64,000 bases of DNA, from positions 62,001 to 126,000 of IMG/VR virus record IMGVR_UViG_3300050120_000152; one strand, written 5' to 3'. Numbering within the stretch: the first letter of the stretch is position 1; every line of letters starts with the position of its first letter. Positions 1-64,000 of the stretch are shown piece by piece. The notes under the pieces were generated by a model. The model ran no database searches, had not been told where the DNA came from, and saw only the letters and a list, made by a program, of their open reading frames with translations. The position numbers were made by a program, and so were the translations under genes.

Positions 1-168
1 CCAGAAAGTGGTACATTTCTCTTCGAAAAGACAAAGGCTGCTTGGGAAGTGTTCCGAGGTCGTGCTGATGCTGTTCGATGGCCGCAAGGGCAATAATAAA
101 GCAGTAAACAACATTGATGTAAGACGGGTTACATAAAACAAATTAATTGTCTAATAGGAGACATAACA

Positions 169-1593
169 ATGAACAGTACATTTAAAACAGAATATTTGAA
201 CAACCTTACCGAGAATATGATTCTCGACGCAGATTCTTACAAGGCAAGCCATTTCGCTTTTCTTGAAGATGGTACTACAGACATTCGTCTATATATCGAG
301 GCCCGCACTGGTGCAAAGCATCAAGCTGTGGTAATGGCTGGTATCCAAGCCTTCAACAAAAAGTACATGATGAAGCCAATCACTCAATTTATGATTGATC
401 AGGCTGATTGGTTTCTTACCACTCATGGTGAGCCGTTTAATCGTGCTGGATGGGAATACGTGCTGAATTATCATGCTGGATATATGCCGGTCGTTATTAA
501 AAGCGCCGAAGAAGGCACCACTATCCCTATTGGTTGCCCGTACATCACCGTAGAGAACACTGACAAGCATCCTTTGGCTGCATGGTGCAGTTCGTACATT
601 GAAACGAAGATCATGCGTACATGGGCACCCATTGCTGTTGCAACACAGTCGAATCTTGTTCGCAAGCTTATCTTGGAATATCTTGAAAAGACTGGTACAC
701 CAGAATTGATTGATTATAAGATGGTTGATTTTGGTAGCCGTGGTGTTAGCTCTAAGGAAACTGCCGAAATTCTTGGTGCTGCTCATCTTACTAGTTTTCG
801 TTCTACAGATAATTTGATGGGCATTGCCCATGCAATGACATATTACAATGCTACTGAAATGTTGGGTGAATCTATCCCTGCCAGCGAGCATTCGGTGACC
901 TGTGCACGCGGCAAGGAAGGTGAACTTCAGTTCTATCTTGACATTGTTGATCGTTTCCTTGGTGAAGGTAAGATGGTATCGGTTGTTGGTGATACTTATG
1001 ACCTTGATGTTATGCTTGATATGCTAGGAACTATGGTTAAGCCATATTTGCTTGCAAAGGGTGGCACATGGGTAGTTCGTCCAGATAGTGGTGATCCTGT
1101 TCTTCAGGTCATGCAAACTATTCGCAAGTTGGAATTATATTTTGGTACAACTACCAATGATAAGGGCTATAAGGTTCTTCATCCTTCTGTTAGAATCATT
1201 CAAGGAGATGGTGTAGATGCTGCGTCGATCCATCGTATCTTGGTGGCTCTTGAGACGGCACATTATAGTGCGGACAATATCACATTTGGTTCGGGTGGTT
1301 GGTTGCTACAGTCGTTGAATCGTGACACCAATCGTACTGCCATGAAAGCATCGTATGTTGAAGTGGGTGATCGTAAGCTTGAAATCCGTAAGGAAGTCAA
1401 AACTGACCCAAGCAAGGCTTCGAAAGCTGGACGTGTTACTACTGTACTTCGCAACGGTAAGAAAATCTGTGTCAAGGAAGATGATATGATTGAAGGCGAT
1501 ATTGATCTTCTTAATGAAACCTATCGTGATGGTGAAGTCTTGAATTTGATTGACTTTGCGACAGTACGAGAGAACGTAAAAGCTGGGAAGTGA
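169..1593 (+). CDS. nadV: Nicotinamide phosphoribosyltransferase (NAMPT/NadV family)
   Basis: DSYKASH, DFGSRG, SIPASEHS, VVGDTYD, VVRPDSGDP, IIQGDGV and FGSGG motifs typical of NAMPT; GGAG RBS upstream. Confidence 0.93.
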   Translation: MNSTFKTEYLNNLTENMILDADSYKASHFAFLEDGTTDIRLYIEARTGAKHQAVVMAGIQAFNKKYMMKPITQFMIDQADWFLTTHGEPFNRAGWEYVLNYHAGYMPVVIKSAEEGTTIPIGCPYITVENTDKHPLAAWCSSYIETKIMRTWAPIAVATQSNLVRKLILEYLEKTGTPELIDYKMVDFGSRGVSSKETAEILGAAHLTSFRSTDNLMGIAHAMTYYNATEMLGESIPASEHSVTCARGKEGELQFYLDIVDRFLGEGKMVSVVGDTYDLDVMLDMLGTMVKPYLLAKGGTWVVRPDSGDPVLQVMQTIRKLELYFGTTTNDKGYKVLHPSVRIIQGDGVDAASIHRILVALETAHYSADNITFGSGGWLLQSLNRDTNRTAMKASYVEVGDRKLEIRKEVKTDPSKASKAGRVTTVLRNGKKICVKEDDMIEGDIDLLNETYRDGEVLNLIDFATVRENVKAGK

Positions 1594-1594
1594 T

Positions 1595-2158
1595 ATGATT
1601 AATGAAATCTTATTAAGGTCATATACCGAAGAAGGTTATGACAAAATACAAGAAATCATGAGTGTCATTATGTCTCACACTGACATGGAAGTTAGTGTGG
1701 TAGATCATTCAAGGGTTTCATATTTAGACTTTGATATTTTAGATGATGAGGTTATTATCAGTATTGACAAGTTCATTTCAGAACAGTTGAACGTGCCATA
1801 TTTCCAAATTTCAAGAGTCTTTAATCTTAATGGTAAACCACTATATCGTCATGTTAGTGGGGATATTGTAAGCACTGGCGCTAATGTTCGTATCATCGAC
1901 ACCGATAAAGTATTTGGCGATAGTATTAAATTAGCATGTGAGATATTTAACACACCTAACTACTCCACGTTATTGACTCTTAACAAAAATCAAGACCTTA
2001 TCGACATTGAAGATTTGCTTTACCCGCAGTCACTATTGATGTATAATGGAAAGACTACCAAATGTAGCTATCTATTAAATGAGAAATTTTTTACCACAAG
2101 GACTTCACTTCCGAAATCATGTTATAAACAATTTTGTAGGATTTTAAATTATGAATAA
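1595..2158 (+). CDS. Divergent phosphoribosyltransferase (type I PRTase)-like protein
   Basis: VRIIDTDKVFGDSI resembles a PRPP-binding loop; starts 1 nt after the NAMPT stop. Confidence 0.4.
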   Translation: MINEILLRSYTEEGYDKIQEIMSVIMSHTDMEVSVVDHSRVSYLDFDILDDEVIISIDKFISEQLNVPYFQISRVFNLNGKPLYRHVSGDIVSTGANVRIIDTDKVFGDSIKLACEIFNTPNYSTLLTLNKNQDLIDIEDLLYPQSLLMYNGKTTKCSYLLNEKFFTTRTSLPKSCYKQFCRILNYE

Positions 2159-2522
2159 CAAATGGCTACCAATATCCAAAGCTCCGAAAGATGGGACTAT
2201 GATTTTAGTCACTGAAACTCCAAATGGTGAACATTGGAATGTTATCCCAGCATGTTGGATGGCATTAACCAGTTATACAGAATCGGACAAAGAAGCTTTT
2301 GAAAATGGTGGGTTTAATCCAGATAATAGCCATAAAGGATATTGGTGGGGCATTTGTGCTACTCGTTATTCACGAGAAGGGCCATTATACACACGATTTA
2401 AGCCCTTAGCTTGCACTCCAATTTGTTGGATGCCTTTTCCTGAAGCTGAATCTGAAAATAAATTGCGTCGTAGACTTTCTCAATTATATAGGAACCCACC
2501 GTATAGGAACACACAGTTATGA
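2151..2522 (+). CDS. DUF551-like phage protein
   Basis: WLPISKAPKDGTMILV N-terminus and PICWMPFP C-terminal motif. Confidence 0.6.
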   Translation: MNNKWLPISKAPKDGTMILVTETPNGEHWNVIPACWMALTSYTESDKEAFENGGFNPDNSHKGYWWGICATRYSREGPLYTRFKPLACTPICWMPFPEAESENKLRRRLSQLYRNPPYRNTQL

Positions 2523-3370
2523 TAACGATTAAAACCCAAAAATTAATTGATGATGTGGCACACTGGTTTGCTGATCGTCATCTTAATCATGCTGTGGTTG
2601 GATATTCAGGTGGTATCGATTCCGCTACCACAGCAGCATTGCTAGATGCTGCAAAAATTAAGACTACTATTGTTCAGGTTGGATTCAAAGGACAAAAATT
2701 TTCCTCTACAACGTTAGCCATGGAAATGTGTGGTGGTCGGAAATACATGCGTTGGGAATATATTGATATGCCTCCTATTAGCATATTTTTTGGTGATGCT
2801 GGTAAGGAGGCTGTGCTTCCTATTATTCGTAATGCTTATTTTTATGGTGTTGCAGCAGAATTACGTGAATCGGGAGAACGTCCTATTATTGTTGGAACAG
2901 CAAATTTTGATGAAGCATCATTTTTAGGATTTTGGGGGAAGGCTTCGGATGCTGCACAAGATTTTTATCCTATCAGCCATCTGCACAAATCTGAAGTTTA
3001 TGCTTTAGCTAAGGAATTGAATGTTCCACAAGAAATCATCAAAGCTGTGCCATCGGGTGATCTTCAATGGTCAGGAGAGCTTAATGATTATAAAATGATC
3101 GGAGCTACCTACGATCAAATTGAAGCATTGGTCAAGTTTGTGGATACACCAAAATGGAAAGGTCTATTTGAAATCATCGATTTCATTAAAAATACTGTCG
3201 ATAACCCCAAATGTTTTGTTAAAAATATTAGCAAGAATGCATTTAAATATGATCTACCCTTTCCCGGCTTCCACATTAATAATCGTCTTGAATTTTTCCG
3301 TAGAGAATATTATAGAAACATTCTGGTAGCTTCAATTTCATTAGAAATAGAGTTTGATTATCCTTATTAA
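2519..3370 (+). CDS. nadE: NH3-dependent NAD+ synthetase
   Basis: PP-loop GYSGGIDS, GTANFDE, GFWGK..D, PISHLHKSEVYALAKEL, PSGDL. Confidence 0.85.
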   Translation: MITIKTQKLIDDVAHWFADRHLNHAVVGYSGGIDSATTAALLDAAKIKTTIVQVGFKGQKFSSTTLAMEMCGGRKYMRWEYIDMPPISIFFGDAGKEAVLPIIRNAYFYGVAAELRESGERPIIVGTANFDEASFLGFWGKASDAAQDFYPISHLHKSEVYALAKELNVPQEIIKAVPSGDLQWSGELNDYKMIGATYDQIEALVKFVDTPKWKGLFEIIDFIKNTVDNPKCFVKNISKNAFKYDLPFPGFHINNRLEFFRREYYRNILVASISLEIEFDYPY

Positions 3371-3702
3371 TGATTCAATTGCTCATAAAAATTAACAATC
3401 TTTTTCATTTCCTCAAGGGTAGCATTTGATTTTAATTTATTAGCTCTATGTGATATGACAATAAGATTATCTAAAGAATATCCTTTAGAAGAGTCAATAC
3501 GATCATAGCTGATAGAATCATCCTCTGCCATGTCTCTGTGGAAATATAATGGAATACCAAGGATGGGGCAGGTAATGGGTATACCAATCTCGTCTATATC
3601 AGACGGAGACAATGTAAAGGCTATATTTCGCTTCTTGGCTGAAGCTTTCAAATGAGTCCAAATATGCTTGAAATCTTTTTGAGTTAGATGTAAAGTATTC
3701 AT
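3367..3702 (-). CDS. Small HNH-type endonuclease, antisense within the NAD cluster
   Basis: CPILG...SYDRIDSSKGYSLDN...ANKLKSN; TATAAATA on the minus strand at 3708-3715. Confidence 0.75.
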   Translation of the reverse strand: MNTLHLTQKDFKHIWTHLKASAKKRNIAFTLSPSDIDEIGIPITCPILGIPLYFHRDMAEDDSISYDRIDSSKGYSLDNLIVISHRANKLKSNATLEEMKKIVNFYEQLNH

Positions 3703-3725
3703 TCAGATATTTATAACAGGAAATT

Positions 3726-4532
3726 ATGATGCACAAATTGATGAACTATTCAGGTAATAAACTCTTAAAGCCAGAGTGGCAATCTGTCGTGCTTAATGAT
3801 GACGATACTTCTCCAACCATCCATAAAATCGAATACGATTTCTATTCGAAGTATCCAATCTATGTGGTAGAAAATGCTCTTTCTGCAAAATCTTGTGATT
3901 TTATTATTGATGACTTTGATGAACAAGAAACCCATCCCGTTGGTATTGATGGATATTGTAATCCTGAATCAAATGTGGGTTCTTATCGTGCCAATGCATG
4001 GGCTGAAGAATTATCAATTACCATTTCCGAAAAATTGCGTGCATTCATGGACGAGAAAGAATTTACCTTTCCATTACTGGGCGATGGTATTGATCCTATC
4101 GTTAATGATAAAGAATTTGCACTTCCATTTTGGCCTCATGATATGCAACCTTTCAGGTTGTTAGGATCAACCCCATTCATGCGTTTTATGAAGTATAAGA
4201 ATGGTGGCATGCATACTCCACACCATGATGCACCTTATAAGAATGAAGAGGAACGGTATATCAGTTTGTTCTCATGGGTGCTGTATCTTAATACACCAGA
4301 TGGGACAGGTGGACATTTTCAATTTGTAAATGATCTTAAACAGAAAGGTAAGCATCCTAGATCATGGGATACTTCCGATTGGACAAATATGTCTAACGAG
4401 GTTACAATGGAAGTTGCTCCGAAGCAGGGAAAATTGTTGATATTTCCTCACTGGCTGTGCCATCAGGTGCAAGAATACATCGGTGAGGGTTATCGTTATA
4501 TCATCAGGGGTGATGTGGCCTACTCTTTTTGA
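3726..4532 (+). CDS. 2OG-Fe(II) dioxygenase (prolyl-4-hydroxylase-like)
   Basis: RFMKY..GG.H.PHHD (HxD), VLYLN, GG.F.F, LLIFPH..CH.V, RYIIR. Confidence 0.85.
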   Translation: MMHKLMNYSGNKLLKPEWQSVVLNDDDTSPTIHKIEYDFYSKYPIYVVENALSAKSCDFIIDDFDEQETHPVGIDGYCNPESNVGSYRANAWAEELSITISEKLRAFMDEKEFTFPLLGDGIDPIVNDKEFALPFWPHDMQPFRLLGSTPFMRFMKYKNGGMHTPHHDAPYKNEEERYISLFSWVLYLNTPDGTGGHFQFVNDLKQKGKHPRSWDTSDWTNMSNEVTMEVAPKQGKLLIFPHWLCHQVQEYIGEGYRYIIRGDVAYSF

Positions 4533-5236
4533 CCAAAAGTGATATGATTATGATTACTGAATCGTGGTATAAAAATCTTGAATCAAAATACGGATATGAT
4601 TTTTGTGTCCGCGCTGGGTATTTTGAAGAAACCAAGCCATGGGGAGAATCATCATATCGTGATATATTCGAATTACCATCTGGTGAATTTGTTATTCAAT
4701 ATTCGGGAGCTTTTTATCCATTACATGATGGGCATTTGGAAGTCATGCAAAAAGCTATGGATAATATTATTGAACGGTGGGATACTTCTGGTGTAGTTGT
4801 TATTCATGTGGATCACCATGAATATAGAACATCTAAAGGTAAATATTCTGAAGAAGAATTTAATAAATCATTAGCTAAACTTGATACACTATTTCCTTAC
4901 AAAGGGTTTACTTATCAAATCATAGCAGAAGATGCTATGCCTAATGGATGTTCACGAAATTTCACTAGGTTATATAGTGAGTTGAGTGACAAGTCTTTAT
5001 ACAATACCGTATATTTTTTGTGCGGTAGTGATCGAGCAAATTATGCTTTTACTTTTCTGGATGATGGTAATTGTTATATTGTCAATAGACCCAATACAAT
5101 TAATCCACTGCTGGCGACCATGGAAGTTTCTGTATTTGAGAATCTTGGTGCATATGCTAACGAGACTATCATATATTTGGATTGCAACAATCCAACGTCA
5201 TCTACAGAAATTAGAAACTTAACTACCGTTCTCTAA
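4529..5236 (+). CDS. HxGH nucleotidyltransferase (NadD/NadM NMN/NaMN adenylyltransferase-like); ATG start probably 4544
   Basis: YSGAFYPLHDGHL, FLCGSDRA, VNRP and C-terminal SSTEIR motifs. Confidence 0.75.
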   Translation: MTKSDMIMITESWYKNLESKYGYDFCVRAGYFEETKPWGESSYRDIFELPSGEFVIQYSGAFYPLHDGHLEVMQKAMDNIIERWDTSGVVVIHVDHHEYRTSKGKYSEEEFNKSLAKLDTLFPYKGFTYQIIAEDAMPNGCSRNFTRLYSELSDKSLYNTVYFLCGSDRANYAFTFLDDGNCYIVNRPNTINPLLATMEVSVFENLGAYANETIIYLDCNNPTSSTEIRNLTTVL

Positions 5237-5527
5237 AATATAATTAAGTACATAGCCAATATTGTTACTTAAATAGAAGTTTATTAACTCAAAATCCTGT
5301 TTGTCGCCATCCGAATCTTGATCGCCATCGGCGACAAAGATTGATTCTATTTTATATTTTTTAGTTTCTTTGTCGATGAACAAATCTACCATGTACTCAA
5401 TCTTATTAGATTCATCCTGAAGCGTGAAGGTTCCATGGAGTACCTTCCCTTCATTTTTGTATAGCGTGCTGCTTAATATTTCAAAGTCATCTTTATATAA
5501 AGATTCAATAATTCGTTCGATTCGCAT
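5219..5527 (-). CDS. Hypothetical acidic protein (start MRIERIIES)
   Basis: Internal ATG of ORF 5219..5605; AATAAATA late-like promoter upstream. Confidence 0.5.
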   Translation of the reverse strand: MRIERIIESLYKDDFEILSSTLYKNEGKVLHGTFTLQDESNKIEYMVDLFIDKETKKYKIESIFVADGDQDSDGDKQDFELINFYLSNNIGYVLNYILENGS

Positions 5528-5639
5528 ATGGAAAACCTGTGTAATGTTATTTATTGATTTGTATACATAGTTACTGCGAACAAAATAATTAAAAGACCCA
5601 TCCACATTCCATAAATAGAAGGTAATTTATGGAATTTAA

Positions 5640-6302
5640 ATGCAATATAGAATTATTTATGATCAACTAATTGATCATGCAAAAGCTACCAATAATGATA
5701 GTGGGCCTTATGAAAAACATCATATTATACCAAAAAGTTTAGGTGGCAGTAATTTAAAAAATAATATAGTAAAATTAACTCCAAGGCAACATTTTGTGGC
5801 CCATCGGCTATTAACAAAATTTTTAATAGGTGCAGATAAACACAAAATGATATTTGCTGTTAAGCGAATGGCAACATCAAATAAGAGGAAATTATATAAT
5901 ATAAATTCTAGAACTTATGAATGGCTGAGAATTCAACATAATATAGCAGCATCTATTGTTATGAAAGGTAGAAAACCATCAGATGATACTATACGTAAAC
6001 AATCTATTGCACAAAGAAAAAGATATGCATTAACACCTACCCATTGGAAAGATAGACAACATGACCCAAATAGTATAGAATTAATTAGGGAAGCTAATAT
6101 AGGTAAAAACAATCACCAATATGGAAAACCAAGAACTACTGAAGAAAGACTAAAAATTAGTTTAACTATGAAAGGTCGTAAAAAATCCAAAGAAACCATA
6201 GAAAAATTTAAAAATAGAAAAGATTCGGAAGAGACTAAGCGTAAAAAAAGTGATGCAGCAAAACTTAGATGGACTAAACATAAAAATGAAATCATGGGAT
6301 AA
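5640..6302 (+). mobile_element. HNH homing endonuclease with NUMOD3 DNA-binding repeats
   Basis: EKHHIIPKSLGGSN...LTPRQHFVAH plus basic repeats (SEETKRKKS, HQYGKPRTTEERLKIS); overlaps the dCMP deaminase start. Confidence 0.88.
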
Positions 6303-6735
6303 AAAATTTATAAATCTTGCTTTACATATAGCAGAATGGTCACACGATCCAAGTACCAAAGTTGGAGCAATTATAGTAGATGATGTGAATAATGTTCGTG
6401 CCATAGGTTATAATGGATTTCCTAGATTGGTCAAAGATACGGTTGAAAGATTGTCAGATCGACCAACCAAATATGCGTTAACTACTCATGCTGAAATAAA
6501 TGCATTGTTATCATGCACACGTTCGGGTGTAGCCACGGACGGTTATACTTTGGTATGTACTCATTATCCATGTTCTACATGTGCAGGAGCAATAATTCAA
6601 GCTGGTATCAAAAATGTAATAACCATTATGCCATCAGATGATTTAATATCAAGATGGGAAACTGAACTTAACATAGCTAAACTCATGTTTAATGAATCAG
6701 GAGTAACCGTGGTTGAGTATATATCAGGATTATGA
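6286..6735 (+). CDS. dCMP deaminase
   Basis: SHDPSTKVGA, GYNGFP, HAEINA, PCSTCA. Confidence 0.92.
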   Translation: MKSWDKKFINLALHIAEWSHDPSTKVGAIIVDDVNNVRAIGYNGFPRLVKDTVERLSDRPTKYALTTHAEINALLSCTRSGVATDGYTLVCTHYPCSTCAGAIIQAGIKNVITIMPSDDLISRWETELNIAKLMFNESGVTVVEYISGL

Positions 6736-6793
6736 ATTGATTGTTGTGTTGAAATACATTATCATAGTGAAATAAATTATAAGGTGGAAGAAT

Positions 6794-7330
6794 ATGGAAA
6801 CTCTTGAATTTAACAAAAATTTTGAATTAAGCAAACATGCAAAGTATTTCATTATGCTTGTTGGTTTGCCGGGTAGCGGAAAAAGCACTTGGTTGCAGGG
6901 AGTTCGCAATACTCAAATTATCATGAATACTGGTGTAAGTTTCGATGTTATCTCCACTGATGATATTATCGAAAAAATTGCTAAAGATCGTGGTCTTACC
7001 TATTCAGATGTTTGGTCTGAATCCATCAAAGGTGCGACCAAGGGAATGCATGAAAATTTTCAAAATGCTATCAGACATAATCATAATGTCATTTGGGATC
7101 AAACCAATTGCACTTCTAAGAAGCGTAAATCGGTAATAGTTCAAGTGCCTAATGATTATTACAAAGTTGCTGTAGTGTTTAATACTCCATTGGATGAAAT
7201 TGAACGTCGCCTTAAGGCTCGTGCTTTGGAAACTGGAAAAAACATCCCCAAGTCAGTATTACTAAATATGTATGATACCTTTGAACAACCGACACACGGA
7301 GAAGGTTTCGATTTCATCAACCAAGAATAA
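6794..7330 (+). CDS. P-loop kinase (AAA_33 / polynucleotide-kinase-like)
   Basis: MLVGLPGSGKST, ISTDD, IWDQTN...R, RLKAR. Confidence 0.8.
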   Translation: METLEFNKNFELSKHAKYFIMLVGLPGSGKSTWLQGVRNTQIIMNTGVSFDVISTDDIIEKIAKDRGLTYSDVWSESIKGATKGMHENFQNAIRHNHNVIWDQTNCTSKKRKSVIVQVPNDYYKVAVVFNTPLDEIERRLKARALETGKNIPKSVLLNMYDTFEQPTHGEGFDFINQE

Positions 7331-7341
7331 AGGAATTAATT

Positions 7342-7968
7342 ATGACTTTTCAAAATCATTATGATGGTTCTCCCAAGATATTACAGTTAGATTCTGGTGG
7401 TAATCCCATGGATTGGCTGTCTATAGAAGATTATGCAACATTAAAAGCGAAAGAAAGAGTTCTATGGACTACGGGTACATATGCCTATACAATGCGTGGT
7501 GGTACTAATGCAAAGACTGGTATGCGTTCTGAATTAATGTTGGATACCATTGTTGCAATCAAGCATGAAGGTAAAGTTAAAACTGCTAAACGTCATGCTA
7601 ACGGGTTCAATCCTACCTTGTCCAACAAAATGTTGTTTGAACGTGACAAGTACCTTTGCGCTTACTGCGGTCATGTGTATCCGAAGCATAAGTTGACTCG
7701 TGACCATATTATTCCTGTTAGCAAAAATGGGTCAGATGATTGGCTTAACGTGATTACAGCTTGCGGCCCCTGTAACCGATGGAAAGATAATAGAACCCCG
7801 GAAGAAGCAGGTTTGTTATTATTGATGGTTCCATATAAACCAAGTTTTCATGAGCATTTAATTTTAAAAAATAGAAATATACTCTATGATCAATTAGAAT
7901 TCTTGTTAAAGGGAGTTAGCCCTGATTCTCCAGTATATAAAGAAAGTATATTACGTTTAGCAAAATGA
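7342..7968 (+). CDS. HNH endonuclease (McrA-like)
   Basis: RDKYLCAYCG, LTRDHIIPVSKNG, NVITACGPCNRWK. Confidence 0.88.
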   Translation: MTFQNHYDGSPKILQLDSGGNPMDWLSIEDYATLKAKERVLWTTGTYAYTMRGGTNAKTGMRSELMLDTIVAIKHEGKVKTAKRHANGFNPTLSNKMLFERDKYLCAYCGHVYPKHKLTRDHIIPVSKNGSDDWLNVITACGPCNRWKDNRTPEEAGLLLLMVPYKPSFHEHLILKNRNILYDQLEFLLKGVSPDSPVYKESILRLAK

Positions 7969-7971
7969 AAA

Positions 7972-8397
7972 TTATGCCGTTTGTGTGGTTATATAATAAC
8001 CACACAAAGGTTTTTTATCTTTAATTCTTCTACTTATATAAGTATGAAAAGTATTAAAAAATTTAGCAGCATCCGTTTTGGATGAAAAATATATAATATC
8101 ACCATTTTCAGTAGTGCATACTATAGAAGTCTTTGCTCTCACAATTTTTGTATAGGGTGTTAATTTATCATATCCTTCTATATTACCGTTAATATCTAAT
8201 CTACACCAATAATAACCTTGATAATATGATGATTTATTAACGACTGTCATTATCCGTTTATTAAAAATTGAATTCATATAGATTTCTTTGACAGAATTCC
8301 ATATCTTGATAATCTCAAGGGTTTTATTACCATCTACTTTGACTTGGTTTTGGAGCATATAATGTTGCAAATATATCTTTATTGATACCAACATCAA
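7972..8397 (-). pseudogene. NUMOD1-like DNA-binding remnant of a homing endonuclease
   Basis: IIYFSSKTDAAKFF...ISRRIK helix-turn-helix repeat; no catalytic domain visible. Confidence 0.4.
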
Positions 8398-9361
8398 TAA
8401 TAACTAAATTACCCTGATAGACGCCCCAATTTGCTAAACGATTAAAATCTCCAATGGGCATGTCATAATTACCAACCATATCACCAAAGTTACTGGCGAA
8501 TTCATTTTCAGGATCAATTTTTGCATGATTACCACCAGTGTAATCTTTACCACCATGGCAATTAACAGCAAAAGCACATAAATCTGCTAAAGTTCCACCA
8601 CACGCTTTGATAAAATCAGAATCTTTAGCTTTAGTTGCAAATTCTGTATGAATCCATGATGGTTGTGGTGATTCTTCATCATAATCAATGATAGGAATTA
8701 TTAAATTTAAACTTTTTAAATAGTAATCATTCATTTTTTCAGCTTCGTGTTCATTTTGAACTAAGCCTTTCTTATTTTTTGCTATTTTTAATACTGTTTG
8801 CCGACCTTCATAGGGTAATACGAAAGCTACTCTGGAACTACCTACACCAACTTGACGTGCACGTTCTTTAGCATAACGAATTTGTTTAGCAAATGGCGTA
8901 TTATTATTGAAAGTTCCTTTGTCCCAATCAGCCGGTAAAGGCATTTCGTTTATCAAATAACGCTTAAAAGATAATTTTTCATTCATAGGTTTAGGTCTTG
9001 GTTTAGGATTTCTTATCATAGCTTCAGATACAGCAAAGTCTTTATTTCTACCACTATTCATGACAAACCCAAAAGATTTATAAAATTGAATTAAACGATT
9101 GCGGGATGTTGTCCCAAAATTCTTGTCAGTTGATCCCGGCGAGAGTATGATTCGACAATTGTTATCATCAGCTAATTCAGTCAAAGCATTCATGGCACGA
9201 CTACCGATTCCAGAATGTTGATTATCTTTGGATACAGCAATCATCATTAGATTTATATCATTGCCTTTCAGGTAAACTTCAAAATGGCTTAATCCAAGCT
9301 CATTCTTAGTTTTTTCGGCCCATGATTGTAATTCTGAATTTGTTAACATTGAATAAACCAT
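8327..9361 (-). CDS. GNAT acetyltransferase fused to a protein-kinase-like domain
   Basis: N-terminal QHSGIGSRAM...LIQFYKSFGF (GNAT); C-terminal GVGSSR, VLKIA, E, D...NWG, IIDVG (kinase-like). Confidence 0.65.
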   Translation of the reverse strand: MVYSMLTNSELQSWAEKTKNELGLSHFEVYLKGNDINLMMIAVSKDNQHSGIGSRAMNALTELADDNNCRIILSPGSTDKNFGTTSRNRLIQFYKSFGFVMNSGRNKDFAVSEAMIRNPKPRPKPMNEKLSFKRYLINEMPLPADWDKGTFNNNTPFAKQIRYAKERARQVGVGSSRVAFVLPYEGRQTVLKIAKNKKGLVQNEHEAEKMNDYYLKSLNLIIPIIDYDEESPQPSWIHTEFATKAKDSDFIKACGGTLADLCAFAVNCHGGKDYTGGNHAKIDPENEFASNFGDMVGNYDMPIGDFNRLANWGVYQGNLVIIDVGINKDIFATLYAPKPSQSRW

Positions 9362-9443
9362 ATATTAATGATATTTATCGTTAATAGTCTTTCCATGAAC
9401 ACAAAAACATGTTATCATCTTGTTCATAAATGGATAGTAACAA

Positions 9444-10013
9444 ATGAATTTACAAGAATACCAAAATTATGCATTAAGAACGGAGTCAATTATTAGTGAA
9501 GTTGTAGTAGAAGATAAGCATGAGTTAAATTATGTGTTATCAGCATTTATTACTGTAGGAGAAATGCTTGATTGCTATAAGAAAGCTGCATACTATCATA
9601 ATCCCAAAAAATATAATGAACAATTTCAAGAATTAACCCAAAAGTTAGTATTTTTTGCTGAAGCGTTGTCTAGGCATAAATCATTAGAACATACCCCAGC
9701 AAAACTTAATATTGATCCTCGTACATTCCACGGAATCGTTGGAATCGCCAGCGAAAGCGTGGAATTAGTAATGGCATTAGAAAAAGCCTTGAATGGTCAT
9801 GAAATTGATCCCGTTAATGTACAGGAAGAACTATCGGATATCGCATGGTATAATGCAATTTTAAATGACACGCTGAACCTTTCATGGGAAGAAGGTCTTG
9901 AACGTAATATTGCCAAGCTTAAGGCTCGATATCCTGAAAAATATTCAGATAAAAATGCTGAAATTCGTGATTTACATGTTGAACGAAAGATTCTTGAAGG
10001 TAATGGTGAATGA
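9444..10013 (+). CDS. MazG-like NTP pyrophosphohydrolase
   Basis: GIASESVEL, EELSDIAWY, NIAKLKARYPEKY. Confidence 0.85.
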   Translation: MNLQEYQNYALRTESIISEVVVEDKHELNYVLSAFITVGEMLDCYKKAAYYHNPKKYNEQFQELTQKLVFFAEALSRHKSLEHTPAKLNIDPRTFHGIVGIASESVELVMALEKALNGHEIDPVNVQEELSDIAWYNAILNDTLNLSWEEGLERNIAKLKARYPEKYSDKNAEIRDLHVERKILEGNGE

Positions 10014-10097
10014 AAATCAATAATATTATTGAAAAACAAATAGCAGAAGTAGTAACAGTAATTGACTGATCTTGAACCTTGAGTTATACTTGGTAAA

Positions 10098-10676
10098 ATG
10101 AGTAAGTTTATGGACAATCAAAAAGTAGTAATATTAGATGCTGACGATACTCTGTTAGGGCTGCATGTTCCATTGTGTGCAGCTCTAAATGAGTTTACAG
10201 GAAAATCAATTTCATGTAATGAATGGGGAACATTTAATGTTACTGACATTTATGATGGTTTGCATATCGAAGATTTTTATAAACTAATCATAGGTAAAGA
10301 GTTATTAATATTAGCTGAACCGTATGAAAATACTAAAAACACATTGAACACATTGAAGCAATTGGGATATTATATAGTAATCATTAGTTCTCGCGGTTAC
10401 CATGATAACGGTTATGATGTGACTAAACGGTGGTTTGAAACCCATAATATACCATTTGATAAAATTCATATATCAGGTAATGGTATTAAAAAATCCATGT
10501 ATTCGATGATGTATGACAATGTAATAATGTCAGTTGATGATAATATAGAAAATTGTGAAGATTTTTCCAAAAATGGATGCATAAATAATGTGGTACTTAT
10601 GGATCAACCGTGGAACAGAAACAACAATGAATTTAAACGAATACATTCGATTGAAGAAATACTTGATTTGATTTAA
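10098..10676 (+). CDS. HAD-family 5'(3')-deoxyribonucleotidase
   Basis: LDADDTL, ISSR, VDDN, DQPWN. Confidence 0.8.
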   Translation: MSKFMDNQKVVILDADDTLLGLHVPLCAALNEFTGKSISCNEWGTFNVTDIYDGLHIEDFYKLIIGKELLILAEPYENTKNTLNTLKQLGYYIVIISSRGYHDNGYDVTKRWFETHNIPFDKIHISGNGIKKSMYSMMYDNVIMSVDDNIENCEDFSKNGCINNVVLMDQPWNRNNNEFKRIHSIEEILDLI

Positions 10677-10724
10677 CAGGAAAATATTTTCCTGTAGTAC
10701 AATAACTAAAACAGGAAGATAATT

Positions 10725-11012
10725 ATGAAATTCGCAAATAAAACTAAAGTAAAGAGCCTTCTAGAAAAGGGTGGTGTGTTAATTGATCTACGTGATCCAG
10801 TATCTTTCCGTAATGGATCAATTGATGGCGCTAAAAATCTTCCATTGACTAATTTTATTAATAGTTTTTTGAAGTTTGATAAAAACAAGCCTATTGTGCT
10901 TATTGTGAATTTTGTTGATGATGCTGATCTTAAAACCGTCAATACTTATGCAGATCAGTTAGGCTATGAAAAGGTTTGGGCAGCTGAATACAATCAGTTG
11001 CGTGGCGAATAA
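10725..11012 (+). CDS. Rhodanese-like domain protein
   Basis: LIDLRDPVSFRNGSIDGAKNLP; catalytic Cys not evident. Confidence 0.7.
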   Translation: MKFANKTKVKSLLEKGGVLIDLRDPVSFRNGSIDGAKNLPLTNFINSFLKFDKNKPIVLIVNFVDDADLKTVNTYADQLGYEKVWAAEYNQLRGE

Positions 11013-11016
11013 TGGA

Positions 11017-11045
11017 TTGACAATTGCATTATAGTAGCGTATAGT
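11017..11045 (+). promoter_or_regulatory. Sigma70-type early promoter (representative; similar TTGACA sites at about 12925, 18359, 27568, 42473, 44714, 52090, 53187, 54667, 58188)
   Basis: TTGACA-17 bp-TATAGT. Confidence 0.75.
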
Positions 11046-11100
11046 GGCTTCCTAATCGGAAGCCATTTTCACTTCCATCACATCACATTAGGAATATATC

Positions 11101-12288
11101 ATGTTGGGTCTTTTTTTATTTTTAATAATCATGTCTTTTCTGGTTGCTGTAGTATGCCGTTATGGCTTTCCAAATCGGTTTAATAATTTCGAAACCTGTC
11201 TAATCATAGGTGGTTCCCTATTGTGCGGCTTACTTCTTATGGGTATCGTCTCGTGGAATGCTACATCAGATTATGATGTTCTTAATGGACAGGTCACAAG
11301 CAAAGTTATGGAACGTGTAAGCTGTTCCCACAGTTATCAATGCCATTGTCATACAGTGAGTTCAGGTTATGGTAAAAGTCGTTCTTCACATACTGAATGT
11401 GATACTTGTTATGAACATCCGTATGATCAAGATTGGGTTGTAAAATCGACCATTGGAAATTTTGATATCAATCGTGTAGACCGCCAAGGTCTTGATGAAC
11501 CTCATCGCTGGACTATTGTAAATAAGAATGATCCAGTATCGGATACCGAAACTGTAAGAAATTACGTGTTGGCTGCACCAAATAGCTTGTTCAATGTGTC
11601 TAAATTTGCTAACGATAATGCTACTTTCGGTAAATATTTTCCATCGTATCCCAAAGTATATGATTACTACCACTTTGATCATGTCATCAATATGGGTGTG
11701 ACTGGACTTAAGATTAAAGATTATAATGTTGCTATGGCCGATATTATGCGAAACATTGGCCCCGCTAAACAAGCTAATATTGTTGTGGTGTTTGTTCCAA
11801 TTGATAATCGTGCCTACTTACAAGCATTAGAGCGTCATTGGCTTGGTTCCAAAAAGAATGATATTGTGGTAGTTATCGGAATCACTCATTATCCGCAGAT
11901 CGCATGGGCTGGTGCGTTCACATTCGGCAAGAGTGCTAAGAATGAATTGCTTGTAGTGAAAATGCGTGATACCATCGAAAATGTAAATGATGTATCAAAG
12001 GTGGATGATGTTGTAGCTCAGATCAAAGTTAATGCTGAATATTATTATAATCGCCAATCAATGAGTAACTATGAATACCTCAAACACGATTATTTCCCTA
12101 GTTCGAAAGCATTAATTATTTCTGGTGTGTTCTATCTTATCGTCTTACTAGCTTTGTTGGTGTTTTTCTGGCTCAAAGACGTTACCATGAATGGTATTGC
12201 AAATGGTGAAACATCAGGTTATAATGGTAACACAAGCAAATCGTTCTCAAATCTCAATCGTTTCAATAACTCAAGGAAATTCAAATGA
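11101..12288 (+). CDS. Membrane protein with a Cys/His-rich extracytoplasmic region
   Basis: Two N-terminal and one C-terminal TM helices; CSHSYQCHC...CDTCYEH. Confidence 0.7.
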   Translation: MLGLFLFLIIMSFLVAVVCRYGFPNRFNNFETCLIIGGSLLCGLLLMGIVSWNATSDYDVLNGQVTSKVMERVSCSHSYQCHCHTVSSGYGKSRSSHTECDTCYEHPYDQDWVVKSTIGNFDINRVDRQGLDEPHRWTIVNKNDPVSDTETVRNYVLAAPNSLFNVSKFANDNATFGKYFPSYPKVYDYYHFDHVINMGVTGLKIKDYNVAMADIMRNIGPAKQANIVVVFVPIDNRAYLQALERHWLGSKKNDIVVVIGITHYPQIAWAGAFTFGKSAKNELLVVKMRDTIENVNDVSKVDDVVAQIKVNAEYYYNRQSMSNYEYLKHDYFPSSKALIISGVFYLIVLLALLVFFWLKDVTMNGIANGETSGYNGNTSKSFSNLNRFNNSRKFK

Positions 12289-12833
12289 AATTAGGTCTTA
12301 TTATAGCTGGTGCATTTCTCGCTCTGGTCTTGATTATCTGCGGAGGCGCTTATGTTTCAGCCGCAAACTATGGTAATGCTTCAGAAATGGCCCTTAATGC
12401 TAAGGTATCTGATAGCCAGAATATTTTGGCAAACTATACTACTTCAATCGCGGAAATGATCCAAATTCCACAGATGTACAAGAAGGATTTGGGTGATATC
12501 ATTGACAAGACTTTCAAGGGTAGATACGGTGATGGTGGTTCAAAGGCAATGTTCCAGTTCATTAAGGAACAGAATTTGAATCTTGATCCATCCATGTACA
12601 AAAATGTACAGGAAAAGATGGAAGCTGGTCGTAATGAGTTCAAGGATTCACAGACTGCTGTAATTGACTATAAGCGTAGCTACCAGACCTCATTGGGTTC
12701 AGTATGGGAAGGTTTCTGGTTAAAGCGGACAGGCTATCCAAAGATTGATCTTACAGCGATTCAACCAGTCATTAATGATCATACGGCTGAAGCTTTCAAG
12801 ACCCATCGCGATGAAGGTATCAAACTTCAGTAA
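12285..12833 (+). CDS. LemA-like membrane-anchored helical protein
   Basis: N-terminal TM, helical body ending in RSYQTSLGSVWEGFWLKRTGY; coupled to the upstream gene. Confidence 0.55.
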   Translation: MKLGLIIAGAFLALVLIICGGAYVSAANYGNASEMALNAKVSDSQNILANYTTSIAEMIQIPQMYKKDLGDIIDKTFKGRYGDGGSKAMFQFIKEQNLNLDPSMYKNVQEKMEAGRNEFKDSQTAVIDYKRSYQTSLGSVWEGFWLKRTGYPKIDLTAIQPVINDHTAEAFKTHRDEGIKLQ

Positions 12834-12844
12834 TCGTTACAATT

Positions 12845-12895
12845 TAATATGTTAAAATGAATGCGGCCATAGTGCCGCATTCATTTTTGGAAAAT
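12845..12895 (+). repeat. ~50-bp imperfect direct repeat copy 1 (terminator hairpin); copy 2 at about 14274-14334
   Basis: taatatgttaaaatgaatgcggccatagtgccgcattcatttttggaaaat versus taatatgttatactgaatgcggccattatgaccgcattctttttaggaaaat. Confidence 0.7.
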
Positions 12896-13028
12896 GATGG
12901 ATGGAACGGTGGTGATAGTAGGGATTGACATTCATTTTTAATGTGATAGACTTCACACTCTTGGCTTGGTATACAGTGGGGCCAGTCAAGTTAATCATTC
13001 CTACTAATTAAATCAATGGAGAATTAAA

Positions 13029-13586
13029 ATGAATAAACTTAATATTGTTTTGGGAATTGCTCTTGCTTTCGGTATTTCAACCGCAGCAATGGCTACTGAT
13101 GGTGGTAATACCTCGACTACTTCTGGTAGCGTGACAGGTCAGGTTACTGGTTGGCAGGGTGGTGTTATTGGTTCAACCGGCTCAACGACTATTGCTGGTT
13201 CACAAGCATCTACGGGTGTTGTTGGTACTGGCTCAAGTCAGCAATCGACGGTGAATAGCAGTGGTGGTGTTGCTTCTGCTGGAGGTTCTATTTCTGGCGC
13301 GGGCGTATCCACTTCCACGTCTGGTGCAACTTATAGCAATGGTGCGAGCAGTGGAGCTTTCACAGGTTCAGCAGGCGACTTCCGTAATGATACAAGTGGT
13401 GGTGCACAGTCCAATGTTGCTGCAACTGTAAGTGGCTCGTTCACCTTAAGCTCGTTCGGTGGAAGTGCTTCATTTGGCGGAAGTCAGAGTAGTGACTCAC
13501 AAGGAAATCAGAGCGGTAATGGTCAGGGAAATGGTAATGGTAATGGAACGGGCGAATCCGGTAATAATGGTCATGGCCATAATTAA
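13029..13586 (+). CDS. Secreted Gly/Ser/Thr-rich low-complexity protein
   Basis: Sec signal ending AMA; G/S/T-rich body; GN repeats at the C-terminus. Confidence 0.75.
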   Translation: MNKLNIVLGIALAFGISTAAMATDGGNTSTTSGSVTGQVTGWQGGVIGSTGSTTIAGSQASTGVVGTGSSQQSTVNSSGGVASAGGSISGAGVSTSTSGATYSNGASSGAFTGSAGDFRNDTSGGAQSNVAATVSGSFTLSSFGGSASFGGSQSSDSQGNQSGNGQGNGNGNGTGESGNNGHGHN

Positions 13587-13660
13587 TATTAGCTAATTAA
13601 TATAAATGAGGAAGGATAATATCCTTCCTCATTTCACTTCACGACATACAGGGATTCATC

Positions 13661-14257
13661 ATGAAATTAAAAATTTTTCTAATCATTTTATTATCATTAA
13701 GTTCAATGAACTTAATAGCACAAGATATAACAAACGGCAACACAGCAGCTTCCAGCGCAACTACCAACACTGCCGCAAACTCAGTTAATGGTGGATTGCA
13801 AAATCAACAAAATTTTATTACCAATAATCCAGATACTATACATTATAGTGGGTCATTTACGCAACATAATGTGCCTTCTGTATCACTGGGTTCTTTTGGT
13901 AATAGTTTTTCTAGTGATTATTGTAGTGGCACTATGCAGGCTTCCGTTGGTATTGCAGGCTTTGGTGCTGCCGCTGGCACACAGAAATTAGATGAAGGAT
14001 GTCAACTACTTCGTACCAGTGATATGCTAATGCGTATTTCGGCGGTTGAACGGGCGAATGCTGCTGCATCTTGGCAATTTGCTAAACAGTTTAATCAGAA
14101 AGGCAGTCAACTTGCCGATATTGCACAGAAAGCATCGTATGCAAAGGCTGAAAAGGCAGATCAACTTGAAGATGCTGCAATTAATAATATCTGTTCTATT
14201 AGTGATAAAATTTTAAAAAATATGGTTGCCGCAGGCATTCAGTGTCCCAAACGCTGA
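13661..14257 (+). CDS. Secreted hypothetical protein
   Basis: Signal peptide; NVPSVS...DYCSG...GFG...GCQLLR pattern with paired Cys. Confidence 0.7.
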   Translation: MKLKIFLIILLSLSSMNLIAQDITNGNTAASSATTNTAANSVNGGLQNQQNFITNNPDTIHYSGSFTQHNVPSVSLGSFGNSFSSDYCSGTMQASVGIAGFGAAAGTQKLDEGCQLLRTSDMLMRISAVERANAAASWQFAKQFNQKGSQLADIAQKASYAKAEKADQLEDAAINNICSISDKILKNMVAAGIQCPKR

Positions 14258-14299
14258 CTTGACTATAAGATGTAATATGTTATACTGAATGCGGCCATT

Positions 14300-14614
14300 A
14301 TGACCGCATTCTTTTTAGGAAAATTTAATGAGTGTCTATCTTGGGATGAAACCCAAGAATGGTTTGATCTACTAAGAGTAACTAGCGTCCCAATTCTTTA
14401 TGATGGAATTTATGACGAACATAAAATAAAATCTTTGTGGGATCAATCTAAACGCGATATCATGGAAGGTTATGTAATTCGTATAGCAGATGGGTTTGCT
14501 TATAGAGATTTTAAGAAATATGTAGCCAAGTTTGTACGTAAAGGTCATGTAAGCCAAAAAACACATTGGCGTTATCAAAAAGTTATTCCAAATGGTCTTA
14601 AATTTAAGGATTAA
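14300..14614 (+). pseudogene. C-terminal half of an ATP-dependent RNA ligase
   Basis: LSWDET, VPILYDG, EGYVIR and AKFVRKGH motifs present; the N-terminal KxDG motif is missing. Confidence 0.6.
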
Positions 14615-14832
14615 TATGCAAATCATAGAAAATGCATTATTTCAAATTGAATGTGCGAAATTAATGGGTGATATCTATATAAGAGTTAATTTGCCAGAGT
14701 CACTTCATCCATGGGCATTGAAAGAGTTAACGGAAGTTCATCATTTAATATGTAAATTTAAAAGTATTGATAATTCTTCAGTATATACTGAACCGCAATA
14801 CATTTATGATGTATTTTTTAAGGAGTAATATT

Positions 14833-15210
14833 ATGGGATGTTGTGGGCCACTTTCAGGTCGTAAAATAACGACTTCATGTTATGAAACACCAATACCTAA
14901 GCGTATTGAAGGTAATCCTGATCCAAAAAATTATAAAATTGGTAAAATTGTTCAGATGAACAATCTACTTATAGTTAAAATTAATTATCCAGATTGTAAA
15001 AATTATGAAGGTGATAAAATTTTAATATTTGAAGATGTATCGTTGGAAGATTTGATGCACACCAAAATCATTGATCCTCATTTTACAAATGCATTACGTG
15101 CACATATTGTACCAATTGCCAGATTCAAACCGGATGATGAAGGAATGAACATGGCAATAACATTTGCCAGATTTTGGAAATCTGGCTATGAAAGATTATT
15201 CACTGGATAG
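14833..15210 (+). CDS. Hypothetical phage protein
   Basis: AGGAG RBS before MGCCGP; NPDPKNY...YPDCKNYEGDKI...DPHF. Confidence 0.6.
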   Translation: MGCCGPLSGRKITTSCYETPIPKRIEGNPDPKNYKIGKIVQMNNLLIVKINYPDCKNYEGDKILIFEDVSLEDLMHTKIIDPHFTNALRAHIVPIARFKPDDEGMNMAITFARFWKSGYERLFTG

Positions 15211-15215
15211 GTGTA

Positions 15216-15533
15216 GTGAAATATATTGCATGTTTGTTTCTATTTATGCTATCATGGTCGTGTAAAGCTCAGATCAACACTACTGATCTTACTTGTCCAT
15301 GCATTGTACCGAAACATGGTGATGTTTCGGAAACGTGTGCCATGGAACAAGGTTTTATAGATATAAAAACGTATGTATCATATATTTGTGCTGACAACTA
15401 TACAGCACATATAATTAAAGAAGATTATATTTACTTGAAAAAAGATAGATTCAGGTTTATTCGTATACATTATGCAGTAGATGATCCAATTCAATGTATT
15501 CCCTTAAACATATTCGAAAATAGGTGTATTTAA
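15216..15533 (+). CDS. Hypothetical secreted protein
   Basis: Signal peptide, Cys-rich. Confidence 0.5.
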   Translation: MKYIACLFLFMLSWSCKAQINTTDLTCPCIVPKHGDVSETCAMEQGFIDIKTYVSYICADNYTAHIIKEDYIYLKKDRFRFIRIHYAVDDPIQCIPLNIFENRCI

Positions 15534-15534
15534 A

Positions 15535-16722
15535 ATGAAAATTTTTAAGGTAGGTGGAAGCATTCGTGATTTCTTTCTAAAAAAGACTCCACACGATCAT
15601 GATTATGTAGTCGTGGGTGCAACACCTTCTGAAATGGAATCTATGGGCTATAAACAAGTCGGTAAGGACTTCCCGGTCTACTTGCATCCTGATACTGGCG
15701 AAGAGTACGCGTTGGCTCGTACAGAGCGTAAAACAGGCTTGAAGCATACTGATTTTGATACAGTGTTTGATACTTCGGTAACCATTGAAACTGACCTTGC
15801 CAGACGTGATTTAACGATAAATTCTATTGCGCAAGATTTGGAAACTGGTGAATACATCGATCCATTCAATGGCATTCAAGATATTGAAAATAAAGTGCTG
15901 CGTCATACCACGGAAGCCTTCAAGGAAGACCCATTGCGTGTATTGCGTTTGGGACGTTTCTGTGCAAAATTTCCAGATTTTGAAGTGGCCGATGATACAG
16001 ATACAATGGTAAATCATATGATTGCCCGTGGTGAATTGGAGCATTTGTCCAAGGATCGTGTGTGGGAAGAAACTAAGAAAGCAGTGTTGTCAAAAGAACC
16101 GTTTAAATATTTTCTATTCTTACATCATGTGGAAGCATTACAATATGCTGTCATCGGTGGAAATATGATTACGGCTGAATTTGCTGAAGCGTTTAAGCGG
16201 ATTACCGAGTCTACTGAAAAAATGCCAGATGATGAAAAACTGTTGTGTCGTATGGCAGTCGTTTATTACCATTTGGGTACTTTATATAAATTGCAGTATC
16301 AATCTAACAAAGCTGCTACAGCAGAATTGAATACATGGAAAATTCCAACAGAAATTGCAGAATTTATTCAATTGGTGAATACTAAAGCATATGCGCTGAC
16401 GCATACTATTTTTAATTATAAGAATTTAGTTGAAATTATGGATGATATTGGAGTACGTAATAGAATTCAGAAGAATGACAGTTTCTTACAGAATTTGGGT
16501 TTAGTGTGTAACGCAATTTATCCAACAAAAGATATGTCTGCTACATATGACCCTGAATGGAATATTAAACATTTTATTGAACATGTACCATGCTATTTCG
16601 ATACCAAGGAAGCATTGGCCGAATGGATGGATGTAAATAAGCATGCTACAGGTAAAGAAATCAATGACAGATTGAAATTGATTAGAATACAAAATATGTT
16701 TTTAAATAGAGCTACACTATGA
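15535..16722 (+). CDS. cca: tRNA nucleotidyltransferase (CCA-adding enzyme, class II)
   Basis: VGGSIRD, DHDYVVVGA, VGKDFPV, EYALARTERK, DLARRDLTINSIA, EDPLRVLR. Confidence 0.95.
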   Translation: MKIFKVGGSIRDFFLKKTPHDHDYVVVGATPSEMESMGYKQVGKDFPVYLHPDTGEEYALARTERKTGLKHTDFDTVFDTSVTIETDLARRDLTINSIAQDLETGEYIDPFNGIQDIENKVLRHTTEAFKEDPLRVLRLGRFCAKFPDFEVADDTDTMVNHMIARGELEHLSKDRVWEETKKAVLSKEPFKYFLFLHHVEALQYAVIGGNMITAEFAEAFKRITESTEKMPDDEKLLCRMAVVYYHLGTLYKLQYQSNKAATAELNTWKIPTEIAEFIQLVNTKAYALTHTIFNYKNLVEIMDDIGVRNRIQKNDSFLQNLGLVCNAIYPTKDMSATYDPEWNIKHFIEHVPCYFDTKEALAEWMDVNKHATGKEINDRLKLIRIQNMFLNRATL

Positions 16723-17330
16723 AGAAAGTAAAAGCCGTAGTATTTGATGCATATGGTACCATTGTAAAAATTGGGAAAAAGACTAAACCACTAAATCCAT
16801 ATAAAATGATTTCCGGTAATATTAAAAATCATGGTTACAATCCTGTAACCATGGAGTTATCATTGAAAGATTATGATGAAATAATGCAAGGTAGTTCAGC
16901 CTATATAGATAATTATATTGAAGCTGAGATTGCTCTTCAAAAAGAAATTAAGTCTATCAAACCGTTCCCAGAAGCTATGGATGTAATGAAAATATTAAAG
17001 AAACATGGAATTAAAATTGCAGTTTGTTCTAATTTAGCACAACCATATGCACAGCCGATCATTGACATTTTTGGTGATGTAGTAGATGAATATGTTTGGA
17101 GTTTCAACACATTTGCTAAACCTGATATTCGAATTTATCAAATTGTAGAAGAGCGACTTGGATTACTAGGTAACGATATTCATATGATCGGAGATAGTTA
17201 CATCAATGATTATATGACGCCCAAAGAATTTATGGGTTGGTCGGCAACATTTTTGGATAGAACTGGCGGTGATGCTGGGCATCCATCGGTGTCACGCCTT
17301 AATTCTATTTTTCTGGATATTCAATTATGA
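16719..17330 (+). CDS. HAD-family hydrolase
   Basis: VFDAYGT, CSN, KPD, MIGDS..ND. Confidence 0.85.
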   Translation: MKKVKAVVFDAYGTIVKIGKKTKPLNPYKMISGNIKNHGYNPVTMELSLKDYDEIMQGSSAYIDNYIEAEIALQKEIKSIKPFPEAMDVMKILKKHGIKIAVCSNLAQPYAQPIIDIFGDVVDEYVWSFNTFAKPDIRIYQIVEERLGLLGNDIHMIGDSYINDYMTPKEFMGWSATFLDRTGGDAGHPSVSRLNSIFLDIQL

Positions 17331-18349
17331 CAACTATATTAATCATAACCGACGCATTTTTGCCGCAGGTAAACGGGGTTGTAACTACTTTCATTAATAC
17401 TATAAAAGTATTAGAACAGGAAGGTTTTGTAGTAGATGTTATATCACCATCATTATTTAAAACGATTCCCTTAATTGGTTATAGAGAAATCAGAATTGCC
17501 ATCAATCCATGGATAGTCGGCAAATTGATAGAAACTATAAACCCCGATCATATCCATATTGCTACAGAAGGCCCAATAGGTTTATTTGCTGGAATTTATT
17601 GTCGAAAAAAAGGTTACCAATTTTCTACATCGTATCATACAAAAATGCCAGAGTATATCAAGGAAAGATATAAAGTTATACCAGTAAACTTTAGTTACAC
17701 TTATATGAAATTTATTCATCGCGGATCATCTAATATTTTAGTTACTACTGATTCTATGAAAACCGAACTGCTTAAACAGGGGTTTAAAAATAAAATAACT
17801 GTATGGGGTCGAGGGGTTGATACTACAATTTTTAATGATACAGGTAGAATACCACATAAAAAACTGTCACTACTATATGTAGGACGAATATCTATCGAAA
17901 AAAATATTAAGGCATATCTTGATATGCCTGTAGATGCAGTAAAATATGTAGTAGGTAATGGCCCTCTGTTGGAGACTTATAAGAAAAATTATAAAAATGA
18001 TCCTAATATTATATTTGTTGGTGAAAAGAAGGGCAAAGAATTACAATATTATTATGTAAATGCAGATGTATTTGTATTTCCTTCAAAAACTGACACACTT
18101 GGAATTGTATTGCTAGAATCCATAGCATGCGGTACGCCTGTCATAGCTTATCCAGTTACGGGGCCAATTGACTGTATTACAGATGGTTTGACTGGAATAT
18201 TAAGCAATAATCTTGGTAATATTGAGATGCAGAAAGCAATATTGTTAGATAGACATAAAATATTTGAAATAGGTCAAACTCTTACATGGGAAAAGTGTAC
18301 GGACATTTTCAGAAACTCTTTGGTGAGAGCATTGAACTATCGTAAATAA
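17327..18349 (+). CDS. GT4 glycosyltransferase, Agt-like (diacylglycerol glycosyltransferase)
   Basis: TDAFLPQVNGVV, HIATEGPIG, SYHTKMPEY, WGRGVD, VGRISIEKN, FPSKTDTLGIVLLE. Confidence 0.85.
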   Translation: MTTILIITDAFLPQVNGVVTTFINTIKVLEQEGFVVDVISPSLFKTIPLIGYREIRIAINPWIVGKLIETINPDHIHIATEGPIGLFAGIYCRKKGYQFSTSYHTKMPEYIKERYKVIPVNFSYTYMKFIHRGSSNILVTTDSMKTELLKQGFKNKITVWGRGVDTTIFNDTGRIPHKKLSLLYVGRISIEKNIKAYLDMPVDAVKYVVGNGPLLETYKKNYKNDPNIIFVGEKKGKELQYYYVNADVFVFPSKTDTLGIVLLESIACGTPVIAYPVTGPIDCITDGLTGILSNNLGNIEMQKAILLDRHKIFEIGQTLTWEKCTDIFRNSLVRALNYRK

Positions 18350-18418
18350 TGAGTTGGCTTGACACTTTCCATCAATTGCGTTACAATATCTTTTGAATAA
18401 TAAAAAAGGATTAGTACA

Positions 18419-18838
18419 ATGGAAACGCAAATGGTTACGTCATGTGGAGTGTTGGTCAAGCATGCCGGGAAATATATTCTCGGTCATGCTACAGGTCGAA
18501 TTCATTTTGATATTTTTAAGGGTAGAATGGATGAAGGTGAAACTTATCTTCAGACAGCATTGCGTGAATGTCAAGAAGAATCGGGATTAATCTTTACAGG
18601 TGAAGCTATTCATGATCTAGGTTTACATGATTATATTAAGAATAAAATGCTGTATCTTTATATCGGTAAACTTGAAGAATTGGACATGTCAACGATGGCA
18701 TGCTCAACCTATTTTGATAATAATATTCTTGAAATGGATTATTACGAATCATTTGAATTTGATGAAATGCTTACCAAGATCGGTAAAAACATGCGTCGAA
18801 TTTTTCTTTCATTAAAAGATACTATTGAAGCTTATTGA
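18419..18838 (+). CDS. NUDIX hydrolase
   Basis: KGRMDEGETYLQTALRECQEESG Nudix box. Confidence 0.9.
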   Translation: METQMVTSCGVLVKHAGKYILGHATGRIHFDIFKGRMDEGETYLQTALRECQEESGLIFTGEAIHDLGLHDYIKNKMLYLYIGKLEELDMSTMACSTYFDNNILEMDYYESFEFDEMLTKIGKNMRRIFLSLKDTIEAY

Positions 18839-19389
18839 GAATTATTATGTATACCTATATCCCAAATTTTATTGAAAATCCAGATGCAGTTTTGGATACT
18901 TTAGTCAATGACCTTGCATGGACTAGGCACGGTACTGTGCCGCGTTTGGAATATTATACCAGCAAACTCGGTTTACCATATTCTTACGGCGTAGCAGCCT
19001 ACGCCAGAGAGTATCCTTCACAAGCTTCTCATCCAACTATTGAATTGATCGAAAACAATCTTAATAAAGAAACTGGAGCCTCTTACGAGGTATGTTTCCT
19101 CAATAGATATGAAGATCAATCTGACCATTTAGGATGGCATGCAGATGATAGTCCAGAAATGGATGATACAAGACCAATCTGTATTGTAAGTTTAGGTGTT
19201 GAGCGTGAAATTTGGTTCAAACCACAAGGTGGTTCAGCAGATGATGTGTTCAAGTTGAAGCTTGGGCATGGTTCATTGTGTATTATGCCAGCCGGAATGC
19301 AAGATACACATTATCATAGAATTCCAAAGGCCAGCTTTTTGTGTGGTCGAAGAATTTCTTTAACTTATAGGGGCTATGTTGCACCATGA
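18835..19389 (+). CDS. AlkB-family 2OG-Fe(II) dioxygenase
   Basis: LNRY, GWHADD, VSLG, HRIPK, RISLTYR. Confidence 0.9.
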   Translation: MRIIMYTYIPNFIENPDAVLDTLVNDLAWTRHGTVPRLEYYTSKLGLPYSYGVAAYAREYPSQASHPTIELIENNLNKETGASYEVCFLNRYEDQSDHLGWHADDSPEMDDTRPICIVSLGVEREIWFKPQGGSADDVFKLKLGHGSLCIMPAGMQDTHYHRIPKASFLCGRRISLTYRGYVAP

Positions 19390-19656
19390 GAGAAATTACA
19401 CAAGAAGAGATAGATGCGGTTGTTGACGGAGCATTATTAATGATCGCTTCTCTTGGGCCATCAATATTTAATTTTTCAAACGTAAAGGTTACAGGAGAAA
19501 ATTTAGAAAATATGTGCTGTCTACTAAGAGTATTATCAACATGGAGAGTAGATATAACTGGTTATGAAATATGTATTTCACGATGTAAAACATGTTGTTT
19601 AGAAGATGGAATCGACCCTCAAGATATTTTATACGGTATGATACCGAAGGAATAAT

Positions 19657-20085
19657 ATGGAAAATAATTTTTTGGGAACTTATAACTGTCCCATTTGTAC
19701 AAAATCTTCACCACATTCACATGATTTAATTAATCATTGGATTGGTGTGGATTTTGATAATACTCTTGCCTACGATAGTCCAACTAGACATGATCCATAT
19801 TCTTTGGGTGAACCCATAATAGAGATGGTAAATCGTGTGAAGGACTGGATAGCTAGGGGTTATACGGTAAAGATATTCACCGCTAGAATGTGTGATTTTT
19901 CTTATACCAGTAATCAATCGCGTGATGTAGACAACATGCGTTCTGTGCTTGAAGCATGGTGTTTAAAGCATATTGGTAAAGTAGTAGAATGTACTAATCA
20001 AAAAGATGGTGCTATGGAAGTATTATGGGATGATCGTGCTGTCAGGGTAGCATACAATATGGGTAAACCTGAACATACATCTTAA
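19657..20085 (+). CDS. HAD-like phosphatase
   Basis: GVDFDNTLA, IFTAR, LWDDRAV. Confidence 0.75.
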   Translation: MENNFLGTYNCPICTKSSPHSHDLINHWIGVDFDNTLAYDSPTRHDPYSLGEPIIEMVNRVKDWIARGYTVKIFTARMCDFSYTSNQSRDVDNMRSVLEAWCLKHIGKVVECTNQKDGAMEVLWDDRAVRVAYNMGKPEHTS

Positions 20086-20090
20086 TAACA

Positions 20091-20126
20091 AAATGAAACG
20101 GGGAGCAATTGCTCCCCGTTTCATTT
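20091..20126. terminator. Bidirectional intrinsic terminator between convergent genes
   Basis: aaatgaaacggggagc-aatt-gctccccgtttcattt. Confidence 0.85.
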
Positions 20127-20127
20127 A

Positions 20128-20892
20128 TTAAATACCAGCCTCTTCGCATGCACAAATAAAAGATTTTACGAACCCACTACGTACAATATCATTTCTAGTG
20201 AATGATATGATATCTAATTCATCCATCAGATTAGCTACCTGCATAAATTTATCAAATCCACTGGGAGTTTTTTTATCATATAGAAGATCATTTTGACGAC
20301 GGTCACCAATCACAAAGATTTTACTATTTTTACCCACTCGTGTCATAACAGAAGTTATTTCCTCAATATTCATATTTTGTACTTCATCTACAATGATGAT
20401 AGCATTATCCCAAGTTAAACCTCTGATGAAGGTGGTTGGCATGAACTCAATTTTTCTAACAGCTTTCATGTCATCATATGAAGAAGCCTTGCCTAATAAA
20501 TCATGTAGAATATCTTTATAAGGTGCTTCAAACGGTGCCATCTTATCCTCTAACTCACCCGGCAATGCTCCCACATCTTTACCAGTACCCACATTCGATC
20601 TAACGATTATAATTTTATTTTGATTGTATTCTTTAGAAAGGATAGCATTTAAGGCAAGCCATAATGCAATATAGGTTTTTCCTGTTCCAGCTGAACCATC
20701 AGCAACAATATGGTTACCCATATAAAATGATTCTATCATAGTTGCTTGAGGATCATTTAGCGGTTTGATGTTCTTAATGTCTAAAACCGTCCACGATTTC
20801 TTTCTTGCGCCTTGTGTAATGGCAAAAACATTACTTTCGGTGAACTCTGGATTTTCAACTCTGGGTTTTCTGTGTGAAGCTTTTCTAGCCAT
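20128..20892 (-). CDS. phoH: PhoH-family ATPase
   Basis: GSAGTGKT, GALPGE, FIRGLTWDNAIIIVDEVQN, GDRRQND, DIVRS. Confidence 0.93.
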   Translation of the reverse strand: MARKASHRKPRVENPEFTESNVFAITQGARKKSWTVLDIKNIKPLNDPQATMIESFYMGNHIVADGSAGTGKTYIALWLALNAILSKEYNQNKIIIVRSNVGTGKDVGALPGELEDKMAPFEAPYKDILHDLLGKASSYDDMKAVRKIEFMPTTFIRGLTWDNAIIIVDEVQNMNIEEITSVMTRVGKNSKIFVIGDRRQNDLLYDKKTPSGFDKFMQVANLMDELDIISFTRNDIVRSGFVKSFICACEEAGI

Positions 20893-21327
20893 ATAATTTT
20901 CTCCTAAAATTTATAATTGCTATATTAAAAATTGGGTTAGGTATCACATTAAATTATCTTACATAGGCAGACTCCTTCATTGACATTAACCGAGGCTGAA
21001 TGTATAATTTCGTGATTAAAATTACATGTTGGAAAAGAAAATTTTGACAAACTTGAGAATCCTTTCGATTTCAATAATATTTATGAATAACATAGAGTAA
21101 AACTAAAAATGACAAACAAAACCTATATTTACGAAGGTAAAGAACATGTTCTAACTGGCCGTACTGCAACAAAACGATTACGCTCAGATAAGATAAAAAT
21201 ATTACATGAAATTCGGCCTGCCGATTTGGATTCTGATAAAAATGAATTTAACCAATGGATAGAAATGGATGATCTATTCGTAGTCGAAGATTTACCAGAA
21301 TAAATATAAACAGATAACTATTAGGAA

Positions 21328-21843
21328 ATGAATGTGAAATTGGAAACCTTAAGTGAAGCATTAAAAGAAAGCCCAACACGCGGTACATATGTTGCTGTAA
21401 ATTTTTCAAAAGATACTGCCAAGCGAATAAAAGCTTTTATTAAAAAGTATAATATTCCTAACCCATTAGCAACCAACAAATTACATACGACTATCATTTA
21501 TTCAAGAAAATATTTACCCGAGTTTAAGACTCAGGGTAAATTGGATGAGCCGTGGGTAGGTAAGCCATCAAAATTAGAAATTTTTAAAAGTAGAGAAGGT
21601 AATAACTGCTTAGTGGTATTATTTACCTGTAAGGAAGCTGTTGCTCGCCATAAAGAAATAATGAAAGACCATGAAGCTACCTACGGTTTTCCAGAATTTA
21701 AAACACATTTTACATTGTCCTACGATTCTGGGGATTTCGACCCAGACTCTATCAAAAATCTTAAAGATGAACTTGGTGATATTGAAATTGTTGAAGAATA
21801 TACAGAAGATTTGAACTTGGATTGGGCTAAAAAATCCAGTTAA
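21328..21843 (+). CDS. acb1: Anti-CBASS 2H phosphodiesterase (Acb1 / T4 57B-like)
   Basis: GTYVAVNFS, PNP...LHTTIIYSR, HFTLSY and EYTEDLNLDWA follow the T4 57B layout with two HxT motifs. Confidence 0.85.
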   Translation: MNVKLETLSEALKESPTRGTYVAVNFSKDTAKRIKAFIKKYNIPNPLATNKLHTTIIYSRKYLPEFKTQGKLDEPWVGKPSKLEIFKSREGNNCLVVLFTCKEAVARHKEIMKDHEATYGFPEFKTHFTLSYDSGDFDPDSIKNLKDELGDIEIVEEYTEDLNLDWAKKSS

Positions 21844-21909
21844 AGTAGGTTTGTGCGACACACTTTTTTTAGTACCATAAATAATTTTACAAATTATATG
21901 GAATAAAAA

Positions 21910-23094
21910 ATGTTTAAAACCAATGAATTAGAAATTATAAATGTAATTTACAATATTAAAAATAATGAGTCATCATACAAAAACAAAATAGCCCAGATTC
22001 AAAAAGTTATTTCTGACTATATCAATTCAAACCGATTAATCGTTAAAGTAGATTTTTTGGATAGGTACATAGAAGTTACTTATGGAATAACTTTAAAGCG
22101 TAGACAATCTACATTAGATTATCAAAATAATCCAGAATATAGAAAACTTGTATTAGAATCATCCTTCGATTCGGTGGCAGGCTTAGACGAAAACGATTGT
22201 TTTAATAAATTAGAAAACGATCAGTTTCCCCTTTATATCTGTATTGAAACTATGTTTACTTATACTATCGATTCCTTTAGTGATCAGAAAAATGGTCACA
22301 TTTTAGATCAAATATTAAACAATAATAGATATGAAACACGATTTGGTTTTGAGTTATTTGATAACGATAACTATAAACCTATAATTAGAAAGATTAACAT
22401 CAACGATTATTTAACATCGGATGATTTAATTAAACTTGATAATATAATTTCTGTTGTGGGCGTAGCCACTAAAGTATGTAATGATCTAATAGATAATCAT
22501 CTAATAGAACCTAAAAAATATGATGAAGATACAACTGCTAAAAAATATGATGAAGATACAACTGCTAAAAAATATGATGAAGATACAACGGCTATATTAG
22601 GCGAGGAACTTTACGATAGTACCTATGATACCAAAAAAGTTGTTCATACGGTGAATGAAATCAAATATTATGTCAGACAAGTTACCGGGTACGGTAATGA
22701 AGATATATTCATGAATTCATTAGATTTGAAGACCTATGAAGATGTTGATAAATTACAATGTATCAAGCAATTTTTGAGATTGGTGCATCTGATCATGTCA
22801 AAAATGGAATATAATTATGATTATTTGGGCAATATTAAAGACTTGCCGATTGGTGAGTTACATGCTGATGGACATTTCTGCCAAAATAGTAGATTGATAA
22901 AGATCATTGGCCGAGTGATAAAATCTACTATCATCTCCACGCGCGATCTAGAATATATTATCACATTGTATTCTGACAAATCATATGTTGTAGGGTTGGC
23001 TATTAAGCATACTGATGAAGTTAAGAAAGAACCTGAGATGATGACACTCAACAGAAGTGAAAACACTTTGAAAGAATATAGTCAGTTCGCCTAA
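21910..23094 (+). CDS. Hypothetical protein with an internal 9-aa tandem repeat
   Basis: Long ORF; KKYDEDTTA x3. Confidence 0.7.
   Translation: MFKTNELEIINVIYNIKNNESSYKNKIAQIQKVISDYINSNRLIVKVDFLDRYIEVTYGITLKRRQSTLDYQNNPEYRKLVLESSFDSVAGLDENDCFNKLENDQFPLYICIETMFTYTIDSFSDQKNGHILDQILNNNRYETRFGFELFDNDNYKPIIRKININDYLTSDDLIKLDNIISVVGVATKVCNDLIDNHLIEPKKYDEDTTAKKYDEDTTAKKYDEDTTAILGEELYDSTYDTKKVVHTVNEIKYYVRQVTGYGNEDIFMNSLDLKTYEDVDKLQCIKQFLRLVHLIMSKMEYNYDYLGNIKDLPIGELHADGHFCQNSRLIKIIGRVIKSTIISTRDLEYIITLYSDKSYVVGLAIKHTDEVKKEPEMMTLNRSENTLKEYSQFA
22511..22593 (+). repeat. 27-bp tandem repeat x3
   Basis: ctaaaaaatatgatgaagatacaactg repeated head to tail. Confidence 0.95.
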
Positions 23095-23125
23095 CCTATT
23101 GCATTACATTTAGATTCCGTGTAGA

Positions 23126-25027
23126 ATGACCATTCATTTCTACACGGAATTTTTTATGTCTGACATTGATGCCATCGTTGCCCAACTTGAAGTGTACGAT
23201 ATCGCCTATGATGATGGTGATTCACTCGTACCTGATGCACAATACGATGCTATGAAACGTGATGCATTCAAGCGATTCCCAACTCACCCATATTTTATGA
23301 CCGTAGGCGCTACCGTTCGTGGTGGTAAGGTTAAGCTTCCTTATACCATGGGGTCACTTGACCAAAAATACGAGGGTGAAATCGAAGATTGGGTTAAAAA
23401 GTATAGTCTGTATAATGAAGAAATTTGTATTAGTCATAAACTTGATGGTGCAAGTGGCATGGAACGTTATAATGGTGGAACATTTCAGATATCTTATAGT
23501 CGTGGTAATGGTGTGCTTGGTGCAGATAGTAGCCGCCATGTAAAGAATTTGCCAAGTAATCCCCAAACAATTTCTAAATTAGGTCATCTAACTGTTCGCG
23601 GTGAATTAATTGTTCGCAATGATACGTTCGAAAATCGTTATGCGGATGATTATAAGACCGCTCGTGCTATGGCATCTGGTTGCATGAATGCATCTAATAC
23701 GTCACAGAATAAATTGAACGATATTGATTTTATTATGTATAGTGTTGTTGACTGTGATCCAGAATTCGAAACGGTTTCACAATCAGCCTCTTTGGATATG
23801 CTTGAATTATTAGGATTTAAAGTTGTTCCTTATATTATTGTTAGGGGATCGGAATTGAATGATGATTTCCTTACTAAAACGTTGGCTAAAGCACGCGCAG
23901 ATTCGCCATATGAATTAGATGGTATCGTGTTGACTATCAACAAAAAGTCTGCACAAAAGAATTTATCGAATTCTTCCAGTTTGAATCCTGAACATTCTGT
24001 AAAATATAAAGTTTTGGATGCTGCTGCATTGATTGAAACGACAGTAGTTAAAGTCCATTATGAAATTAGTAAGAATGGATATCAGAAGCCTCGCGTGGAG
24101 ATTAACCCTGTTCAGCTATTCGGCACAACGGTAACGTTCGCCACGGGCTTTAATGGCCGTTACATTGTGGATAATAACATTGGATCGGGAACCAAAATCA
24201 AAATTACCAAAAGTGGATCAGTTATTCCATATATTGTAGAAATTGTTAAATCTACCGTCGCCGATGTTCCGTCTGGCGATTGGGATTGGAATGATAACAA
24301 GGTAGAAATGGTAGTTCGTGATCCACAGAATCATCCTGAAGTCATTTTTAAACAAGTATTGGACTTCTTTAATACACTGGAAGTTGATCTACTAAAGGAA
24401 GCATCTATCGAAAAGGTTATTAGCTATCTGAAGCTTAATAATTCTTCCTATGAAACCATTCTGTTCACTATGCTTAATTTGCTAGAAATGGAATGGGAGA
24501 AGATCATTGGCTCTAATGGTGCAAAAATCTTTGCCAGCTTGGAACGTCGATTGTCGTCCTTGACTCTTGCTAAATATTTGGGATCACTTAAATATTTTGG
24601 TACGGGGTTTGGAGTTCGCAAGGCTAAACTATTGTTGAAAAATCTTACGGATGAAAATGATGTATGGAAATTATCTGTCAATAGGATTGTGGATTTTGAA
24701 GGTTTCGATGTAAAGACTGCAACAAAGTTTATTGATGGCTTATATGATGCTAAGGCATTTGCTGACAAAATGAATTTGAAGTTTGTGCAGGAAAAGAAAA
24801 CTAATGAATTAGAACATTTGAATGTTGTATTCACTGGTTTTCGTGATAAAGAATTTCAAGAAAAACTTGAGAAATCAGGTGCCAAAGTTGGATCATCAGT
24901 GTCTAAAAAGACAACTCATGTGCTAACAGCAGAACCAAATTCTAGTTCAGGTAAGGCTGTCAAGGCTCGTGAGTTAGGTATTGATACTCTTTCGCTAGAT
25001 GAATTTAAAGAAAAATTTAATTTATGA
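23126..25027 (+). CDS. ligA: NAD+-dependent DNA ligase (likely start 23156)
   Basis: DAQYD, KLDG, SRGNG, RGE, DGIV, KSGSVIP, C-terminal BRCT (VFTG...SVSKKT). Confidence 0.93.
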   Translation: MTIHFYTEFFMSDIDAIVAQLEVYDIAYDDGDSLVPDAQYDAMKRDAFKRFPTHPYFMTVGATVRGGKVKLPYTMGSLDQKYEGEIEDWVKKYSLYNEEICISHKLDGASGMERYNGGTFQISYSRGNGVLGADSSRHVKNLPSNPQTISKLGHLTVRGELIVRNDTFENRYADDYKTARAMASGCMNASNTSQNKLNDIDFIMYSVVDCDPEFETVSQSASLDMLELLGFKVVPYIIVRGSELNDDFLTKTLAKARADSPYELDGIVLTINKKSAQKNLSNSSSLNPEHSVKYKVLDAAALIETTVVKVHYEISKNGYQKPRVEINPVQLFGTTVTFATGFNGRYIVDNNIGSGTKIKITKSGSVIPYIVEIVKSTVADVPSGDWDWNDNKVEMVVRDPQNHPEVIFKQVLDFFNTLEVDLLKEASIEKVISYLKLNNSSYETILFTMLNLLEMEWEKIIGSNGAKIFASLERRLSSLTLAKYLGSLKYFGTGFGVRKAKLLLKNLTDENDVWKLSVNRIVDFEGFDVKTATKFIDGLYDAKAFADKMNLKFVQEKKTNELEHLNVVFTGFRDKEFQEKLEKSGAKVGSSVSKKTTHVLTAEPNSSSGKAVKARELGIDTLSLDEFKEKFNL

Positions 25028-25476
25028 TATATCCGACACTATCAAAATCTAAAATGCCAATTATTGAAAATCCAAAATATGCATGGATGTATGGATTAAA
25101 GCCGGAAGGGTTTTGGTATAGTAAAGAAGAGCCACATTATCCTCAAGCTGAACATAGTGATGTGGAGCATTCATTAAAGCAGCAAATTTTAAATGCTTAT
25201 GATAATTTATTGAACGAAGATAGATTTAACCCGCATCGCAATGAATCATGGGATACTAATGAACATGTTATAACATATAGAGGATCATCTTGGTGCCGAT
25301 GCTGTACAAAAGAACAACAGTTTAATCAAGAGACTAGAAAAATTCTTATATCCATGGGTTCTCGGCAATACGTATTAAATGGCTGGGAATGGCCCGAAGG
25401 ATATCGACATTATATTGATGTACATAATATTGTTCCATCTAAAGAGTGGCTTGAAAATGTGCTAAATATATATTAA
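25024..25476 (+). CDS. Hypothetical protein
   Basis: YRGSSWCRCC...WPEGYRHYIDVHNIVP motif; coupled to ligA. Confidence 0.65.
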   Translation: MIYPTLSKSKMPIIENPKYAWMYGLKPEGFWYSKEEPHYPQAEHSDVEHSLKQQILNAYDNLLNEDRFNPHRNESWDTNEHVITYRGSSWCRCCTKEQQFNQETRKILISMGSRQYVLNGWEWPEGYRHYIDVHNIVPSKEWLENVLNIY

Positions 25477-25480
25477 AGAG

Positions 25481-26245
25481 ATGGAAATGAACTATAACGC
25501 TATATTCATCAGTGATGTACATTTAGGAAGAATTGAAAGCCAGCATATAAAATTATTAGCTTTTCTCAAATCTCTTGAGACTGACGATGGGCATGGTTAT
25601 AGAGTGAAAACATTATATCTCAATGGTGATATTGTTGATGTTACAAATTTTCAAAAGAAACCATTCTTTTCTGATCATTTAACAGTCATAAAGAAAATAC
25701 TTAGAATGAAAGACAAGGGTGTCAGAGTCGTGTATATCCTTGGAAATCATGAAGCGCCTTTGAAATCTTATATTTTTGAAAACGATGATATTGAATATAA
25801 TGGTATTGAATTCAAAAAACATGCGATTCATGATGCAATCAATGGCAAAAAATATTTGATTATTCACGGTGATCAATTTGATGGCATTGTAAGAACACAT
25901 CCAGTAATTTACAAACTTGGTGATTTTGCTTATAATTTAATGAATAGCCTTAATCGAATTCAAAATAGAATTCGTAGATTATTTGGTAAAGTGGAATGGT
26001 CTTTTGCTCATTGGATAAAAATGAAAGCTAAAGGTGCTGTAAAATTTGTTGCTAATTTTGAGCATATTATCGTCGATTATTCTAAGAAATATAATGTCGA
26101 TGGAGTAATGGCAGGTCATATTCATATGCCAGAAAATAGAATGATTGATGGAGTTCATTATTTAAATAGCGGATGTTGGGTAGAATTGTGTTCTGCCATA
26201 TTAGAAGATGAACATGGAAATATATCGGTACAACGATTTGATTAA
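25481..26245 (+). CDS. Calcineurin-like metallophosphoesterase, PlcP/LpxH-like
   Basis: SDVHLG, GDIVD, GNHE, HGDQFD, GHIH, NSGCWVE; WSFAHWIKMKAKGAV insert typical of PlcP. Confidence 0.85.
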   Translation: MEMNYNAIFISDVHLGRIESQHIKLLAFLKSLETDDGHGYRVKTLYLNGDIVDVTNFQKKPFFSDHLTVIKKILRMKDKGVRVVYILGNHEAPLKSYIFENDDIEYNGIEFKKHAIHDAINGKKYLIIHGDQFDGIVRTHPVIYKLGDFAYNLMNSLNRIQNRIRRLFGKVEWSFAHWIKMKAKGAVKFVANFEHIIVDYSKKYNVDGVMAGHIHMPENRMIDGVHYLNSGCWVELCSAILEDEHGNISVQRFD

Positions 26246-26254
26246 GAGATTATT

Positions 26255-26446
26255 ATGAACCAATTTAATGCCTATTTAGGCCAACCTTTTGAAGTATTGG
26301 AAGCAGCTTGTCATAAGGCTGGAAAAACTATTAGAATTACCGTACTCAATGGTCAAGCACAAAGAGTAACCCAAGAAATTAATGTGAATCGTTTGAACGT
26401 CAGTGTAGACCATAACATTGTAGTTCATGTGGGGAATTTCGGATGA
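26255..26446 (+). CDS. Peptidase inhibitor I78-like small protein
   Basis: VTQEINVNRLNVSVD...G pattern. Confidence 0.55.
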   Translation: MNQFNAYLGQPFEVLEAACHKAGKTIRITVLNGQAQRVTQEINVNRLNVSVDHNIVVHVGNFG

Positions 26447-26883
26447 TACATTATTGCGTAGGATTCGCATTCTATTATGATAATAATAGTGTAGCTCTTA
26501 TAAAAAAGAATAGACCGGCATGGCAAGCTGGTAAAATGAATGGTATTGGCGGTAAACTTGAATTAGATGAAACACCTGTAGAAGCCATGATTCGTGAGTT
26601 TAGAGAAGAAACCGGCCATGAAATTACTGATTGGAAAGATTTATGTACATTGCACGGTAATGATTTTGTAGTTAGCGTATTTGTATCATATGACAATGAT
26701 CATCCTGAATTATTAAAGACCATGACAGATGAAATGATAGATATTGTTGATATTTATGTAGTTAATGATAATTGTTGTGAATCATGGTTTATTAGCAATC
26801 TACCATGGTTAGTCAATTTAGCTCTCGATCCTGATTTCAAAATGGGTAGAATTGATCCGCCCATTATTAATTATAATAAATAA
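26443..26883 (+). CDS. NUDIX hydrolase
   Basis: GIGGKLELDETPVEAMIREFREETG. Confidence 0.9.
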   Translation: MIHYCVGFAFYYDNNSVALIKKNRPAWQAGKMNGIGGKLELDETPVEAMIREFREETGHEITDWKDLCTLHGNDFVVSVFVSYDNDHPELLKTMTDEMIDIVDIYVVNDNCCESWFISNLPWLVNLALDPDFKMGRIDPPIINYNK

Positions 26884-27299
26884 GAGTATCTAATGATATT
26901 AAACATATTTTGTATTTTATATATTACTACAGTAATATTTGTGTTTATTAAAAATATTATTGCTCACAATGAATATTGTAAAGATGAAGAATTTCAACGC
27001 GAACTAGATAAAACTAGAGCGTTGTTGCCTGCAAAAAGTGGTAATACAATTATATCTTTACTCATCGCAGTGTTTCTCGTATTGTGTAGTATTGCGTGGC
27101 CTCTTGTCATTATATGGAATTGGAATAGCCCGGATGATGATAATGCATGATGAAGATGATGATTTTGTAGAAATCATTTCTGATGCTCTTGAAGGAGTAG
27201 AAGAATTATTTAAAAAAGAAAATAACCATATATTATTTGTTTTAGGTATAATTGTTGTTGTTATTGTAATGTTATTATTTTTTATATTGGTATAATATT

Positions 27300-27584
27300 A
27301 TGTTCGATTTGCCAGAAATTTTGCCGGAATTGTTACCGTGTCCATTCTGCGGTCATCATGCAATGTCACATGAAAAAGTTCATGGTGAATATTGGGGTCA
27401 ATGGGATTGGGAATTGCGTTGCTCATCATCACATTGTTGTGCTAGAATTCGTATTGTAGCTGATACATGGGAAGAGCCACGAACTGTGTTGCAGCCTGAT
27501 GGAAGTTATTTACCAACAAAGATTACACGTTTAACAAATCTTTATAAAATGTGGAATCGAAGAGTGGTTGACAAGTCTAATTAA
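27300..27584 (+). CDS. Lar-like Zn-ribbon protein
   Basis: LLPCPFCG...C...C...WNRR. Confidence 0.6.
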   Translation: MFDLPEILPELLPCPFCGHHAMSHEKVHGEYWGQWDWELRCSSSHCCARIRIVADTWEEPRTVLQPDGSYLPTKITRLTNLYKMWNRRVVDKSN

Positions 27585-27599
27585 TGTGTTATAGTAGTT

Positions 27600-27715
27600 T
27601 TGTGATATGGGTCAAAGTTGAAAGGGATCGTTTAGGTAATCCCTGAAGCCTACTCAGTAAGGGTTAATAACCAAGGTTTCCTAGCCGCTTTGGTGATACA
27701 ACTGAGATATCACAA
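27600..27715 (+). ncRNA. Unassigned structured RNA (multi-way junction with kissing loops)
   Basis: Starts just after TTGACA...TGnTATAGT; terminal helix ttgtgatat/atatcacaa; internal helices agggat/atccct and accaagg/ctttggt with complementary loops. Confidence 0.6.
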
Positions 27716-27743
27716 TAATTAAGTTTATATGAATTATTTTTCA

Positions 27744-27751
27744 TATAAATA
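27744..27751 (+). promoter_or_regulatory. T4-type late promoter TATAAATA (also 3708-3715 minus, 30733, 35494, 40367-40374 minus, 40715, 49576, 55304, 57683)
   Basis: Exact TATAAATA in intergenic DNA just upstream of genes or RNAs. Confidence 0.75.
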
Positions 27752-27757
27752 GAAATA

Positions 27758-28150
27758 TCCAAAGTAATTTGGATTATGATTGTAAAGATATCGTAAGGTA
27801 TCTGAGATTGTGAGTAATAAAGGGCCGCGACACGAGGGTTCGACTCCCTCCATCTCCACCACATATGTTCTTTACTGTTGCAACAGTAACGCTAGACGCC
27901 TATCAACTCCCTTCGAAAGGAGCCATGTGTAGGATGAGACAAGCCCAATGATGGCGCGGAAGAACATAGCTGATGGGGATGCAATGGCTTCGACCGGGGT
28001 TAGAATAGACAAACAGACAATCCGTTTAGAATGGTACGTTATACCTTAAAAAACTATAAATGCTTCTAACGATGCGATTTATTCAATGGAATACAGCTTA
28101 GCTGCTTGAAATTGATGGGGTTTAATCCACCTTATTACCCAACAAGATTA
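27758..28150 (+). ncRNA. ssrA: Circularly permuted (two-piece) tmRNA; outer ends approximate
   Basis: Acceptor piece ends GAGGGTTCGACTCCCTC-CATCTCC-ACCA (27861); coding piece starts GGGGATG (27975) giving G3:U70; tag ORF 28062-28109 encodes ASNDAIYSMEYSLAA*. Confidence 0.92.
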
Positions 28151-28151
28151 C

Positions 28152-28175
28152 AAAAAGGAGCTTCGGCTCCTTTTT
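28152..28175 (+). terminator. Intrinsic terminator of the tmRNA
   Basis: aaaaaggagc-ttcg-gctccttttt. Confidence 0.9.
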
Positions 28176-28255
28176 GTTTTATAGTGCATTGCAAAATATT
28201 CAAATGATTTTCATCCACCATAAATACTTAGACATTTATTTTGGAGGATACTAAA

Positions 28256-28438
28256 ATGTTAACTTTAATCTTTGGAGTTGTATTAGGCGTTGTGTTATGT
28301 GGATTAGGAATTGTAACCTTACCAAAATTGAAGACTTTATTGGCTGCAATTAAAGCAAAGTTTGCAAAGGCACCAGTAGTCGCTGCTACTGTTACCACTC
28401 CACCAACATTAACACCAGCAACTACCCCCGTACCGTAA
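28256..28438 (+). CDS. Small membrane protein
   Basis: GGAGG RBS, N-terminal TM, Pro/Thr tail; CATAAATA upstream. Confidence 0.6.
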   Translation: MLTLIFGVVLGVVLCGLGIVTLPKLKTLLAAIKAKFAKAPVVAATVTTPPTLTPATTPVP

Positions 28439-28517
28439 CTAATGATAAGCCGCTTGATTTAACTATCAGGCGGCTTTACCATACCAGAGGTATCAGAAAC
28501 CACAACAAGGTATTATA

Positions 28518-29279
28518 ATGAATTATAGTAAAAATGCGGCAATGGAACTAGCAACACAGATTCTCAAATCACAAAATCCCACACAAATGGGTGGCGGCTT
28601 GGATGAACTTTTTCAATTAGATTTGGGACAACCGGATAGAAAAATCAAACATTTCAAACAAACAATTCCGGTCAATATCCATCATTTTTATATTGTTGAA
28701 GATATCAAAGAAGTTGATTATTATTTAAGCATGATCAACACAATTAGAACAGCAGAACAACATGATACCATATTCATTTACTTGAATACTCCCGGTGGAA
28801 ATCTACATACTGCCATACAAATTATTGCAGCTATTAGACAATCATCCGCAACTGTTGTAACATGTCTTGAGGGCGTTGTATGCTCGGCTGGTACAATGAT
28901 TTTCTTAGCTGGTCACAAGCATGTAGTTAATCAAAATTGTACATTCATGATCCACAACTATTCTCAATGGGTAGGTGGTAAGGGTAATGACATTACGATT
29001 CAGGTAAAATATACAGAATCTTATTTTAGAAAATTATCAGAAGATATTTATGGTAAATTCTTATCTAAGGATGAAATTGAATCAGTATTGGAGGGTAAAG
29101 ATTTATGGATGGAAAGTTCTGATGTTGCAAGACGTGTTAAAGATAAATTAATAGCACAAGAAGCACCCGAAGATTCAGTTCCAGCCGTACATCAGCCTGC
29201 ACCATCTGTAGATGCAACAGAACCTGTTGTACCTATTAAACCAAAACGTAAACGAGTAGCCTCAAAGAAAAAAGTGTGA
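28518..29279 (+). CDS. ClpP-like serine protease (S14)
   Basis: YLNTPGG, VCSAGTMIFLAG (catalytic Ser), FMIHN, KDLWM. Confidence 0.85.
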   Translation: MNYSKNAAMELATQILKSQNPTQMGGGLDELFQLDLGQPDRKIKHFKQTIPVNIHHFYIVEDIKEVDYYLSMINTIRTAEQHDTIFIYLNTPGGNLHTAIQIIAAIRQSSATVVTCLEGVVCSAGTMIFLAGHKHVVNQNCTFMIHNYSQWVGGKGNDITIQVKYTESYFRKLSEDIYGKFLSKDEIESVLEGKDLWMESSDVARRVKDKLIAQEAPEDSVPAVHQPAPSVDATEPVVPIKPKRKRVASKKKV

Positions 29280-29308
29280 TAATATAAGCCTTCGTAAGAA
29301 GGCTTTTT

Positions 29309-30352
29309 ATGTTTGACAAAACCATTGAAGATATTGTTAAAGAAAATGTTACATTTTTGGATAATGCCAAAGAATGGACAAAATGTTCATGTCCATTGTG
29401 TAATGACGGTAAATCACATAATCCTAGAGGCGGATGGCTATTTAACGACGAAATGGCATCCTATAATTGTTTTAACTGCGGAACCAAAGGTACGTTTGAT
29501 CCAAACAGAGAATATGCCTTTTCCAAGGATATGAAACATATCCTTGAAGGCTTTAATGTTCCTTTATCAGAATGTTATGCAATTATATTTTCAAAGAATG
29601 ATAATAAGAAAATAAAACCATCTATTCCTAAAGTGGTAGTTTCTACTTTAGAGATGCCGAAATATTTTTATAAATTAGAAGATGGTAATCCAGAAAATAT
29701 TATTGTTCAAAAAGCATATGCTGAATTAAGCCGAAGAAATATTGATCCCGCATCATATCCATTTTATTTAAGCAATGGTATCACCAAAGATGGCCCACGA
29801 CACGAGGCAATCGCCAAAGCTATGATGAATAGATTAATTATTCCATTTTTTAATGCCGATAATGAATTAATATTTTATCAAGGACGCTCATTGGATAAGC
29901 AATCGACCATGAAATATCTTAATGCTGATGTTCCTCGTGGAAATATAATTTATGGTATGGATCGTTTACATAGTGATATTAATAAACCATTATTTGTATG
30001 TGAGGGATTTTTTGATGCATTCCATTTAAAGGGTGTAAGCCTTCAAGAAAATAATATCACAACTGGTCAAATAGAATTACTTAAAAAAAGCCCTCGCAAA
30101 AAGGTATGGGTTCCTGATAAAGGTTCCGATTCGTCACGAGTCGTTGATGCCTTTTGTAAATTAAATTGGCATATTGCTGTACCAGAATTTGGGTCAAGCT
30201 GTAAGGACGTTGATGATTCTATTAGAAAATATGGTAAATTACATACAGTGCAACAAATAATGTCTAATATCTACGATTGCGAATTTGCAAAAACGTTATT
30301 AATTATGAACGGTTTTCTTATCAAATCTAAAAATAATAAATTTATAAAGTAA
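29309..30352 (+). CDS. DNA primase (T4 gp61-like)
   Basis: CPLCND...YNCFNCG Zn finger, RLIIPF, YQGRS, KYLN, VCEGFFDA, KDVDD. Confidence 0.85.
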   Translation: MFDKTIEDIVKENVTFLDNAKEWTKCSCPLCNDGKSHNPRGGWLFNDEMASYNCFNCGTKGTFDPNREYAFSKDMKHILEGFNVPLSECYAIIFSKNDNKKIKPSIPKVVVSTLEMPKYFYKLEDGNPENIIVQKAYAELSRRNIDPASYPFYLSNGITKDGPRHEAIAKAMMNRLIIPFFNADNELIFYQGRSLDKQSTMKYLNADVPRGNIIYGMDRLHSDINKPLFVCEGFFDAFHLKGVSLQENNITTGQIELLKKSPRKKVWVPDKGSDSSRVVDAFCKLNWHIAVPEFGSSCKDVDDSIRKYGKLHTVQQIMSNIYDCEFAKTLLIMNGFLIKSKNNKFIK

Positions 30353-30761
30353 CTACGATAAATAAATGTATCATAATATGAGATTAAATTGATGAATAAT
30401 GATGGTATTAAATTATCTGAAAAGAGTCGGGTCGATTTAATCAACGAAAAAATTATTTCGTTGACCTTTCGTGCAGAACTTCAGCGTAGAACGGCCGAAT
30501 ATTGTTTAGATTGTGATGATGTGCTTACGGTGTTAACCCGTGAAATGCTAGAGAATGTATAACAGCTTGCAAAAATTATCACAATTGATTGATGAAGTTG
30601 GTATAGAGATAGCATTAGAGACAATCGACATCAATGATGTCGATGATCCCACCGTAAAAGTAATTTTACGCACCATTAAATATTCAATTGCACGCTTACG
30701 CGAAGAATTGAATTAAAACCTTCACATAAACTTATAAATAGTTCGATAAAAACTATTTCAT

Positions 30762-32852
30762 ATGGCCGATACTCCCTCTACCACCATTGCCAAAAAAAGC
30801 CCGATAGATGCGTTTACATCGTATTTTATGGCAGTGAAGCCTTATCATTCAAAAATTCTCGAAATTGTTGAAAAATACAACTTTTATGATAATGTCGTGG
30901 TGGATACCACTGAACGAGTTACTACCCAGTATGGCTTAGCTAATACACCACTTTGTAATCAAGTAGGATTTGGTTTAGTTTGGGATAACGGATGTAGTGG
31001 AGGGTGTGGATTTGATGCTACTGAATGCTGTGATTTGGGAACCTGTCCAACAACAGTAGCGAGTTTTGATAATTTATCTTCTGCAACATCAGCACCCATT
31101 CAGCAAGCGATAGCATCTACAGGTAACGTTATTGTTTCAGGTAATATGACCTTTGATCAAACTTTTCAAATAGTCAAAATTTTGACTCAAAATATGTTTA
31201 CGGTATCTGGTAATCAAACTACCTTATTTAATTTGGAATCCATCTTTTCTATTGTCCCATTTAACACGATTAATTACACGGTAAATGCTCTTAATTCTAT
31301 ATCACTTGTTGGAAATTATGCCCAACAATTTACAAATGAAAAGCATTTTCAAATTTATGGATCGAATTTTAATGACGGAAAATATTACGTTGCATCTGCT
31401 GCATATACTCAATCCTCAAATACGACAACCATAATAACTATTGAAAATATGACAATAGGTGATCCCGGATCAATTTTAATTTCATCTCCTACTAGAAATC
31501 GGGGTGTATATTCTGTTATTAATGCAACATTCAATGGATCAAATACTATTGTGACTATTGATCCAACAATAAAAAAATTAACTATAGAATCTGAACCACC
31601 ATCTGTATTATTTTTGACTGCATTCAAAGAACTTAGAATAGTAAATCTTGTAGGAAATAATGCTGGTGAATCAGGAAACAATGCTGGTAGTTATGTGATA
31701 GTAAATAGTGCATACGATCCCGTATCATCTACAACAAATGTATCATTGACTAGTTTGTTAAATGTAGACACCGGGGTTTCCGGCAATATGGTATTGCAGT
31801 TAGCTATGGATGATGTTCCAACATATATAGCAGCAATTGCATGTGATCCTCCTAAAGAATATAATGTATCGGTCAATTTTGCTGAACAATTAGTGCTTAG
31901 TGGTGGCTTTAGACCATCTATTACGCCTACACCAACAATTACGCCTACACCATCAGCGACCCCAACATTAACGATTACGCCAACATTAACAATTACACCA
32001 ACATCGACTGCCGCCACAACACCAACAATTACGCCTACAAGTACGCCAACGGGTACTCCACCAATTACAGCTACCATTACACCTATAGCTACTATAACCC
32101 CAACAACTACATCAACAGTTACACCAACAGCTACGATAACCCCTACACCTACACCAGCAGCATCTGTAACCCCAACATCATTCCCACCATTAAGTTATTA
32201 TGTTGTTGATGGTGACCCACGTTCAGCAGTGTATATGCATAATTTTGGAAAAACACCAACCTTAAGTTTGTATACTACAGCATATTATGCTAGTGGAGCA
32301 TATCACGGTGCAGCATTTGCAGTCGATCCAACATCCTCAAACGTAATAAATTGTACTAACTATTGGAATAGTACATATACACCAACATCACGCCCACCAC
32401 AATATGAGGATAGTAATGGACATACCAACATGCCTATCATTTTCCCAACAGGTGGTTCAGGAAGTTATACGGTTACAGTAAGTAATCTTTCAGTATCATG
32501 TCAAAAACAATCATATGCTCTAGGGCCACCAGCTATTGGCGTGGTTCAATCTACTGCTAATGCGCAAACAACCATTTCTACCTATTCGGGTAATGCCATT
32601 ATGTGTATAAATACTGGATCAGTTTGGTCACCCGGCCCAGCAAAGGACTTATTATTAAATTCCTATTATGGTGGTTATGGCCCAATTTTCGGTATGGCAG
32701 GTTGCTCTTCTACTAATGCTTATCAATTAGCTGCAGCATTTACTACTACTATTACAGATAATGTTACTGGGTTAACCTTAGTAATACCGGGAATCATGGC
32801 TGTAGATCGTTCAGTAGATGGTTCACAAGGTGTATATGATCCATGTCATTAA
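30762..32852 (+). CDS. Putative virion structural protein with Thr/Pro-rich linker
   Basis: Late promoter at 30733; VKPYHSKI N-terminal motif; beta-rich body; (TPT/ITP)n stretch. Confidence 0.65.
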   Translation: MADTPSTTIAKKSPIDAFTSYFMAVKPYHSKILEIVEKYNFYDNVVVDTTERVTTQYGLANTPLCNQVGFGLVWDNGCSGGCGFDATECCDLGTCPTTVASFDNLSSATSAPIQQAIASTGNVIVSGNMTFDQTFQIVKILTQNMFTVSGNQTTLFNLESIFSIVPFNTINYTVNALNSISLVGNYAQQFTNEKHFQIYGSNFNDGKYYVASAAYTQSSNTTTIITIENMTIGDPGSILISSPTRNRGVYSVINATFNGSNTIVTIDPTIKKLTIESEPPSVLFLTAFKELRIVNLVGNNAGESGNNAGSYVIVNSAYDPVSSTTNVSLTSLLNVDTGVSGNMVLQLAMDDVPTYIAAIACDPPKEYNVSVNFAEQLVLSGGFRPSITPTPTITPTPSATPTLTITPTLTITPTSTAATTPTITPTSTPTGTPPITATITPIATITPTTTSTVTPTATITPTPTPAASVTPTSFPPLSYYVVDGDPRSAVYMHNFGKTPTLSLYTTAYYASGAYHGAAFAVDPTSSNVINCTNYWNSTYTPTSRPPQYEDSNGHTNMPIIFPTGGSGSYTVTVSNLSVSCQKQSYALGPPAIGVVQSTANAQTTISTYSGNAIMCINTGSVWSPGPAKDLLLNSYYGGYGPIFGMAGCSSTNAYQLAAAFTTTITDNVTGLTLVIPGIMAVDRSVDGSQGVYDPCH

Positions 32853-32869
32853 AACAGAAGCCTGATTTC

Positions 32870-33421
32870 TCAGGCTTCTGCGAAAACAACATCTAATTTA
32901 AGCAATTCTTGTAGCTGCTTAATTGTTGATTTTGCATCAGTATGCAAAATACCGATGCCACCAGCTGCAATCCACGGATCAAGTGACTTTGCACGATCAT
33001 CAATCAAGATAGTCGTAGGAGTGGCAAATGCAGCCTTGTCAGGGCTCTTTGCAACCACTTCCACATGGTAGTCGCCAAAATGCTTACGAACCCATCTCTT
33101 CTTCTGCTGTGGGGCGTCAGATGGTGTATGACCAGATGCCGTCAAAATGCCAATATCATCATGGTCAAAATGTTCTAGAACAAAATCAAACAGTTCATCA
33201 GCATCAGGCATCTTATCCAAAGTATAAAAAAATGGAGTATGTTCATCATAACGATGAATAACCTTCCACATCAATCGTTTATCAATGGAATCATCCTTTT
33301 CTGCCTCATCCATCAACAGTCCACTTTCTTTTTTAGAAAGATGAATAAGCTCCCGAACTCTGCCTTCAAACGAAGCCAGCACACCATCCAAATCCAAAAA
33401 AAGTTTAAGTCCGCTTCTCAT
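32870..33421 (-). CDS. HAD 5'-nucleotidase (NT5C-like)
   Basis: LDLDGVLASF, ILTA, KKRW, ILIDDR, WIAAGGIGILH. Confidence 0.85.
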   Translation of the reverse strand: MRSGLKLFLDLDGVLASFEGRVRELIHLSKKESGLLMDEAEKDDSIDKRLMWKVIHRYDEHTPFFYTLDKMPDADELFDFVLEHFDHDDIGILTASGHTPSDAPQQKKRWVRKHFGDYHVEVVAKSPDKAAFATPTTILIDDRAKSLDPWIAAGGIGILHTDAKSTIKQLQELLKLDVVFAEA

Positions 33422-33526
33422 CTCATCTCACCTATTAGTTATTTCCATCATGATAGCACAATTACATTATATGTCAAGTTGCAATGCATTTGCAATTGTG
33501 TTAATATGAATGTATGGAGAATTAGT

Positions 33527-33796
33527 ATGAATGAACATTGGCGCAAAAAATTAACAGAATTTTCTAAAAAGCTAGATAAATCTGATTGTCATTACGTTAC
33601 CATTATGAGTAAGGGGTTTGATTATGAAAGTGATCTGCGACAAGAAGCTAACCTAAGACGGTTACGATTGGAAGATCAAATAATGCCAGCAACTCCCAAT
33701 GCTTTGACCAAAGAAGATGCTGAAGATATTATTCATGAATATCTTGGGAAAGCCGGAGAATTTGGATTCTGGGCTGCATTAATTATGGGCAAATAA
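33527..33796 (+). CDS. Hypothetical protein (MNEHW...)
   Basis: GGAG RBS; 3' part of ORF 33239..33796. Confidence 0.55.
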   Translation: MNEHWRKKLTEFSKKLDKSDCHYVTIMSKGFDYESDLRQEANLRRLRLEDQIMPATPNALTKEDAEDIIHEYLGKAGEFGFWAALIMGK

Positions 33797-33815
33797 AAAG
33801 CGGGGAATTCCCCGC

Positions 33816-34013
33816 TTAAATATTTCGTTCTACAACATCGCTTGCGTCTCGAAAAATTTCGGTAATACGTTTTACTTCTTCATCTTGAATATCATCTTCT
33901 TCAGCATCATAGCATTCAAAGTTTGGGATACCTGAGCCGATGAACAATTCACTAATTTCTGTCATATGTTCTTTCAAAGCTTCAAAGAAGCTTTCACGAT
34001 CTAAATTACGCAT
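33816..34013 (-). CDS. Hypothetical acidic protein
   Basis: AGGAG RBS upstream on the minus strand. Confidence 0.55.
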   Translation of the reverse strand: MRNLDRESFFEALKEHMTEISELFIGSGIPNFECYDAEEDDIQDEEVKRITEIFRDASDVVERNI

Positions 34014-34244
34014 TTTATTCTAAATCTCCTAATTAACCTAATAAAAATTGCTTGCCACTCTTAGTCACTGGGACAATGGTAGCTCTTTTCTTTGTGGATT
34101 CATCCATCTTATCTATACACACTTCAGCCAACACATGACTACCATGCGTTGAAATCACTTTACCTTCTACCAATACTTCAAATTGTAAATCATTATCTGT
34201 TAAGTTCATAACCGTAATCCCATTATACCTAATATAATGGATAT

Positions 34245-35069
34245 TTAGATATTATTTGTATCAGTGTCATTAAAATCGAAATACTGTTCCACTTCATTAA
34301 TTACAGCGTGGCACTTCTCTAGGTCAAATTTGTTATCAGTACGAACCCCAGATTCCATATCAATATAATAGGATTCAATACGAAAACCATCATATTTCCC
34401 GGTTTCCGTGTTGATTAATTTCAGGACGTTTGAGATATTTCCCGGTTTTAATCCACCAGCATAACCAGTTAAAATATCCTTATAAGGGCGTTTAACCACT
34501 TCGATTTCACGTCCAAAACCACCAGAACCATCATAGAGAATATTAATATTAGGCATAACACCAGAGATAGATGCTTCTTGATTCATTCGTTTAACTAATT
34601 TTGTAATAAACTCTTCTTTAGATTTGTTACTTTGTAAAATTAATGGAAATGAATGTTTATGACTGACTTCTAATACATTGTCAATAAGTTCTTCAATATT
34701 AGTAAAATTATTCATCGCAAAATTTAATTGGATTCTTGAACTGCAACCCATGTCAATAAATTCATTATCAGATTTTAAATAACGATTTACGGCATCTTCG
34801 CCGCAAAGATGTAAGGATGTTGTAATGCTTTTAGGAAACAATTTAGCAATAGACTCTTTTATAAAATTCAATGGTGGATAACGGATATCAGTTGTCAATG
34901 AACGCGTTTTACTGAATAAAAATCCAAACTCAATAAAAGGAGGATTATTCATATATTCAAAAGTATCTACAGCATTTAAATCCAAATCTATTAATTTGAG
35001 TAAATCAGTTGATTCATCAACACCAACAAATGAGATTAATTCTAACATAGACATATCCTTAAAGAACAC
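34245..35069 (-). CDS. TIM-barrel protein, phosphoribosylanthranilate-isomerase-like
   Basis: SLHLCG, RIQLNF, LYDGSGGFG, GYAGGLKPGN, IDMESGVRT. Confidence 0.65.
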   Translation of the reverse strand: MFFKDMSMLELISFVGVDESTDLLKLIDLDLNAVDTFEYMNNPPFIEFGFLFSKTRSLTTDIRYPPLNFIKESIAKLFPKSITTSLHLCGEDAVNRYLKSDNEFIDMGCSSRIQLNFAMNNFTNIEELIDNVLEVSHKHSFPLILQSNKSKEEFITKLVKRMNQEASISGVMPNINILYDGSGGFGREIEVVKRPYKDILTGYAGGLKPGNISNVLKLINTETGKYDGFRIESYYIDMESGVRTDNKFDLEKCHAVINEVEQYFDFNDTDTNNI

Positions 35070-35442
35070 TTGGTATAGCAGTTATTGTAATAGGGGTAAA
35101 ATGAACAATTTTATCAGCTTCTTTAACCAATATATTAGAATCGACAGGCTTGTAACCTAATTCCGAATCCAATGAATGTGTAATATGAAAAATTTTTCCA
35201 TCAGGTCTAATCGTTTCACCATCCACATTAGTCAAAAAACATTCTAGACCATCCCCACTATCGATATATCCAATAATTTTAATGGACGTTGCTTCCTTTG
35301 GTAATGGAGCATCCATAGGAACATTGAAGACCACCGTAATATGATGACATAATACTTTTTTATATTTTGGTGGAAACTTTTCAAGTAATAAATTTCTTGA
35401 TTTTTCAGATAATAGATAGCAGCTATACATGATAAGTCCCAT
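35059..35442 (-). CDS. 2H phosphoesterase (RNA 2',3'-cyclic phosphodiesterase-like)
   Basis: Two HxT motifs (HHITVVF, FHITHS) and KPVDSN. Confidence 0.7.
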   Translation of the reverse strand: MGLIMYSCYLLSEKSRNLLLEKFPPKYKKVLCHHITVVFNVPMDAPLPKEATSIKIIGYIDSGDGLECFLTNVDGETIRPDGKIFHITHSLDSELGYKPVDSNILVKEADKIVHFTPITITAIPSVL

Positions 35443-35521
35443 AGATTTAAAGATGAAGTATAATGCCTGAAGACTTAACTGTCAAGGATCATCTATAAAT
35501 ATGTGAATAGGGGCTGTATAT

Positions 35522-36073
35522 ATGACATACGATCTAACCCATTGGGATAATCCACGCGCTGCAATAGCAACCAAATATGTAAATAATGATTTTGCATATG
35601 TGTCGCGTGGAGCAAATATCGCATTTTACATATTAAAAGAATTTAACATATCGCCAAATGAAGCTAAAGATTTGACCGTACTGGATTATGGTTGTGGTAC
35701 AGGAAGAGCTGCAGCATTCTTAGCATTAATATTTAAAACATCCGTGGGATATGATCCTAATATTAATTGTATAAAGGTAGCTAAAGAAGAAAATCTAAAA
35801 TCTGAATTAAATGTACATAATTTAATATTGACTGATAATGTAGCTAACATACCACAATGTGATATTGCATTTAGTACCAATGTCATAGAACATTTAGATT
35901 ATGCAGCACAACAGATTATGATAGATACTCTTAAAAGTAAAGTTACCGGCAAATCATTGCTTTGGTATAATCCTGCTATGAATAATAAACTAGAACCCTA
36001 TATTGTTAGTAGTGTATGGGCAGATAAATTAAGGGGCGGAAAAATACAAATAGACTTTTTTGATATCCATTAA
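35522..36073 (+). CDS. Class I SAM-dependent methyltransferase
   Basis: VLDYGCGTG, GYD, NVIEHL; late promoter at 35494. Confidence 0.85.
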   Translation: MTYDLTHWDNPRAAIATKYVNNDFAYVSRGANIAFYILKEFNISPNEAKDLTVLDYGCGTGRAAAFLALIFKTSVGYDPNINCIKVAKEENLKSELNVHNLILTDNVANIPQCDIAFSTNVIEHLDYAAQQIMIDTLKSKVTGKSLLWYNPAMNNKLEPYIVSSVWADKLRGGKIQIDFFDIH

Positions 36074-36085
36074 AATATAACTAGT

Positions 36086-36346
36086 TTATGCACATTGGCC
36101 ATCTTGAACTTTCAACCATTCGATCAAATCATTTAAATCGCCGATATGGTTATTGTTGACTATTATTTGGGGAGCGCTTTTCAAGGGTTTAATTGATTTT
36201 AGCTCGGTAATTCTTTGATGTAAATCTTGAATAGTCAAATCTTTTCCAAGTATCTTTTCTTCAAAATCTAAACATTTAGATTTTAGAAGAGATTTTGCAG
36301 TATTACATTGTACACACATATCTTTGCTGATGACTTCTATATACAT
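36086..36346 (-). CDS. Glutaredoxin
   Basis: CVQC, SAPQI, HIG. Confidence 0.85.
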   Translation of the reverse strand: MYIEVISKDMCVQCNTAKSLLKSKCLDFEEKILGKDLTIQDLHQRITELKSIKPLKSAPQIIVNNNHIGDLNDLIEWLKVQDGQCA

Positions 36347-36366
36347 TATTATTTTCCTAGTATAGT

Positions 36367-36822
36367 TTATTTATTGTATTCGTAGATTGTAATCTCGATC
36401 CGTGGATACTTGGCATGATATTCTTTAAAAATAGGTTCTACATCTAATTCCCATGATAGTCCACCTAATCCACATCCTATTTTAGGAAAATGTGCAGATA
36501 AATTATCATGTAAAGAACACCAATTTAGCGCTTGGTGTATTACCTGTTCGATAGCTTTTACTGAAGCATATCGTTTTCCATCATTACCATAATTTAATTG
36601 AGTGAATCCATTACCAATGTAAAGATCATTTTCGATATGTACTATTTGTAATTTCCCGAGAGAATCTACCCCTGTAGGCATCATTTTAAACTTATCATAA
36701 ACTTGAGGGAATTGTTTACGAATTTGACCTGCTACCCCGCTGCCAAAAGCACCACTGGCATTTGTTCCATGAACGATTAATCCTTCAGTGCATTTAAGAA
36801 TGTCTTTATTGAGTAATTTCAT
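36367..36822 (-). CDS. Macro domain (ADP-ribose processing) protein
   Basis: IVHGTN..GAFGSGVA, FPKIGCGLGGLSW. Confidence 0.9.
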   Translation of the reverse strand: MKLLNKDILKCTEGLIVHGTNASGAFGSGVAGQIRKQFPQVYDKFKMMPTGVDSLGKLQIVHIENDLYIGNGFTQLNYGNDGKRYASVKAIEQVIHQALNWCSLHDNLSAHFPKIGCGLGGLSWELDVEPIFKEYHAKYPRIEITIYEYNK

Positions 36823-38242
36823 TGATGATCTTTTCCTGTATTAAGCGTTGACCAACTTCATTAAATAGAGTATCTGATTGTGCAATCTTACGTAATCCTG
36901 CTAATTTTTGGGTATAAATTATATCAAGTTTTACGTAATGAAGTCTCTCCCGAATTTTTTTAATAGTACGAATATTAGCTAGGATAAATGGATGCAATGC
37001 TTCTTCTGTGCGAGTCAACAACTCACACATCACCCCAAACATTTTGGTATAATAATCTTCAGCCAAAATAATATCGTAACTGGTTATCAATCCAACACGG
37101 TTAATAACTTCGCGTTGCTTATCTGGATCAGCATAATATCCAATATTATGTCGATTATCAGAAACCACATTGATAAATTCCATATCACTCAACTCATCAG
37201 ATGGAATAGTTTTAGCTCTCCACCGCTTTAGCCCAGAAATGATACTATATTCTATTTTATTGGTACCCCCGCTCTTTTGAGAAATGATCGGGTCAAAGTA
37301 TATTTGATATTTACGATAATCTTCGGTGTCCATGATATGGCGGCGAATAGTAGAATGTGACAAAAAGGTTTTAATCAATTTTTCCTTGGGAAAATGTTGA
37401 ACAAAATAGGTTTGATAACTCTTGTCATTTAAGATCAAAGCTTCAGTGGCAAAATAGAAATTTTCGCTTTCGAATGCCTCTTTAGAAGCAGCATCATTCT
37501 TTTCTAAAAATAATGCCTTTAATTTTTCAGCAGGTGCCCCATCAGCCAATTGTGTAACCAATTGATGTACACTTACACTGGCTGGTAAAATATAACTCAA
37601 ATCACCACCCACAAGATATTCATCAAGTACATAACTTAACCGGCGTGGAGAAATTTCATCTTTCACATCATCTTCTAAAGCATCCCACCAATCACATGCG
37701 GTATTACCAATCGCTCCATAACGCTTTGTAAAGAACTCTCGGTTAACGGCATAGGGTAGCTCCACATGAACATGGAAACGGTCACGTTGAGCCGGATCAA
37801 GCTTCTCAACATCATAGGAATCATCATCGTCAGGGTTGATTGCTGCCCAAATAACTTCAAGGTTCTCCATCTTCTTACCATTGATGGATTTGAACTGTAG
37901 AATTTCCATTACCGCGTTTCGCACTTTAGGCGCTGCGCGATTATATTCATCAATCATGATAGCTCTAACACTATCAGTTTGAAATAGTTTAGGGCGCACC
38001 AAATCAAGATAACTTTCGTGTGTGATAGGGTCAAATACTTCTTTAGGCACACCTACGAAGTCTACCCATGGATCAAGTGTGGAAGCACTGAAGTAGAGCC
38101 AATTGCCCTTACCATAGTGTTCATCAAATTTCTCTTTAACGGTTTCGGTCTTACCGATGCCGTGTTTACCTGTAAATAACACATTACGTTTGTTTACGAT
38201 CCATGAATCGTAATTTGCTGGTAGAGGGGTACGCTTGGTCAC
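36806..38242 (-). CDS. MoxR-like AAA+ ATPase
   Basis: GKHGIGKT, DFVGVP, IDEYNRA, AINP, LDPAQRDRF, SPR. Confidence 0.88.
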   Translation of the reverse strand: MTKRTPLPANYDSWIVNKRNVLFTGKHGIGKTETVKEKFDEHYGKGNWLYFSASTLDPWVDFVGVPKEVFDPITHESYLDLVRPKLFQTDSVRAIMIDEYNRAAPKVRNAVMEILQFKSINGKKMENLEVIWAAINPDDDDSYDVEKLDPAQRDRFHVHVELPYAVNREFFTKRYGAIGNTACDWWDALEDDVKDEISPRRLSYVLDEYLVGGDLSYILPASVSVHQLVTQLADGAPAEKLKALFLEKNDAASKEAFESENFYFATEALILNDKSYQTYFVQHFPKEKLIKTFLSHSTIRRHIMDTEDYRKYQIYFDPIISQKSGGTNKIEYSIISGLKRWRAKTIPSDELSDMEFINVVSDNRHNIGYYADPDKQREVINRVGLITSYDIILAEDYYTKMFGVMCELLTRTEEALHPFILANIRTIKKIRERLHYVKLDIIYTQKLAGLRKIAQSDTLFNEVGQRLIQEKIINEITQ

Positions 38243-38330
38243 TATAGAAATCCTTTGGTTGTCAATGGTTGCCTATCTTATCCTAAGATGGTAAGCTATT
38301 GCAACATATAAACAACATTGCAGGTCAAAT

Positions 38331-39653
38331 ATGACACTTCAAACTACCGACGAAGCAACAAATAACATACCTGCCCCAGCAGTTAAACATCGTTACAATA
38401 CCGTAGCTCGCATGTCTCAAGTAGAAATGATGGAAATTTCGTTCCATTTACAGAAGCATCACGCCATTTTTAACAAATTTTTTACATCTGGTGCACCCAT
38501 CTTTGAGCGTACCTTACATACTGCTGCTGTCTATGCTACTGCTGATACTGGTAAATTCTTGTTCATGAAGATTAACCCTGATTTTTGGGCTTCTCTAGAC
38601 ATGACACAAAAGCTATTCATCATTTCACACGAATGTCTGCATCTGATTCTAAACCATTTAACCCGCTTGTGCAATGAAAAATTTCCACGATTGGTTAATT
38701 ACGCTAAAGATTTGGTCGTCAATCATATGGCAGTAGAAAAATTTGGATTCAAGCGTTCAGAAATCGATCCCGAAAATGTGTATTGCTGGGTAGATAAATT
38801 TTTTAAATCAGAAGAAAACATTAAAACGAATGAAACGGCTGAATATTATTATTCATTGCTGTTGGTAAAGAAAGAGAATGGTACACTTCCCGAAGGTTGT
38901 GAAACCGTGGATGAACATGCAACCATCTCCCCAGAAGATTTAAATGATTTTATTGATGATATGGATAAATTTTTAACGCCTGAAGAAAAGGAATATCTTA
39001 AGGATATTCTTATTCAACATGGTGCAGTAGGCGGTGGTACTATCGCAGGTAAAGGTGGTGGCCCCGGTTCATGGACATTCTTTGATATTAAAGTAAAAAA
39101 GAAAAAGAAGTGGGAAACCGTTATTAAACGTTGGGCTATGCAAACTGCGGGTCGAAAAGAAAAAGTTGCTGACCAATGGGCTAGAATTAATCGTCGGTTT
39201 GCTTTTCTTAGTGATGATTTATTTTTACCATCAGAATTAGAAACTGATGAAGCACACAAAGAAAAGAAAAAGATTGACGTAATGTTTTTCTTGGATACAA
39301 GTGGATCATGTCATCATTTAGCAGAACGATTTTTTATTGCCGCGAAATCTCTCCCATCAGAGAGATTTAATATACGATTGTTCTGCTTTCATGATTATGT
39401 AGTGGAAACAGATATTTCTGGTGACAAAGTGCATAAAGGTGGTGGAACTAATTTTCAAATTATTGAAAATGAAATTCAAAAAACAGTAAGTGCGGGGGGC
39501 AAATATCCAAAAGCAGTATTTGTGGTGACAGATGGTGATGGTACTCCCATATCAGCAGAGTATCCAGAAAATTACCATTGGTTTTTGAGTCATCGTTCTA
39601 TATCATATATTCCAAAAGAATCTAAATGGTACGATTTGAATGATTTTGAATAA
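38331..39653 (+). CDS. HExxH metallopeptidase + VWA domain protein (DUF2201-like), partner of the AAA+ ATPase
   Basis: HECLHLILNH, NYAKD..VN, LDTSGS (MIDAS), GGGTNF, VTDG. Confidence 0.85.
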   Translation: MTLQTTDEATNNIPAPAVKHRYNTVARMSQVEMMEISFHLQKHHAIFNKFFTSGAPIFERTLHTAAVYATADTGKFLFMKINPDFWASLDMTQKLFIISHECLHLILNHLTRLCNEKFPRLVNYAKDLVVNHMAVEKFGFKRSEIDPENVYCWVDKFFKSEENIKTNETAEYYYSLLLVKKENGTLPEGCETVDEHATISPEDLNDFIDDMDKFLTPEEKEYLKDILIQHGAVGGGTIAGKGGGPGSWTFFDIKVKKKKKWETVIKRWAMQTAGRKEKVADQWARINRRFAFLSDDLFLPSELETDEAHKEKKKIDVMFFLDTSGSCHHLAERFFIAAKSLPSERFNIRLFCFHDYVVETDISGDKVHKGGGTNFQIIENEIQKTVSAGGKYPKAVFVVTDGDGTPISAEYPENYHWFLSHRSISYIPKESKWYDLNDFE

Positions 39654-39654
39654 A

Positions 39655-39681
39655 ATAAAGCCCCTTTCGGGGCTTTATTTT
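39655..39681. terminator. Bidirectional terminator
   Basis: ataaagcccc-tttc-ggggctttatttt; a near-identical hairpin lies at about 63946-63974. Confidence 0.85.
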
Positions 39682-39947
39682 TACTTATTTGAATTGTAAG
39701 CTTGCGCCCAAGGATATATGCGAACTAAATCACTATATCCACCAATATACGATTCATCTATGAATATTTGAGGCACAGTATTAATTTTTACATCCAATCC
39801 TAAAGCATCAACTCTGGCTTGAACTTGTTCTTTTGTAATATTCGTACCAATGGTATATTCGGTAAAAGGTAAATCAGCAGCTTTAAATGCATTTTTTGCA
39901 TTAACACAATACGGGCAATTCGGTTTACTATAAATCTCAATTTTCAT
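39681..39947 (-). CDS. Glutaredoxin
   Basis: CPYC, TVPQIF, IGGY. Confidence 0.93.
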   Translation of the reverse strand: MKIEIYSKPNCPYCVNAKNAFKAADLPFTEYTIGTNITKEQVQARVDALGLDVKINTVPQIFIDESYIGGYSDLVRIYPWAQAYNSNK

Positions 39948-40018
39948 TTATTATTCTCCTAAAAATAATGACAACTTTCGTTGTCATTATTTAGTATATC
40001 ATTAATGCTGGTGAAATA

Positions 40019-40342
40019 TCAATCTTCTTTTTTACCATCACCATTCTTGCTACCTTCAGGTCTGCCAGTGCGCGGCAATTCACCATCTTTACCTTGCTTA
40101 GCCTTCAATGCCTGTACACTGGTTAAGTGATACCATGAATCACGGCTACCCGGTTCTGGTTCACGACTAGCTTTCAAGTCACCATCAGCTTTATATTGTC
40201 TGACTCGTGACATACTGCAACCTAGAATTTTTGCGGCTTGAGCCCCGGTTATTTCTTCAGATTTTGGGGCTGGAGCCTTATTCGGTGTTTCATCTTCGGT
40301 AGTAGATTCTTTCAATAATTTGTTCAAAACATCTAATTTCAT
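40019..40342 (-). CDS. MerR/Xis-type HTH protein
   Basis: TGAQAAKILGCSMSRVRQY..DG.L; late promoter 40367-40374. Confidence 0.7.
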   Translation of the reverse strand: MKLDVLNKLLKESTTEDETPNKAPAPKSEEITGAQAAKILGCSMSRVRQYKADGDLKASREPEPGSRDSWYHLTSVQALKAKQGKDGELPRTGRPEGSKNGDGKKED

Positions 40343-40385
40343 TGCGGGGATTCCGTTAGTTATGTCTATTTATATCTATATTTGA

Positions 40386-40679
40386 TTATGGTAACGACTT
40401 TGAAGTACAAACAAGGTCTTCCCATTCGATTTGATTTATTGACCAATGTTTACCATTTACGTCAACTACATTAGAAATTATAAAATCTGCGAAATATTGT
40501 GAGGGTATATCTACTCGTTGAGATTTTAAATATTCTACTGTAGAATGATCTAATTTACTTACACAGCTTACTAAGGTATCATTATGAACCTTAGACAAAT
40601 CGGGGGGTGTTGGTGTAACAGTTTGTGCCGAACATGAAAATACAAACATTAGCATCGGAATTATTAAAAACTTTTTCAT
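40386..40679 (-). CDS. Secreted protein or lipoprotein, hypothetical
   Basis: MKKFLIIPMLMFVFSC signal. Confidence 0.55.
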   Translation of the reverse strand: MKKFLIIPMLMFVFSCSAQTVTPTPPDLSKVHNDTLVSCVSKLDHSTVEYLKSQRVDIPSQYFADFIISNVVDVNGKHWSINQIEWEDLVCTSKSLP

Positions 40680-40727
40680 TGCATTTCTCAATTTATTAAT
40701 ATTATTTATTCCACTATAAATAATTTC

Positions 40728-41186
40728 ATGCAAGATAAAATCAAAGACCCTATTAAAATAGATAAAAAACAAACCTTTTCATTGATACTTACCATTATAA
40801 CAGTATGTTTAATTTTGGTAGCTGGGGGTATTATGCTACCTTATCTAGTGAGTCATCATAAACAAAACTCATTAGACACACATTTTTATTTGAATAGAAT
40901 TACTAATTTGGCACAAGTTACAGAAAAGTATAAGACATTCTGGCATAGATATGATATAATACTGACTCAGCGTGCCAATACTGATGGAAACCCTGCAATA
41001 AGTTTACAAGAAAAAGCCACATTTGATGAAGGATTTTTTGGCACATTAGGATTGACAGTAGATCAGACAACTAAAACCATCACAAAAAATGATGGATCAT
41101 ATCCCAATGAAACTGCATTAATTTGTAGGATTAACTATTATTACCCTTCTCACCCATGGATACATCCGATCTGCCCAGATTTATAA
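40728..41186 (+). CDS. Membrane-anchored hypothetical protein
   Basis: N-terminal TM; late promoter at 40715. Confidence 0.6.
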   Translation: MQDKIKDPIKIDKKQTFSLILTIITVCLILVAGGIMLPYLVSHHKQNSLDTHFYLNRITNLAQVTEKYKTFWHRYDIILTQRANTDGNPAISLQEKATFDEGFFGTLGLTVDQTTKTITKNDGSYPNETALICRINYYYPSHPWIHPICPDL

Positions 41187-41459
41187 TTTTAAACCCTTTG
41201 AGAACCGTGTTGATACCGTCAATAGTTCCGAGCAATCCAATAATCAAAGTAAATATGCCATTGGTTAATTGAAAATTACTATGCGAATCACTTAGAGAAA
41301 TTCCGCCATATATAACGATAGCACCGAAGAATAAAGTGAAGATAGCCCCAACAATCAGATTGTACACTGCATATTTTTTTGTTAATTTATTCATATCTAT
41401 TGACTTTCATTCTTATTTTATTTATCATCGCCAACTCACCCAACCCAACAGGAAATTAA

Positions 41460-41765
41460 ATGAATAAGCCCCATCATGAACAACTATCCATTAAACCGGA
41501 ACACGATTATGTATTTGTTAAACATACTAAAGTCAAACAAACTACTATGGCATCTGGTGTTATTGTAGCTGAAGTAAATAAATTTGCTGATATTTTGAAT
41601 GGGACAGTAGTTGCCGTAAGCGACAGTAGCCCATATCCATTAACAGTAAATATTGCGGATACAGTCTGGTTTACCGAACAGACTATCAAAACTAAAACTA
41701 TTTTAGATGGTAAAGAATACTTAGTATTAAGTGAAAAAGATTTGCTTGCCTATCGATCCCATTAA
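41460..41765 (+). CDS. groES: Co-chaperonin GroES-like
   Basis: IKPEHDYVFV, TMASGVIV, GTVVAV, DGKEYLVLSEKDLLA. Confidence 0.85.
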   Translation: MNKPHHEQLSIKPEHDYVFVKHTKVKQTTMASGVIVAEVNKFADILNGTVVAVSDSSPYPLTVNIADTVWFTEQTIKTKTILDGKEYLVLSEKDLLAYRSH

Positions 41766-42498
41766 CGCATGCGTTAATTGAGAATATTGTAATCCAGCCT
41801 TGAAAAATTCATACCGCATGAATTTTTCAAGGTCATTAGAATATTACAATGTGTTATATCTATTGATTATAATAATATACATCAAGGCTGTCATAGTATA
41901 ACATAGAATTTAAAATAATTCAATAATTCCGATAATTAATTTATCTATGGTTCATAATTATATCATTGACGTTACTATATGTAATGTATTACACTAGTCT
42001 CTGTTGAAATATATCATATCGAGGAATGTTGTCATGGGTAAAATTTTTGGTGAACTCTTAACTACATATGCTTTGTACACTTTGAACGGTGCAGGGTTAA
42101 TTGTTGTTTTCTGGACTTTAGCAAGTTGGTACATCACTTGCATTTATGGATGGTTGGCTGAAGGTGCATTCGTTGTGCTGACCTATATAGCGCTCAAGCT
42201 GATTATCAATGCTATTGCAAATTATATCAACAAAAAATCTATTTATTATGGTAACCGATCTAATTGGGACAACCGTAAGAAAGATACTGAATAAGGAGTC
42301 TGCTATGTATACTGTAGTTTACGAATGGAACGGTCGTAGATCAGCTATTTATGATATCGTGTTGCAATGGGTAAAAGAAGAAGGCCGTCTTCCTATTGAA
42401 ACTATTAAAAAGTTTTTGATAGGAGATGCTGAACCCAAACTGTCTGCTCGTTTCTATTACATCCGAAAGGATTGACATAAATATTCCCATTACATATA

Positions 42499-44733
42499 AT
42501 GGGAGTACTTCAACTATTACTGGATCATTTAATGATTATTCCAAATTCTAATCCCTTCGTGATTCAGTCTCAAAATCTTGTTAGTCATGATTTTGGTGCT
42601 AAGTTGGATGGCAAATTCTTTAAAATGATTACCGAATCGCAGTATGAGAACAAAATTGGTTCTCCTGTGCGAGAATTATCGTGTAATGCCTTGGATTCAC
42701 ATAATTCTGTTGGGAAAGGCAATATTCCATTTGAAATTCATTTACCATCGGTTTATGAACCGTGGTTCAGTGTGCGTGACTTTGGTTCAGGCATGTCTGA
42801 TGAATTTGTACAAACCACTTATACTACCTTTGGTGCCAGTACCAAAGATATTGCCAATGATGCTATTGGCGGGTTTGGGTTAGGATCGAAAACGCCGCTG
42901 GCATATACAGATAGCTTCTCAGTCTGTTCTATTTTTAACGGTGTGAAATCACATTACAGCGTCATTTATGGTGATACTGGTATTCCCGCATTGACAGCGT
43001 TTGACAGCGAACCCACTGATGACCCCAATGGCGTAGAAATTAAGTTTTCTGTTAAGTCAGACGATTATCGTAGTTTTTCTAATGAAGTAATCAAACAGTT
43101 GATGTTCTTCAAGGTTAAACCAACATTGCTTAACAATACGTTTAATGCTCAATTTCATGAAATCGAATATAAGGAAAATTTTGGTAATTTTAAGATTACC
43201 AATAGCGTTTCGGGAATGTGGATCGTTCAGGGTGAAGTTGGCTATCGTCTCGATAAAGCATTATTTGCGGAAAAAATTAAGGATAAAGACCAACTTGAAT
43301 TTTTCAATCTGTATAATAATGCGGTAATGTTTTTTGATATTGGAGATATTGAGGTTACTATCAGTCGTGAAGGTGTTTCTTATAGCCCGCATACAGTAGA
43401 ACATCTTGAGAAATTTGTAAGCATTCATGCACCCATCATCTATGGAAATATCAAAACACATATTGAAAATATGTCTTGTGATTGGGAGCGGTTATGCTAT
43501 CTGAACGAAGATTATACTAATCGTCGCTTTGCCGCATTAGCTGGCATGAAATTTGGTAAAGATGGCAATACTGGCGATATGAAGCTTTCTATTCATGGTA
43601 GTGGCAGTACAACTTATGGTATTACACTTACTTCAAATTGGCGTGTTAATAACATTAAAATGTGGAACATTTGTTCATTTGACAATACTAAGAAGACACG
43701 CGCGTATTTTAATGGGAATGAGTTTATTATCAATCCATCAAAAAATATTCGTATTTTTATCCGTGATGTAGCAAAATCTACTATTGGCAAAATGAAACAT
43801 TATATCAGTTCAAATTCTGAATATAATGTTTATATGATTGAACATCCTGATGGTGCTGCTAAAGTAAATGCAGAATTTATTGGAAATATTAAAAATTATT
43901 TTGGCGGAGTCGAAATTCAGCTGGCATCAAGTTTTCCAGAGCTTGATCGTTCAGCCCGTATTGCATCAAAGAATAGTCCAGTTGTGGTCTATAAAAATGA
44001 TGCTACTAAAAATGTAATATTTAACACCGAATCATTCTATCATTGGGATCGAATTTATGATGAAGAAGAAATTGAAGGTGGCTATTTCTTAATTTATGAT
44101 TCGTTTCCACGAATTAATGCAGCTATTAATGATCTTGAAATGATCAAAAAAGTTGTGTATGCGGGATTGTTTGATAAACCCATTTATATTATTAAACGTG
44201 AAAAATCAGCTTTGCTACGGGATAATCCAAATTTTAGTTGTCCTATCGTTAAGGCTCGTGAAATTATTGAAGAAAATGAAAAGAAGATTTTGAAATCTGA
44301 AGTGCAAATTCAACGTTATAAATTCGCACGGGCTGTTAACCAATATATTAATGGTGTTATCGGTAGTCCTAATGCGTCTCTTATGATAATCCCGGAGGAT
44401 GTTAATCGGTTGCCTACTAATAGTGTCCCAGCACGTATTAAGAAGATTCACAAAGTCAGTGAACGATACGTAGCACGTATCAATAAAATGATAGAAGAGC
44501 AGACACAACCCTTATTGAAAGCATTATTTGAAGAAAGAATCAAAGCATCATTTGACGATCAACAGAGTGTATTATCAAAAATTTATAATCATAATGATAC
44601 TGAAATGTTTTATGAGAAGTATCCCATGATTAAAGAATTGTACGGATCATATAACCGTTACGGCGAAAGCATAAAAATTCGTTCCAAAAATATGGTTGAT
44701 TACATTTTGACAGTTGACAAGGCAACTGCTTAA
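42499..44733 (+). CDS. rIIA: rIIA-like protein (GHKL ATPase N-terminus); likely start 42532
   Basis: YENKIGSPVRELSCNALDSH, RDFGSGM, GASTK, GGFGLGSK, SREG; directly followed by rIIB. Confidence 0.9.
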   Translation: MGVLQLLLDHLMIIPNSNPFVIQSQNLVSHDFGAKLDGKFFKMITESQYENKIGSPVRELSCNALDSHNSVGKGNIPFEIHLPSVYEPWFSVRDFGSGMSDEFVQTTYTTFGASTKDIANDAIGGFGLGSKTPLAYTDSFSVCSIFNGVKSHYSVIYGDTGIPALTAFDSEPTDDPNGVEIKFSVKSDDYRSFSNEVIKQLMFFKVKPTLLNNTFNAQFHEIEYKENFGNFKITNSVSGMWIVQGEVGYRLDKALFAEKIKDKDQLEFFNLYNNAVMFFDIGDIEVTISREGVSYSPHTVEHLEKFVSIHAPIIYGNIKTHIENMSCDWERLCYLNEDYTNRRFAALAGMKFGKDGNTGDMKLSIHGSGSTTYGITLTSNWRVNNIKMWNICSFDNTKKTRAYFNGNEFIINPSKNIRIFIRDVAKSTIGKMKHYISSNSEYNVYMIEHPDGAAKVNAEFIGNIKNYFGGVEIQLASSFPELDRSARIASKNSPVVVYKNDATKNVIFNTESFYHWDRIYDEEEIEGGYFLIYDSFPRINAAINDLEMIKKVVYAGLFDKPIYIIKREKSALLRDNPNFSCPIVKAREIIEENEKKILKSEVQIQRYKFARAVNQYINGVIGSPNASLMIIPEDVNRLPTNSVPARIKKIHKVSERYVARINKMIEEQTQPLLKALFEERIKASFDDQQSVLSKIYNHNDTEMFYEKYPMIKELYGSYNRYGESIKIRSKNMVDYILTVDKATA

Positions 44734-44775
44734 CCGTAGAATGTCCAAATTATTCACAACATCGGAGAAACAATA

Positions 44776-45765
44776 ATGAGTGTACAACGCATCGCTTATC
44801 AATATAAACAAAATGGCAGTGTCGTCCTATATGTTAATGGTATGGTTACCATTGGTAAGGATGATGTAAATTATAATACTATCATTGCAGCCCTTAAAGC
44901 TGGAGATGATGATGCTGTCCGCCGTAGTATTACGGTAAAGAAGGCAATTGCCGATCTTACGGATGGTCGCGTTGAAATTTTTGGGAGTGAAGTTCATGTG
45001 GATAAGAAGCCATTGCCAAAAGCAGTCGCTGATCGAATCTTGACTCTTTTCCGCAATAATTTCAATTTGAATCCGGTTTTTCGTTTATTGGAAAATATCG
45101 AATCCAATCCTGAAAAATTCAGTCGTGATGAACTGTATTTGTTCTTGGAGCATAACAGCTTACCATTCACACCAGATGGTTGTTTCTTAGCCTATAAAAT
45201 GGTTCGTGGTGATTATTTTGATATCTACACTGGCAAGACTATCAAAAACGAAATTGGTTGTAGACCTGAAATGTTACGTTCGGACGTTGACCCAAATCGT
45301 CATAATACATGTTCGCGTGGTCTTCATTTCTGTTCGTTCGATTATCTTGACAAAGCATACAACATGGATAACGGTCAGCGTTTAATGGTCTTGAAGATTA
45401 ATCCAGCTGATGTAGTTAGTATTCCATCGGATTATAATAATTCCAAGGGTCGTACATGGCGTTATGAAGTGGTCGATGAGTTGCCACATTTTGTCGATGC
45501 CATTCCGAAGGATTTCACTGATAAGTATTCTGATGTGAAGGCTACTGACAATGCTCCTGTAAAGAAGGTTCCCCATGTCAAGGCTGACATTTCGGATAAG
45601 GCTCCTGCCAATTATTCGGCAAAGCTTTCGGAAGCTGATGTTCGCAAAATCAAAAAAATGCTCAAGGAAGATTGGACAATCGTTGGAATCGCCAATACGT
45701 TCGGAGTTTCGGCGCGACAGATTGCCCGAATTCGTGATGGCGAAGCATGGGCTGACGTTAAGTAA
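44776..45765 (+). CDS. rIIB: rIIB-like protein with C-terminal HTH
   Basis: LYLFL...TPDGCFLAYK, CSRGLH, KINPADVVSIPSDYN..KGR. Confidence 0.92.
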   Translation: MSVQRIAYQYKQNGSVVLYVNGMVTIGKDDVNYNTIIAALKAGDDDAVRRSITVKKAIADLTDGRVEIFGSEVHVDKKPLPKAVADRILTLFRNNFNLNPVFRLLENIESNPEKFSRDELYLFLEHNSLPFTPDGCFLAYKMVRGDYFDIYTGKTIKNEIGCRPEMLRSDVDPNRHNTCSRGLHFCSFDYLDKAYNMDNGQRLMVLKINPADVVSIPSDYNNSKGRTWRYEVVDELPHFVDAIPKDFTDKYSDVKATDNAPVKKVPHVKADISDKAPANYSAKLSEADVRKIKKMLKEDWTIVGIANTFGVSARQIARIRDGEAWADVK

Positions 45766-45817
45766 TAGAAGAGGGCGATGAATATTCATCGCCCTTTTTA
45801 CTTGACATGTATGAGCA

Positions 45818-46234
45818 TTGACGTATAATGGATTAATGATAACTCCATACGAACTAAGAAATCTAAGATGTTTGAAATTGATTGCAACGAATCTTACCCA
45901 TGGTTTGCGGTGTAAGCATGCTGCCATGTTGACTGTTGGTGGAAAAATTATTAGCATTGGTGTGAATAAAGCTAAGAGTGATCCTTTACAGAAACGGTAT
46001 ACTCGTCATGCTGCATTGTCATGGACGCATGCTGAAGTAGATTGTCTCAAAGGTATTGAAATTGATTTGAAACGTGCTACACTATATGTAATACGTACTG
46101 ATGATAACGGTAATCTTATGGAAAGTTGTCCCTGTAGTGGATGCCGGTCATTAATCAATGAATTAAAAATCCCACGAATCGTGCATAGTACGACAGATGG
46201 GCAAATTATAGAATTACTCACTAAAGAGAAATAA
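45818..46234 (+). CDS. Zn-dependent nucleoside/nucleotide deaminase (CDA/TadA superfamily)
   Basis: KHAA, HAEVDCL, LYVIR, PCSGC. Confidence 0.85.
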   Translation: MTYNGLMITPYELRNLRCLKLIATNLTHGLRCKHAAMLTVGGKIISIGVNKAKSDPLQKRYTRHAALSWTHAEVDCLKGIEIDLKRATLYVIRTDDNGNLMESCPCSGCRSLINELKIPRIVHSTTDGQIIELLTKEK

Positions 46235-46236
46235 TT

Positions 46237-46689
46237 ATGGATAGTTGGAAAATTACACCAAAAAATACATCATATCGTTTTTTAAATCGTTGGTCGAAAG
46301 CTGATTTAAAGCATCAGACCTTTTGTAGTTATTATCGTTTGGTTGTTCTTAATATACTCAAAGTGTTTATGATTGGTATGATATTACCTTCTATGGTAGT
46401 AGCATTCGCATTAATTACCGGAGTTATTCTACCAGAGAGGCTTAATAATTTTTATGGTGTAACAGAATTCAATATTGCAGTTTATGGGTTTCTATGTTGT
46501 ATGCTATGTATTTTGGGCATATTTGCTGGTATTTTTTATTCAATTGGATTGGGAATTACTTGGTTAGTGGATTGGTTAGCGGAAAAACGTCAAGATAATA
46601 AAAAAGAATCCAATCCAAATATCGTTTGGACTTGGATTAAAACTAAGAAGCAGAAATTCTGTCCATTTGTCGAAATCATCAAGGAATAA
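46237..46689 (+). CDS. Membrane protein (paralogue of the next gene)
   Basis: FCSYY + 2 TM + KQKFCP. Confidence 0.65.
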   Translation: MDSWKITPKNTSYRFLNRWSKADLKHQTFCSYYRLVVLNILKVFMIGMILPSMVVAFALITGVILPERLNNFYGVTEFNIAVYGFLCCMLCILGIFAGIFYSIGLGITWLVDWLAEKRQDNKKESNPNIVWTWIKTKKQKFCPFVEIIKE

Positions 46690-46691
46690 TT

Positions 46692-47258
46692 ATGACCTTC
46701 ATCATCAAGAAAACTAGCTCGTCTTTCAAATATCTTTCACGTTGGAAGAATAATTACAAAGCATTTGCTAAAGACGGTAAGTTTGTATGGTATTATAATG
46801 ATAGTATTGATGCTAGTGACTGGTATTCTCGGAATATTGCAAGAGATTTTTGTTCCTATTATCATGATGTATTAAAATTAATGTTTTTTCATTTTTGTAT
46901 ATCATTATTGGTTCCGTCATTGTTAATTCTTGTATTAATGTTATTTGGTGGAATTTATGTCCCACCAAATGTAACATTAACATCATTATTGTATATTATC
47001 GCAAGTTTGCCAGCAACAATGGGGGTATTATTTTGTGTAGCATTTGTGGTGGTAGCTTTCATAGAAAATGTATGGCCTAAAATTAAAAATTGGGTTAGAA
47101 AATTGTTACCTGAACGTAAGCCACGTCCTGATGCATCAAATAACACACCAAAACAACCCAGTGTGCTTGCAATGTGGTATGATGGCTTCAAGGGCAATTT
47201 CTGCTCCACTATTGAATTTGAAGTAGAGAACCATGATCAAACTATTCACCCCGAATAA
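46692..47258 (+). CDS. Membrane protein
   Basis: DFCSYY + 2 TM + FKGNFCS. Confidence 0.65.
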   Translation: MTFIIKKTSSSFKYLSRWKNNYKAFAKDGKFVWYYNDSIDASDWYSRNIARDFCSYYHDVLKLMFFHFCISLLVPSLLILVLMLFGGIYVPPNVTLTSLLYIIASLPATMGVLFCVAFVVVAFIENVWPKIKNWVRKLLPERKPRPDASNNTPKQPSVLAMWYDGFKGNFCSTIEFEVENHDQTIHPE

Positions 47259-47853
47259 TAGTAAACCTTGGACAGGTAATTTTGCGATTGCCTGTTCTGG
47301 TGGTTTTGATAGTATGGCAGTTGCACATTTCTTTATTAAAGGAAAACGTAAGCCTACTATTTTGCATGTAAATCATTCAACGGGAAATGATGCAGCAGAA
47401 GCTGAAGTATTACATTTTTGCACTCAGAATGAGTTGAAAATGTTTACTTATAAAGTTAATCCTGCGGATAAGCTTAAGAAAGAGTCTTGGGAAGAATTTT
47501 GGCGTAATGAAAGAATCAAGGCTTTTCGAACAGTAGACATGCCAGTGATCACAGGTCATAATTTGGATGATGCTATGGAAACTTGGATGTTTGGGGCTAT
47601 GCATGGGCAACCAAAGCTTATTCCATACAACACCAACAATGTTTATAGACCTTTCTTGCTTACTCCGAAGGATGATCTTCGCAATTATTGCATTAAGCAT
47701 AAGATTAGCTGGAATGAAGATAAAAGTAACAAAGATAATAAGTATGCTCGTAATAGAATTCGCAACAATATCATGCCAGAAGTATTAAAAATCAACGCCG
47801 GTTTCCCCACAGTTGTCGCCCGTAAATATAGAGAAATGTATGAAAAATCCTGA
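47233..47853 (+). CDS. tilS: tRNA(Ile)-lysidine synthetase, minimal PP-loop domain
   Basis: ACSGGFDS, HVNH, RNER, TGHNLDD.MET, RPFL, EDKSN, RNRIR. Confidence 0.88.
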   Translation: MIKLFTPNNSKPWTGNFAIACSGGFDSMAVAHFFIKGKRKPTILHVNHSTGNDAAEAEVLHFCTQNELKMFTYKVNPADKLKKESWEEFWRNERIKAFRTVDMPVITGHNLDDAMETWMFGAMHGQPKLIPYNTNNVYRPFLLTPKDDLRNYCIKHKISWNEDKSNKDNKYARNRIRNNIMPEVLKINAGFPTVVARKYREMYEKS

Positions 47854-48472
47854 TAATTTTGCAAAAAATACCATTGATCGTTATTTGGCTGATGATGATG
47901 ATAACCCACCACCAAAGTCTTATGCTGTTGATAAGTCTTGTGCTGTTGATACAGTCATCAAAATGCTCATTGTAGCCAACCGTAAAGCTATTCAAGATCA
48001 CTTACAATCTATTTTTGATTATGTGCGTAAATCTGCCGACTCTACTGAAAATTTGGCTGATGGTACGATTTATAATTTCCATAAAGGATTTCGCTCATAT
48101 AATGTAGTTGAATCTGTCGGTGACTCTCGTTCACCTGATTATCTATGCATTGATATGGTATTTTATAATTTATTGAATGCAGAGCATTCGTTTTACAATA
48201 CCATTTCGGCATCGGTGTATCGACATAGCATGTTTGAAAACGCACCGTTTGAAGATGACAATGAATAATAGTTTACCTAAAATGAGTAATACCGCATCAG
48301 CAAGTGATCCAAGCGAAGAGTTTTCGTGGACGTGGATTCAATTTTCACCAGAGTATGATCATGGTATGTGGTATTCTACCGAAAAGGATGCTGAGGATGC
48401 AGCCTTAGATAATTATCATCATTTTGGCCCGACGATGAAACAATCAGTATTGATTATTAAGGCTTACAAAGG

Positions 48473-48961
48473 ATGGAATTTATGAACGATATTCAAATGT
48501 TTTATCTAAATGATGCCAGTAATGGTAGACCAACTTACGATCAAGTTATGGCTGCAACGCCAGAATGGATCGAAGGCACTCATGATTGGGTTCAGCGTGC
48601 ATTCCCTAATTTTGAACCAAGTGAGATTGTATCAGATGCTCCGGTATTGGACGAATTTACCTTAATTATTCTTAAGGATAGTCATGTACAGGCACGGATT
48701 TATTCATTAGTATTCAAATATTTGAATCACTACGCCCATATTTCAGATGAAAGTAGATTACCGCATAATAATCGTCGTGTAACGCGCCTCATCAAATTCT
48801 TAATCATGTTGGGATATGAAGATGCCGCCAAAACGGTGTTTATGACATGTCGTAGTTTATTATATGAATGGAATAACGAAACGATCTTGCCATTTGATAT
48901 TAGCACTGCTATTATGTATTGGAGAGAAGCATTAACTTATAAAAGAGAAAATAATGAATAG
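48473..48961 (+). CDS. OGFr-like domain protein
   Basis: HDWVQRAFP..EPS...APVL and HNNRRVTRLIKFL. Confidence 0.75.
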   Translation: MEFMNDIQMFYLNDASNGRPTYDQVMAATPEWIEGTHDWVQRAFPNFEPSEIVSDAPVLDEFTLIILKDSHVQARIYSLVFKYLNHYAHISDESRLPHNNRRVTRLIKFLIMLGYEDAAKTVFMTCRSLLYEWNNETILPFDISTAIMYWREALTYKRENNE

Positions 48962-49591
48962 AGCAGAGTTAACAAATCATTTGAAGATATTGCAATTTGA
49001 CCAAGCTTCAAATATTAAGTTTTATAAAATTTTGTGGTCACGATTGACTGAATTGGATATTCCATCAGATGATGCTACAAAGATTGCATCGACCGTGGAA
49101 TACGATTTTTCAAATGTTCCAGAAGACAACGATAGCTTGAGTGAATTTGCAACCGAGTATGCAGATTATTGTCTAAAGGTTTATAAAAATATTCGTTTAA
49201 ATGGTGTGCGTGATATTACTCCATTGTTACGATATTTCAAAACCTTTAAATTAGAAATTTCTGGATTATGAAATCCGAATAAAATTATTAGGAATAAATT
49301 ATGAACGATTTAATGAAAGTGGTAAAAGAATTATTGACTCAGTATGATAATTATGGTACTGTATCCGAGAAAATTATGGATGAGCTTGAAGAAGCTTACG
49401 AATGTTCCATTTTTAAGACAAGTTCAGTGTTAAATTCTGAATTAGGTTTAGGTGATTTGAATTTTCCTGAACATGCTCCGACCGAAACCGTTGTTTATGA
49501 AGCTGGTGCAGCATTGACTGATGCTCAGCATAATGATGAATTTTAATACTTGACATTAAATTATTTGTGAAGTAGTATAAATAGATTATAT

Positions 49592-49669
49592 GGGCTATTG
49601 AAGGGAATTGGTCTACCTACCATCCTTAGAAGTTGGTGTTTCTCGGTTCGAATCCGAGGTAGCCCACCA
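49592..49669 (+). tRNA. tRNA-Leu(TAG), short variable loop
   Basis: GGGCTAT/GTAGCCC acceptor, loop CTTAGAA, TTCGAAT T-loop, encoded CCA. Confidence 0.85.
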
Positions 49670-49675
49670 AATTAT

Positions 49676-49758
49676 GCCGATGTGGGGGAACGTATACCCA
49701 GCACGCTAAGGACGTGCCGCCGCAAGGCATGCAGGTTCAAGTCCTGTCATCGGTACCA
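49676..49758 (+). tRNA. tRNA-Leu(AAG)
   Basis: Stem GCACG/CGTGC with loop CTAAGGA; long variable arm GCC-GCAA-GGC; A73-CCA. Confidence 0.85.
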
Positions 49759-49766
49759 AATTTAAA

Positions 49767-49822
49767 TCTTAGGGACTGATGATTGTAAGACCCAAGTGAA
49801 ACTAGCGTTCTAGTAACAATCA
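49767..49822 (+). ncRNA. Pseudoknotted, ribozyme-like spacer between tRNAs
   Basis: cttaggg/cccaag crosses tgattgt/acaatca; hairpin actag/ctagt. Confidence 0.35.
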
Positions 49823-49826
49823 ATAT

Positions 49827-49906
49827 ACCGCTGTTGGGCAATGGAGGCCCGCCAGAATACGAATCTGGTATAACACATGTTGGTTCGAATCCAATCAGCG
49901 GTGCCA
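49827..49906 (+). tRNA. tRNA-Arg(ACG)
   Basis: ACCGCTG/CAGCGGT acceptor; CCAGA-ATACGAA-TCTGG; CCA. Confidence 0.85.
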
Positions 49907-49909
49907 CTT

Positions 49910-49935
49910 AAAAAGCTCTCAATTGAGAGCTTTTT
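49910..49935 (+). terminator. Terminator after the tRNA cluster
   Basis: aaaaagctctc-aatt-gagagcttttt. Confidence 0.85.
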
Positions 49936-50266
49936 GTTTAGCCCAATATTCGTTTGGTGGTTTTTATTCCACATTTTTAAATAAATTTTACGTAAATCTA
50001 AACACGGATTTATATTTGCAATTCATTATAGCTCCTGCTATAATGATCACATGAATAATAACACACAAAAATTACTTGAACGGGATGCAAAACGCTATCG
50101 AGCGTTGATGAGGCATTTTAAGCATGATCATATCTGGTACGACGTCATGGGTTCGCCTGAAGGTATGGGTAGAAGTGTGAATGAAGTATTAGACAATTTA
50201 GTTAATGATCCTAAAACTTATTATGTCTATGATTATAGTTATACAATTAATTAAAGGTAATTTCTT

Positions 50267-50515
50267 ATGTCCACATCATCTAACGATATTTCACAATGGT
50301 TCGATCATGGATGCAACACAAAAGCCACCCATTTGATTGTTGTATGCGATACCTATGATTGGGATGATTACCCAGTTTATGTAAAGTCGAGTGAAAACGT
50401 CCGCGAAGTGTTTGAACATTATTCTGATAAAAACATGCAGCGCGTAATGGAAGTCTATAATCTAAAAGAAGATAAAGAGACGCAGCTACAACAAACACGA
50501 TCATTTAATTTTTGA
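50267..50515 (+). CDS. Conserved-looking small phage protein
   Basis: ATHLIVVCDTYDWDDYPVYV...MQRVMEVYNL. Confidence 0.65.
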   Translation: MSTSSNDISQWFDHGCNTKATHLIVVCDTYDWDDYPVYVKSSENVREVFEHYSDKNMQRVMEVYNLKEDKETQLQQTRSFNF

Positions 50516-50524
50516 GGTATTATT

Positions 50525-50971
50525 ATGACTACGCTTAAAGCACAAATTATGGCAGAACGTATTACGGCATTGAAGGCCAAGGATTCTGCGCGCACACAAA
50601 TTGTAAGCTCTATTCTTGCTGCTATCAAACAGGTTGAAGTAGATACTCGTGTTGAACAGGATGATACTGGTGTGTTGACTGTACTTAATCGAATGGTCAA
50701 ACAGCGCTTAGATTCCATCTCACAATTTAATGCTGCTGGCCGTACAGATTTGTCAGAAATTGAAGAGAAAGAATTAGTCGTTATTAAAGAGTTCATGCCA
50801 CAACAAGCTTCCGAATCTGAAATTGATACTATTATTTCTGATGCATTGGCCTCAGTTGGTTCAACGTCTGTTAAGGATATGGGAAAGATCATGGCTATCG
50901 TTAAGCCTCAGTTACTTGGCAAAGCTGACATGGCTAAGGTCTCCCAATCTATTAAGAGTAAGCTTTCATGA
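50525..50971 (+). CDS. yqeY: GatB/YqeY domain protein
   Basis: ALKAKD, KQRLDSISQF.AAGRTDL..E..E, PQQ, KDMGKIM, GKADM. Confidence 0.92.
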   Translation: MTTLKAQIMAERITALKAKDSARTQIVSSILAAIKQVEVDTRVEQDDTGVLTVLNRMVKQRLDSISQFNAAGRTDLSEIEEKELVVIKEFMPQQASESEIDTIISDALASVGSTSVKDMGKIMAIVKPQLLGKADMAKVSQSIKSKLS

Positions 50972-52140
50972 GTAAAGATATTTTTGAAACACATTATCCA
51001 GCATTACGTAATATTATATTGCATGGATTATTATATGAACAGCTTAAATATGCTATTCGTAGATCGGTAATCATTATCATGATGGATGCTGTCCAACGCT
51101 CGTCACCTTCTTATACTGATCCACAAACCTTTACTGATGCTTATTGTGTTGTGGCCGGTGAATGTGTAGATAAATTGGTTCTTGATAGTCTTGAAATTAT
51201 TATGAATTCGGTAGGGAATGGAACTTTACGGGATGGTATCTACAGTATGATTGGACATGTTAATACGGTCAGCTATCATGCAGGCCAATCGTTTGCTAAA
51301 ACTGGAAAGGTATCATGAATAAATTATTTAAATTGCTTTTGGTGGCAATTGTTATTTCATTATTAAGTGTAGGATATGCCTTCATGATGGGGTTTTCTTG
51401 GGGTACACCGGCCTTTGGTGAGTGTGTATCGAGTAGCTTTGGTACGGGAATTGTAATTGTAATATTAGCAACTATATTTTTTGATATAAATTTTGATAAC
51501 TAATAGAGAGAATTTTATGACATGTAAATGTGGTTCATCATTAATCATAAATTTTCAAGCAAAGTGCGGTGACTTATCACGAACCTGTTATAAAAGTTAT
51601 AACACGGATGGTTACGTCCCACGCGGTTTAAGCATTGGTGGCGGTGACTATATTGATTTTGATTTTTGCGCAGCGTGCGGGCTAATCCAGCATTTTGCTG
51701 CCATTGAAGAGACTGAATTGGAGTTAATTCTTTCATGAATCTTGATCCATTCACTTTTGGTGATTCTGCTCCTGCTATATGGTTAGCAGATAAACTCAAT
51801 GAAGCCAATAATACAAAATGTACCCGATCCATATCTGCATTTTTAGGCACGGCTAATCGTACCATCAATGCTATTGCTACTATTGAAGACCCCGAATCTA
51901 GAATCACTTTAGCAAGCTTGTTTCGTCATGATATTCATTCTCGTTTGAAAGCGAGTACATCTATTCCAGAATATTTTAAAAGTCGTGTAAGCAACATTTT
52001 GATTACGAAAATTGTCATTCTTATTAGAGATACTAATGAAATGGAAAAATTTAAGCGAGCATGTGAAACGAATCGTCTTTGATATACGATTGACAAGAGT
52101 TGTAATGTATTGTATGCTCTAATCAAACGAGGATCATACC

Positions 52141-52761
52141 ATGCTTTCCAACATTGAAAAAACCCGTATTGCACTCTATCATTGGATGCTTGGAAAAGGC
52201 TTTTTCATTGCTTCCGAAGCCATGGCTTATGCTGAAAACACACATGTAGGTTTCCGTAAGGATGGTGTCACGCCAGCTTTTGCTCACCAGATTTGGATTG
52301 CTAATCGTATCCGTACATTCAATCTTCCCGATGATGTAATGGAACTCTGCCTCATTTTGGCGTTCTTACATGATACTGCTGAAGATTATGATGTAGGTTT
52401 TGAAGAATTTAATGCAAAGTATGGTGCTGTTGTTGCTGATGGTGTTCGTCGTTTGACGAAAAAGCATCGCGGGATGGTTATCCCAAAAGAAACTTATTTC
52501 AGTGATTTGGCACTCATGGCGGCTGCAGCTATCGTAAAAGGTGTAGATCGTTTGCATAACCTTTCTACGATGATTGGAGTGTTCAATCCTGCGAAACAGA
52601 TGGATTATATTGCAGAAACTATGTTGTTCCATTTGCCTATGCTTAAGAAAGCTCGAAAAAGCTTCCCTATGTATTGGCAGGCTTTTGAAAGCATCAAACA
52701 GGCTATCAATGATAAAATGGAAATGGTCAATATGATTCTTAAACTTGAGGCAAAATCATGA
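52141..52761 (+). CDS. HD-domain (p)ppGpp hydrolase (small alarmone hydrolase-like)
   Basis: H.G.RKDG.TP...H, LHDTAED, LTK, VKGVDRLHNL, YIAET. Confidence 0.85.
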   Translation: MLSNIEKTRIALYHWMLGKGFFIASEAMAYAENTHVGFRKDGVTPAFAHQIWIANRIRTFNLPDDVMELCLILAFLHDTAEDYDVGFEEFNAKYGAVVADGVRRLTKKHRGMVIPKETYFSDLALMAAAAIVKGVDRLHNLSTMIGVFNPAKQMDYIAETMLFHLPMLKKARKSFPMYWQAFESIKQAINDKMEMVNMILKLEAKS

Positions 52762-53256
52762 AATTTATTGTACCTGTTTACATGGGTGATGATTGTACAT
52801 GGTCAACTACAGAATATGTGGCTTTTGAATGCAATTCTAAAGAAGAATTATATGTCTCATTGGTAGATGTTATTATCAAAAGTATTGACACCGATCTAGT
52901 CTACACTATAGTAACTGTATGTGGGTCAAAAATTGACGTGCGTTGGTTTACCTATATTGATGATAATGAAAAATTAACATATAATGAACCTAATATTATG
53001 ACATTAGATGAATGGTTCACGCACCAAACTAAATTGGATTGGTGTTAATATGATCATTTTAACCGTAAACGGTAAGTATCGTCCCGGTGAAGACGAAGTA
53101 TTAGATGAAGAAATTCAGCCAATATTCAACTTTAGTCGGGATAATTATATCCCTTCACGAACAGAACTATTCGATAATACAAATGGTTGACAATAATCAA
53201 ATGTACTAGTAATATATACGAACACTAACATCACCAACACATTAAGGAATCACATC

Positions 53257-53550
53257 ATGCATAATACATTCAAGTTTGCTCATCTCGGTGACCCACTCTT
53301 TGGTCGTCGTACCATCGGTTATCGGATTAATGACACTGATAATACTGTTGATTTTGCAGTAGCACAGTGCCGTACCAATGATCAGTTTTGTAAGGCCACA
53401 GGCCGTAAGATTGTAGAAGGTCGCATCCTCAAGGGTGGGAACCATGCTAATACAGGTTTGCCACGCTCTTATTCTATCAATTTGGCAGATATCAAAAATG
53501 GTAGCACCAAATATCGTGATATCATCGCATATATTGATGCAAATTTTTAA
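53257..53550 (+). CDS. Hypothetical phage protein
   Basis: AVAQC..NDQFCKATGRKI; early promoter upstream. Confidence 0.6.
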   Translation: MHNTFKFAHLGDPLFGRRTIGYRINDTDNTVDFAVAQCRTNDQFCKATGRKIVEGRILKGGNHANTGLPRSYSINLADIKNGSTKYRDIIAYIDANF

Positions 53551-54025
53551 CTGCAAATAATTACAAGCTATACTTTACCAAAATAGGATAGCAATATCCT
53601 ATTTTCTTTTTGGAGAAATATTATGGAACAGACATATGCACAATGGGTAGAGGAAAATTTCGCATCAGTATGCGGACTGTATGAAATAACACATTCATAC
53701 GGATCATGGACTAATTACCGTAAATCTTTCAACCAAGTTGATAATATTAATAATTTAGTGATTCATCATGAGTGGAGCATGGGCGGAACCTACGGTAATT
53801 GTTATGATGACAATAAATCAACTGTAGAAGGTGAAATCCAGCCAGAATTTACAGATTTGGATATAGTGATTGAGCTGTTAAATCCAAACCTCACATTCAT
53901 GCAATATAGAAGAAAAGTGATTCCCCTAATTAAAACTACTATTCAAAGTCGTGGCGATTATTATGGTGGCGAGACTTCAACTGGTATTGAATATATAATG
54001 CTTAAAGATTTATGGGATGCATTAG

Positions 54026-54433
54026 ATGAATTATAAAGTCATATTGATAGTAGGTTTGCCGGGTAGTGGGAAAACTACCTTGGCAACGTCTATGCTCAAT
54101 TCTGACACATTCCTGATTGATGACCCTAGCAGAGACACGTCTTTGTTCACCAAAGCCTTAGAGAGCGGCAAATCAACTATTATAATATGTGATCCATTAT
54201 TAATAGTTACCAAAGCAGAAAATGTAATAACTTTCATGCAGAAGAAGTTTGGTAGTGATGTTGACATTCAATGGATTTACTTCGATAATGATCCTGTTCA
54301 AACATGGAAAAATCATGAGCAGCGTAATAAACATGATTATCGGTTATTGGATAAAAACAAATTTAATGATATGTCAAAGAAATATGCTATTCCTGAGAAT
54401 GTAACTCCTATTTCTGTTTATAAAGGTAGATAG
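54026..54433 (+). CDS. P-loop nucleotide kinase-like protein
   Basis: IVGLPGSGKTT, IDD. Confidence 0.75.
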   Translation: MNYKVILIVGLPGSGKTTLATSMLNSDTFLIDDPSRDTSLFTKALESGKSTIIICDPLLIVTKAENVITFMQKKFGSDVDIQWIYFDNDPVQTWKNHEQRNKHDYRLLDKNKFNDMSKKYAIPENVTPISVYKGR

Positions 54434-54751
54434 TCATGTTGATGCCGTTTGAAATTGTACTTCATAATATTGTTAGTGTTACAGACGATAGTAGCAAGCG
54501 ATATAAGCAGATAGGTAAAATCACTTTCATTGATGATAAGCTTGGATTTCGTCGTAGTTATACTTATTTTGATATTTCAGTGAAATTTGATGATTCAGTT
54601 AATGATGAAATCTTCAAATCATGGAATTTGAAACTTAATCAACCCTGAATTACATAACATATAACATTGACAAATTAATTACATCATGTAATATGTGATA
54701 TGTTGTCCGGGTGGACACATTGAATACCATAAAACATTACAGGAAAATTTT

Positions 54752-54994
54752 ATGACAGACTCAACCGTAGAAAAGAAGCAACGTGGGGCAAAGCGCAATC
54801 CCAATAGCGCAATCAGCAAAACATATGAGATTATCAAAAATCTCCCGGTCGCTGAACGTACTCGCTCTAATGTGTTAAGCCTTATTGGGGTTGGCACAAC
54901 CATCAATTTGCAAGAAAAGGTTGCTAGTGTATATTATTACAACACAATGAAGAAGATTCGTAATGAAGCTGCAACGTCAACTGTAACCGCATAA
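54752..54994 (+). CDS. Small basic protein directly upstream of the rRNA-like RNA
   Basis: AGGA RBS before MTDSTVEKKQRGAKR; early promoter at about 54667. Confidence 0.6.
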   Translation: MTDSTVEKKQRGAKRNPNSAISKTYEIIKNLPVAERTRSNVLSLIGVGTTINLQEKVASVYYYNTMKKIRNEAATSTVTA

Positions 54995-55012
54995 AAGTCT
55001 TGAGAGGGCGGA

Positions 55013-55267
55013 TGAAGGTCGTAGGCTTAGAAGCAGCCATCATAAGAGTGAGACAAAGGCCAAATGCTATCATGTAGATAAGTCGAAGGGTATCGTTAAC
55101 TTATCGAAATTTCAAAAACTGCCAATATCCATAATACGCTATTATGGTTTAGAGCAATGGGATGGCTTCCCTGAGAAAAAGACGCATTGGACACCACTTG
55201 GTAAAGTAATGATGCACCCCAGAAATGGTAAGGCAGATTTTCTCTTTAGCGTAATAGCACACCTTCA
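55013..55267 (+). ncRNA. Structured RNA mimicking the 23S rRNA uL11-binding domain (H43-H44) with a large insertion
   Basis: GTAGGCTTAGAAGCAGCCATC (55021-55041) and AGCGTAATAGCACAC (55248-55262), closed by TGAAGG/CCTTCA. Confidence 0.8.
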
Positions 55268-55331
55268 ACAATCTTATGATTAAATAAATCTATTGACAAA
55301 TGATATAAATAGTATATCATATGATTATTAT

Positions 55332-55403
55332 GGCCTATTCGGCGAATCCGAACTGAAGTCTTCGAAACTTTATGGAAGTGTTTGACTCACTTATGGGCCT
55401 CCA
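55332..55403 (+). tRNA. tRNA-Arg(TCG), atypical D-arm and T-loop
   Basis: GGCCTAT/ATGGGCC acceptor; AAGT-CTTCGAA-ACTT; T-loop TTTGACT; CCA. Confidence 0.7.
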
Positions 55404-55411
55404 AATTATAT

Positions 55412-55492
55412 GGCCTCGTAACGAGCAAGGTTTCTACCCTTGACAATCGTAATTGGATGTAAATGGGGGTTCGAATCCCTCCGGGGCCACCA
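55412..55492 (+). tRNA. D-armless tRNA-like RNA, anticodon TCT (Arg)
   Basis: GGCCTCG/CGGGGCC acceptor; 7-nt connector instead of a D-arm; CAAGG-TTTCTAC-CCTTG; long extra arm; canonical T-arm; CCA. Confidence 0.65.
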
Positions 55493-55513
55493 TTTAACTA
55501 AATACTAGTTAAA

Positions 55514-56209
55514 ATGATCATTATGAAAATACAATACTTAATTGAAGATTTAGTAAACGCTGACATTGCCAGAAAGAGATTCAACGGCACGCTCAAGCGT
55601 AAAGATACTGGTTACGCTTTAAGTGGAAAACAATTAAGTAATGGCTCTCAAGCATCTGTAAAAGCTGATCCTAATGACCCTCATATGATCAAGAAACATA
55701 ATACCAAAGTATATCCCGAAAAGTCTATAATACAAGGCTTTAAGCCAACCAGAGCTAATGACGGATTCAATGATTATATTGAATATCTTATCAATAATAA
55801 TCTCACTGATAATATCCATTTTCCCAAAGTATATAATGTAAAAACTATCATAGATAAGAATGGTGATAAAATCCATACTTATACCATGGAAAGATTGATA
55901 GAAACTGACACATTAACGGTAGAACAGATCGAAGCTTTTCTTGAAAATAATTTATCAGAAAAATGGCAAGACTCCGTAAAATGGACAAGTCATCCTATTG
56001 AATATGTAGTTAGATTAATTACAAATTGTATACAAGGGACTAGAGATATGGATGAAATTTTTACGAATAAAGAATTAATTTCTGCAATCTCAATCATAAA
56101 ACAAATTAAAAATACTATATCTGCTCAAATTGACCTTTCAGTGCATAATATTATGTGGCGCAGAACACCATATGGAATGATTTTGGTATTCACTGACCCA
56201 TTTTTTTGA
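55514..56209 (+). CDS. Protein-kinase-like protein
   Basis: HFPKVY, YTMERL, DLSVHNIM, VFTDP. Confidence 0.65.
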   Translation: MIIMKIQYLIEDLVNADIARKRFNGTLKRKDTGYALSGKQLSNGSQASVKADPNDPHMIKKHNTKVYPEKSIIQGFKPTRANDGFNDYIEYLINNNLTDNIHFPKVYNVKTIIDKNGDKIHTYTMERLIETDTLTVEQIEAFLENNLSEKWQDSVKWTSHPIEYVVRLITNCIQGTRDMDEIFTNKELISAISIIKQIKNTISAQIDLSVHNIMWRRTPYGMILVFTDPFF

Positions 56210-56259
56210 GCTTGACATAGAAACTTCCATGAATTATACTATCCAATAAATGTTAGGGT

Positions 56260-56655
56260 ATGTTCATGGAAAAAATTATTTCTATATCAGAAGATGGATT
56301 TTCTATTAAAGGAGATTATTATGATTATGACGGCTACGTTATTGTAACTTCTGAACAAATTATTAAAGTAGGTATTTCCAACATATCAAATTGTTGTGAG
56401 AACTGGTCGGTTAAGTATACCACAGATGATGTTCCAGATAATTTAGAAAAATTTATAGGTACAGAATTATATAATATCATAGAGTGTGATGATCCTCTGG
56501 AATACAATAGTTATGATGAAGGTGGATCAATAGCCATTGATCTTCAGACTTCGAAAGGATCATTGAAACTAATATTAAGTAATAGTCACAATGGTTATTA
56601 TTCACATTCATACTTTATAGAATCTAATCAATTTAAACAAGAAGGAAGATTATAA
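56260..56655 (+). CDS. Hypothetical phage protein
   Basis: CCE...TSKG...NSHNGYYSH motif. Confidence 0.65.
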   Translation: MFMEKIISISEDGFSIKGDYYDYDGYVIVTSEQIIKVGISNISNCCENWSVKYTTDDVPDNLEKFIGTELYNIIECDDPLEYNSYDEGGSIAIDLQTSKGSLKLILSNSHNGYYSHSYFIESNQFKQEGRL

Positions 56656-57730
56656 TGGGATATTTTATTGATGACGATGGGTTGAACAAAGCTTGCACCC
56701 ATCCCGAACACAATCCACCATCCATGCTTTATGTTCCCTATGGGAAAGTTTATATCCATGAATGTCCTCAGTGCGGTAGCTGCACTAGACTTCAATCATC
56801 TGATGTGACGATGTAATCTTATGAGTCCTTTTTATGATGCCGTGTATGCGCTATTCTTGGCAATGGCTGTTTTGGTATGTGCCGCATTCACTTTCAAGTG
56901 TGGTATGATGATTCATGATGCTGGATTGACATATTCAACCATAATAGGTATGATAGGTTTCTCAGTCAATGGCATCATTACCGCTGTCATGCTCTGGTAT
57001 CATATCAAAACTGGTAACAATAACCTGTATTAGGAATATGTATGACATATACAATAGATGACCTTTGGCAAGCAGTTTATGTCTTCATCCCATCTTTTAA
57101 GAAGGCGCGAGAAGCTGGCGTAAACATGAATCTGCCTTCATCACTGAATAGTGCAATCATTGCATGGTCAGCATTGCGTTTTGCTTGTGATAAGGATGGA
57201 GCATTACCAAATACCCTATTCATTAACGCAGCAAATGTATTGCATACTGCCCATAACGATTTGCACACCCATAGTCAACTTATGCCATCGGATAATAATT
57301 ATGCAGATGTTTAATTGGAAGAAACATCCTGAGAATATTCCTTCGTATAAAGAGCAAATTTTAAAACTGTGTAATGATGATAATAATGTAGACTTAGATA
57401 CGCTTTTTGGAATTTATCTAGGTTATCCACGTTGTTGCATTGAATCACTTGCTGCTGGACATTGGGCAAAGGCTGGTTTACCATGCACTGGTACAGGATA
57501 CGTTCCATGTTTTGAATGCCGTAAAAAACCTGAAGAAGAATTGCTTGATTACATTGAAAAATACAGATTATGTGACTTGCCATTTCCCGAATGTGATGAT
57601 ATCATGGGTCACCAACATTTCACCGATATGGTTTTGTACGGTGATCTTATAAATATTGCTACTTACTAAAAATATTTAGAATTATAAATACTTGATATAA
57701 TGATGTAAAGCTGTATACTAGGCACACAAC

Positions 57731-57817
57731 GGATCGGTAGCAGAATTGGTTAAATGCACTCGACTCATAATCGAGCGGAGAAATCCACTGAAGGTTCAAG
57801 TCCTTCTCGATCCACCA
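57731..57817 (+). tRNA. tRNA with CAT anticodon (Met or Ile2), long variable arm
   Basis: GGATCGG/TCGATCC acceptor; CTCGA-CTCATAA-TCGAG; GGA-GAAA-TCC extra arm; CCA. Confidence 0.85.
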
Positions 57818-57831
57818 TTTTTAAATAAAAT

Positions 57832-57981
57832 GGGACGTTAGCTCAATTGGTTAGAGCGATGACCTCTCCGGGAGAGTTTTAAGACTCTCCAATCTAACAG
57901 ATTTTTATAGTCTGTTACTTTGGGTAGTTTTCCCTAAAGATAAGTCATGGGTTGCTGGTTCAAGTCCAGCACGTCCCACCA
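57832..57981 (+). tRNA. tRNA gene interrupted by a 73-nt structured insert in the anticodon loop (Ile-GAT, CAT or Lys-CTT depending on the junction)
   Basis: Perfect acceptor, D and T arms; anticodon stem ATGAC/GTCAT encloses 80 nt. Confidence 0.85.
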
Positions 57982-59005
57982 TTCAAGAGAATAATCATGG
58001 ATTACAATTATAATCATGCTACTGAGAAAAAGTGTGCATGGTGTGATAAAATTGCTCCACGAACTGAATCATTTTGGCAATTTGCCGCTAATCTTCCTTT
58101 TCATTATGTCTGTAGTAACCAATGCGCTACAGACTTGAAGGATTATTTTGCTGCTCAAAAAGAGCTTAAAGAAGCAAAGAAAAAGTCTTGACAATCCATT
58201 ATATGGGTGTATAATTATCCAATGAAAACTCAAACCGACTACCAGAAATTTATCAAAGTGCTATATGAAGCATACGATGCTTCTTTAGAAGTAGATAATT
58301 TTGATCTTGATTCGTCAACGGCCAACAGCAAACAGGTATGGAATAGTTTGGTTAAACAACAGGCCCGAGCTTTTAATAAAATGTGTAATATGGCTAAAAA
58401 TAGCCCAATAGCAATACCACCTACACCCATTGGATTTTAATATGTCTAAAACATCAATAACCGGCATCTTTATTGGTGGCCCACATGCATGTGCAACCGT
58501 ATATGACATGGCTCATGTAGAAGTTGTTATCAAGGCATTATGTGAAGTCACTGGCGATGATCAGGATGATTATACGGCAACAGATTTGGATAACCCACAA
58601 GCTTTTAAATTTGACTTCAAAGCGTTCCTTGATCCGGTTTGGGTTAAGGCGAACGAAACCTTTAAAGAAGCTGACAAAGCCTTCAAAGCCGCAGAAAAGG
58701 CACTGGATGATGCTTTTGATTCAGCATTTGCATGGAAAAGCCACGATGACTAAGCAGCGGCGCAGCATTATCGAAGAATTTATGCTATCCAATGAATGGA
58801 TAGCTGCCGGACATTTGGAAAAAATGCATACTCGACAGCTTCTTTCTATAAAAAATAGCTTATTTATTTACTATGGTGGACGACATGATCTAACTGAACC
58901 ACTTTATGATAAAGTAAAAGCAATCCTTTCTACACGGGAGCATATCCCATCCAAAAAAGAGGCGAAAGAAATTCGCCAAGCTAAGGCTAAACAAGGACAC
59001 TAATT

Positions 59006-59404
59006 GTGAAAAATCCAACAGTCAAAGGCTTCATATCAGGACATTTCAATAAGCAGCAAGTTTATGATTTTGTTCGTGATAAACTTATTGCTCAAGAACG
59101 TGGTAGTGTGAACATCAACTATAGAGGATGTGCCTATCGTGGAGTAGATGGAGCGAAATGTGCAGTAGGTTGGCTTATTCCAGATAGGCAATATAATAAA
59201 GATATGGAAGGTGATGTTGACAATCTATTTAATTATTATAATATTGATACGCATTCAAACAAATCGACCGTCGATAAGTACGAGTTTTTAACTCGTCTAC
59301 AATCTGTGCATGATGCAATTGCTCATTTGGAGGGAAAAGCCTTCGTTAATTGTATTAAACCACGTTTAACCAGATTTGCATTAAAAAATGGTCTTAAGCC
59401 ATGA
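59006..59404 (+). CDS. Hypothetical phage protein
   Basis: CAYRG.DG.KCAVGWLIPD...LQSVHD. Confidence 0.65.
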   Translation: MKNPTVKGFISGHFNKQQVYDFVRDKLIAQERGSVNINYRGCAYRGVDGAKCAVGWLIPDRQYNKDMEGDVDNLFNYYNIDTHSNKSTVDKYEFLTRLQSVHDAIAHLEGKAFVNCIKPRLTRFALKNGLKP

Positions 59405-59724
59405 ATGATTTTTATGTAGGCACATCTGATATTGCCGGATTTGGTTGCTTCACCCGACGACCAGTTAAAGCCATGGAAAAATTTACCTTTTCTGTAGTAC
59501 CAATCCCCCGGACAACTCAGAGTCATCACAAATACCCATTTGATTCGACCCGCTCATGCATTATATTATCAGAATTTAGCTACTGCAATCATTCAAAATC
59601 TCCAAATGTTGAACCGATATCAATGGATATTACAAACATGGAAATCACGTTTGTATGTTTGAAGGATATCCAGCCATATTCTGAGTTAACATTTGATTAT
59701 GGTGATGGCAACGTATATCCTTAA
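59401..59724 (+). CDS. SET-domain lysine methyltransferase
   Basis: S.IAGFGCF, CNHSKSPN, KDI...ELTFDYG. Confidence 0.85.
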   Translation: MNDFYVGTSDIAGFGCFTRRPVKAMEKFTFSVVPIPRTTQSHHKYPFDSTRSCIILSEFSYCNHSKSPNVEPISMDITNMEITFVCLKDIQPYSELTFDYGDGNVYP

Positions 59725-60090
59725 CCGTAGTTAACTATTGACTTGGGAACAGTATAGCATTTATACTGTTCCCGTTTTAGTATATAACACAAGGAATTAT
59801 ATGGAAACTACGTATACTGTTGAATTTATATCATTTATTAACGGCGTAAGTCATTACACTACTCTAATAGATTGTACGAAGACTGAAGCCGATATGATTC
59901 AAAATAAAGCCGCTCGTGCGTTGGCAAACGAAGATGCTTTAGAAATTGCATTGGATGGAGAATTTTTGATTTTCCCATATCATATTCTATCACAAACAAT
60001 CATTAAGATAATAAAAACCGAAGAATAACTATTGCATTACATGCAACAGTAAGCTATACTAGTCAAATCTAACAACACTGAGAATGTATC

Positions 60091-61077
60091 ATGGAAAAGT
60101 TTACATCAATTGAATCCCTCAAGCATATTGTCGCCAATGTGCGCAAGCATTACAACAAGATCGCTAAACCGTTCCCTACCCTCAATTTTACGGGTACGGT
60201 GAAGCTTCATGGCACAAACGCATCAGTAATGCGCAAACATTCTGGCAAACTTCAACCACAATCGCGTGAACGCATTCTTGATGTTACATCTGACAATTAT
60301 GGCTTTGCCATGTTTATTGAATCCAACAAGGAAGCCGTTAATAATCTCTTCAGTGCCTTCCCCAATGATATTGATGTTACGCTCTATGGTGAGTGGTGTG
60401 GTGGTAATATCCAGCCTGCTGTAGCTCTTACACAGGTTCCAAAGCATTGGGTATTATTTGCTGTTAAGTATGGTGTCGGTGAAGATGCCAAATATATGAA
60501 ATTATCAAATGTTGTGCATAATAATGCATATGGTATTTACAATATTGCACAGATTCCATCGTACCATGTAGAAATTAATTTTCTTTCGCCTGAACCAGCA
60601 TCAGAAATTCTTGCTGATTTGACTCTTAAGGTTGAGCAAGAATGTCCATGGGCTACACTCATGTTCAATGTTTCCGGGATTGGTGAAGGTCTTTGCTGGG
60701 TCTGCGATGAACATCCTGAAATTAGTGATCTATGGTTTAAGACCAAGGGCATGCTTCACAAGGGCAATGATAAAACCAAAGTACCGAAAATTAAGATTGA
60801 TGACCAGAAACTTGCTTCTATTATGGAAGTAGTGAAGGAAGTCTTGCCACAATGGCGTCTTGAACAGGGTATTTCGCATCTTCGTGATGAAGGTATCCCA
60901 TTGCTTCCACAGGGTACGAGTGATTATTTGAAATGGATTGCCAAAGATATTCTCAAGGAAGAAGTTGACACTATTGCAGCCAGTGGTTTTGACTGGAAGG
61001 GTATCAATGGTTCTGTCATGCAAACTGCACGTCAGTATTTCTTGACAGCTATTCAGCAGAATTTTGAGGAAGTATAA
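60091..61077 (+). CDS. RNA ligase (Rnl2-like)
   Basis: KLHGTNA, QSR, DNYGFA, LYGEWCG, GEGLCW, FKTKG. Confidence 0.85.
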   Translation: MEKFTSIESLKHIVANVRKHYNKIAKPFPTLNFTGTVKLHGTNASVMRKHSGKLQPQSRERILDVTSDNYGFAMFIESNKEAVNNLFSAFPNDIDVTLYGEWCGGNIQPAVALTQVPKHWVLFAVKYGVGEDAKYMKLSNVVHNNAYGIYNIAQIPSYHVEINFLSPEPASEILADLTLKVEQECPWATLMFNVSGIGEGLCWVCDEHPEISDLWFKTKGMLHKGNDKTKVPKIKIDDQKLASIMEVVKEVLPQWRLEQGISHLRDEGIPLLPQGTSDYLKWIAKDILKEEVDTIAASGFDWKGINGSVMQTARQYFLTAIQQNFEEV

Positions 61078-63572
61078 TTATCATGGATAAACTCTTACAT
61101 ACTGAAACTTTCAATTTGGCCCCCCATGAAAATGGGGGAGAAAGTTTGTTACTTCATATTGAATATTTTGATAATGGTGATCATAATTATCACGGCATTT
61201 ACATGAATCAAACGCTTTCACTGCAATCTTACGGTAATAGCGCATCATTTAATTTATGTGGAGCCGCTTTATCACCAGAAATTTTACGTAAATTAGCTGA
61301 TACTATTGAACGTGGACATGCGCTATCTGCATTAAACTTTTTTGAAAAGGTGGAGAAATAATCATGGGTTTTCATAGAACTAACAGCATTGGCTATTTTG
61401 TAATTGTTAAGCCAACTACAACAGTGGTTGAGCGTATCACGTACAAATGTCCTCAATGCTCAAGAAAGTCTTCTCTCCTAGAGACTGACAAATTTTGCTC
61501 TTATCATGGTGTAGAGATTATCAAAACTGTAAAGCATGACACCATAAAATTAGATGATCCTTGTCAGATGGTTCAGGATAACGAAGCATTATATGAAAAA
61601 TATGATGAAGATTTTCTATGGTCGCCTGAATATGGCCCTGAAGGCATTGGTATTTTTAATATAAATGTGACAGAGAAGTCACGTCATTTTGACGAAGATA
61701 ATTATTGCACCATTACATCAGATAATCTTGTACCACCAGAAATGTTACCTGATGCTGAAGTTAGAATCAATCAGTTTCTTAATGATTTCCGCAATGTTTA
61801 TGGTGAAGATTCTATTGAATTAAAATATGGGTTTTATAATTATGATAGTTAAGGTGTTTTCATGAGTGTAGAAATTCCCTATTTTGTTAATGATTTTTTC
61901 AAAGAGCAGATCAGAGAAAAGGGTGTGCTTATTGTTGAAGTTGATGTATTTGACCAAAATGATGAAACTAAATTTCTTTATCGACATGGGTTAACTTTTG
62001 GCATTGATATGCATTTTCATGGTGCCAATTCTTATACATTAAGTATCAATGAATATCTCAAACGATTACTCACTTACACGATTAAGCCTATTAAGATTTA
62101 TGTAAATAAAGTGGCTTTAAACACTATTGAACCTAAAGCGTTACCACCAGTCATCACACCTATTGAAATTGATTTGACCAATGTGGTAGAATCAGATGAT
62201 GATACACCACCATCAACAACCGAAGGATAATTATGAATATTGCAGGAAAGATCGCTGGGATTGTTACATATATTTTACTATTACTTACTGTCATCTATGT
62301 TGATTTGACCGCTAATGTAGACCTTTTTGGTCATCTTGTATTTGCCCTCGCTATCGCATTCATTGTGGTTTGTGGTTTGGGCGTTTATAAAGGTGGCGAT
62401 GCATCATCTGACCCAGAATAGATCAAACAGGTCAAATAATTATGTTATTATGTAGTAACAAACCACTTAACAAATTAGTGAACAATTTTTTCAATGATAT
62501 TGCAAATATTCTTCATCATGTACGAGATAGGGTATCTGATAATAAAGTGTTGAAAGAAGTTGTCTCTCTAAGAGAAACTGTAGTTGCTACTCAATTAAAA
62601 TTTGATCCTGATGAAGATTATTCAGAACTTATTGAAATTATAAAATTTTTGGATATTCTTGAATATGTGGTGTTATATACCAAAGAAACGTGGGAATCTT
62701 GATATGTCATATTGTCGATGTGGTACTAATAGTGATATGTATGCTTATTGTAGTGGTGATACATATGAATTAATTTTTGCTGGTGCAAAGTTAAAAGAAG
62801 GCTCACGTAGACGTTGGAAATATCTAAGTGATATGATGGCTAATAATAATGGTAATCCTCTTAAACAAAGCTCATTATGGGCCGAAATGAAAGAATTGTG
62901 GGAACCTATCCCACTCAAATTAGATAAAGCGTCTTATATATTTGATACTCCACGAGAACTTTACAACAAAATGTTGGAAGGTCAAACGGCAGGTTACAAA
63001 GTGCCAAAATATGTTCTAAATCACGTTTTGGCTGATGCCAAATCTTATGAAAAAACAATTAAAGGAAAAATATGACTGTCGAACATTTTATTCAAGCTAT
63101 TATCGCTATTTCAAGTAGTTATAATTTTTGGCCTTATTGGGTTCCTATCATTATTTGTCTTGTTGGTTATATCTTCAAGACCGTTAAAGAATATAACGAA
63201 GATGTGAAGAATCGTGCTGATTATCTCAGTCAACCAGATTCTGCGCAAATTCAAAGGCGATATATACCAGAATTAGTAGTGGGTCATTTAGTTGGCCGAC
63301 TATTGGTATCATTCATTCCAGTCGTAAATTTTTGTATTGCCTTATTCGTATTTCTTCCAACGCTTGCTCGTGATATCATTGACGTTTGCAGTAATTGGTT
63401 AGATATTCCGCTTGTACCAAAGAAAGAGAAAGCTACTGCAGTAGAAATAAACTCATACTAAGATTCATATAAGATATATTGTAAATAATCATTTGCCTGT
63501 CACGGTTAATAGACAAGATGAACACACTAGTAATGGTATAATACTCCCATCATAACAACAGGAGAATCCATT

Positions 63573-63923
63573 ATGATTACTAATAAAAATAATAAGAACA
63601 AAAGTATATTATTAGGTTTGATGCTCGTTACACTTGCTACTTCAGCACTTGCCGAAGATATGATAGTACACACAACTATCCCTACAGGGAAAGAATTAGT
63701 AGGTATGTCGGCCAGTGATAGCCGAACCTATATCAACGGTATTCTTGTCAGTGATTTGCATAAGAATAAAAGTTGGACATGTTCAGAAGGGAAAAATTGG
63801 ACGATTGATGCTAGAGATGATTTGATATTGAAGAAACTCAATGATAACGCTACCGAGCAAATGAAACCTGCACCCGAAGCTATCTGGGATGTTTACAAGG
63901 ATGCATGTTCGACTCCTATGTGA
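63573..63923 (+). CDS. Secreted hypothetical protein
   Basis: Signal peptide ending ALA; GGAG RBS; terminator follows. Confidence 0.65.
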   Translation: MITNKNNKNKSILLGLMLVTLATSALAEDMIVHTTIPTGKELVGMSASDSRTYINGILVSDLHKNKSWTCSEGKNWTIDARDDLILKKLNDNATEQMKPAPEAIWDVYKDACSTPM

Positions 63924-64000
63924 TATCATAGACAAGATCGAGCGCAAAACAAGCCCCTTTCGGGGCTTGTTTTTATTGTCAAAACTCTTGAATTAGAGTG

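Follow-up and report, generated by a model that had tools for sequence, protein, structure and literature searches.

Several pathways presumed to keep NAD+ available to phages have been described. Among the closest to the locus studied here is the KVP40-type NARP2 pathway, comprising NAMPT and NMNAT-NUDIX (Osterman et al., bioRxiv 10.1101/2024.02.11.579819). The Preiss-Handler pathway (PncB, NadD and NadE) has been reported from annotation as a pncB-nadD-nadE gene cluster in some jumbo phages, in which redundant NAD+ routes have also been reported (PMC11662467). In Francisella, NadE acts as an NMN synthetase, followed by NadM (solved structure 3fiu). NARP1 (Adps and Namat) and NARP3 (PnuC and a NadR-like protein; PMC13464706) are likewise carried by phages and share the same presumed purpose, but they use different enzymes, and here we found no PRPP-synthetase-like Adps of normal size, no PnuC and no NadR.

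We analyzed a 64,000-nucleotide stretch (hereafter, the window; positions 62,001 to 126,000 of IMG/VR record IMGVR_UViG_3300050120_000152) from a peat jumbo phage, in which an initial annotation had proposed an extended NAD+-rebuilding cluster of six co-oriented, mostly overlapping genes interrupted by an antisense HNH gene. The ORF listing confirmed this observation (Table 1). The junctions are a 1-nt gap, an 8-nt overlap and a 4-nt overlap, followed by the HNH insert and then a 4-nt overlap if ORF7 starts at TTG 4529. However, the JGI gene call places this start at ATG 4544, and homologues fit ATG 4544 or 4550 better, which would leave an 11-17 nt gap. A 30-kb contig from an independent assembler spans positions 1-5700 with no differences.

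Table 1. Features in and near the locus; positions are those of the window unless stated otherwise
Feature	Coordinates	Strand	Assignment
NMNAT-NUDIX (373 aa)	L006 (the phage's own contig) 4223-5344; ends about 114 bp before position 1 of the window		Canonical partner of NAMPT in NARP2
NAMPT	169-1593	+	NadV-type nicotinamide phosphoribosyltransferase
ORF2	1595-2158	+	Cassette member; predicted divergent type I PRTase-like fold
ORF3	2151-2522	+	Small gene, no family; not a conserved cassette member
NadE-like	2519-3370	+	Cassette member; PP-loop ATP-dependent amidase, short NH3-dependent type without a glutaminase domain
HNH	3367-3702	-	Probable homing endonuclease; not part of the pathway
2OG oxygenase	3726-4532	+	Cassette member; prolyl-4-hydroxylase-type 2OG/Fe(II) oxygenase
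ORF7	4529-5236	+	Cassette member; HxGH-class nucleotidyltransferase, predicted NadD/NMNAT-like fold; start at TTG 4529, ATG 4544 or ATG 4550
DNA ligase	23126-25027		NAD-dependent DNA ligase
Xanthomonas phage X1 cassette	105048-107709 of OQ427096		ORF7::ORF2 fusion, 2OG oxygenase, NAD synthase

The domain assignments rest on evidence of unequal strength. NAMPT matched Pfam NAMPT_N and NAPRTase, NCBIfam PRK09198 (484 bits against a cut-off of 405) and phrog_448 (E 2.7e-132). The NadE-like protein, which carries the SGGIDS PP-loop, matched Pfam NAD_synthase (85.9 bits) and TIGR00552 (79.5 bits against a cut-off of 63.65) but did not reach the full-length equivalog models; its best solved relatives are 2e18, 3p52, 1xng and 3fiu. 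The oxygenase exceeded the cut-offs of PF13640 (41.2 bits) and PF13759 (34.5 bits), and in the family alignment H166, D168, H242, H246, R257 and R261, which include the catalytic triad and basic residues, are invariant. Its nearest solved relative is a B. anthracis P4H (E 0.007), and the clade of 56 proteins to which it belongs tracks the cassette described below.

The initial annotation took ORF7 for the NMNAT that works with NAMPT. ORF7 scored below the Pfam and NCBIfam cut-offs, including those of the equivalog-level models, and its assignment is supported by motifs and by the predicted fold. The motifs GAFYPLHDGH and SSTEIR are present, and H66, G68, H69, S224, S225 and R229 are invariant in 22 sequences; ORF7 also has a conserved 50-residue N-terminal extension. 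In a Foldseek search with the AF2 model (pLDDT 88.6), the top 20 PDB hits were all NadD/NMNAT (E 5e-6 to 1e-3), PPAT and FAD synthetase scored 100-1000 times weaker, and AFDB Swiss-Prot gave the same picture. ORF7 thus groups with NaMN/NMN adenylyltransferases and not with sugar or glycerol cytidylyltransferases, a grouping that had been named beforehand as a result that would count against the proposal. However, a canonical NMNAT-NUDIX gene lies next to NAMPT on the phage's own contig, just upstream of the window, as it does in relatives, whereas ORF7 belongs to a different family with no NUDIX domain. A single six-gene pathway in which ORF7 acts with NAMPT, and NadE and the oxygenase are add-ons, is consistent with the adjacency and common orientation of the genes and with the fold of ORF7, but it is largely refuted by the synteny and we regard it as very unlikely.

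We next compared the gene content of related loci. ORF2, the NadE-like gene, the oxygenase gene and ORF7 co-occur in 14 distinct loci, and ORF7 always travels with the other three. Six of these loci lie next to NARP2, whereas eight have no NAMPT or NMNAT-NUDIX within 8-10 kb; one of the eight is on a contig of a Burkholderia stagnalis assembly with 66% GC and bacterial flanking genes. In five loci of one set (group B), most or all neighboring genes overlap by 4-38 nt, and co-divergence was significant for 5 of 6 protein pairs. The members are also tied together by gene fusions: ORF2 is fused to NadE in some lineages (P0072, P0073, P0075, P0078 and P0079), and in L018 the oxygenase lies directly upstream of such a fusion. 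In the cultured Xanthomonas phage X1, ORF2 is fused to the ORF7-type enzyme in a protein annotated only as hypothetical, the oxygenase and NadE follow directly, and NMNAT-NUDIX and NAMPT lie 2-5 kb downstream. The X1 genes show about 25-27% identity and a different order. The cassette sits beside NARP2 in two deeply diverged arrangements, namely X1 and the six loci of group A.

These results indicate that the region holds two adjacent modules: an ordinary NARP2, which would convert nicotinamide and PRPP to NMN and then to NAD+, and a self-contained four-gene cassette that is inherited as a unit. We found no paper describing this cassette. The interpretation in the initial annotation is partly supported. 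All five activities it named are plausibly present, the cluster does go beyond NARP2, the genes are syntenic elsewhere, and the phage does encode an NAD-dependent ligase; however, it merged two modules and took ORF7 for the NARP2 NMNAT. The function it proposed, rescue of deamidated pyridine nucleotides or synthesis of a modified dinucleotide, is compatible with the data but remains conjectural.

For ORF2, no sequence hit was obtained in Pfam, PHROG, NCBIfam or PDB, and the PRTase-like assignment is supported only by the structure model (AF2 pLDDT 97.3) and a motif, IIDTDxVxGx(T/S), that sits on a strand-loop-helix like a PRPP loop. Nearly all of the top 29 rows of a VIA-wide structural comparison were PRTase-fold proteins, and Foldseek hits were PRTase-dominated but weak. 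However, the match is only moderate, as Z values of 5-7 can reflect a common arrangement, and the PRPP-like motif is atypical (D-x-D...G-x-T/S). S73, R74, D102, D104, D140 and Y159 are invariant, and the acidic and Ser/Arg residues are so across 52 sequences, as expected of an active site. PRTase-fold regulators such as PyrR and PurR exist and appear among the structural hits, which raises the possibility that ORF2 is a non-catalytic nucleotide-binding subunit, that the oxygenase, whose nearest relatives are protein prolyl-4-hydroxylases, modifies a partner enzyme or a host protein, and that only NadD-like and NadE-like chemistry (NaMN to NaAD to NAD+) takes place. We consider this very unlikely in view of the invariant residues and of the fusions of ORF2 to both enzymes, which suggest substrate hand-over.

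The best explanation, which we hold with moderate confidence, is that the cassette is a non-orthologous version of the Preiss-Handler branch, probably building NAD+ or an NAD-like dinucleotide by an undescribed route. In this view, ORF2 would join a carboxylated pyridine-type base, nicotinate being the simplest candidate, to PRPP; ORF7 would adenylylate the resulting mononucleotide to a dinucleotide; and the NadE-like enzyme would amidate the carboxylate with ATP and NH3, either at the mononucleotide stage, as in Francisella, or at the dinucleotide stage. The ORF2::NadE fusions fit the former, and the NadE-like protein scores similarly against 3fiu, although substrate preference cannot be read from these data and the Francisella route has neither an oxygenase nor a type I PRTase. 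Such a pathway would give the phage a second way to make NAD+ that does not depend on nicotinamide. The oxygenase would carry out an obligatory step that may prepare or tailor the base or nucleotide, or hydroxylate a partner protein. Whereas the gene content, conservation, fusions, modeled folds and intact catalytic motifs were established by our analysis, the substrates, the order of the steps and the product are inferred. The logic of a phosphoribosyltransferase, a NadD-like adenylyltransferase and a NadE-like amidase is shared with the Preiss-Handler pathway; however, PncB is absent, known nicotinate, nicotinamide and quinolinate PRTases are type II enzymes, and a 2OG oxygenase has no place in any known NAD+ route, so that a plain Preiss-Handler reading leaves one obligatory gene unexplained.

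The last point could instead indicate that the cassette makes an NAD analogue, in which the oxygenase creates or tailors the base or ribose and ORF2, ORF7 and NadE convert it into a carboxamide-bearing adenine dinucleotide that either resists defense NADases or inhibits or decoys them. The invariant and catalytically intact oxygenase, the type I rather than type II PRTase-like ORF2 and the unique N-terminal extension of ORF7 are in line with this possibility. Moreover, the phages of group A and X1 already have NARP2 for NAD+ itself, and the cassette is also found in a bacterium that presumably already has NadD and NadE, which hints at a specialized product. However, this reading lacks chemical evidence, NadE and ORF7 most closely resemble the ordinary NAD+ enzymes, and redundant NAD+ routes have precedent in jumbo phages; we therefore regard it as a tentative and less likely alternative.

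It is also conceivable, although unlikely, that the cassette is unrelated to pyridine nucleotides and makes another carboxamide-bearing ribonucleotide, for example a modified purine or pyrimidine nucleotide for nucleic-acid hypermodification or a small-molecule effector, with the oxygenase oxidizing a substituent to a carboxylate that NadE would then amidate. The best structural matches of ORF2 are 6-oxopurine and orotate PRTases, some 2OG oxygenases (thymine-7-hydroxylase and TET enzymes) oxidize methyl groups stepwise to carboxylates, and in group A the cassette is followed by dCMP deaminase, a kinase and a 5'-nucleotidase. On the other hand, NadE and ORF7 match NAD+ enzymes specifically, the cassette is linked to NARP2 in two deeply diverged arrangements, and an adenylyltransferase has no obvious role in base hypermodification.

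The two remaining genes within the locus are not conserved members of the cassette. ORF3 had no family match and was found in only one other lineage (loci L002, L003 and L014), at 85% identity against about 40-56% for its neighbors. The HNH gene matched phrog_3322 (E 5e-30) and related endonuclease families; it occupies the same site, between NadE and the oxygenase, in all six group A loci at 68-86% identity, compared with 45-62% for the flanking genes, and is absent from the group B cassettes.

We examined the ORFs of the window on both strands and searched their products against family models. Six ORFs on the + strand and one antisense ORF were identified at positions 169-5236, and the observation made in the initial annotation was thus confirmed; the coordinates of these and other features are listed in the table below. 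The contig belongs to a 340-kb phage from a peat metagenome, and an independent assembly contains an identical 30-kb contig across the region. A near-identity DNA search of 50,697 phage records returned nothing; no phage in the INPHARED collection is close at the DNA level. The NadV-type NAMPT was confirmed by Pfam NAMPT_N and NAPRTase and by NCBIfam PRK09198 (484 bits against a cut-off of 405), the 2OG/Fe(II) oxygenase by PF13640 (41.2 bits, cut-off 27) and PF13759, and the antisense gene as an HNH endonuclease. The NAD-dependent DNA ligase, to which the initial annotation had attributed a direct need for NAD+, is real. ORF2 and ORF3 matched no family. A PADLOC search found no defence-system membership, and promoter and terminator scans gave results at chance level.

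Features of the window and of related loci (L006, the phage's own contig, where window position = L006 position minus 5457; L002 and L004, loci of related sequences; L026, a Burkholderia stagnalis contig)
Sequence	Coordinates	Strand	Feature
Window	169-1593	+	NAMPT
Window	1595-2158	+	ORF2, PRTase-like
Window	2151-2522	+	ORF3, 123 aa
Window	2519-3370	+	NadE-like
Window	3367-3702	-	HNH endonuclease
Window	3726-4532	+	2OG/Fe(II) oxygenase
Window	4529-5236	+	ORF7, NadD/NMNAT-like; start TTG 4529, ATG 4544 or ATG 4550
Window	5640-6302	+	HNH/NUMOD3 homing endonuclease gene
Window	6250-6735		dCMP deaminase ORF, GTG start
Window	7342-7968	+	HNH-type endonuclease gene
Window	15535-16722 and 17327-18349		PolyA_pol head-domain protein and GT4 glycosyltransferase
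Window	23126-25027		NAD-dependent DNA ligase
Window	27769-28200; 49592-49906; 55396-55492; 57731-57817		tmRNA-like gene and five tRNAs
L006	1721-2978		NADAR-domain gene and HAD_SAK_2 gene
L006	3642-4217		HNH-type endonuclease gene
L006	4223-5344		NMNAT-NUDIX gene, 373 aa
L026 (JBRIKN010000031.1)	6744-9986		Four-gene cassette
L004	6257-6517		NadE-like N-terminal fragment
L002	16344-16565		SIR2-domain ORF, 73 aa

We next asked which gene serves as the NMNAT partner of NAMPT. Relatives found through ORF7 homologues carry a CTP_transf_like + NUDIX gene next to NAMPT, and the first 96 bases of the window encode the end of a small ORF which, in the related locus L001, lies between the NMNAT-NUDIX gene and NAMPT. 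The phage's own contig contains a KVP40-type NMNAT (NadM-NUDIX), which in NARP2 is usually adjacent to NAMPT; it is a 373-aa CTP_transf_like + NUDIX gene that ends about 114 bp before the window starts and about 280 bp upstream of NAMPT. NARP2, as defined by Osterman et al., is therefore NMNAT-NUDIX plus NAMPT, and ORF7, which the initial annotation had taken as the NMNAT of this pathway, is a second transferase. A NADAR-domain gene and a HAD_SAK_2 gene lie further upstream; NADAR is also found upstream in L008, L009 and L014, and HAD_SAK_2 in L009, so that the neighbourhood looks like an NAD+/ADP-ribose conflict island. A related phage (L002) carries a SIR2-domain ORF next to the 5'-nucleotidase gene.

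To determine which genes travel together, we mapped the proteins of the window onto all retrieved loci by tblastn. ORF2, the NadE-like gene, the oxygenase and ORF7 co-occur in every locus, 14 distinct ones in all. Six loci (group A: the window/L006, L001, L002/3/14, L008/13, L009 and L015) have the order [NMNAT-NUDIX ... NAMPT]-ORF2-(ORF3)-NadE-[HNH]-oxygenase-ORF7, and NARP2 is nearby wherever the upstream flank is present (L015 is a 4.4-kb contig that starts inside ORF2). The remaining eight (group B: L004/5, L010, L011, L012, L021, L026, L027 and L028) have the order NadE-oxygenase-ORF7-ORF2, with no NARP2 in flanks of 8-10 kb. In five group B loci, most or all neighbouring genes overlap by 4-38 nt, whereas in L011 the cassette genes are spread out, and the genes between them belong to no recognisable families, so that no further pathway members were found there. 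Pairwise identities of the four proteins co-vary across 13 loci; the Mantel test was significant for 5 of 6 pairs (P ≤ 0.009), although ORF2 against the oxygenase was not significant. The oxygenase clade contains 56 proteins and tracks the cassette, and all three distant members whose context we examined sit inside it. In L004, a short NadE-like N-terminal fragment (33% identity to NadE residues 9-108) lies just upstream of, and overlapping, the full NadE gene, and may be a duplication remnant.

One group B locus, L026, is a Burkholderia stagnalis assembly contig, in which the cassette has 66% GC and is flanked by AraC, KorA, Tle3, BenE and ABC-transporter genes. The cassette lies there in a bacterial accessory region, beside a Tle3-family lipase effector gene and the KorA gene, and a 96-aa ORF overlaps the NadE start. 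However, a scan of 185,579 species genomes with the ORF7 family found only one further hit, a 40.8-kb contig in a metagenome bin; the family is therefore mainly phage-borne.

ORF3 and the HNH gene are not members of this cassette. ORF3 is 85% identical to a gene at the same position in L002/L014 and is absent from every other cassette locus, and it looks like a recently exchanged small gene. The antisense HNH gene is a group A insert, located at the same site between NadE and the oxygenase in all six group A loci, where it is 68-86% identical, compared with 45-62% for the flanking genes, as expected of a homing endonuclease. A comparison with public contigs revealed no joints or variants, and hence no evidence for HNH presence/absence polymorphism. 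In total, four HNH-type endonuclease genes lie within about 13 kb, and a paralogous HNH domain (42% identity) is found just upstream of NMNAT-NUDIX. The dCMP deaminase ORF overlaps the end of the HNH/NUMOD3 gene by about 50 nt, so its true start is probably further downstream.

We further analyzed gene fusions involving ORF2. A word-index search for ORF2 homologues returned two relatives only, whereas an exhaustive profile search with the ORF2 family found about 40 stand-alone representatives and several longer proteins. Five of the longer proteins (designated P0072, P0073, P0075, P0078 and P0079) have the ORF2-like domain fused N-terminally to a NAD_synthase domain, and in locus L018 an oxygenase lies 3 nt upstream of such a fusion. 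The 52-sequence ORF2 alignment was too diverse to be used as a query for loci. In the cultured Xanthomonas phage X1, a 371-aa 'hypothetical protein' consists of an N-terminal ORF7-like half (hhalign 98%; HMM E 3e-16) and a C-terminal ORF2-like half (hhalign 89.6%, E 1.9e-6 over 125 columns with the 52-sequence profile); the X1 sequence was left out of structure prediction. This gene is followed directly by a 2OG oxygenase and an NAD synthase, with NMNAT-NUDIX and NAMPT 2-5 kb downstream. ORF2 is thus linked by fusion to both enzymes, and the cassette sits near NARP2 in two arrangements that share only about 25% identity. Two alternative roles for ORF2 were rejected: that of a glutaminase-type ammonia donor for NadE, because there is no invariant Cys or His, and that of an Adps-like kinase partner of NAMPT, because ORF2 travels with NadE and ORF7 rather than with NAMPT.

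The start of ORF7 may be TTG 4529, which overlaps the oxygenase stop, although ATG 4544 or 4550 fit the homologues better. ORF7 remained below the sequence-model cut-offs for NaMN/NMN adenylyltransferases (PF01467 CTP_transf_like, 17.6 against 21; TIGR00482, 16.9 against 112), and it represents a separate family within the superfamily. It carries GAFYPLHDGH and SSTEIR, which correspond to the HxGH and SxxxxR nucleotide-binding motifs, and H66-D-G-H69 and S224-S225...R229 are invariant in 22 sequences. The AF2 model from these 22 sequences has pLDDT 88.6, and its 20 best Foldseek PDB hits are all NaMN/NMN adenylyltransferases, including B. anthracis NadD and human NMNAT1 and NMNAT3 (E 5e-6 to 1e-3, TM 0.47-0.63), followed by PPAT and FAD synthetase, which score 100-1000 times weaker; AFDB Swiss-Prot gave the same picture. 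Grouping of this protein with sugar or glycerol cytidylyltransferases, which the initial annotation had set as a refuting condition, was therefore not observed. Sequence searches of ORF2 and ORF7 against solved structures gave only noise, or E of about 0.007 to NadR.

For ORF2, the AF2 model from 52 sequences has pLDDT 97.3. Nearly all of the top 29 rows of a VIA-wide structural comparison are PRTase-fold proteins (HGXPRT, XGPRT, OPRT, PRPP synthetase, APRT, PyrR, UPRT and PurR), although only at Z 5-7, and the 6-oxopurine enzymes align over nearly the whole model. Foldseek hits are PRTase-dominated but weak (E 0.01-0.2), and the stored ESM Atlas model was poor (pLDDT 0.37) and its hits were uninformative. 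The invariant D102-x-D104...G108 block lies on a strand-loop-helix, as a PRPP loop does. However, the motif is D-T-D-x-V-x-G-x-T/S rather than the canonical PRPP-binding [DE]-D-x-x-x-T-G-x-T, and there is no hit to the Pfam Pribosyltran model; one distant member (P0076) has the near-canonical VDDDMDSGGN. The label 'PRTase-like' used in the initial annotation thus rests on these fold comparisons and not on family membership.

The NadE-like protein has the PP-loop SGGIDS and the GTxNxxE block, and exceeds the cut-offs of PF02540 (85.9 bits, cut-off 21) and TIGR00552 (79.5 bits, cut-off 63.65). It does not reach the full-length equivalog models (PRK13980, 88 against 255; PRK00768, 56 against 250) and is a divergent member. 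Its best solved relatives are the short NH3-dependent enzymes 2e18, 3p52, 1xng and 3fiu, which include both NaAD-type enzymes and the Francisella enzyme. In the oxygenase, the HxD...H iron triad and basic 2OG-binding positions are conserved, with H166, D168, H242, H246, R257 and R261 invariant. Its nearest solved relative is B. anthracis prolyl-4-hydroxylase, at E 0.007 only, and its ESM Atlas neighbours are PF13640 proteins, including Ofd1-like and 'iron-regulated' hydroxylases.

The three recognisable predicted activities line up as the logic of the Preiss-Handler branch, namely PRTase-like, then NadD-like adenylyltransferase, then NadE-like amidase, and both fusions fit hand-over of a mononucleotide made by ORF2. 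However, no PncB-type (type II) nicotinate phosphoribosyltransferase is present, since no second NAPRTase-family gene lies in or beside the cassette in any locus. From the order of these activities and the fusions, we favour a self-contained route from a carboxylated base plus PRPP to an amidated adenine dinucleotide, most simply from nicotinate to NAD+. Such a route would work when nicotinamide is not available, for instance after deamidation by host PncA, although this last point is inference. The gene content, co-occurrence and fusions were observed directly, whereas the substrates and product of the cassette, amidation of NaAD or NaMN by the NadE-like enzyme, and NAD+ synthesis from nicotinamide by the NARP2 pair with rescue from NAD+-depleting defence are inferred. 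The interpretation in the initial annotation was partly supported: the cluster is larger than NARP2 and plausibly NAD-related, but it consists of two modules and the NMNAT assignment was wrong.

The oxygenase is the unexplained part, as it is always present and looks active from its sequence, yet no known NAD+ route needs it. This, together with the predicted type I PRTase-like fold of ORF2 and the presence of the cassette in a bacterium that presumably has its own NadD and NadE, keeps open the reading that the product is an NAD analogue. In this view, which we consider unlikely but not excluded, the cassette would be a complete four-enzyme pathway, mostly carried by phages, to a non-canonical, oxygenase-tailored pyridine (or pyridine-like) adenine dinucleotide, which would serve the phage either as an NADase-resistant cofactor or as an inhibitor or decoy of SIR2/TIR-type NAD+-depleting defences, a counter-defence principle distinct from NARP1-3. 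If so, this would be new biochemistry and possibly a natural NADase inhibitor. Another carboxamide ribonucleotide as the product, or a protein-hydroxylase role for the oxygenase, are less likely readings.

Rebuilding NAD+ is a recently recognised way for phages to escape Thoeris, DSR, SIR2-HerA and similar defences, and three pathways are known: NARP1 (Adps + Namat), NARP2 (NAMPT + NMNAT) and NARP3 (PnuC + a NadR-like enzyme). A survey of NAD+/ADPr systems in viruses lists only NadV, NadM and NadR as phage NAD+ synthesis enzymes (PMC9503650), whereas a jumbo-phage study reports pncB-nadD-nadE clusters from annotation (PMC11662467), and the X1 paper lists nadD, nadE and an oxoglutarate oxygenase among auxiliary genes, without linking them (PMC13384950). 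A full-text search for a phage 2OG oxygenase together with NAD synthase and NAMPT found nothing. Phage NadE and NadD genes are therefore known, but the conserved four-gene cassette, its PRTase-like and oxygenase members and its fusions appear undescribed in the literature we could search. The cassette would add a fourth route that does not depend on nicotinamide, and three of its parts are unexpected: a type I PRTase-like enzyme where NAD+ biology uses type II enzymes, a new family of NadD-like transferases, and a 2OG oxygenase with no role in any known NAD+ pathway. Its novelty would be greater still if the product turns out to be an NAD analogue. Because it occurs in a cultured phage and in a Burkholderia genome, it can be tested directly.

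Elsewhere in the window, ARAGORN called a tmRNA-like gene (tag ASNDAIYSMEYSLAA) and five tRNAs (Leu x2, Arg x2 and Met). The PolyA_pol head-domain protein is of the CCA-adding or poly(A) polymerase type, and the GT4 glycosyltransferase also hits a 'GT4 in conflict systems' model.

What the first reader, a model, noticed from the sequence alone, without database searches (positions are those of the whole stretch)
17327..26245. Phage carries the PlcP/Agt phosphate-sparing lipid-remodelling pair together with PhoH
Seen: a GT4 enzyme (TDA..PQVNGVV, HIATEGP, YHT..PEY) and a metallophosphoesterase (HGDQFD, LGDFAY, WSFAHWIK.KAK.AV, GHIH, NSG.WVE). Known: in many Proteobacteria plcP and agt act together under P limitation, with PlcP cleaving phospholipids to diacylglycerol and Agt converting it to glycolipids. 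Inference: the phage mines host membrane phosphate for nucleotide synthesis while keeping the membrane intact. phoH lies between the two genes.
Basis: partly seen in the sequence, partly recalled or inferred. Interest (0 to 1): 0.7.

Follow-up and report, generated by a model that had tools for sequence, protein, structure and literature searches.

The report
Phage-borne PlcP–Agt membrane lipid-remodelling genes
A complete 340-kb jumbo phage from peat carries intact, conserved copies of the two bacterial enzymes (PlcP phospholipase C and Agt glycosyltransferase) that swap phosphorus-containing membrane lipids for sugar lipids, which suggests that viruses can free membrane phosphorus during infection, a kind of viral helper gene I found in none of the papers I searched.

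Summary
All quoted motifs and coordinates are correct: GT4 at 17327-18349, metallophosphoesterase at 25481-26245, phoH at 20128-20892 (minus strand). The esterase nests inside the PlcP clade, far from true LpxH: 27 bits on the LpxH model (cut-off 134), GNH rather than LpxH's GNR, and a PlcP-type lipid-binding cap. The GT4 belongs to the discrete Agt/GTcp family. It is 44-46% identical to SAR11 GTcp orthologs and keeps the His-Asp dyad, both UDP-sugar motifs and the Arg/Trp diacylglycerol contacts. In 57 of 80 cellular loci the two homologs form a plcP-agt operon. In three related phage contigs they are adjacent or one small ORF apart, so the 7-kb split here is a recent relocation of the GT4, and phoH lying "between" them is incidental. 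Both genes are under purifying selection. PlcP-like genes occur in at least 554 IMG/VR contigs, in Pelagibacter phage Mosig (next to pstS) and in a cyanophage, annotated as LpxH where annotated. Phosphorus mining is plausible (peat source, no phage pstS) but remains inferred: no Pho box, no expression data, host unknown. I found no prior report of phage plcP/agt. These are new members of known families in a new, viral context.

The parts
25481..26245 (+). plcP-like gene: an intracellular metallophosphoesterase of the PlcP (phospholipase C, 'LpxH2') clade, 254 aa. It has a catalytic core plus a helical lipid-binding cap at about residues 141-204.
   Evidence: Pfam Metallophos. It scores 27 bits on the LpxH equivalog model, cut-off 134. 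It scores 175-192 bits against PlcP-like paralogs and 26 bits or less against true LpxH of the same genomes. The tree places it inside the PlcP clade. It has GNH rather than GNR, and a PlcP-type cap signature. All 10 metal/catalytic residues are invariant in 31 phage-clade proteins, and dN/dS is below 0.15. The AF2 model has pLDDT 80, and its best structural matches are LpxH-fold proteins. The DxH motif at residues 12-14 leaves no room for a signal peptide (sequence).
17327..18349 (+). agt-like gene: a GT4 glycosyltransferase of the Agt/GTcp diacylglycerol glycosyltransferase family, 340 aa.
   Evidence: Pfam GT4 domains. It is 44-46% identical to Pelagibacteraceae GTcp orthologs and 38-41% to the single Agrobacterium homolog (246 bits against 36 bits or less for other GT4s). 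The tree places it in the Agt/GTcp family. It keeps GTcp functional residues G16, G82, G85, H104, R163, R190, K195, D256, T257, G259, E264 and W320. T162 is Gly and F258 is Leu. dN/dS is below 0.16.
20128..20892 (-). phoH (PhoH-like ATPase). This is a neighbour and not demonstrably part of the module. It is a monocistronic unit on the opposite strand.
   Evidence: Pfam PhoH 172.8 bits, PHROG 170. A terminator lies at its 3' side and a promoter region at its 5' side. In relatives it lies upstream of an adjacent plcP-agt pair. No cellular plcP locus has phoH within 6 kb.
20980..21008 (+). A perfect sigma-70 consensus promoter (TTGACA-17-TATAAT) at the head of the plus-strand gene run 21109...26245. 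That run ends with ligase, a DUF7919-like ORF and plcP.
   Evidence: 12 of 12 matches. This is a consensus match only, so its function is inferred.
20091..20126 (.). A strong hairpin terminator (16-bp stem) between the GT4-containing plus-strand unit and phoH. It separates the transcription units of the GT4 and the esterase.
25024..25476 (+). A 150-aa ORF (weak DUF7919 match) packed between the ligase and plcP. It overlaps the ligase stop by 4 nt and ends 5 nt before plcP, so it is probably co-transcribed. Its function is unknown.
   Evidence: A homolog lies directly upstream of plcP in L095. It is absent from cellular plcP loci.
16719..17330 (+). HAD-IA family hydrolase whose stop overlaps the GT4 start by 4 nt. 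It is a phage backbone gene, and the GT4 was inserted next to it.
   Evidence: In L185 and L093 the same HAD is followed by NUDIX with no GT4.

Best explanation
The phage carries a functional two-enzyme lipid-remodelling module that an ancestor of its lineage captured from a bacterial plcP-agt operon. During infection the cytoplasmic PlcP-type metallophospholipase C would cut the phospho-headgroup off host glycerophospholipids and leave diacylglycerol in the membrane. The Agt-type GT4 would then transfer glucose or glucuronic acid from host UDP-sugars onto that diacylglycerol, producing phosphorus-free glycolipids (MGDG/GADG). The membrane stays intact while the lipid phosphorus becomes available for synthesis of the 340-kb phage genome, an advantage in phosphorus-poor peat. 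Shown here: family membership, intact catalytic residues, purifying selection, operon ancestry, and recurrence in other phages. Inferred: enzyme activities, substrates, timing, and that the benefit is phosphorus supply. phoH is a bystander.
For: PlcP identity. The window protein scores 27 bits on the LpxH model (cut-off 134). Five genomes each hold a true LpxH (278-320 bits) and a separate PlcP-like paralog (34-53 bits). Against those same genomes the window protein scores 175-192 bits on the paralogs and 26 bits or less on the true LpxH. A branch of length 3.62 with 100% support separates LpxH from the PlcP clade that contains the window protein. It has GNH where LpxH has GNR, and its cap is 37% identical to PlcP caps against 11% for LpxH. 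Cellular PlcP controls score like the phage protein on the LpxH models. Agt identity: with diagnostic residues taken from the GTcp paper. Operon ancestry. The arrangement plcP then agt is found in 57 of 80 cellular loci. The genes are adjacent in L094 and L095 and one 68-aa ORF apart in the closest relative, L185. Synteny is collinear except for the transposed GT4. Both gene trees have matching phage clades. Maintenance: dN/dS is below about 0.15, and the catalytic residues are invariant in 31 and 20 phage-clade proteins. Phosphorus context. The source is a peat metagenome. The Mosig homolog is divergent from a pstS-type gene, and pstS is adjacent in IMG/VR loci L124 and L164. The complete phage genome has no pstS of its own. 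The known pathway comes from PMC4796936 and PMC9804370. Order of magnitude: one genome holds 680,688 P atoms, and a textbook E. coli-size lipid pool of about 2e7 molecules equals about 29 genomes (the lipid number is from general knowledge).
Against: There is no biochemical or expression evidence, and no RNA run was listed. Pho-box-like sites are not enriched and none lies upstream of either gene (5 found against 6.9 expected), although the host and its regulators are unknown. The two genes are now in separate transcription units 7.1 kb apart. GTcp Thr162, reported as important for activity, is Gly in 15 of 20 phage-clade proteins, and Phe258 is Leu in this phage. The phage encodes no recognised phosphatase for the released phospho-headgroup and no UDP-glucose dehydrogenase. 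A close relative (L093) and many other phages carry plcP without agt within about 10 kb, so the pair is not obligatory. The trees are quick searches with SH-aLRT support only.
Confidence: 0.55

Rival explanations
1. The chemistry is the same (phospholipid to diacylglycerol to glycolipid), but the selected benefit is a changed membrane rather than phosphorus. Possible benefits are blocking superinfection by altering receptor display or membrane properties, stabilising the envelope through a long jumbo-phage infection, or protecting the infected cell against cationic antimicrobials or grazers.
For: Host lipid remodelling changes phage attachment and membrane protein content (PMC9938194; PMC9804370). 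PlcP/Agt glycolipids protect P. aeruginosa against polymyxin (PMC8528852). No Pho box was found. The esterase sits in a unit headed by a sigma-70 consensus promoter together with the anti-defence gene Acb1.
Against: The neighbours of homologs in other phages are phosphate genes (pstS in Mosig, L124 and L164). The source is peat. Neither protein matches any defence-system model. Remodelling in bacteria is tied specifically to P stress.
Confidence: 0.2
2. The two genes no longer act as a pair. PlcP alone supplies diacylglycerol or headgroups, or helps dismantle the membrane late in infection. The relocated GT4 glycosylates another acceptor such as a lipid carrier, LPS or a phage component.
For: The genes are 7.1 kb apart in different transcription units. 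Many phages, including L093, Mosig and S-SRM01, carry plcP without agt nearby. The GT4 has Gly at the Thr162 acceptor-site position and Leu at Phe258.
Against: The strictly conserved diacylglycerol contacts Arg163 and Trp320 and the His-Asp dyad are intact. The GT4 remains a typical member of the Agt/GTcp clade under purifying selection. The pair is adjacent or nearly so in the nearest long relative and in deeper relatives.
Confidence: 0.1
3. The esterase is an LpxH (UDP-2,3-diacylglucosamine hydrolase), as database annotations say, and together with the GT4 it alters lipid A or LPS.
For: JGI and GenBank annotate relatives as LpxH. The fold matches LpxH structures.
Against: It scores 27 bits against a 134-bit cut-off. 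True LpxH coexists as a separate gene in genomes that also hold the PlcP-like paralog. It has GNH where LpxH has GNR, and cap-domain identity to LpxH is 11%. A very long branch separates it from LpxH. Its nearest cellular relatives are mostly Alphaproteobacteria, which use LpxI according to PMC5016852 and general knowledge. That paper also notes that the paralog LpxH2 lacks the lipid-X-binding residues.
Confidence: 0.03
4. The esterase is a nucleic-acid phosphoesterase (Mre11/SbcD-like, PdeM-like or PolD small-subunit-like) that works with the adjacent NAD-dependent DNA ligase.
For: It lies two genes downstream of the ligase. There are weak sub-threshold hits to the PolD small subunit, Mre11 and ligase-associated PdeM.
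Against: Those hits cover only the generic metallophosphoesterase core and are far below their cut-offs. Bona fide cellular PlcP orthologs give the same weak hits. The protein has the LpxH/PlcP-type helical cap. Ligase adjacency is absent in L095 and in cellular loci.
Confidence: 0.02

Closest known systems
PlcP, the intracellular metallophospholipase C of the Pho regulon (S. meliloti SMc00171; Phaeobacter MED193_17359; SAR11 HTCC7211 PB7211_983; P. aeruginosa PA3219)
   Same: It belongs to the same clade, which includes the Agrobacterium and Pelagibacteraceae orthologs. It shares the same catalytic motifs including GNH and the same cap-domain signature. It has the same partner gene downstream in relatives.
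   Different: It is encoded by a virus. It is only 37-44% identical to its cellular and IMG/VR homologs. In the A1 alignment the five phage-type proteins carry an extra 7-8-residue insertion after the first helix that the nine cellular-type proteins lack. No Pho box was detected. In this phage it is unlinked from agt.
Agt / GTcp, the bifunctional glucosyl/glucuronosyl-diacylglycerol synthase (A. tumefaciens Atu2297; Pelagibacter HTCC7211 WP_008545403.1)
   Same: It has the same discrete GT4 subfamily, length and His104-Asp256 dyad, with Asp replacing the usual GT4 Glu. It has the same GRxxxEKN and FPSxTDTxG motifs and the same Arg163/Trp320 acceptor contacts.
   Different: Thr162 is Gly in most phage-clade proteins and Phe258 is Leu here. 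Its sugar-donor range is unknown. It was relocated next to a HAD hydrolase gene.
LpxH, the UDP-2,3-diacylglucosamine hydrolase of lipid A synthesis
   Same: The overall fold is the same: a metallophosphoesterase core plus a helical insertion that holds acyl chains.
   Different: It is a paralogous family. It has GNH and not GNR, its cap residues are unrelated, and it scores far below the family cut-off.
Known phage phosphorus and lipid auxiliary genes (pstS, phoA, phoH; cyanophage lipid desaturases)
   Same: The logic is the same: a host-derived gene carried by large myoviruses in nutrient-poor habitats. In Mosig and two IMG/VR contigs the plcP-like gene sits beside pstS.
   Different: It targets an internal phosphorus store (membrane lipids) rather than uptake, and it consists of two sequential enzymes. 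It is absent from the soil phage P-gene survey and the virocell paper that I read.
'UDP-2,3-diacylglucosamine hydrolase' genes of Pelagibacter phage Mosig EXVC030M (Mosig_00120) and Synechococcus phage S-SRM01
   Same: They are homologs at 36% and 31% identity. Mosig's protein falls in the PlcP clade near the Pelagibacteraceae and carries most of the PlcP cap signature.
   Different: Neither phage has an agt homolog. S-SRM01 sits on a long branch at the base of the PlcP clade, so its placement is unsure.

Membership tests
PlcP (metallophospholipase C, 'LpxH2' clade) | Complete metallophosphoesterase metal-binding and catalytic motifs (DxH, GD, GNH, H, GHxH) | tested here: met
   D12, H14, D50, N89, H90, H129, H213 and H215 are present. 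They are invariant in 31 phage-clade proteins and 17 cellular PlcP-like proteins.
PlcP (metallophospholipase C, 'LpxH2' clade) | Phylogenetic placement with plcP orthologs of organisms where PlcP was characterised (Agrobacterium/Rhizobiaceae, SAR11), apart from LpxH | tested here: met
   it nests in the PlcP clade, and the LpxH split has 100% support on a branch of length 3.62; it scores like the paralog and not like LpxH in genomes that hold both.
PlcP (metallophospholipase C, 'LpxH2' clade) | PlcP-type helical cap (insertion-domain) signature | tested here: met
   G147, N158, N162, G169, W173, S174, K184, A186 and F193 are shared with PlcP-like proteins. Cap identity is 37% to PlcP-like against 11% to LpxH.
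PlcP (metallophospholipase C, 'LpxH2' clade) | Genomic linkage to a diacylglycerol-consuming lipid synthase gene (agt directly downstream, the type 2 neighbourhood) | tested here: met
   Met in relatives L094, L095 and L185 and in 57 of 80 cellular loci. In the window itself the pair is split by 7.1 kb through relocation of the GT4.
PlcP (metallophospholipase C, 'LpxH2' clade) | Pho-box / PhoB-dependent induction under phosphate limitation | tested here: inconclusive
   There is no enrichment of an E. coli-type Pho box and none upstream of the genes. The host and its Pho box are unknown, and phage genes may follow the phage's own programme.
PlcP (metallophospholipase C, 'LpxH2' clade) | Phospholipase C activity on PE, PG or PC that yields diacylglycerol | not testable with these tools
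   This needs an enzyme assay or complementation of a plcP mutant.
Agt / GTcp (GT4 diacylglycerol glycosyltransferase) | GT-B GT4 domains with the catalytic dyad His104-Asp256 (Asp in place of the usual GT4 Glu) | tested here: met
   Pfam. H104 and D256 are present and invariant in 20 phage-clade proteins.
Agt / GTcp (GT4 diacylglycerol glycosyltransferase) | UDP-sugar motifs GRVAXEKN and FPSXTDTFG with Gly16, Gly82, Gly85, Arg190, Lys195, Thr257, Gly259 and Glu264 | tested here: met
   The window has GRISIEKN and FPSKTDTLG. All listed residues are present, and only Phe258 is Leu.
Agt / GTcp (GT4 diacylglycerol glycosyltransferase) | Strictly conserved diacylglycerol-pocket residues Arg163 and Trp320 | tested here: met
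   R162 and W321 of the window protein align with them. In the phage clade Arg is 18 of 20 (Lys in 2) and Trp is 20 of 20.
Agt / GTcp (GT4 diacylglycerol glycosyltransferase) | Thr162, an acceptor-pocket residue reported as important but not strictly conserved | tested here: not met
   It is Gly161 in the window and Gly in 15 of 20 phage-clade proteins. A cellular operon-linked member has Ser. The source paper does not list this residue among the strictly conserved ones.
Agt / GTcp (GT4 diacylglycerol glycosyltransferase) | Membership of the discrete clade (40% identity or more within it, under about 30% to other GT4s) | tested here: met
   Identity is 44-46% to Pelagibacteraceae GTcp orthologs and 38-41% to the single Agrobacterium homolog (240-246 bits against 36 bits or less for the next GT4). 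Tree.
Agt / GTcp (GT4 diacylglycerol glycosyltransferase) | Synthesis of MGDG or GADG from diacylglycerol and UDP-Glc or UDP-GlcA | not testable with these tools
   This needs expression and lipid mass spectrometry.
LpxH (UDP-2,3-diacylglucosamine hydrolase) | Score above the curated equivalog cut-off (NF003743, 134 bits) | tested here: not met
   It scores 27 bits. True LpxH score 278-320 bits.
LpxH (UDP-2,3-diacylglucosamine hydrolase) | [quoted passage not shown] | tested here: not met
   The window has H90 where all five true LpxH have Arg, and the cap is 11% identical. The profile alignment to LpxH structures covers mainly the N-terminal catalytic half and skips the cap.
PhoH-like ATPase (neighbouring gene) | PhoH domain above the Pfam cut-off | tested here: met
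   PF02562 scores 172.8 bits against 27, and PHROG 170 matches. It falls below the NCBIfam equivalog cut-off (131 against 380). Its function is unknown, and no functional link to plcP/agt was shown.

The most novel reading that the evidence does not exclude
Virus-driven membrane lipid remodelling may be a widespread, unrecognised class of phosphorus auxiliary function. Phages from peat, the ocean (pelagimyophage Mosig) and fresh water (a cyanophage) carry plcP, often with agt. Infected cells would then convert their own phospholipids into glycolipids to fuel viral DNA synthesis. Phages could even confer remodelling on hosts that lack it. Part of the glycolipid signal read as bacterial phosphorus stress in nature would then come from infected cells.
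Probability: 0.4. Interest if true: 0.8.

Novelty: new member of a known kind. Interest (0 to 1): 0.62.

Why it matters
Phosphorus often limits phage production, and the recognised phage answers are uptake genes (pstS, phoA) and the enigmatic phoH. Membrane phospholipids are a large internal phosphorus store, and bacteria are known to tap it through PlcP and Agt. A phage copy of that pathway would be a new route of viral resource extraction that spares the membrane the phage still needs. It would also correct a systematic misannotation, since these genes are labelled LpxH in phage and metagenome records. There is a cultured system to test it: Pelagibacter phage Mosig on HTCC1062. It bears on how lipid biomarkers of phosphorus stress are interpreted in oceans and peatlands.

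Tried and rejected
- Megablast of the region against cultured phages found no match.
- A Pho-box search found 5 matches against 6.9 expected, none relevant.
- A search for RNA sequencing runs listed none, so expression could not be examined.
- An exact-cluster look-up meant to tie the Pelagibacteraceae proteins to the HTCC7211 accession did not show WP_008545403.1 among the members read. The link rests instead on identical length and 15 of 15 matching residue positions in L040.
- I tested whether the HAD hydrolase overlapping the GT4 start, or the DUF7919-like ORF upstream of plcP, belongs to the module, for example as a headgroup phosphatase. Neither occurs in cellular plcP loci. The HAD is a backbone gene present with or without the GT4. 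I rejected it as an ancestral part, and a role remains speculative.
- A defence or counter-defence role was suggested by a sub-threshold 'GT4-conflict' Pfam hit and the Acb1 neighbour. PADLOC gave no hit.
- Searches of the phage genome for pstS and for UDP-glucose dehydrogenase found neither.
- The LpxH and nuclease readings were rejected (see the rival explanations).
- The donor lineage of the phage genes could not be resolved. The sister relation to Pelagibacteraceae, Verrucomicrobiota and Lentisphaerota has weak support.
- The host could not be identified.

Full report
OBSERVATION. The GT4 is at 17327-18349 (+), 340 aa. The metallophosphoesterase is at 25481-26245 (+), 254 aa. phoH is at 20128-20892 (-), 254 aa. 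Pfam confirms the superfamilies: Glycos_transf_1 at 81.5 bits and Glyco_transf_4 at 61.6 bits, Metallophos at 47.3 bits, and PhoH at 172.8 bits. NCBIfam gives only sub-threshold hits for the first two, including LpxH at 27 bits against a cut-off of 134.

The window is bases 62001-126000 of a complete 340,344-bp virus record with direct terminal repeats. It was assembled from a peat metagenome. The virus is a T4-superfamily jumbo myovirus. It has a gp61-type primase 43% identical to those of Xanthomonas phages Xoo-sp13 and XacN1, plus rIIA/rIIB, NAMPT, RNA ligase, NAD-dependent ligase and a CCA-adding enzyme. Nothing similar at the DNA level exists among cultured phages.

IS THE ESTERASE PlcP OR LpxH? 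A search of 5.8 billion proteins found a tight group of relatives at 46-82% identity, several on phage-size contigs of 150-350 kb. Beyond those lie cellular proteins at about 38-45% identity, routinely annotated "LpxH".

The 80 best loci from species-representative genomes are mostly Alphaproteobacteria: Pelagibacteraceae, Agrobacterium, Rhizobium, Mesorhizobium, Caulobacter and Sphingomonas. A few are Beta- and Gammaproteobacteria or Verrucomicrobiota. Gram-negative bacteria without LpxH use LpxI (PMC5016852). That Alphaproteobacteria are among the LpxI users is my own knowledge.

In five Beta- and Gammaproteobacterial genomes the LpxH model finds two genes each. One is a true LpxH at 278-320 bits. 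The other is the paralog that resembles the phage protein, at 34-53 bits. The phage protein scores 175-192 bits against those paralogs, and 26 bits or less, or nothing, against the true LpxH of the same genomes.

An 84-sequence maximum-likelihood tree separates true LpxH from everything else by a branch of 3.62 substitutions per site with 100% support. The window protein nests inside the PlcP-like clade, in a 31-member group of metagenomic, phage-type sequences (95% support). That group lies near the Pelagibacteraceae and Pelagibacter phage Mosig.

Two discrete characters agree with the tree. The phage protein and 17 of 17 cellular PlcP-like proteins have the canonical GNH motif, where 5 of 5 true LpxH have GNR. 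The helical cap (residues 132-205) is 37% identical to PlcP-like caps and 11% identical to LpxH caps. It shares the signature G147, N158, N162, G169, W173, S174, K184, A186 and F193.

The LpxH structure paper had already noted that the paralog "LpxH2" has a similar-sized insertion with entirely different conserved residues, and so probably a different substrate. An AlphaFold model (pLDDT 80) shows the core plus a three-helix cap at residues 141-204. Its best structural matches are LpxH, with E about 2e-11 and TM 0.53-0.58. No PlcP structure is solved. As a control, bona fide cellular orthologs (Pelagibacteraceae, Agrobacterium) score 43-52 bits on the same LpxH model, just as the phage proteins do.

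IS THE GT4 AN Agt? In 57 of the 80 cellular loci a full-length homolog of the phage GT4 (36-48% identity, 155-296 bits) starts about 50-450 nt downstream of the esterase homolog on the same strand. That is the plcP-agt "type 2" neighbourhood described for SAR11 HTCC7211 and others (PMC4796936).

The biochemical study of the HTCC7211 enzyme GTcp (bioRxiv 10.1101/2021.03.25.437072) supplies the diagnostic features. They are a length of 334 aa, a His104-Asp256 dyad with Asp replacing the usual GT4 Glu, the motifs GRVAXEKN and FPSXTDTFG, a set of donor-site residues, and the strictly conserved acceptor contacts Arg163 and Trp320. The Pelagibacteraceae operon gene in L040 is 334 aa and has the reported residue at all 15 positions, so the numbering transfers.

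The phage GT4 has 12 of the 14 functional residues. The exceptions are Thr162, which is Gly, and Phe258, which is Leu. Across 20 phage-clade proteins the dyad and donor-site residues are invariant or nearly so. Position 162 varies (15 Gly), and position 258 is Phe, Tyr or Leu.

Agrobacterium, whose Agt is biochemically characterised and unlinked to plcP, has exactly one strong match to the phage GT4 (41% identity, 240-246 bits). The next-best GT4 scores 36 bits or less. The phage GT4 is 44-46% identical to the Pelagibacteraceae proteins. Those are 41-46% identical to the Agrobacterium protein. A 76-sequence tree puts the phage GT4 inside this family, with other GT4s on very long branches.

THE PAIR IN PHAGES. 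Three long contigs related to this phage carry both genes together.
- L094 (293 kb): esterase at 10001-10777 and GT4 at 10764-11777.
- L095 (187 kb): esterase at 10001-10768 and GT4 at 10778-11830.
- L185 (200 kb; the closest, with an 82% identical esterase): esterase, then a 68-aa ORF, then the GT4.

The window and L185 are collinear except that the GT4 has moved. Window 17485-18216 matches L185 11145-11875. The HAD-to-NUDIX junction where the GT4 now sits is empty in L185 and L093. So the 7.1-kb separation, and phoH lying "between", are consequences of a recent relocation. In the relatives phoH lies 2-6 kb upstream on the opposite strand.

One relative (L093; esterase 77% identical) has no GT4 within 10 kb. 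No GT4 hit comes from a contig as long as the 350-kb contig that carries its esterase.

Both genes are under purifying selection. dN is 0.14-0.46 with synonymous sites saturated, so dN/dS is below about 0.15. All ten metal/catalytic residues are invariant in 31 phage-clade esterases. None of the other window neighbours has a homolog in the cellular loci, so the captured unit was the two genes only.

BEYOND THIS LINEAGE. IMG/VR holds at least 554 viral contigs with a relative of the esterase. Of the 80 kept, 28 also carry the GT4, and 22 of those have it within 600 nt downstream. Six have phoH within 10 kb, and in three the order is phoH, a small gap or ORF, plcP, agt on one strand. Two have a pstS next door. 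I checked the neighbours of three of these contigs. They match phage-specific families strongly: exonucleases, ribonucleotide reductase and phage-only PHROGs. The others were not checked.

Among cultured phages, Pelagibacter phage Mosig has a homolog (36% identity, annotated as UDP-2,3-diacylglucosamine hydrolase) placed divergently from a phosphate ABC transporter gene. Synechococcus phage S-SRM01 has one inside an island of auxiliary genes. Neither has the GT4.

HOW IT PROBABLY WORKS. The established pathway is as follows. PlcP removes the phospho-headgroup from glycerophospholipids. Agt then glycosylates the remaining diacylglycerol with UDP-glucose or UDP-glucuronate. Phosphorus is released and the bilayer is preserved.

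The phage enzymes lack signal peptides, since their catalytic motifs start at residues 12 and 16. This is consistent with action at the inner face of the cytoplasmic membrane. The phage has no UDP-glucose dehydrogenase and no pstS, so it would depend on host UDP-sugars and on internal phosphorus.

The esterase lies at the end of a plus-strand gene run headed by a perfect sigma-70 consensus promoter (20980-21008). That run also contains the anti-CBASS gene Acb1 and the DNA ligase. A strong terminator (20091-20126) separates the GT4's unit from phoH. Early expression is therefore an inference from consensus matches.

One phage genome contains 680,688 phosphorus atoms. A textbook E. coli-size pool of about 2e7 phospholipids would equal about 29 genomes (the lipid figure is general knowledge and the host is unknown).

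Several points count against the phosphorus reading. No Pho box was found. There are no expression data. No identified phosphatase handles the released headgroup. The acceptor-site substitutions could alter the GT4's specificity. A membrane-property benefit, such as superinfection exclusion or envelope stability, is a serious rival because host remodelling is known to affect phage attachment.

COMPARISON AND NOVELTY. By every sequence-level defining feature I could test, the two proteins are members of the PlcP and Agt/GTcp families. They are not LpxH or generic GT4s. I looked for prior reports of phage-encoded plcP or agt and found none. The sources were six full-text searches, the PlcP-and-phage review, the Mosig genome announcement, a dedicated survey of phage phosphorus genes in soils, and a 2025 virocell study. 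That study states that little is known about how lipid remodelling plays out in infected cells. The library lacks most subscription journals, so an earlier report cannot be excluded.

I rate this a new member of a known kind: known enzymes and a known operon in a viral setting that appears unrecognised and widespread.

LIMITS. The trees are quick searches with SH-aLRT support only. The characterised reference sequences themselves were not available, so I used orthologs from the same species or family as proxies. Only three IMG/VR contigs were checked for viral neighbours. The host is unknown. There is no functional or expression evidence.

Noticed in passing
window 27806-28109 (+) (ARAGORN 27769-28200): The phage encodes a permuted (two-piece type) tmRNA. 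Rfam tmRNA_permuted scores 88.9 bits against a gathering score of 47. ARAGORN gives the tag peptide ASNDAIYSMEYSLAA. From my own knowledge, permuted tmRNAs are typical of Alphaproteobacteria and a few other lineages, so this may be a clue to the host.
   Followed up: partly
window 21328-21843 (+): An anti-CBASS phosphodiesterase Acb1 (Pfam PF23474, 125.6 bits) lies in the same plus-strand gene run as the ligase and plcP. It is conserved in relatives L093, L094 and L185.
   Followed up: partly
window 57832-57978 (+): Rfam matches the full tRNA model over 147 nt (54.7 bits), directly after tRNA-Met at 57731-57817. ARAGORN did not report it. It may be a tRNA with a long insertion or an intron. 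Other tRNAs lie at 49592-49906 and 55396-55492.
   Followed up: no
window 21910-23094 (+): A 394-aa ORF of unknown function contains three tandem copies of the peptide KKYDEDTTA. It has weak homologs (24-26% identity) at the same position in L185 and L093.
   Followed up: no
L093 (relative; esterase 77% identical), 1-11300: This close relative has plcP but no agt within 10 kb, either at the ancestral site downstream of plcP or at the HAD/NUDIX junction. A NUMOD3 homing-endonuclease-like gene sits directly upstream of its plcP. This suggests gene loss and a role for mobile endonucleases in reshuffling the region.
   Followed up: partly
window 25481-26245, residues about 36-44 of the protein: In the A1 alignment the five phage-type esterases carry an extra segment of 7-8 residues (DDGHGYRV in the window) that is absent from the nine cellular-type PlcP-like proteins. 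It is modelled with high confidence, and its role is unknown.
   Followed up: no
L091 (Pelagibacter phage Mosig) 4909-6744: Mosig's plcP-like gene and a pstS-type phosphate-binding protein gene are divergently arranged around a 150-bp intergenic region. That region is an obvious place to look for a shared phosphate-responsive promoter. A 2OG-Fe(II) oxygenase lies two genes downstream, and one also lies two genes downstream of the GT4 in the window (18835-19389).
   Followed up: no
window 169-1593, 15535-16722, 18419-18838, 26443-26883: The region is rich in nucleotide and cofactor genes: NAMPT, a CCA-adding enzyme and two NUDIX hydrolases, plus rIIA/rIIB at 42499-45765 and an RNA ligase at 60091-61077. 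This is typical of the auxiliary and early regions of T4-like jumbo phages.
   Followed up: partly
L117 (IMGVR_UViG_3300032236_002285): A 476-kb IMG/VR contig also carries a plcP-like gene (39% identity) with no agt within 10 kb. I did not check whether it is a huge phage or cellular contamination.
   Followed up: no

What the first reader, a model, noticed from the sequence alone, without database searches (positions are those of the whole stretch)
27744..28175. Circularly permuted two-piece tmRNA in a phage
Seen: the tRNA-like 3' end (T-arm + CATCTCCACCA, ending 27861) lies upstream of the 5' end (GGGGATG...TTCGAC, 27975). The two form a 7-bp acceptor stem with G3:U70. The tag reading frame after ATAAAT is ASNDAIYSMEYSLAA-stop, gattgt/acaatc can pair the two pieces, and a late promoter and terminator bound the unit. 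Known: permuted tmRNAs occur in Alphaproteobacteria and some cyanobacteria and Betaproteobacteria; the phage tmRNAs I know are mostly one-piece. This could be an independent permutation or a clue to the host.
Basis: partly seen in the sequence, partly recalled or inferred. Interest (0 to 1): 0.8.

Follow-up and report, generated by a model that had tools for sequence, protein, structure and literature searches.

The report
Two-piece tmRNA gene in jumbo phage
A 340-kb phage from peat carries a genuine circularly permuted (two-piece) tmRNA gene for rescuing stalled ribosomes; such genes are already known and common in phages, but here and in many other phages it sits just upstream of a phage ClpP protease gene, which had not been pointed out in the papers I could search.

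Summary
ARAGORN calls a permuted tmRNA at 27769-28200 with the tag ASNDAIYSMEYSLAA. Rfam tmRNA_permuted scores 88.9 bits against a threshold of 47. Covariation across 44 distinct relatives supports the acceptor stem (G3:U70 invariant), the T-arm, the helices joining the two pieces and the pseudoknot after the tag.

It is not an independent permutation. It aligns end to end with the betaproteobacterial model (RF01850, 72.9 bits, E 7e-22) and shares its layout with Dechloromonas/Azonexus tmRNAs.

It is not a new kind either. Two-piece phage tmRNAs were reported in 2022 (PMC9004378). One strict pattern finds at least 287 IMG/VR viral contigs that carry one, with spacers of 5-128 nt. The 113-nt spacer here is long but not unusual.

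The host clue is weak. The "late promoter" is unproven; a stronger sigma-70 promoter lies 150 nt upstream. Processing and tagging could not be tested because no RNA run holds this phage.

The most interesting result is new. In 34 of 291 phage loci a ClpP gene lies within 3 kb downstream on the same strand, and in none upstream. The window belongs to a deeply diverged group in which the two genes are directly adjacent.

The parts
27568..27595 (+). Sigma-70-type promoter TTGACA-16 nt-TATAGT with an extended -10 TG. It is the best promoter candidate for the unit and would start transcription near 27602.
   Evidence: 11 of 12 hexamer matches with TG present. It is a consensus match only; function is not shown.
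27600..27715 (+). Leader between the promoter and the tmRNA, closed by a 9-bp stem (UUGUGAUAU 27600-27608 with AUAUCACAA 27707-27715). Its role is unknown.
   Evidence: MFE -33.4 kcal/mol but z-score only -1.4. No Rfam match at E<10. No homologue in any fetched locus.
27744..27751 (+). It is a possible -10 element or late promoter; this is unproven.
   Evidence: 11 occurrences against 13.1 expected; several copies lie just upstream of tRNA genes and ORFs. In relative L006 the same motif is the -10 of a TTGACA-16-TATAAA promoter.
27756..27861 (+). Acceptor piece (the 3' part of a standard tmRNA). It comprises a 5' tail at 27756-27805 (5' end not determined), inter-piece helix strands at 27806-27830, the T-arm at 27834-27850, the acceptor 3' strand at 27851-27857, discriminator A27858 and an encoded CCA at 27859-27861.
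   Evidence: ARAGORN; Rfam alignments; covariation across 44 distinct sequences.
27862..27974 (+). Intervening segment of 113 nt, predicted to be excised. A 10-bp stem (AUGUUCUUUA... / ...AAGAACAU) extends the acceptor stem, and the segment ends in CUGAU before G1. It contains an 18-nt palindrome at 27872-27889.
   Evidence: fold at -27.5 kcal/mol, and the same closing-stem design appears in nearly all phage relatives although the sequence is not conserved; no homologue elsewhere.
27975..28181 (+). Coding piece. It comprises the acceptor 5' strand GGGGAUG at 27975-27981, inter-piece helix strands at 27994-28022, the PK1 region at 28023-28055 and the tag ORF at 28062-28109. After the tag come an H-type pseudoknot (S1 28117-28121 with 28129-28133; S2 28123-28127 with 28146-28150) and a terminal hairpin that also acts as the terminator (28150-28177 plus U-tract).
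   Evidence: pseudoknot S2 covaries across phages and Dechloromonas; terminator.
28062..28109 (+). Tag reading frame: resume codon GCU, peptide ASNDAIYSMEYSLAA, stop UGA.
   Evidence: read directly from the sequence.
28257..28438 (+). Small ORF of 60 aa with a hydrophobic N-terminus and a GGAGG Shine-Dalgarno sequence, lying between the tmRNA and clpP. Function unknown.
   Evidence: No Pfam hit.
28518..29279 (+). ClpP-family serine protease (253 aa), the conserved downstream neighbour of the tmRNA gene.
   Evidence: Pfam CLP_protease 63.4 bits against a cut-off of 20.2; phrog_1827 'ATP-dependent protease', E 2e-58. Ser, His and Asp align with solved ClpPs; conserved linkage to the tmRNA gene.

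Best explanation
This is a functional ssrA gene of the circularly permuted, two-piece type. Its architecture is that of the betaproteobacterial lineage, and it has been carried and inherited within a clade of jumbo phages.

Inferred mechanism, by analogy with Caulobacter and other two-piece tmRNAs: one precursor is transcribed, probably from the sigma-70 promoter at 27568-27595 and/or the TATAAATA element, and ends at the 28150-28181 hairpin. RNase P cuts 5' of G27975, and 3' trimming stops at the encoded CCA at 27861, which removes the 113-nt structured spacer. The acceptor piece (about 56-106 nt) and the coding piece (about 207 nt) stay together through the acceptor stem and the helices 27806-27830 / 27994-28022.

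The host AlaRS would then charge the RNA, using G3:U70. The host SmpB and EF-Tu would deliver it to stalled ribosomes, and translation would resume at GCU 28062, adding ASNDAIYSMEYSLAA to the stalled protein. The C-terminal LAA would mark tagged proteins for ClpXP-type degradation, plausibly by the phage's own ClpP encoded just downstream.

Shown here: the gene's identity, its structure and covariation, its conservation, and its linkage to clpP. Inferred only: processing, charging, tagging, and the coupling to ClpP.
For: Detection: ARAGORN calls a permuted tmRNA with an intact tag. Rfam RF04321 scores 88.9 bits against a gathering score of 47. There is a full-length alignment to RF01850 beta_tmRNA at 72.9 bits, E 7e-22.

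Covariation in 44 distinct sequences: G3:U70 is invariant in 44/44. Acceptor pair 5:68 occurs as U-A 20, C-G 15 and G-C 7. T-stem pairs show 2-4 pair types. Pairs of the inter-piece helix 27824-27830:27994-28000 are 38-44 of 44 canonical, with 1-7 canonical pair types per pair.

The outer helix covaries as GAUUGU/ACAAUC, GACUGU/ACAGUU, UGCUG/CAGCA, UGUCG/CGACA and GAUAG/CUAUC. The post-tag pseudoknot GGGG...CCUUNUUACC has a covarying S2 shared with Dechloromonas.

Vertical inheritance: the order ligase-NUDIX-tmRNA is shared with L006, and tmRNA-ClpP-primase with L002 and L003-5, at 35-59% protein identity.

The same sequence is present in three peat samples. ClpP has an intact catalytic triad and is linked to the tmRNA gene across phages.
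Against: There are no RNA data for this phage, so transcription, cleavage at 27861/27975 and tagging are unobserved. The subtype score is below Rfam's beta_tmRNA threshold (72.9 < 84). Two pairs in the inter-piece helices are non-canonical in the window and in L006: A27830.C27994, plus two mismatches in the middle helix. No SmpB gene was found among 67 window ORFs scanned, so function depends on a host SmpB that has not been identified. The remaining roughly 276 kb of the genome were not examined. A terminator and a separate promoter-like site lie between the tmRNA and clpP, so the two are not one transcript.
Confidence: 0.85

Rival explanations
1. The RNA is a decoy rather than a working tmRNA. 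It soaks up host SmpB, AlaRS or EF-Tu and so blocks host trans-translation, as proposed for the tRNA-like-domain-only RNA of mycobacteriophage DS6A.
For: Phage DS6A carries a TLD-only tmRNA-like RNA, and a similar molecule inhibits tmRNA (PMC4131195; PMC11915505). No SmpB gene is in the window.
Against: The tag ORF is intact, with a GCU resume codon, the conserved AUAAAU context and a canonical ...LAA end. Tags are conserved as ORFs across 267 phage loci although their sequences differ. A pure decoy would need neither the pseudoknot nor the ORF.
Confidence: 0.06
2. The permutation arose independently in this phage lineage and was not inherited from the known beta-type lineage.
For: The score lies below the beta_tmRNA gathering threshold. 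The spacer is 113 nt against about 25 nt in Dechloromonas, the CCA is fully encoded, and the tag is longer.
Against: The alignment to RF01850 covers model positions 1-331. The break point is the same, and so are the single post-tag pseudoknot with the GGGG/CCUUNUUACC motif and the terminal UUCG hairpin. All 14 phage relatives tested type as beta, 8 of them above threshold, including L003 of the same clade at 110 bits.
Confidence: 0.04
3. The feature is an artefact: bacterial DNA mis-binned or chimerically assembled into a viral contig, or two ssrA fragments left side by side by island integration.
For: tmRNA genes are common integration sites that leave displaced fragments (PMC4131195). Logan contigs of run X1 break inside the spacer at 27872-27901.
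Against: The GC content is 33-38% across the whole window, with no local jump. The contig break coincides with an 18-nt perfect palindrome. Two other samples give contigs that span the junctions with no differences. Flanking genes are phage-like, and their nearest Atlas clusters are 89-100% viral. The same gene order recurs in other large viral contigs. The two halves pair with each other and covary.
Confidence: 0.01
4. The gene is a decaying relic with no present function.
For: A few non-canonical pairs occur in the inter-piece helices, and the subtype score is below threshold.
Against: All the identity elements are intact: G3:U70, the T-loop, the CCA, the resume codon and the stop. The same mismatches are shared with L006, whose ligase is only 59% identical, which implies long retention under selection. 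The sequence is identical in three samples.
Confidence: 0.03

Closest known systems
Betaproteobacterial two-piece tmRNA (Rfam RF01850 beta_tmRNA), for example Dechloromonas/Azonexus ssrA (loci L010-L018)
   Same: The gene order is the same: acceptor piece, then spacer, then coding piece. The same helices join the pieces. The resume context AUAAAUGC is the same, as are the single post-tag H-type pseudoknot with GGGG/CCUUNUUACC and the terminal hairpin with a UUCG loop.
   Different: The spacer is 113 nt against about 25 nt. The CCA is fully encoded, whereas Dechloromonas has CC followed by T. The tag has 15 residues (ASNDAIYSMEYSLAA) against 10 (ANDEHFAIAA). The gene is about 42-45% GC and sits in a 35% GC phage genome. 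The 5' tail carries two hairpins of its own. The score is below the family threshold.
Two-piece tmRNAs of cultured phages (OM43 phage Melnitz, pelagimyophages, cyanophages; PMC9004378)
   Same: These are phage-borne, circularly permuted ssrA genes with intact tags, found in lytic myophage-type genomes without integrases. They are thought to sustain or redirect ribosome rescue during infection.
   Different: Melnitz's gene is alpha-type and carries a glutamine riboswitch, and those phages are marine with genomes far below 340 kb. This one is beta-type, from peat, in a jumbo phage, has no recognisable riboswitch and is paired with clpP. There is no nucleotide match to any of 50,697 GenBank phage records.
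tmRNAs of huge phages (Al-Shayeb et al. 2020, PMC7162821) and of mycobacteriophage Bxz1 / Bacillus phage G
   Same: tmRNA is part of a set of translation-related genes in large phages. Here that set includes tRNAs, a CCA-adding-enzyme-like protein, YqeY and an RNA ligase.
   Different: Bxz1-type and phage G tmRNAs are one-piece. The huge-phage paper does not discuss gene form or linkage to ClpP.
Caulobacter crescentus two-piece tmRNA (alpha-type; Keiler, Shapiro & Williams 2000, cited and my own knowledge)
   Same: It is the experimentally established model for how a permuted precursor is cut into two base-paired RNAs that still tag proteins. Its tag is also long (14 aa) and ends in a hydrophobic residue followed by AA.
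   Different: It belongs to a different permuted lineage (RF01849) with different pseudoknot content. I made no direct comparison because I had no Caulobacter sequence from a tool.

Membership tests
Permuted (two-piece) tmRNA, Rfam RF04321 | Score at or above the curated gathering threshold of the covariance model | tested here: met
   88.9 bits against 47, model positions 1-213 of 213, E 9.9e-16.
Permuted (two-piece) tmRNA, Rfam RF04321 | Gene order permuted: T-arm, acceptor 3' strand and CCA lie upstream of the 5' acceptor strand and tag ORF | tested here: met
   The CCA ends at 27861 and G1 is at 27975. ARAGORN flags the gene as tmRNA*.
Permuted (two-piece) tmRNA, Rfam RF04321 | tRNA-Ala-like domain: 7-bp acceptor stem with G3:U70, T-arm with a GUUCGAnUC loop, discriminator A and CCA | tested here: met
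   G27977:U27855 is invariant in 44 of 44 relatives. T-stem and acceptor pairs covary.
Permuted (two-piece) tmRNA, Rfam RF04321 | Helices that hold the two pieces together (P2 equivalent), supported by compensatory changes | tested here: met
   For example, 27829:27995 occurs as U-A 33, C-G 8, G-C 2 and A-U 1, so 44 of 44 are canonical. The outer helix covaries. Two positions are mismatched in the window itself.
Permuted (two-piece) tmRNA, Rfam RF04321 | Tag ORF with an Ala resume codon, a hydrophobic ...AA end and a stop codon | tested here: met
   GCU 28062 to UGA 28109, reading ASNDAIYSMEYSLAA.
Permuted (two-piece) tmRNA, Rfam RF04321 | Precursor processed into two separate RNAs | not testable with these tools
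   No RNA run holds this phage. The one RNA-seq contig recovered comes from a relative and still joins the spacer to the coding piece.
Permuted (two-piece) tmRNA, Rfam RF04321 | Alanylation, SmpB binding and trans-translation activity | not testable with these tools
   These need biochemistry. No SmpB Pfam hit was found among 67 window ORFs, and the rest of the genome was not examined.
Beta-type two-piece tmRNA, Rfam RF01850 | Score at or above the gathering threshold (84 bits) | tested here: not met
   72.9 bits (E 7e-22), but it is the best-scoring clan member and is aligned over model positions 1-331. Clade relative L003 scores 110.2 bits, and 8 of 14 phage relatives pass.
Beta-type two-piece tmRNA, Rfam RF01850 | Single post-tag pseudoknot (GGGG / CCUUNUUACC with a covarying second stem) followed by a terminal hairpin | tested here: met
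   S1 is 28117-28121 with 28129-28133, S2 is 28123-28127 with 28146-28150, and the hairpin is 28150-28177. S2 covaries across phages and Dechloromonas.
Beta-type two-piece tmRNA, Rfam RF01850 | PK1 between the inter-piece helix and the resume codon | tested here: inconclusive
   The Rfam hairpin 28023-28038 has a mismatch. An alternative hairpin GGUA...UACC (28033-28045) covaries with L006 (GGUU...AACC). I did not resolve a full pseudoknot.
ClpP (Pfam PF00574, peptidase S14), for the neighbouring gene | Family score above the cut-off, and a Ser-His-Asp triad | tested here: met
   63.4 bits against 20.2. Ser in GVVCSAG, His in MIHN and Asp in KDLWM align with the catalytic residues of solved ClpPs. 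Partnership with ClpX was not tested.

The most novel reading that the evidence does not exclude
Many large phages carry ssrA and clpP as a linked pair, so the phage brings both the degradation tag and the protease that destroys tagged proteins. This would let it keep clearing stalled ribosomes and recycling amino acids after host shut-off, or redirect which proteins are destroyed.

Evidence so far: in 291 phage loci with a permuted tmRNA, all 41 ClpP-like genes found are co-oriented with it. Of these, 34 lie within 3 kb downstream and none within 3 kb upstream, with equal flank available on both sides. In the window's group the two genes are directly adjacent across eight ClpP clusters at 70% identity, even where the other neighbours differ. 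In a second group Cpn10 and a cell-wall hydrolase lie between them.

I found no paper describing this linkage.
Probability: 0.35. Interest if true: 0.55.

Novelty: new member of a known kind. Interest (0 to 1): 0.35.

Why it matters
As a tmRNA the finding is ordinary. It adds one more beta-type two-piece ssrA to a class that is already documented in phages and is abundant in viral metagenomes.

Its value lies in three by-products. First, it shows that permuted, beta-type tmRNAs are widespread and old in large phages. This may explain the odd "beta-type" hits in MAGs of unrelated bacterial and archaeal phyla in the tmRNA database, and it warns against using the tmRNA type to predict hosts. Second, phage versions typically have long, stem-closed spacers (mostly 60-120 nt, against about 25 nt in Dechloromonas). 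Third, the recurrent ssrA-to-clpP arrangement suggests that phages bring a matched tag-and-protease pair. That idea can be tested directly with standard phage-host and in vitro degradation assays.

Tried and rejected
- **GenBank phages:** nucleotide searches of 50,697 records, both distant (tmRNA region) and near (20 kb), gave no match. There is no cultured close relative.
- **RNA evidence:** the index search for RNA runs returned only two wastewater runs holding 5% of the words. Laying them down showed a relative's unprocessed or DNA-derived contig, so processing stays untested.
- **Leader 27600-27715 as a riboswitch or known RNA:** no Rfam hit at E<10, a fold z-score of only -1.4 and no homologue in any locus. 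I left it as unexplained.
- **Spacer as a conserved RNA or a small gene:** the spacers share no sequence. The mean longest ORF in 80 spacers is 7.6 codons against 6.2 in shuffles. The window's 28-codon ORF (27864-27950) has no Shine-Dalgarno sequence and is not hydrophobic, so it is probably chance.
- **TATAAATA as an enriched late-promoter motif:** it is not enriched.
- **Host from the tmRNA type:** the genome scan hit only Dechloromonas/Azonexus, but the pattern was built from the beta consensus and is therefore biased, and the database table shows beta-type genes scattered over many phyla. Atlas neighbours of ClpP and the ligase are viral and give no host. Shine-Dalgarno use (25 of 58 genes against 10% background) only weakly argues against hosts that rarely use Shine-Dalgarno sequences.
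- **Tag endings and ClpP linkage:** LAA ends 15 of 17 unique tags with a downstream ClpP and 55 of 81 without, which is not a convincing difference.
- **SmpB in the window:** not found.
- **Sharkady & Williams 2004:** this paper could not be read.
Full report
**1. What is there**

- T-stem: G27834-G27838 pairs with C27846-C27850 around the loop UUCGACU.
- Acceptor 3' end: the strand CAUCUCC (27851-27857), discriminator A27858 and CCA (27859-27861) follow the T-arm.
- Acceptor stem: 113 nt further on, GGGGAUG (27975-27981) can pair with that strand to give a 7-bp acceptor stem with G27977:U27855 as G3:U70.
- Tag frame: it starts at GCU 28062 after AUAAAU, reads ASNDAIYSMEYSLAA and stops at UGA 28107-28109.

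ARAGORN calls a permuted tmRNA (tmRNA*) at 27769-28200 with exactly this tag. Rfam's tmRNA_permuted model (RF04321) matches 27806-28109 over its full length at 88.9 bits (threshold 47, E 1e-15 for the whole window).

**2. What genome this is**

The ClpP gene next door retrieves its own contig, IMGVR_UViG_3300050120_000152, which is 340,344 bp long. The same DNA is in a peat metagenome run at about 155x depth, and identical pieces are in two further peat samples.

The window is uniformly 33-38% GC. ARAGORN finds five tRNA genes in it. Its protein genes include an NAD-dependent ligase, a primase, NAMPT, NAD synthase, a CCA-adding-enzyme-like protein, an RNA ligase, PhoH, YqeY and Acb1. The nearest protein-atlas clusters of the ligase and of ClpP are 89-100% viral. 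It is a jumbo phage. It has no nucleotide relative among 50,697 GenBank phage records.

**3. Which kind of permuted tmRNA**

In a permissive Rfam scan the best subtype is beta_tmRNA (RF01850). It scores 72.9 bits, E 7e-22, and is aligned from model position 1 to 331 (27756-28174). That is below the curated 84-bit threshold.

A motif scan of 185,579 species genomes, using three motifs shared by the window and the beta consensus, hit only ten genomes. They are Dechloromonas or Azonexus genomes, or MAGs labelled only as beta- or Proteobacteria. Their genes are permuted and carry the tag ANDEHFAIAA.

Side by side, the layout is the same:
- 5' tail, inter-piece helix strand, T-arm and acceptor end;
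- then the spacer;
- then GGGG..UUCGAC, the helix strands, the PK1 region and AUAAAUGC-tag;
- then an H-type pseudoknot built on GGGG / CCUUNUUACC;
- then a terminal hairpin with a UUCG loop.

The second stem of that pseudoknot differs in sequence but stays paired in the window, in L003, L022, L023, L038, L039 and L051, and in Dechloromonas.

This is therefore the known beta-type design, not an independent permutation. The window differs from the bacterial genes in four ways:
- the spacer is 113 nt rather than about 25 nt;
- the CCA is fully encoded;
- the tag is longer;
- the base composition is AT-rich.

**4. Comparative support for the structure**

I removed the spacers from 44 distinct sequences (38 from phages, 6 bacterial) and aligned them.
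- G3:U70 is invariant in 44 of 44.
- Acceptor pair 5:68 occurs as U-A (20), C-G (15) and G-C (7). Pair 4:69 switches once to U-A.
- T-stem pairs show two to four canonical types.
- The inner inter-piece helix (27824-27830 with 27994-28000) is canonical in 38-44 of 44 sequences. Six of its seven pairs show three or more canonical pair types, and the seventh is G-C throughout. For example, 27829:27995 is U-A 33, C-G 8, G-C 2 and A-U 1.
- The outer helix covaries as GAUUGU/ACAAUC (window), GACUGU/ACAGUU (L006), UGCUG/CAGCA, UGUCG/CGACA and GAUAG/CUAUC.

The window and its closest relative L006 share an A.C mismatch at 27830:27994 and a weak middle helix.

**5. Is it new? No**

PMC9004378 described the two-piece tmRNA of OM43 phage Melnitz. 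It reported that 53 of 133 unique tmRNAs in 18,146 phage genomes were two-piece by ARAGORN. PMC7162821 noted tmRNAs and SmpB in huge phages.

My own scans of IMG/VR used one strict pattern, CTCCACCA-spacer-GGGGNTGNNNTGGNTTCGAC. The number of contigs by spacer length was:

| Spacer length | Contigs |
|---|---|
| 5-35 nt | 59 |
| 36-66 nt | 60 |
| 98-128 nt | 48 |

. ARAGORN confirms a tmRNA at 267 of the 291 loci. The 113-nt spacer sits in the upper part of the phage distribution, which lies mostly at 60-120 nt, and is not exceptional.

The spacers share no sequence. Nearly all form a 10-13-bp stem that prolongs the acceptor stem, and they end in (U)UGAU before G1. This fits a tRNA-precursor-like substrate.

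**6. Host clue**

The clue is weak. The tmRNA database's own table lists "Permuted (beta)" genes in:
- 594 Pseudomonadota genomes;
- Bacteroidota (23), Bacillota (7), Acidobacteriota (5), Patescibacteria (5) and Actinomycetota (4);
- several archaeal phyla.

That scatter is what phage-borne copies binned into MAGs would produce. This is my inference.

Within the window's clade the gene is old:
- L006 shares ligase-NUDIX-tmRNA, with the ligase 59% identical.
- L002 and L003-5 share tmRNA-ClpP-primase, with ClpP 52-55% and the primase 35% identical.

A betaproteobacterial host is possible but not shown.

**7. Transcription signals**

The hairpin at 28150-28177 plus its U-tract is a good intrinsic terminator. 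It is also the conserved terminal hairpin of the coding piece.

TATAAATA at 27744 is present, but the motif is not enriched (11 occurrences against 13.1 expected). Several copies do lie just upstream of tRNA genes and ORFs, and in L006 the same motif is the -10 of a TTGACA-16-TATAAA promoter.

A much better sigma-70 promoter lies at 27568-27595: TTGACA-16-TATAGT with an extended -10 TG, 11 of 12 matches. It would give a leader of about 140 nt closed by a 9-bp stem (27600-27608 / 27707-27715). That leader has no Rfam match, no relative and an unremarkable folding z-score.

**8. The ClpP neighbour**

ORF 28518-29279 is a ClpP-family protease.
- Pfam CLP_protease scores 63.4 bits, and phrog_1827 "ATP-dependent protease" gives E 2e-58.
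- Ser, His and Asp align with the catalytic residues of solved ClpPs.
- By features its nearest atlas clusters are stand-alone viral ClpPs. Clusters named head-maturation protease appear only further down the list of structural neighbours of the top hit.

I built an HMM from the relatives and searched all ORFs of 291 phage loci that hold a permuted tmRNA. This found 41 ClpP-like genes, every one on the tmRNA's strand. Of these, 34 lie within 3 kb downstream and none within 3 kb upstream, with 677 kb against 662 kb of flank available. They form 13 clusters at 70% identity and 7 at 50%.

In the window's group the genes are directly adjacent. This group is the window, L002, L003-5, L067/73/75, L068, L095, L247 and L300, which make eight clusters at 70% identity. 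Adjacency survives where the other neighbours change: a primase follows ClpP in some loci and tRNA genes follow it in others. In a second group ClpP lies 1.0-2.6 kb downstream, with Cpn10 and a cell-wall hydrolase in between.

Caveats:
- Related phages are not independent samples.
- The tmRNA and clpP are separated by a terminator and a promoter-like site.
- Tags ending in LAA are not significantly commoner when ClpP is linked (15 of 17 against 55 of 81).
- I found no paper that reports the linkage, but the library is not complete.

**9. How it most likely works**

Shown:
- an intact, conserved, structurally supported two-piece ssrA gene;
- its long residence in a jumbo-phage clade;
- its linkage to clpP.

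Inferred from the established biology of two-piece tmRNAs (Caulobacter model; my own knowledge):
- One precursor is made.
- RNase P cuts at 27974/27975, and 3' trimming stops at the encoded CCA.
- The two RNAs stay paired.
- Host AlaRS, SmpB and EF-Tu act on them.
- Stalled proteins receive ASNDAIYSMEYSLAA and are degraded by a ClpXP-type protease, possibly one containing the phage ClpP.

From my own knowledge of the E. coli tag, residues N3, D4 and Y7 and the terminal LAA sit where the SspB and ClpX determinants lie. This is a resemblance, not a test. No SmpB gene was seen among 67 window ORFs, and the rest of the genome was not examined.

**10. Verdict**

The feature is real and correctly identified, but it is a new member of a known and common kind. 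The independent-permutation idea is rejected, the host clue is weak and the late promoter is unproven. The ssrA-clpP linkage is the part worth following up.

Noticed in passing
window 57832-57978 (+): Rfam finds a tRNA (54.7 bits) with a 77-nt insertion in the anticodon loop; ARAGORN does not call it. If the insert lies after U33, the loop reads CU-GAU-AA, which would be tRNA-Ile(GAU). The insert is three small hairpins and is far too short for a group I intron. An RNA ligase gene lies nearby at 60091-61077.
   Followed up: partly
window 27568-27715 (+): A near-consensus sigma-70 promoter is followed by a leader of about 115 nt closed by a 9-bp stem, directly upstream of the tmRNA. It has no Rfam match and no relative in any fetched locus, and its purpose is unknown.
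   Followed up: partly
L036, L060, L251/L270 and L296 (spacers of their permuted tmRNA genes): Some phage tmRNA spacers contain ATG-initiated ORFs of 22-32 codons for hydrophobic, membrane-helix-like peptides, two of them (L060, L296) behind a Shine-Dalgarno-like AAAGG(A) motif. L251 and L270 differ by conservative substitutions, which suggests real coding. Across all spacers ORF length is not enriched (7.6 against 6.2 codons). The window's own 28-codon ORF (27864-27950) looks like chance.
   Followed up: partly
L118 8310-10296; L241 6188-8155: In a second group of phages the permuted tmRNA is followed by a SleB-type cell-wall hydrolase and then ClpP, all on one strand; in L118 a Cpn10/GroES-like gene also lies directly after the tmRNA.
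   Followed up: partly
window 49576, 55304, 57648 and 57683 (+): Copies of TATAAATA lie just upstream of tRNA genes. Two of them are combined with a TTGACA about 17-20 nt upstream, so the motif may serve as a -10 element for the phage's stable-RNA genes.
   Followed up: partly
window 27872-27889: An 18-nt perfect palindrome (ACTGTTGCAACAGT core) lies inside the spacer. Short-read contigs of the source run break exactly here.
   Followed up: yes
window 169-1593, 15535-16722 and other ORFs: The window holds auxiliary genes typical of huge phages: NAMPT plus NAD synthase (NAD salvage), a CCA-adding-enzyme-like protein, YqeY, a PP-loop ATPase, PhoH, Acb1 (anti-CBASS), two deaminase-like proteins, 2OG-Fe(II) oxygenases, and a MoxR-like AAA protein (36806-38242) next to a DUF2201 metallopeptidase-like protein (38331-39653).
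   Followed up: no
run X13 (wastewater RNA-seq), laid on window 27966-28051: A 170-nt contig from an RNA library matches the coding piece with 5 differences. It is preceded by a spacer sequence like that of L006, so a relative's tmRNA precursor (or contaminating DNA) is present in wastewater.
   Followed up: no
PMC11915505, Supplementary Table 2: The tmRNA database lists beta-type permuted tmRNAs in MAGs of Bacteroidota, Bacillota, Acidobacteriota, Patescibacteria, Nanoarchaeota, Asgardarchaeota and others. Given how common beta-type genes are on viral contigs, these may be phage contigs binned into MAGs.
   Followed up: no

Follow-up and report, generated by a model that had tools for sequence, protein, structure and literature searches.

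A large family of phage RNAs resembling the GTPase-associated centre of 23S rRNA, with a putative role as decoys for ribosomal protein uL11

The window examined here, a stretch of 64,000 nucleotides (positions 62,001 to 126,000 of the virus record IMGVR_UViG_3300050120_000152), is part of a 340-kb IMG/VR contig and contains a free-standing copy of helices H43 and H44 of 23S rRNA, with a closing stem and an insertion of about 200 nucleotides (55010-55271, plus strand). In rRNA, these helices belong to the GTPase-associated centre (GAC), a unit of 60 nucleotides that folds autonomously and whose tertiary fold is required for binding of ribosomal protein uL11 (PMC6239185). Recognition by uL11 involves the U1060-A1088 pair as well as the minor groove in the 1067 stem (PMC2175356).

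A covariance model made solely from other members of the family described below, with the window sequence left out, has a single match in the whole window. The features of the element are as follows, with rRNA positions in E. coli numbering:

55010 to 55271, plus strand: whole GAC-like RNA gene, covariance-model match of 59 bits (E = 1.5e-14)
55014 to 55018, plus strand: 5' strand of the closing stem, GAAGG, equivalent to the top of H42, pairing with 55262-55266
55019 to 55043, plus strand: H43-like hairpin (rRNA 1057-1081), consisting of UCGUA, GGCUUAGAAGCAGCC and AUCAU, with the loop GGCUUAGAAGCAGCC as in rRNA
55044 to 55049, plus strand: shortened junction AA, followed by GAGU (1087-1090) at 55046-55049, in which A1088 is 55047
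55050 to 55247, plus strand: inserted domain of 198 nucleotides, in which GAGA (55050-55053) pairs with UCUC (55241-55244), ending in a UUU linker (55245-55247)
55060 to 55190, plus strand: long-range helix of 55060-55067 with 55184-55190, predicted by RNAalifold, around hairpins at 55077-55105, 55129-55147 and 55159-55171
55213 to 55235, plus strand: conserved insert module whose outer pairs covary, with ACC/UAAG as an invariant internal loop and a 3-bp hairpin capped by GAAA
55248 to 55261, plus strand: H44-like hairpin, consisting of A, GC, GUAAUA, GC and ACA, with the loop GUAAUA
55262 to 55266, plus strand: 3' strand of the closing stem, CCUUC, pairing with 55014-55018

The segment 55024-55043 is an exact 20-mer of 23S rRNA (chance expectation 0.01 per window with three mismatches tolerated), and in E. 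coli it falls within annotated 23S rRNA, around positions 1055-1082. The initial annotation of this DNA had proposed a stand-alone RNA that mimics the uL11-binding H43-H44 region, and the 20-mer, the H44 loop and the 59-bit model match bear this out. Both of the rRNA loop sequences that it described are retained, on the A1067 side (55029, with U1060 at 55022) and on the A1095 side (55253), and the sequence AGCGUAAUAGCACAC at 55248-55262 fits the family 3' consensus, (G/A)GCGUARNAGCACAC after a UUU linker. The closing stem was also correctly recognised; its 5 bp are shifted in register by one relative to the rest of the family, in which the stem covaries. No other rRNA sequence was found in the window with the Rfam LSU models (at the gathering score or E <= 10) or with the family covariance model, in agreement with the earlier statement that none surrounds the element. 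An LSU rRNA gene was considered for this locus and rejected: there is no contiguous 2.9-kb rRNA, and the flanks consist of an ORF and a promoter-like site. The extra sequence, which had been described as an expanded junction, instead interrupts H44 between 1090 and 1091, and the junction itself is 3 nt shorter than in rRNA. Among the hairpins listed at first, gataagt/acttatc, ccataata/tattatgg and ggga/tccc covary in relatives, but ctgcc/ggcag clashes with the module at 55213-55235. The single-sequence fold energy of the RNA was no better than that of shuffled sequences (z = -0.28) and is uninformative.

The window copy is not a typical one. Its junction (1082-1086) has two nucleotides (AA) instead of the five found in rRNA and in the family, a truncation unique to this copy among the 168 or more in the family. 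H43 has two mismatches at its foot, 1057:1081 (U·U) and 1058:1080 (C·A); the H43 loop, U1060·U1078 and G1059-C1079 are present. There is also an A in place of the G before GCGUAAUAGC, and the score of 59 bits compares with 80-124 bits for typical full-length members. Since the insert and the closing stem are intact, the window copy is probably still under selection; because of the shortened junction, the mismatched foot of H43 and the A for G before GCGUAAUAGC, uL11 binding can be predicted with less confidence for it than for typical members.

The family was defined by three independent pattern scans of viral or genome contigs, the counts from which are lower bounds, and comprises at least 168 distinct copies after removal of duplicates, in viral contigs, MAGs and cultured phages. 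A 19-mer scan of viral contigs gave 45 loci, only one of which (L036) is real rRNA, and a 15-mer scan of viral contigs and an independent scan with a family-specific 3' motif each gave at least 120 matches. When genome contigs of bacteria and archaea were scanned with this 3' motif, at least 27 true copies were identified among the 120 matches listed, the rest being chance matches; among these listed matches, the true copies are chiefly in MAG contigs from many phyla, often in dense tRNA arrays. Cultured carriers include the Pseudomonas phages pf16, UNO-G1W1, Milchi and Astolliot, Aeromonas phage 4_4572, Cronobacter phage GAP32, Pectobacterium phage CBB, Xanthomonas phages XacN1 and XbC2, Serratia phage BF, several Erwinia jumbo phages, and Paenibacillus phage Pd_22F. 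In all of these cultured phages the region of the GAC-like RNA is either without annotation or labelled as a hypothetical protein. A CDS of the latter kind overlies the RNA in Pseudomonas phage Milchi (PQ464597.1, 79150-79186) and in Erwinia phage Kaldavass (PQ464595.1, 96380-96644); these two CDS calls are probably mis-annotations.

Megablast of the element against phages gave no match, and the phage relatives were detected by sensitive blastn only. Rfam 15 contains no family for the element, as judged from scans at the gathering score and at E <= 10 of the window and ten typical loci; the sole Rfam matches were local ones to the LSU rRNA model, with 20.6 bits in one member (L029) and 68.4 bits in another that lacks the insert (L119). 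Such an RNA is not described in the papers covered by a full-text literature search, beyond which further papers may exist. By Rfam 15 and the literature searched, the phage GAC-like RNA is rated as a categorically new class of RNA, the function of which is putative.

Read from 5' to 3', the family consensus starts with one strand of a closing stem (5-13 bp), followed by H43, a junction of 5 nt, GAGU, the 4-bp stem that opens the insert, the insert itself, the UUU linker, (G/A)GCGUARNAGCACAC and the other strand of the closing stem. Covariation backs every rRNA-like helix, including the junction pair 1082:1086. At 1057:1081, 120 copies have AU and 17 have CG; at 1058:1080 there are 63 copies with UA, 43 with GC, 29 with AU and 8 with CG. 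Junctions of UUAAA (66 copies), CUAAG (41) and AUAAU (16) make 1082:1086 UA, CG or AU. Family-wide, covariation extends over 8 bp of the closing stem, and all four Watson-Crick pair types are found both in this stem and in the basal stem of the insert. For the 5' halves (101 distinct sequences), 98% of cells are paired and the covariation score is 0.44, versus 0.09 for shuffled alignments (0 of 500 shuffles as high); this score collapses once the partners are slid. A model-based alignment of the whole core (106 matches) has 91.3% pairing and 560 double-change cells, versus 182 when shuffled (again 0 of 500). The same helices were recovered independently by RNAalifold from 24 short-insert members. 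At the base of H44, G1087:C1102 and U1090:A1101 can be paired in one model, and the extra G with C1102 in the other (from RNAalifold), with A1101 bulged; because all of the residues concerned are invariant, both models are equally compatible with the data.

The non-canonical features of rRNA are also kept: U1060·U1078 (UU in 128 of 154 copies), G or A at 1056 opposite A1103, a variable 1061, and GAGU with A1088. U1060 and A1088, which lie outside all of the search patterns, are invariant in 101 of 101 sequences. For the loops, conservation in either part was judged on copies chosen through the other part, positions 1062-1076 being scored on copies found with the 3' motif and the H44 side on copies found with the 5' 15-mer. 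On the H43 side, the triple-forming G1071 (137/140) and C1072 (135/140) are about 97% conserved, and A1067 (120/140, 86%, with G in 15 copies), G1068 (111/140) and A1070 (118/140, 84%) are relaxed. On the H44 side, G1093 and A1098 are conserved in 101 of 101 copies, U1094 in 100 and A1095 in 97 (96%), and 1096 and 1097 vary freely. In ribosomes, 1061, 1067 and 1069 make no contribution to the GAC fold, A1070 and A1095 do not vary, though neither makes tertiary contacts, and A1095 touches cofactors (PMC6239185). Because of the family-wide covariation and the invariant U1060-A1088 pair contacted by uL11, a GAC-like fold of the family is very likely, and the pattern of constraint is better explained by selection for this fold and uL11 binding than by selection for contacts with translation factors.

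The insertion point is fixed in all insert-bearing members between 1090 and 1091, inside H44, and the insert is joined through the covarying 4-bp stem. In all of these members an A occupies 1101, where it can pair with U1090, G1091 is preceded by an additional purine, and the UUU linker is present. The inserts range from 31 to 368 nt (median 141) and are of several types, each conserved within sub-lineages; the type seen in the window, which ends in the module at 55213-55235, is found in 37 of the at least 168 members. Five contigs (L003, L078, L145, L213 and L327) have the rest of the window-type insert in common, and RNAalifold of the window together with these five relatives gave the long-range helix listed above; the hairpin stems within it covary, and the loops GAAGGGYAUC and YCGCUA are conserved. 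A reading of part of the insert as a sarcin-ricin loop (AGUA...GAGAGG in pf16) was rejected because the sub-family does not conserve this stretch, and none of the known motifs could be assigned to the insert.

Several variants depart from the consensus. About a dozen members have a second hairpin inserted after 1077. The insert-less L119 (4331-4434, minus strand) is a stand-alone copy of the entire stalk-base rRNA domain, H42-H44, that matches positions 1071-1173 of the LSU rRNA model (68 bits) and has the rRNA-type GCUCAC; its surroundings are AT-rich non-rRNA flanks, within a viral region of 15 kb in the genome of an isolate. Another variant, L062, also lacks the insert, and L076 has rRNA-like H42 flanks too. 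The H42 extension that binds uL10 is absent from family members save L076 and L119. Two tandem, diverged GAC-like RNAs with a tRNA-Pro between them (L104, 5124-5363 and about 5441-5700) are embedded in an array of about 18 tRNAs on one phage contig, and L166 (14199-14347, minus strand) has a second H44-like hairpin within its insert (GGGUUAAUAGCUCAC, the rRNA-type version).

The genomic context of the family was examined for associated genes. In 64 of 100 copies examined there are tRNA genes within 3 kb, all 411 of them on the strand of the element; the remaining 36 copies have none within that distance. A tRNA lies within 300 nt of 54 copies; distances of 0-15 nt to the closing stem are common, as is normal from one tRNA to the next, and in pf16 the element occupies the gap from tRNA-Asn to tRNA-Pro. 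There is no conserved protein neighbour: in all-against-all clustering of 2133 neighbouring ORFs, no protein family exceeded 13 of the 168 loci, and TerD, a metallophosphoesterase, a DNA methylase and unknowns made up the largest clusters. Ribosomal protein genes were absent from the neighbouring window ORFs scanned against Pfam, and none recurs near other copies. The relevant features of the window are as follows:

169 to 1593: NAMPT
15535 to 16722: nucleotidyltransferase with the head domain of tRNA CCA-adding enzymes and poly(A) polymerases (Pfam PolyA_pol)
23126 to 25027: NAD-dependent DNA ligase
42499 to 44733: rIIA-like protein, closest to that of Xanthomonas jumbo phage XacN1 (28.5% identity)
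52141 to 52761, plus strand: ORF of 206 aa with an HD_4 domain (RelA/SpoT-type hydrolase; 26.2 bits versus a Pfam cut-off of 27.2), 2.3 kb upstream of the element, given for context only
54752 to 54994: small ORF preceding the element
55293 to 55320, plus strand: promoter-like site, TTGACA-16 nt-TATCAT, between the RNA and the next tRNA, by consensus match only
55396 to 55492, plus strand: tRNA-Arg(UCU), about 125 nt downstream of the element

The tRNAs that the initial annotation had placed downstream are thus present on the same strand, with more at 57.7 kb, all of them on the plus strand. The (p)ppGpp hydrolase that it had placed about 2.3 kb upstream corresponds to the ORF at 52141-52761, which on its sub-threshold domain match probably encodes a small alarmone hydrolase. 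Such hydrolases are not linked to the RNA in general: an HD_4-like ORF lies nearby in only two other loci (L128 and L065) of the 168.

The window contains other unusual RNA genes. A permuted two-piece tmRNA gene (27806-28109; 27769-28200 by ARAGORN) matches Rfam tmRNA_permuted with 88.9 bits and has a predicted tag peptide ending in LAA; therefore, the phage has its own trans-translation RNA. A tRNA at 57832-57978 (54.7 bits), not called by ARAGORN, is intact from the acceptor to the T arm and has a 77-nt insertion in its anticodon loop, without which the loop would read CUCAUAA, with anticodon CAU; a group I intron was rejected as the identity of this insertion, 77 nt being far too short. The tRNAs at 49592-49906 and 55396-55492 are unusual: they are long (78-97 nt), their variable regions are large or their D arms weak, and their Rfam scores are low (36.8-47.3 bits). 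The NAMPT, PolyA_pol nucleotidyltransferase, ligase and rIIA-like genes are auxiliary genes typical of large virulent phages.

The existence of the family, its rRNA-like secondary structure, the conservation of nucleotides of the GAC fold, the fixed insertion site and the location in tRNA arrays are established. We propose, with a probability of roughly 0.5, that this large and hitherto undescribed family of phage noncoding RNAs consists of copies of the GAC that are processed together with tRNAs into stable RNAs and bind host uL11 as decoys. The GAC-like RNA would be transcribed together with the phage tRNAs, and tRNA-processing nucleases would release it as a stable RNA protected by its closing stem. 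It would then take on a tertiary fold of the ribosomal GAC type and bind the host ribosomal protein uL11, so acting as a soluble decoy of the stalk base. A host partner is implied, because no protein neighbour is conserved. Ribosomes without uL11 fail to activate RelA. More speculatively, sequestration of uL11 might weaken uL11-dependent processes during infection, above all RelA activation and the stringent response. The lineage-specific insert probably either stabilises the fold or provides a second binding function.

Some observations point away from a uL11 decoy. The insertion begins 2-3 nt from A1088 and might either occlude uL11 or replace it, and genes of alarmone metabolism are not generally associated with the element. 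Another ligand may select for the H44 loop, since G1093, U1094, A1095 and A1098 are all nearly invariant and of these only A1095 is listed for ribosomes, as touching cofactors and not as making a tertiary contact (PMC6239185). A broader reading can be put forward tentatively, as somewhat short of an even bet: phages of many bacterial phyla might encode a trans-acting replica of the GAC, matured together with their tRNAs, as a stalk-base decoy that disarms the uL11/RelA stringent response or absorbs effectors directed at the GAC, with the inserts serving as effector modules.

Among the alternatives to a uL11 decoy, the RNA could instead be a trap for agents that attack the GAC, such as toxins of the host or of a competitor that modify or cut H43/H44, or antibiotics of the thiopeptide type, so that ribosomes are spared. 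The bacterial toxin Tre23 ADP-ribosylates 23S rRNA within H44, at nucleotides 1095-1098 (PMC8661411). In the phage RNA, conservation of the H44 loop nucleotides G1093, U1094, A1095 and A1098 is 96-100%. The RNA is located among phage tRNAs, which often serve as counter-defence against nucleases that target translation. However, positions 1096 and 1097 fall within the mapped target stretch of Tre23 and yet are not constrained, a stoichiometric decoy would be weak against a catalytic toxin, and A1067, which is critical for binding of thiostrepton, is replaced in 14% of copies. An anti-phage system aimed at the GAC was not found in the literature searched, and we know of none. This explanation is considered unlikely.

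The RNA might alternatively be a soluble platform that exposes its A1067/A1095 face to GTPases of translation, to RelA or to the tRNA elbow, with uL11 being optional, and that changes the availability of these factors rather than depleting uL11. The loops that contact factors are largely kept (A1067 in 86% and A1095 in 96% of copies), the RNA would be co-expressed with tRNAs, and L119 and L076 include H42, a further part of the stalk base. However, nearly all members lack the uL10 site, and A1067 and A1070 are under less constraint than in ribosomes. A factor platform is considered improbable.

An RNA acting only in cis, as a structural or processing element in the transcripts of tRNA arrays, would account for the strict placement on the strand of the array, often directly adjoining tRNAs, but not for the 36 of 100 copies without a tRNA within 3 kb, and a processing signal has no need for the exact nucleotides of the GAC fold or for its non-canonical pairs. 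The combined covariation and conservation contradict a mere processing signal, and we regard this explanation as very improbable. Least probable of all is a non-functional captured fragment of rRNA, host contamination, or a pair of rRNA exons split by an intron, as the high identity to rRNA and the known group I introns at LSU sites near 1065-1094 might suggest: this reading is effectively refuted by the covariation and is further opposed by the at least 168 diverged copies having compensatory changes, surroundings without other rRNA, would-be exons totalling only about 60 nt that are closed by a covarying stem of non-rRNA sequence, a G before G1091, an A1101 and a UUU linker unlike every rRNA examined, and inserts that are as short as 31 nt and, in the window and typical loci, have no match to an Rfam intron.

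The preferred reading, a trans-acting uL11 decoy, can be compared with several known systems. The 23S rRNA GAC itself (top of H42, H43 and H44; E. coli nucleotides 1051-1108), the domain of uL11 and thiostrepton binding, has the same three-helix layout, a nearly identical H43 loop, a similar H44 loop and, in common with the phage RNA, U1060·U1078, G1056·A1103, the 1082:1086 pair, A1088, G1071 and C1072. The phage RNA differs in being a separate small gene with an unrelated, covarying closing stem, in the additional domain of 31-368 nt at 1090/1091 and, in some copies, the second insert after 1077, in the A1101 that can pair with U1090, the extra G and the UUU linker, and in the lesser constraint on 1067, 1068 and 1070. 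The leaders of ribosomal protein operons (the L10 leader and the L1, L20 and S15 sites) are likewise extra-ribosomal RNAs that imitate the binding site of a ribosomal protein. They are, however, cis-regulatory parts of mRNAs of cellular operons with a loose resemblance to rRNA, whereas the phage RNA is encoded in trans, is nearly identical to rRNA and has no adjoining ribosomal protein gene; no Rfam match to such a leader (L10_leader and others) was found in the window or the typical loci.

GOLLD and ROOL RNAs are also structured, often phage-borne and adjacent to tRNAs, with unknown function, and a kinship with them had been suggested for the window element. This suggestion has to be dropped: neither the window nor the ten typical loci has an Rfam match to either at E <= 10, there is no similarity of sequence or structure, and the phage GAC-like RNA is much smaller and has a recognisable core. 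RNAs C and D of phage T4 are small, stable non-tRNA RNAs encoded in the tRNA cluster and processed together with the tRNAs, and their function is still unknown. Their setting is similar to that of the GAC-like RNA; no T4 record was among the blastn matches to the element, so that no similarity in sequence was detected.

The family would explain recurrent unannotated gaps in the tRNA arrays of phages, including cultured phages of Pseudomonas, Cronobacter, Pectobacterium, Xanthomonas, Serratia, Erwinia, Aeromonas and Paenibacillus, and a family model would correct the hypothetical protein calls in Milchi and Kaldavass. It also represents a natural mutagenesis of the GAC outside the ribosome, in which constraints imposed by the fold and by uL11 can be separated from those imposed by factor binding. 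Since culturable pairs of phage and host exist, the uL11-decoy hypothesis is directly testable. If the broader reading given above is true, this would be, as far as the literature searched shows, the first case of a virus copying a domain of rRNA as a regulatory RNA, and if ligands of the GAC such as uL11 are bound, mimicry of a functional domain of rRNA would be a new route by which viruses interfere with the control of translation.
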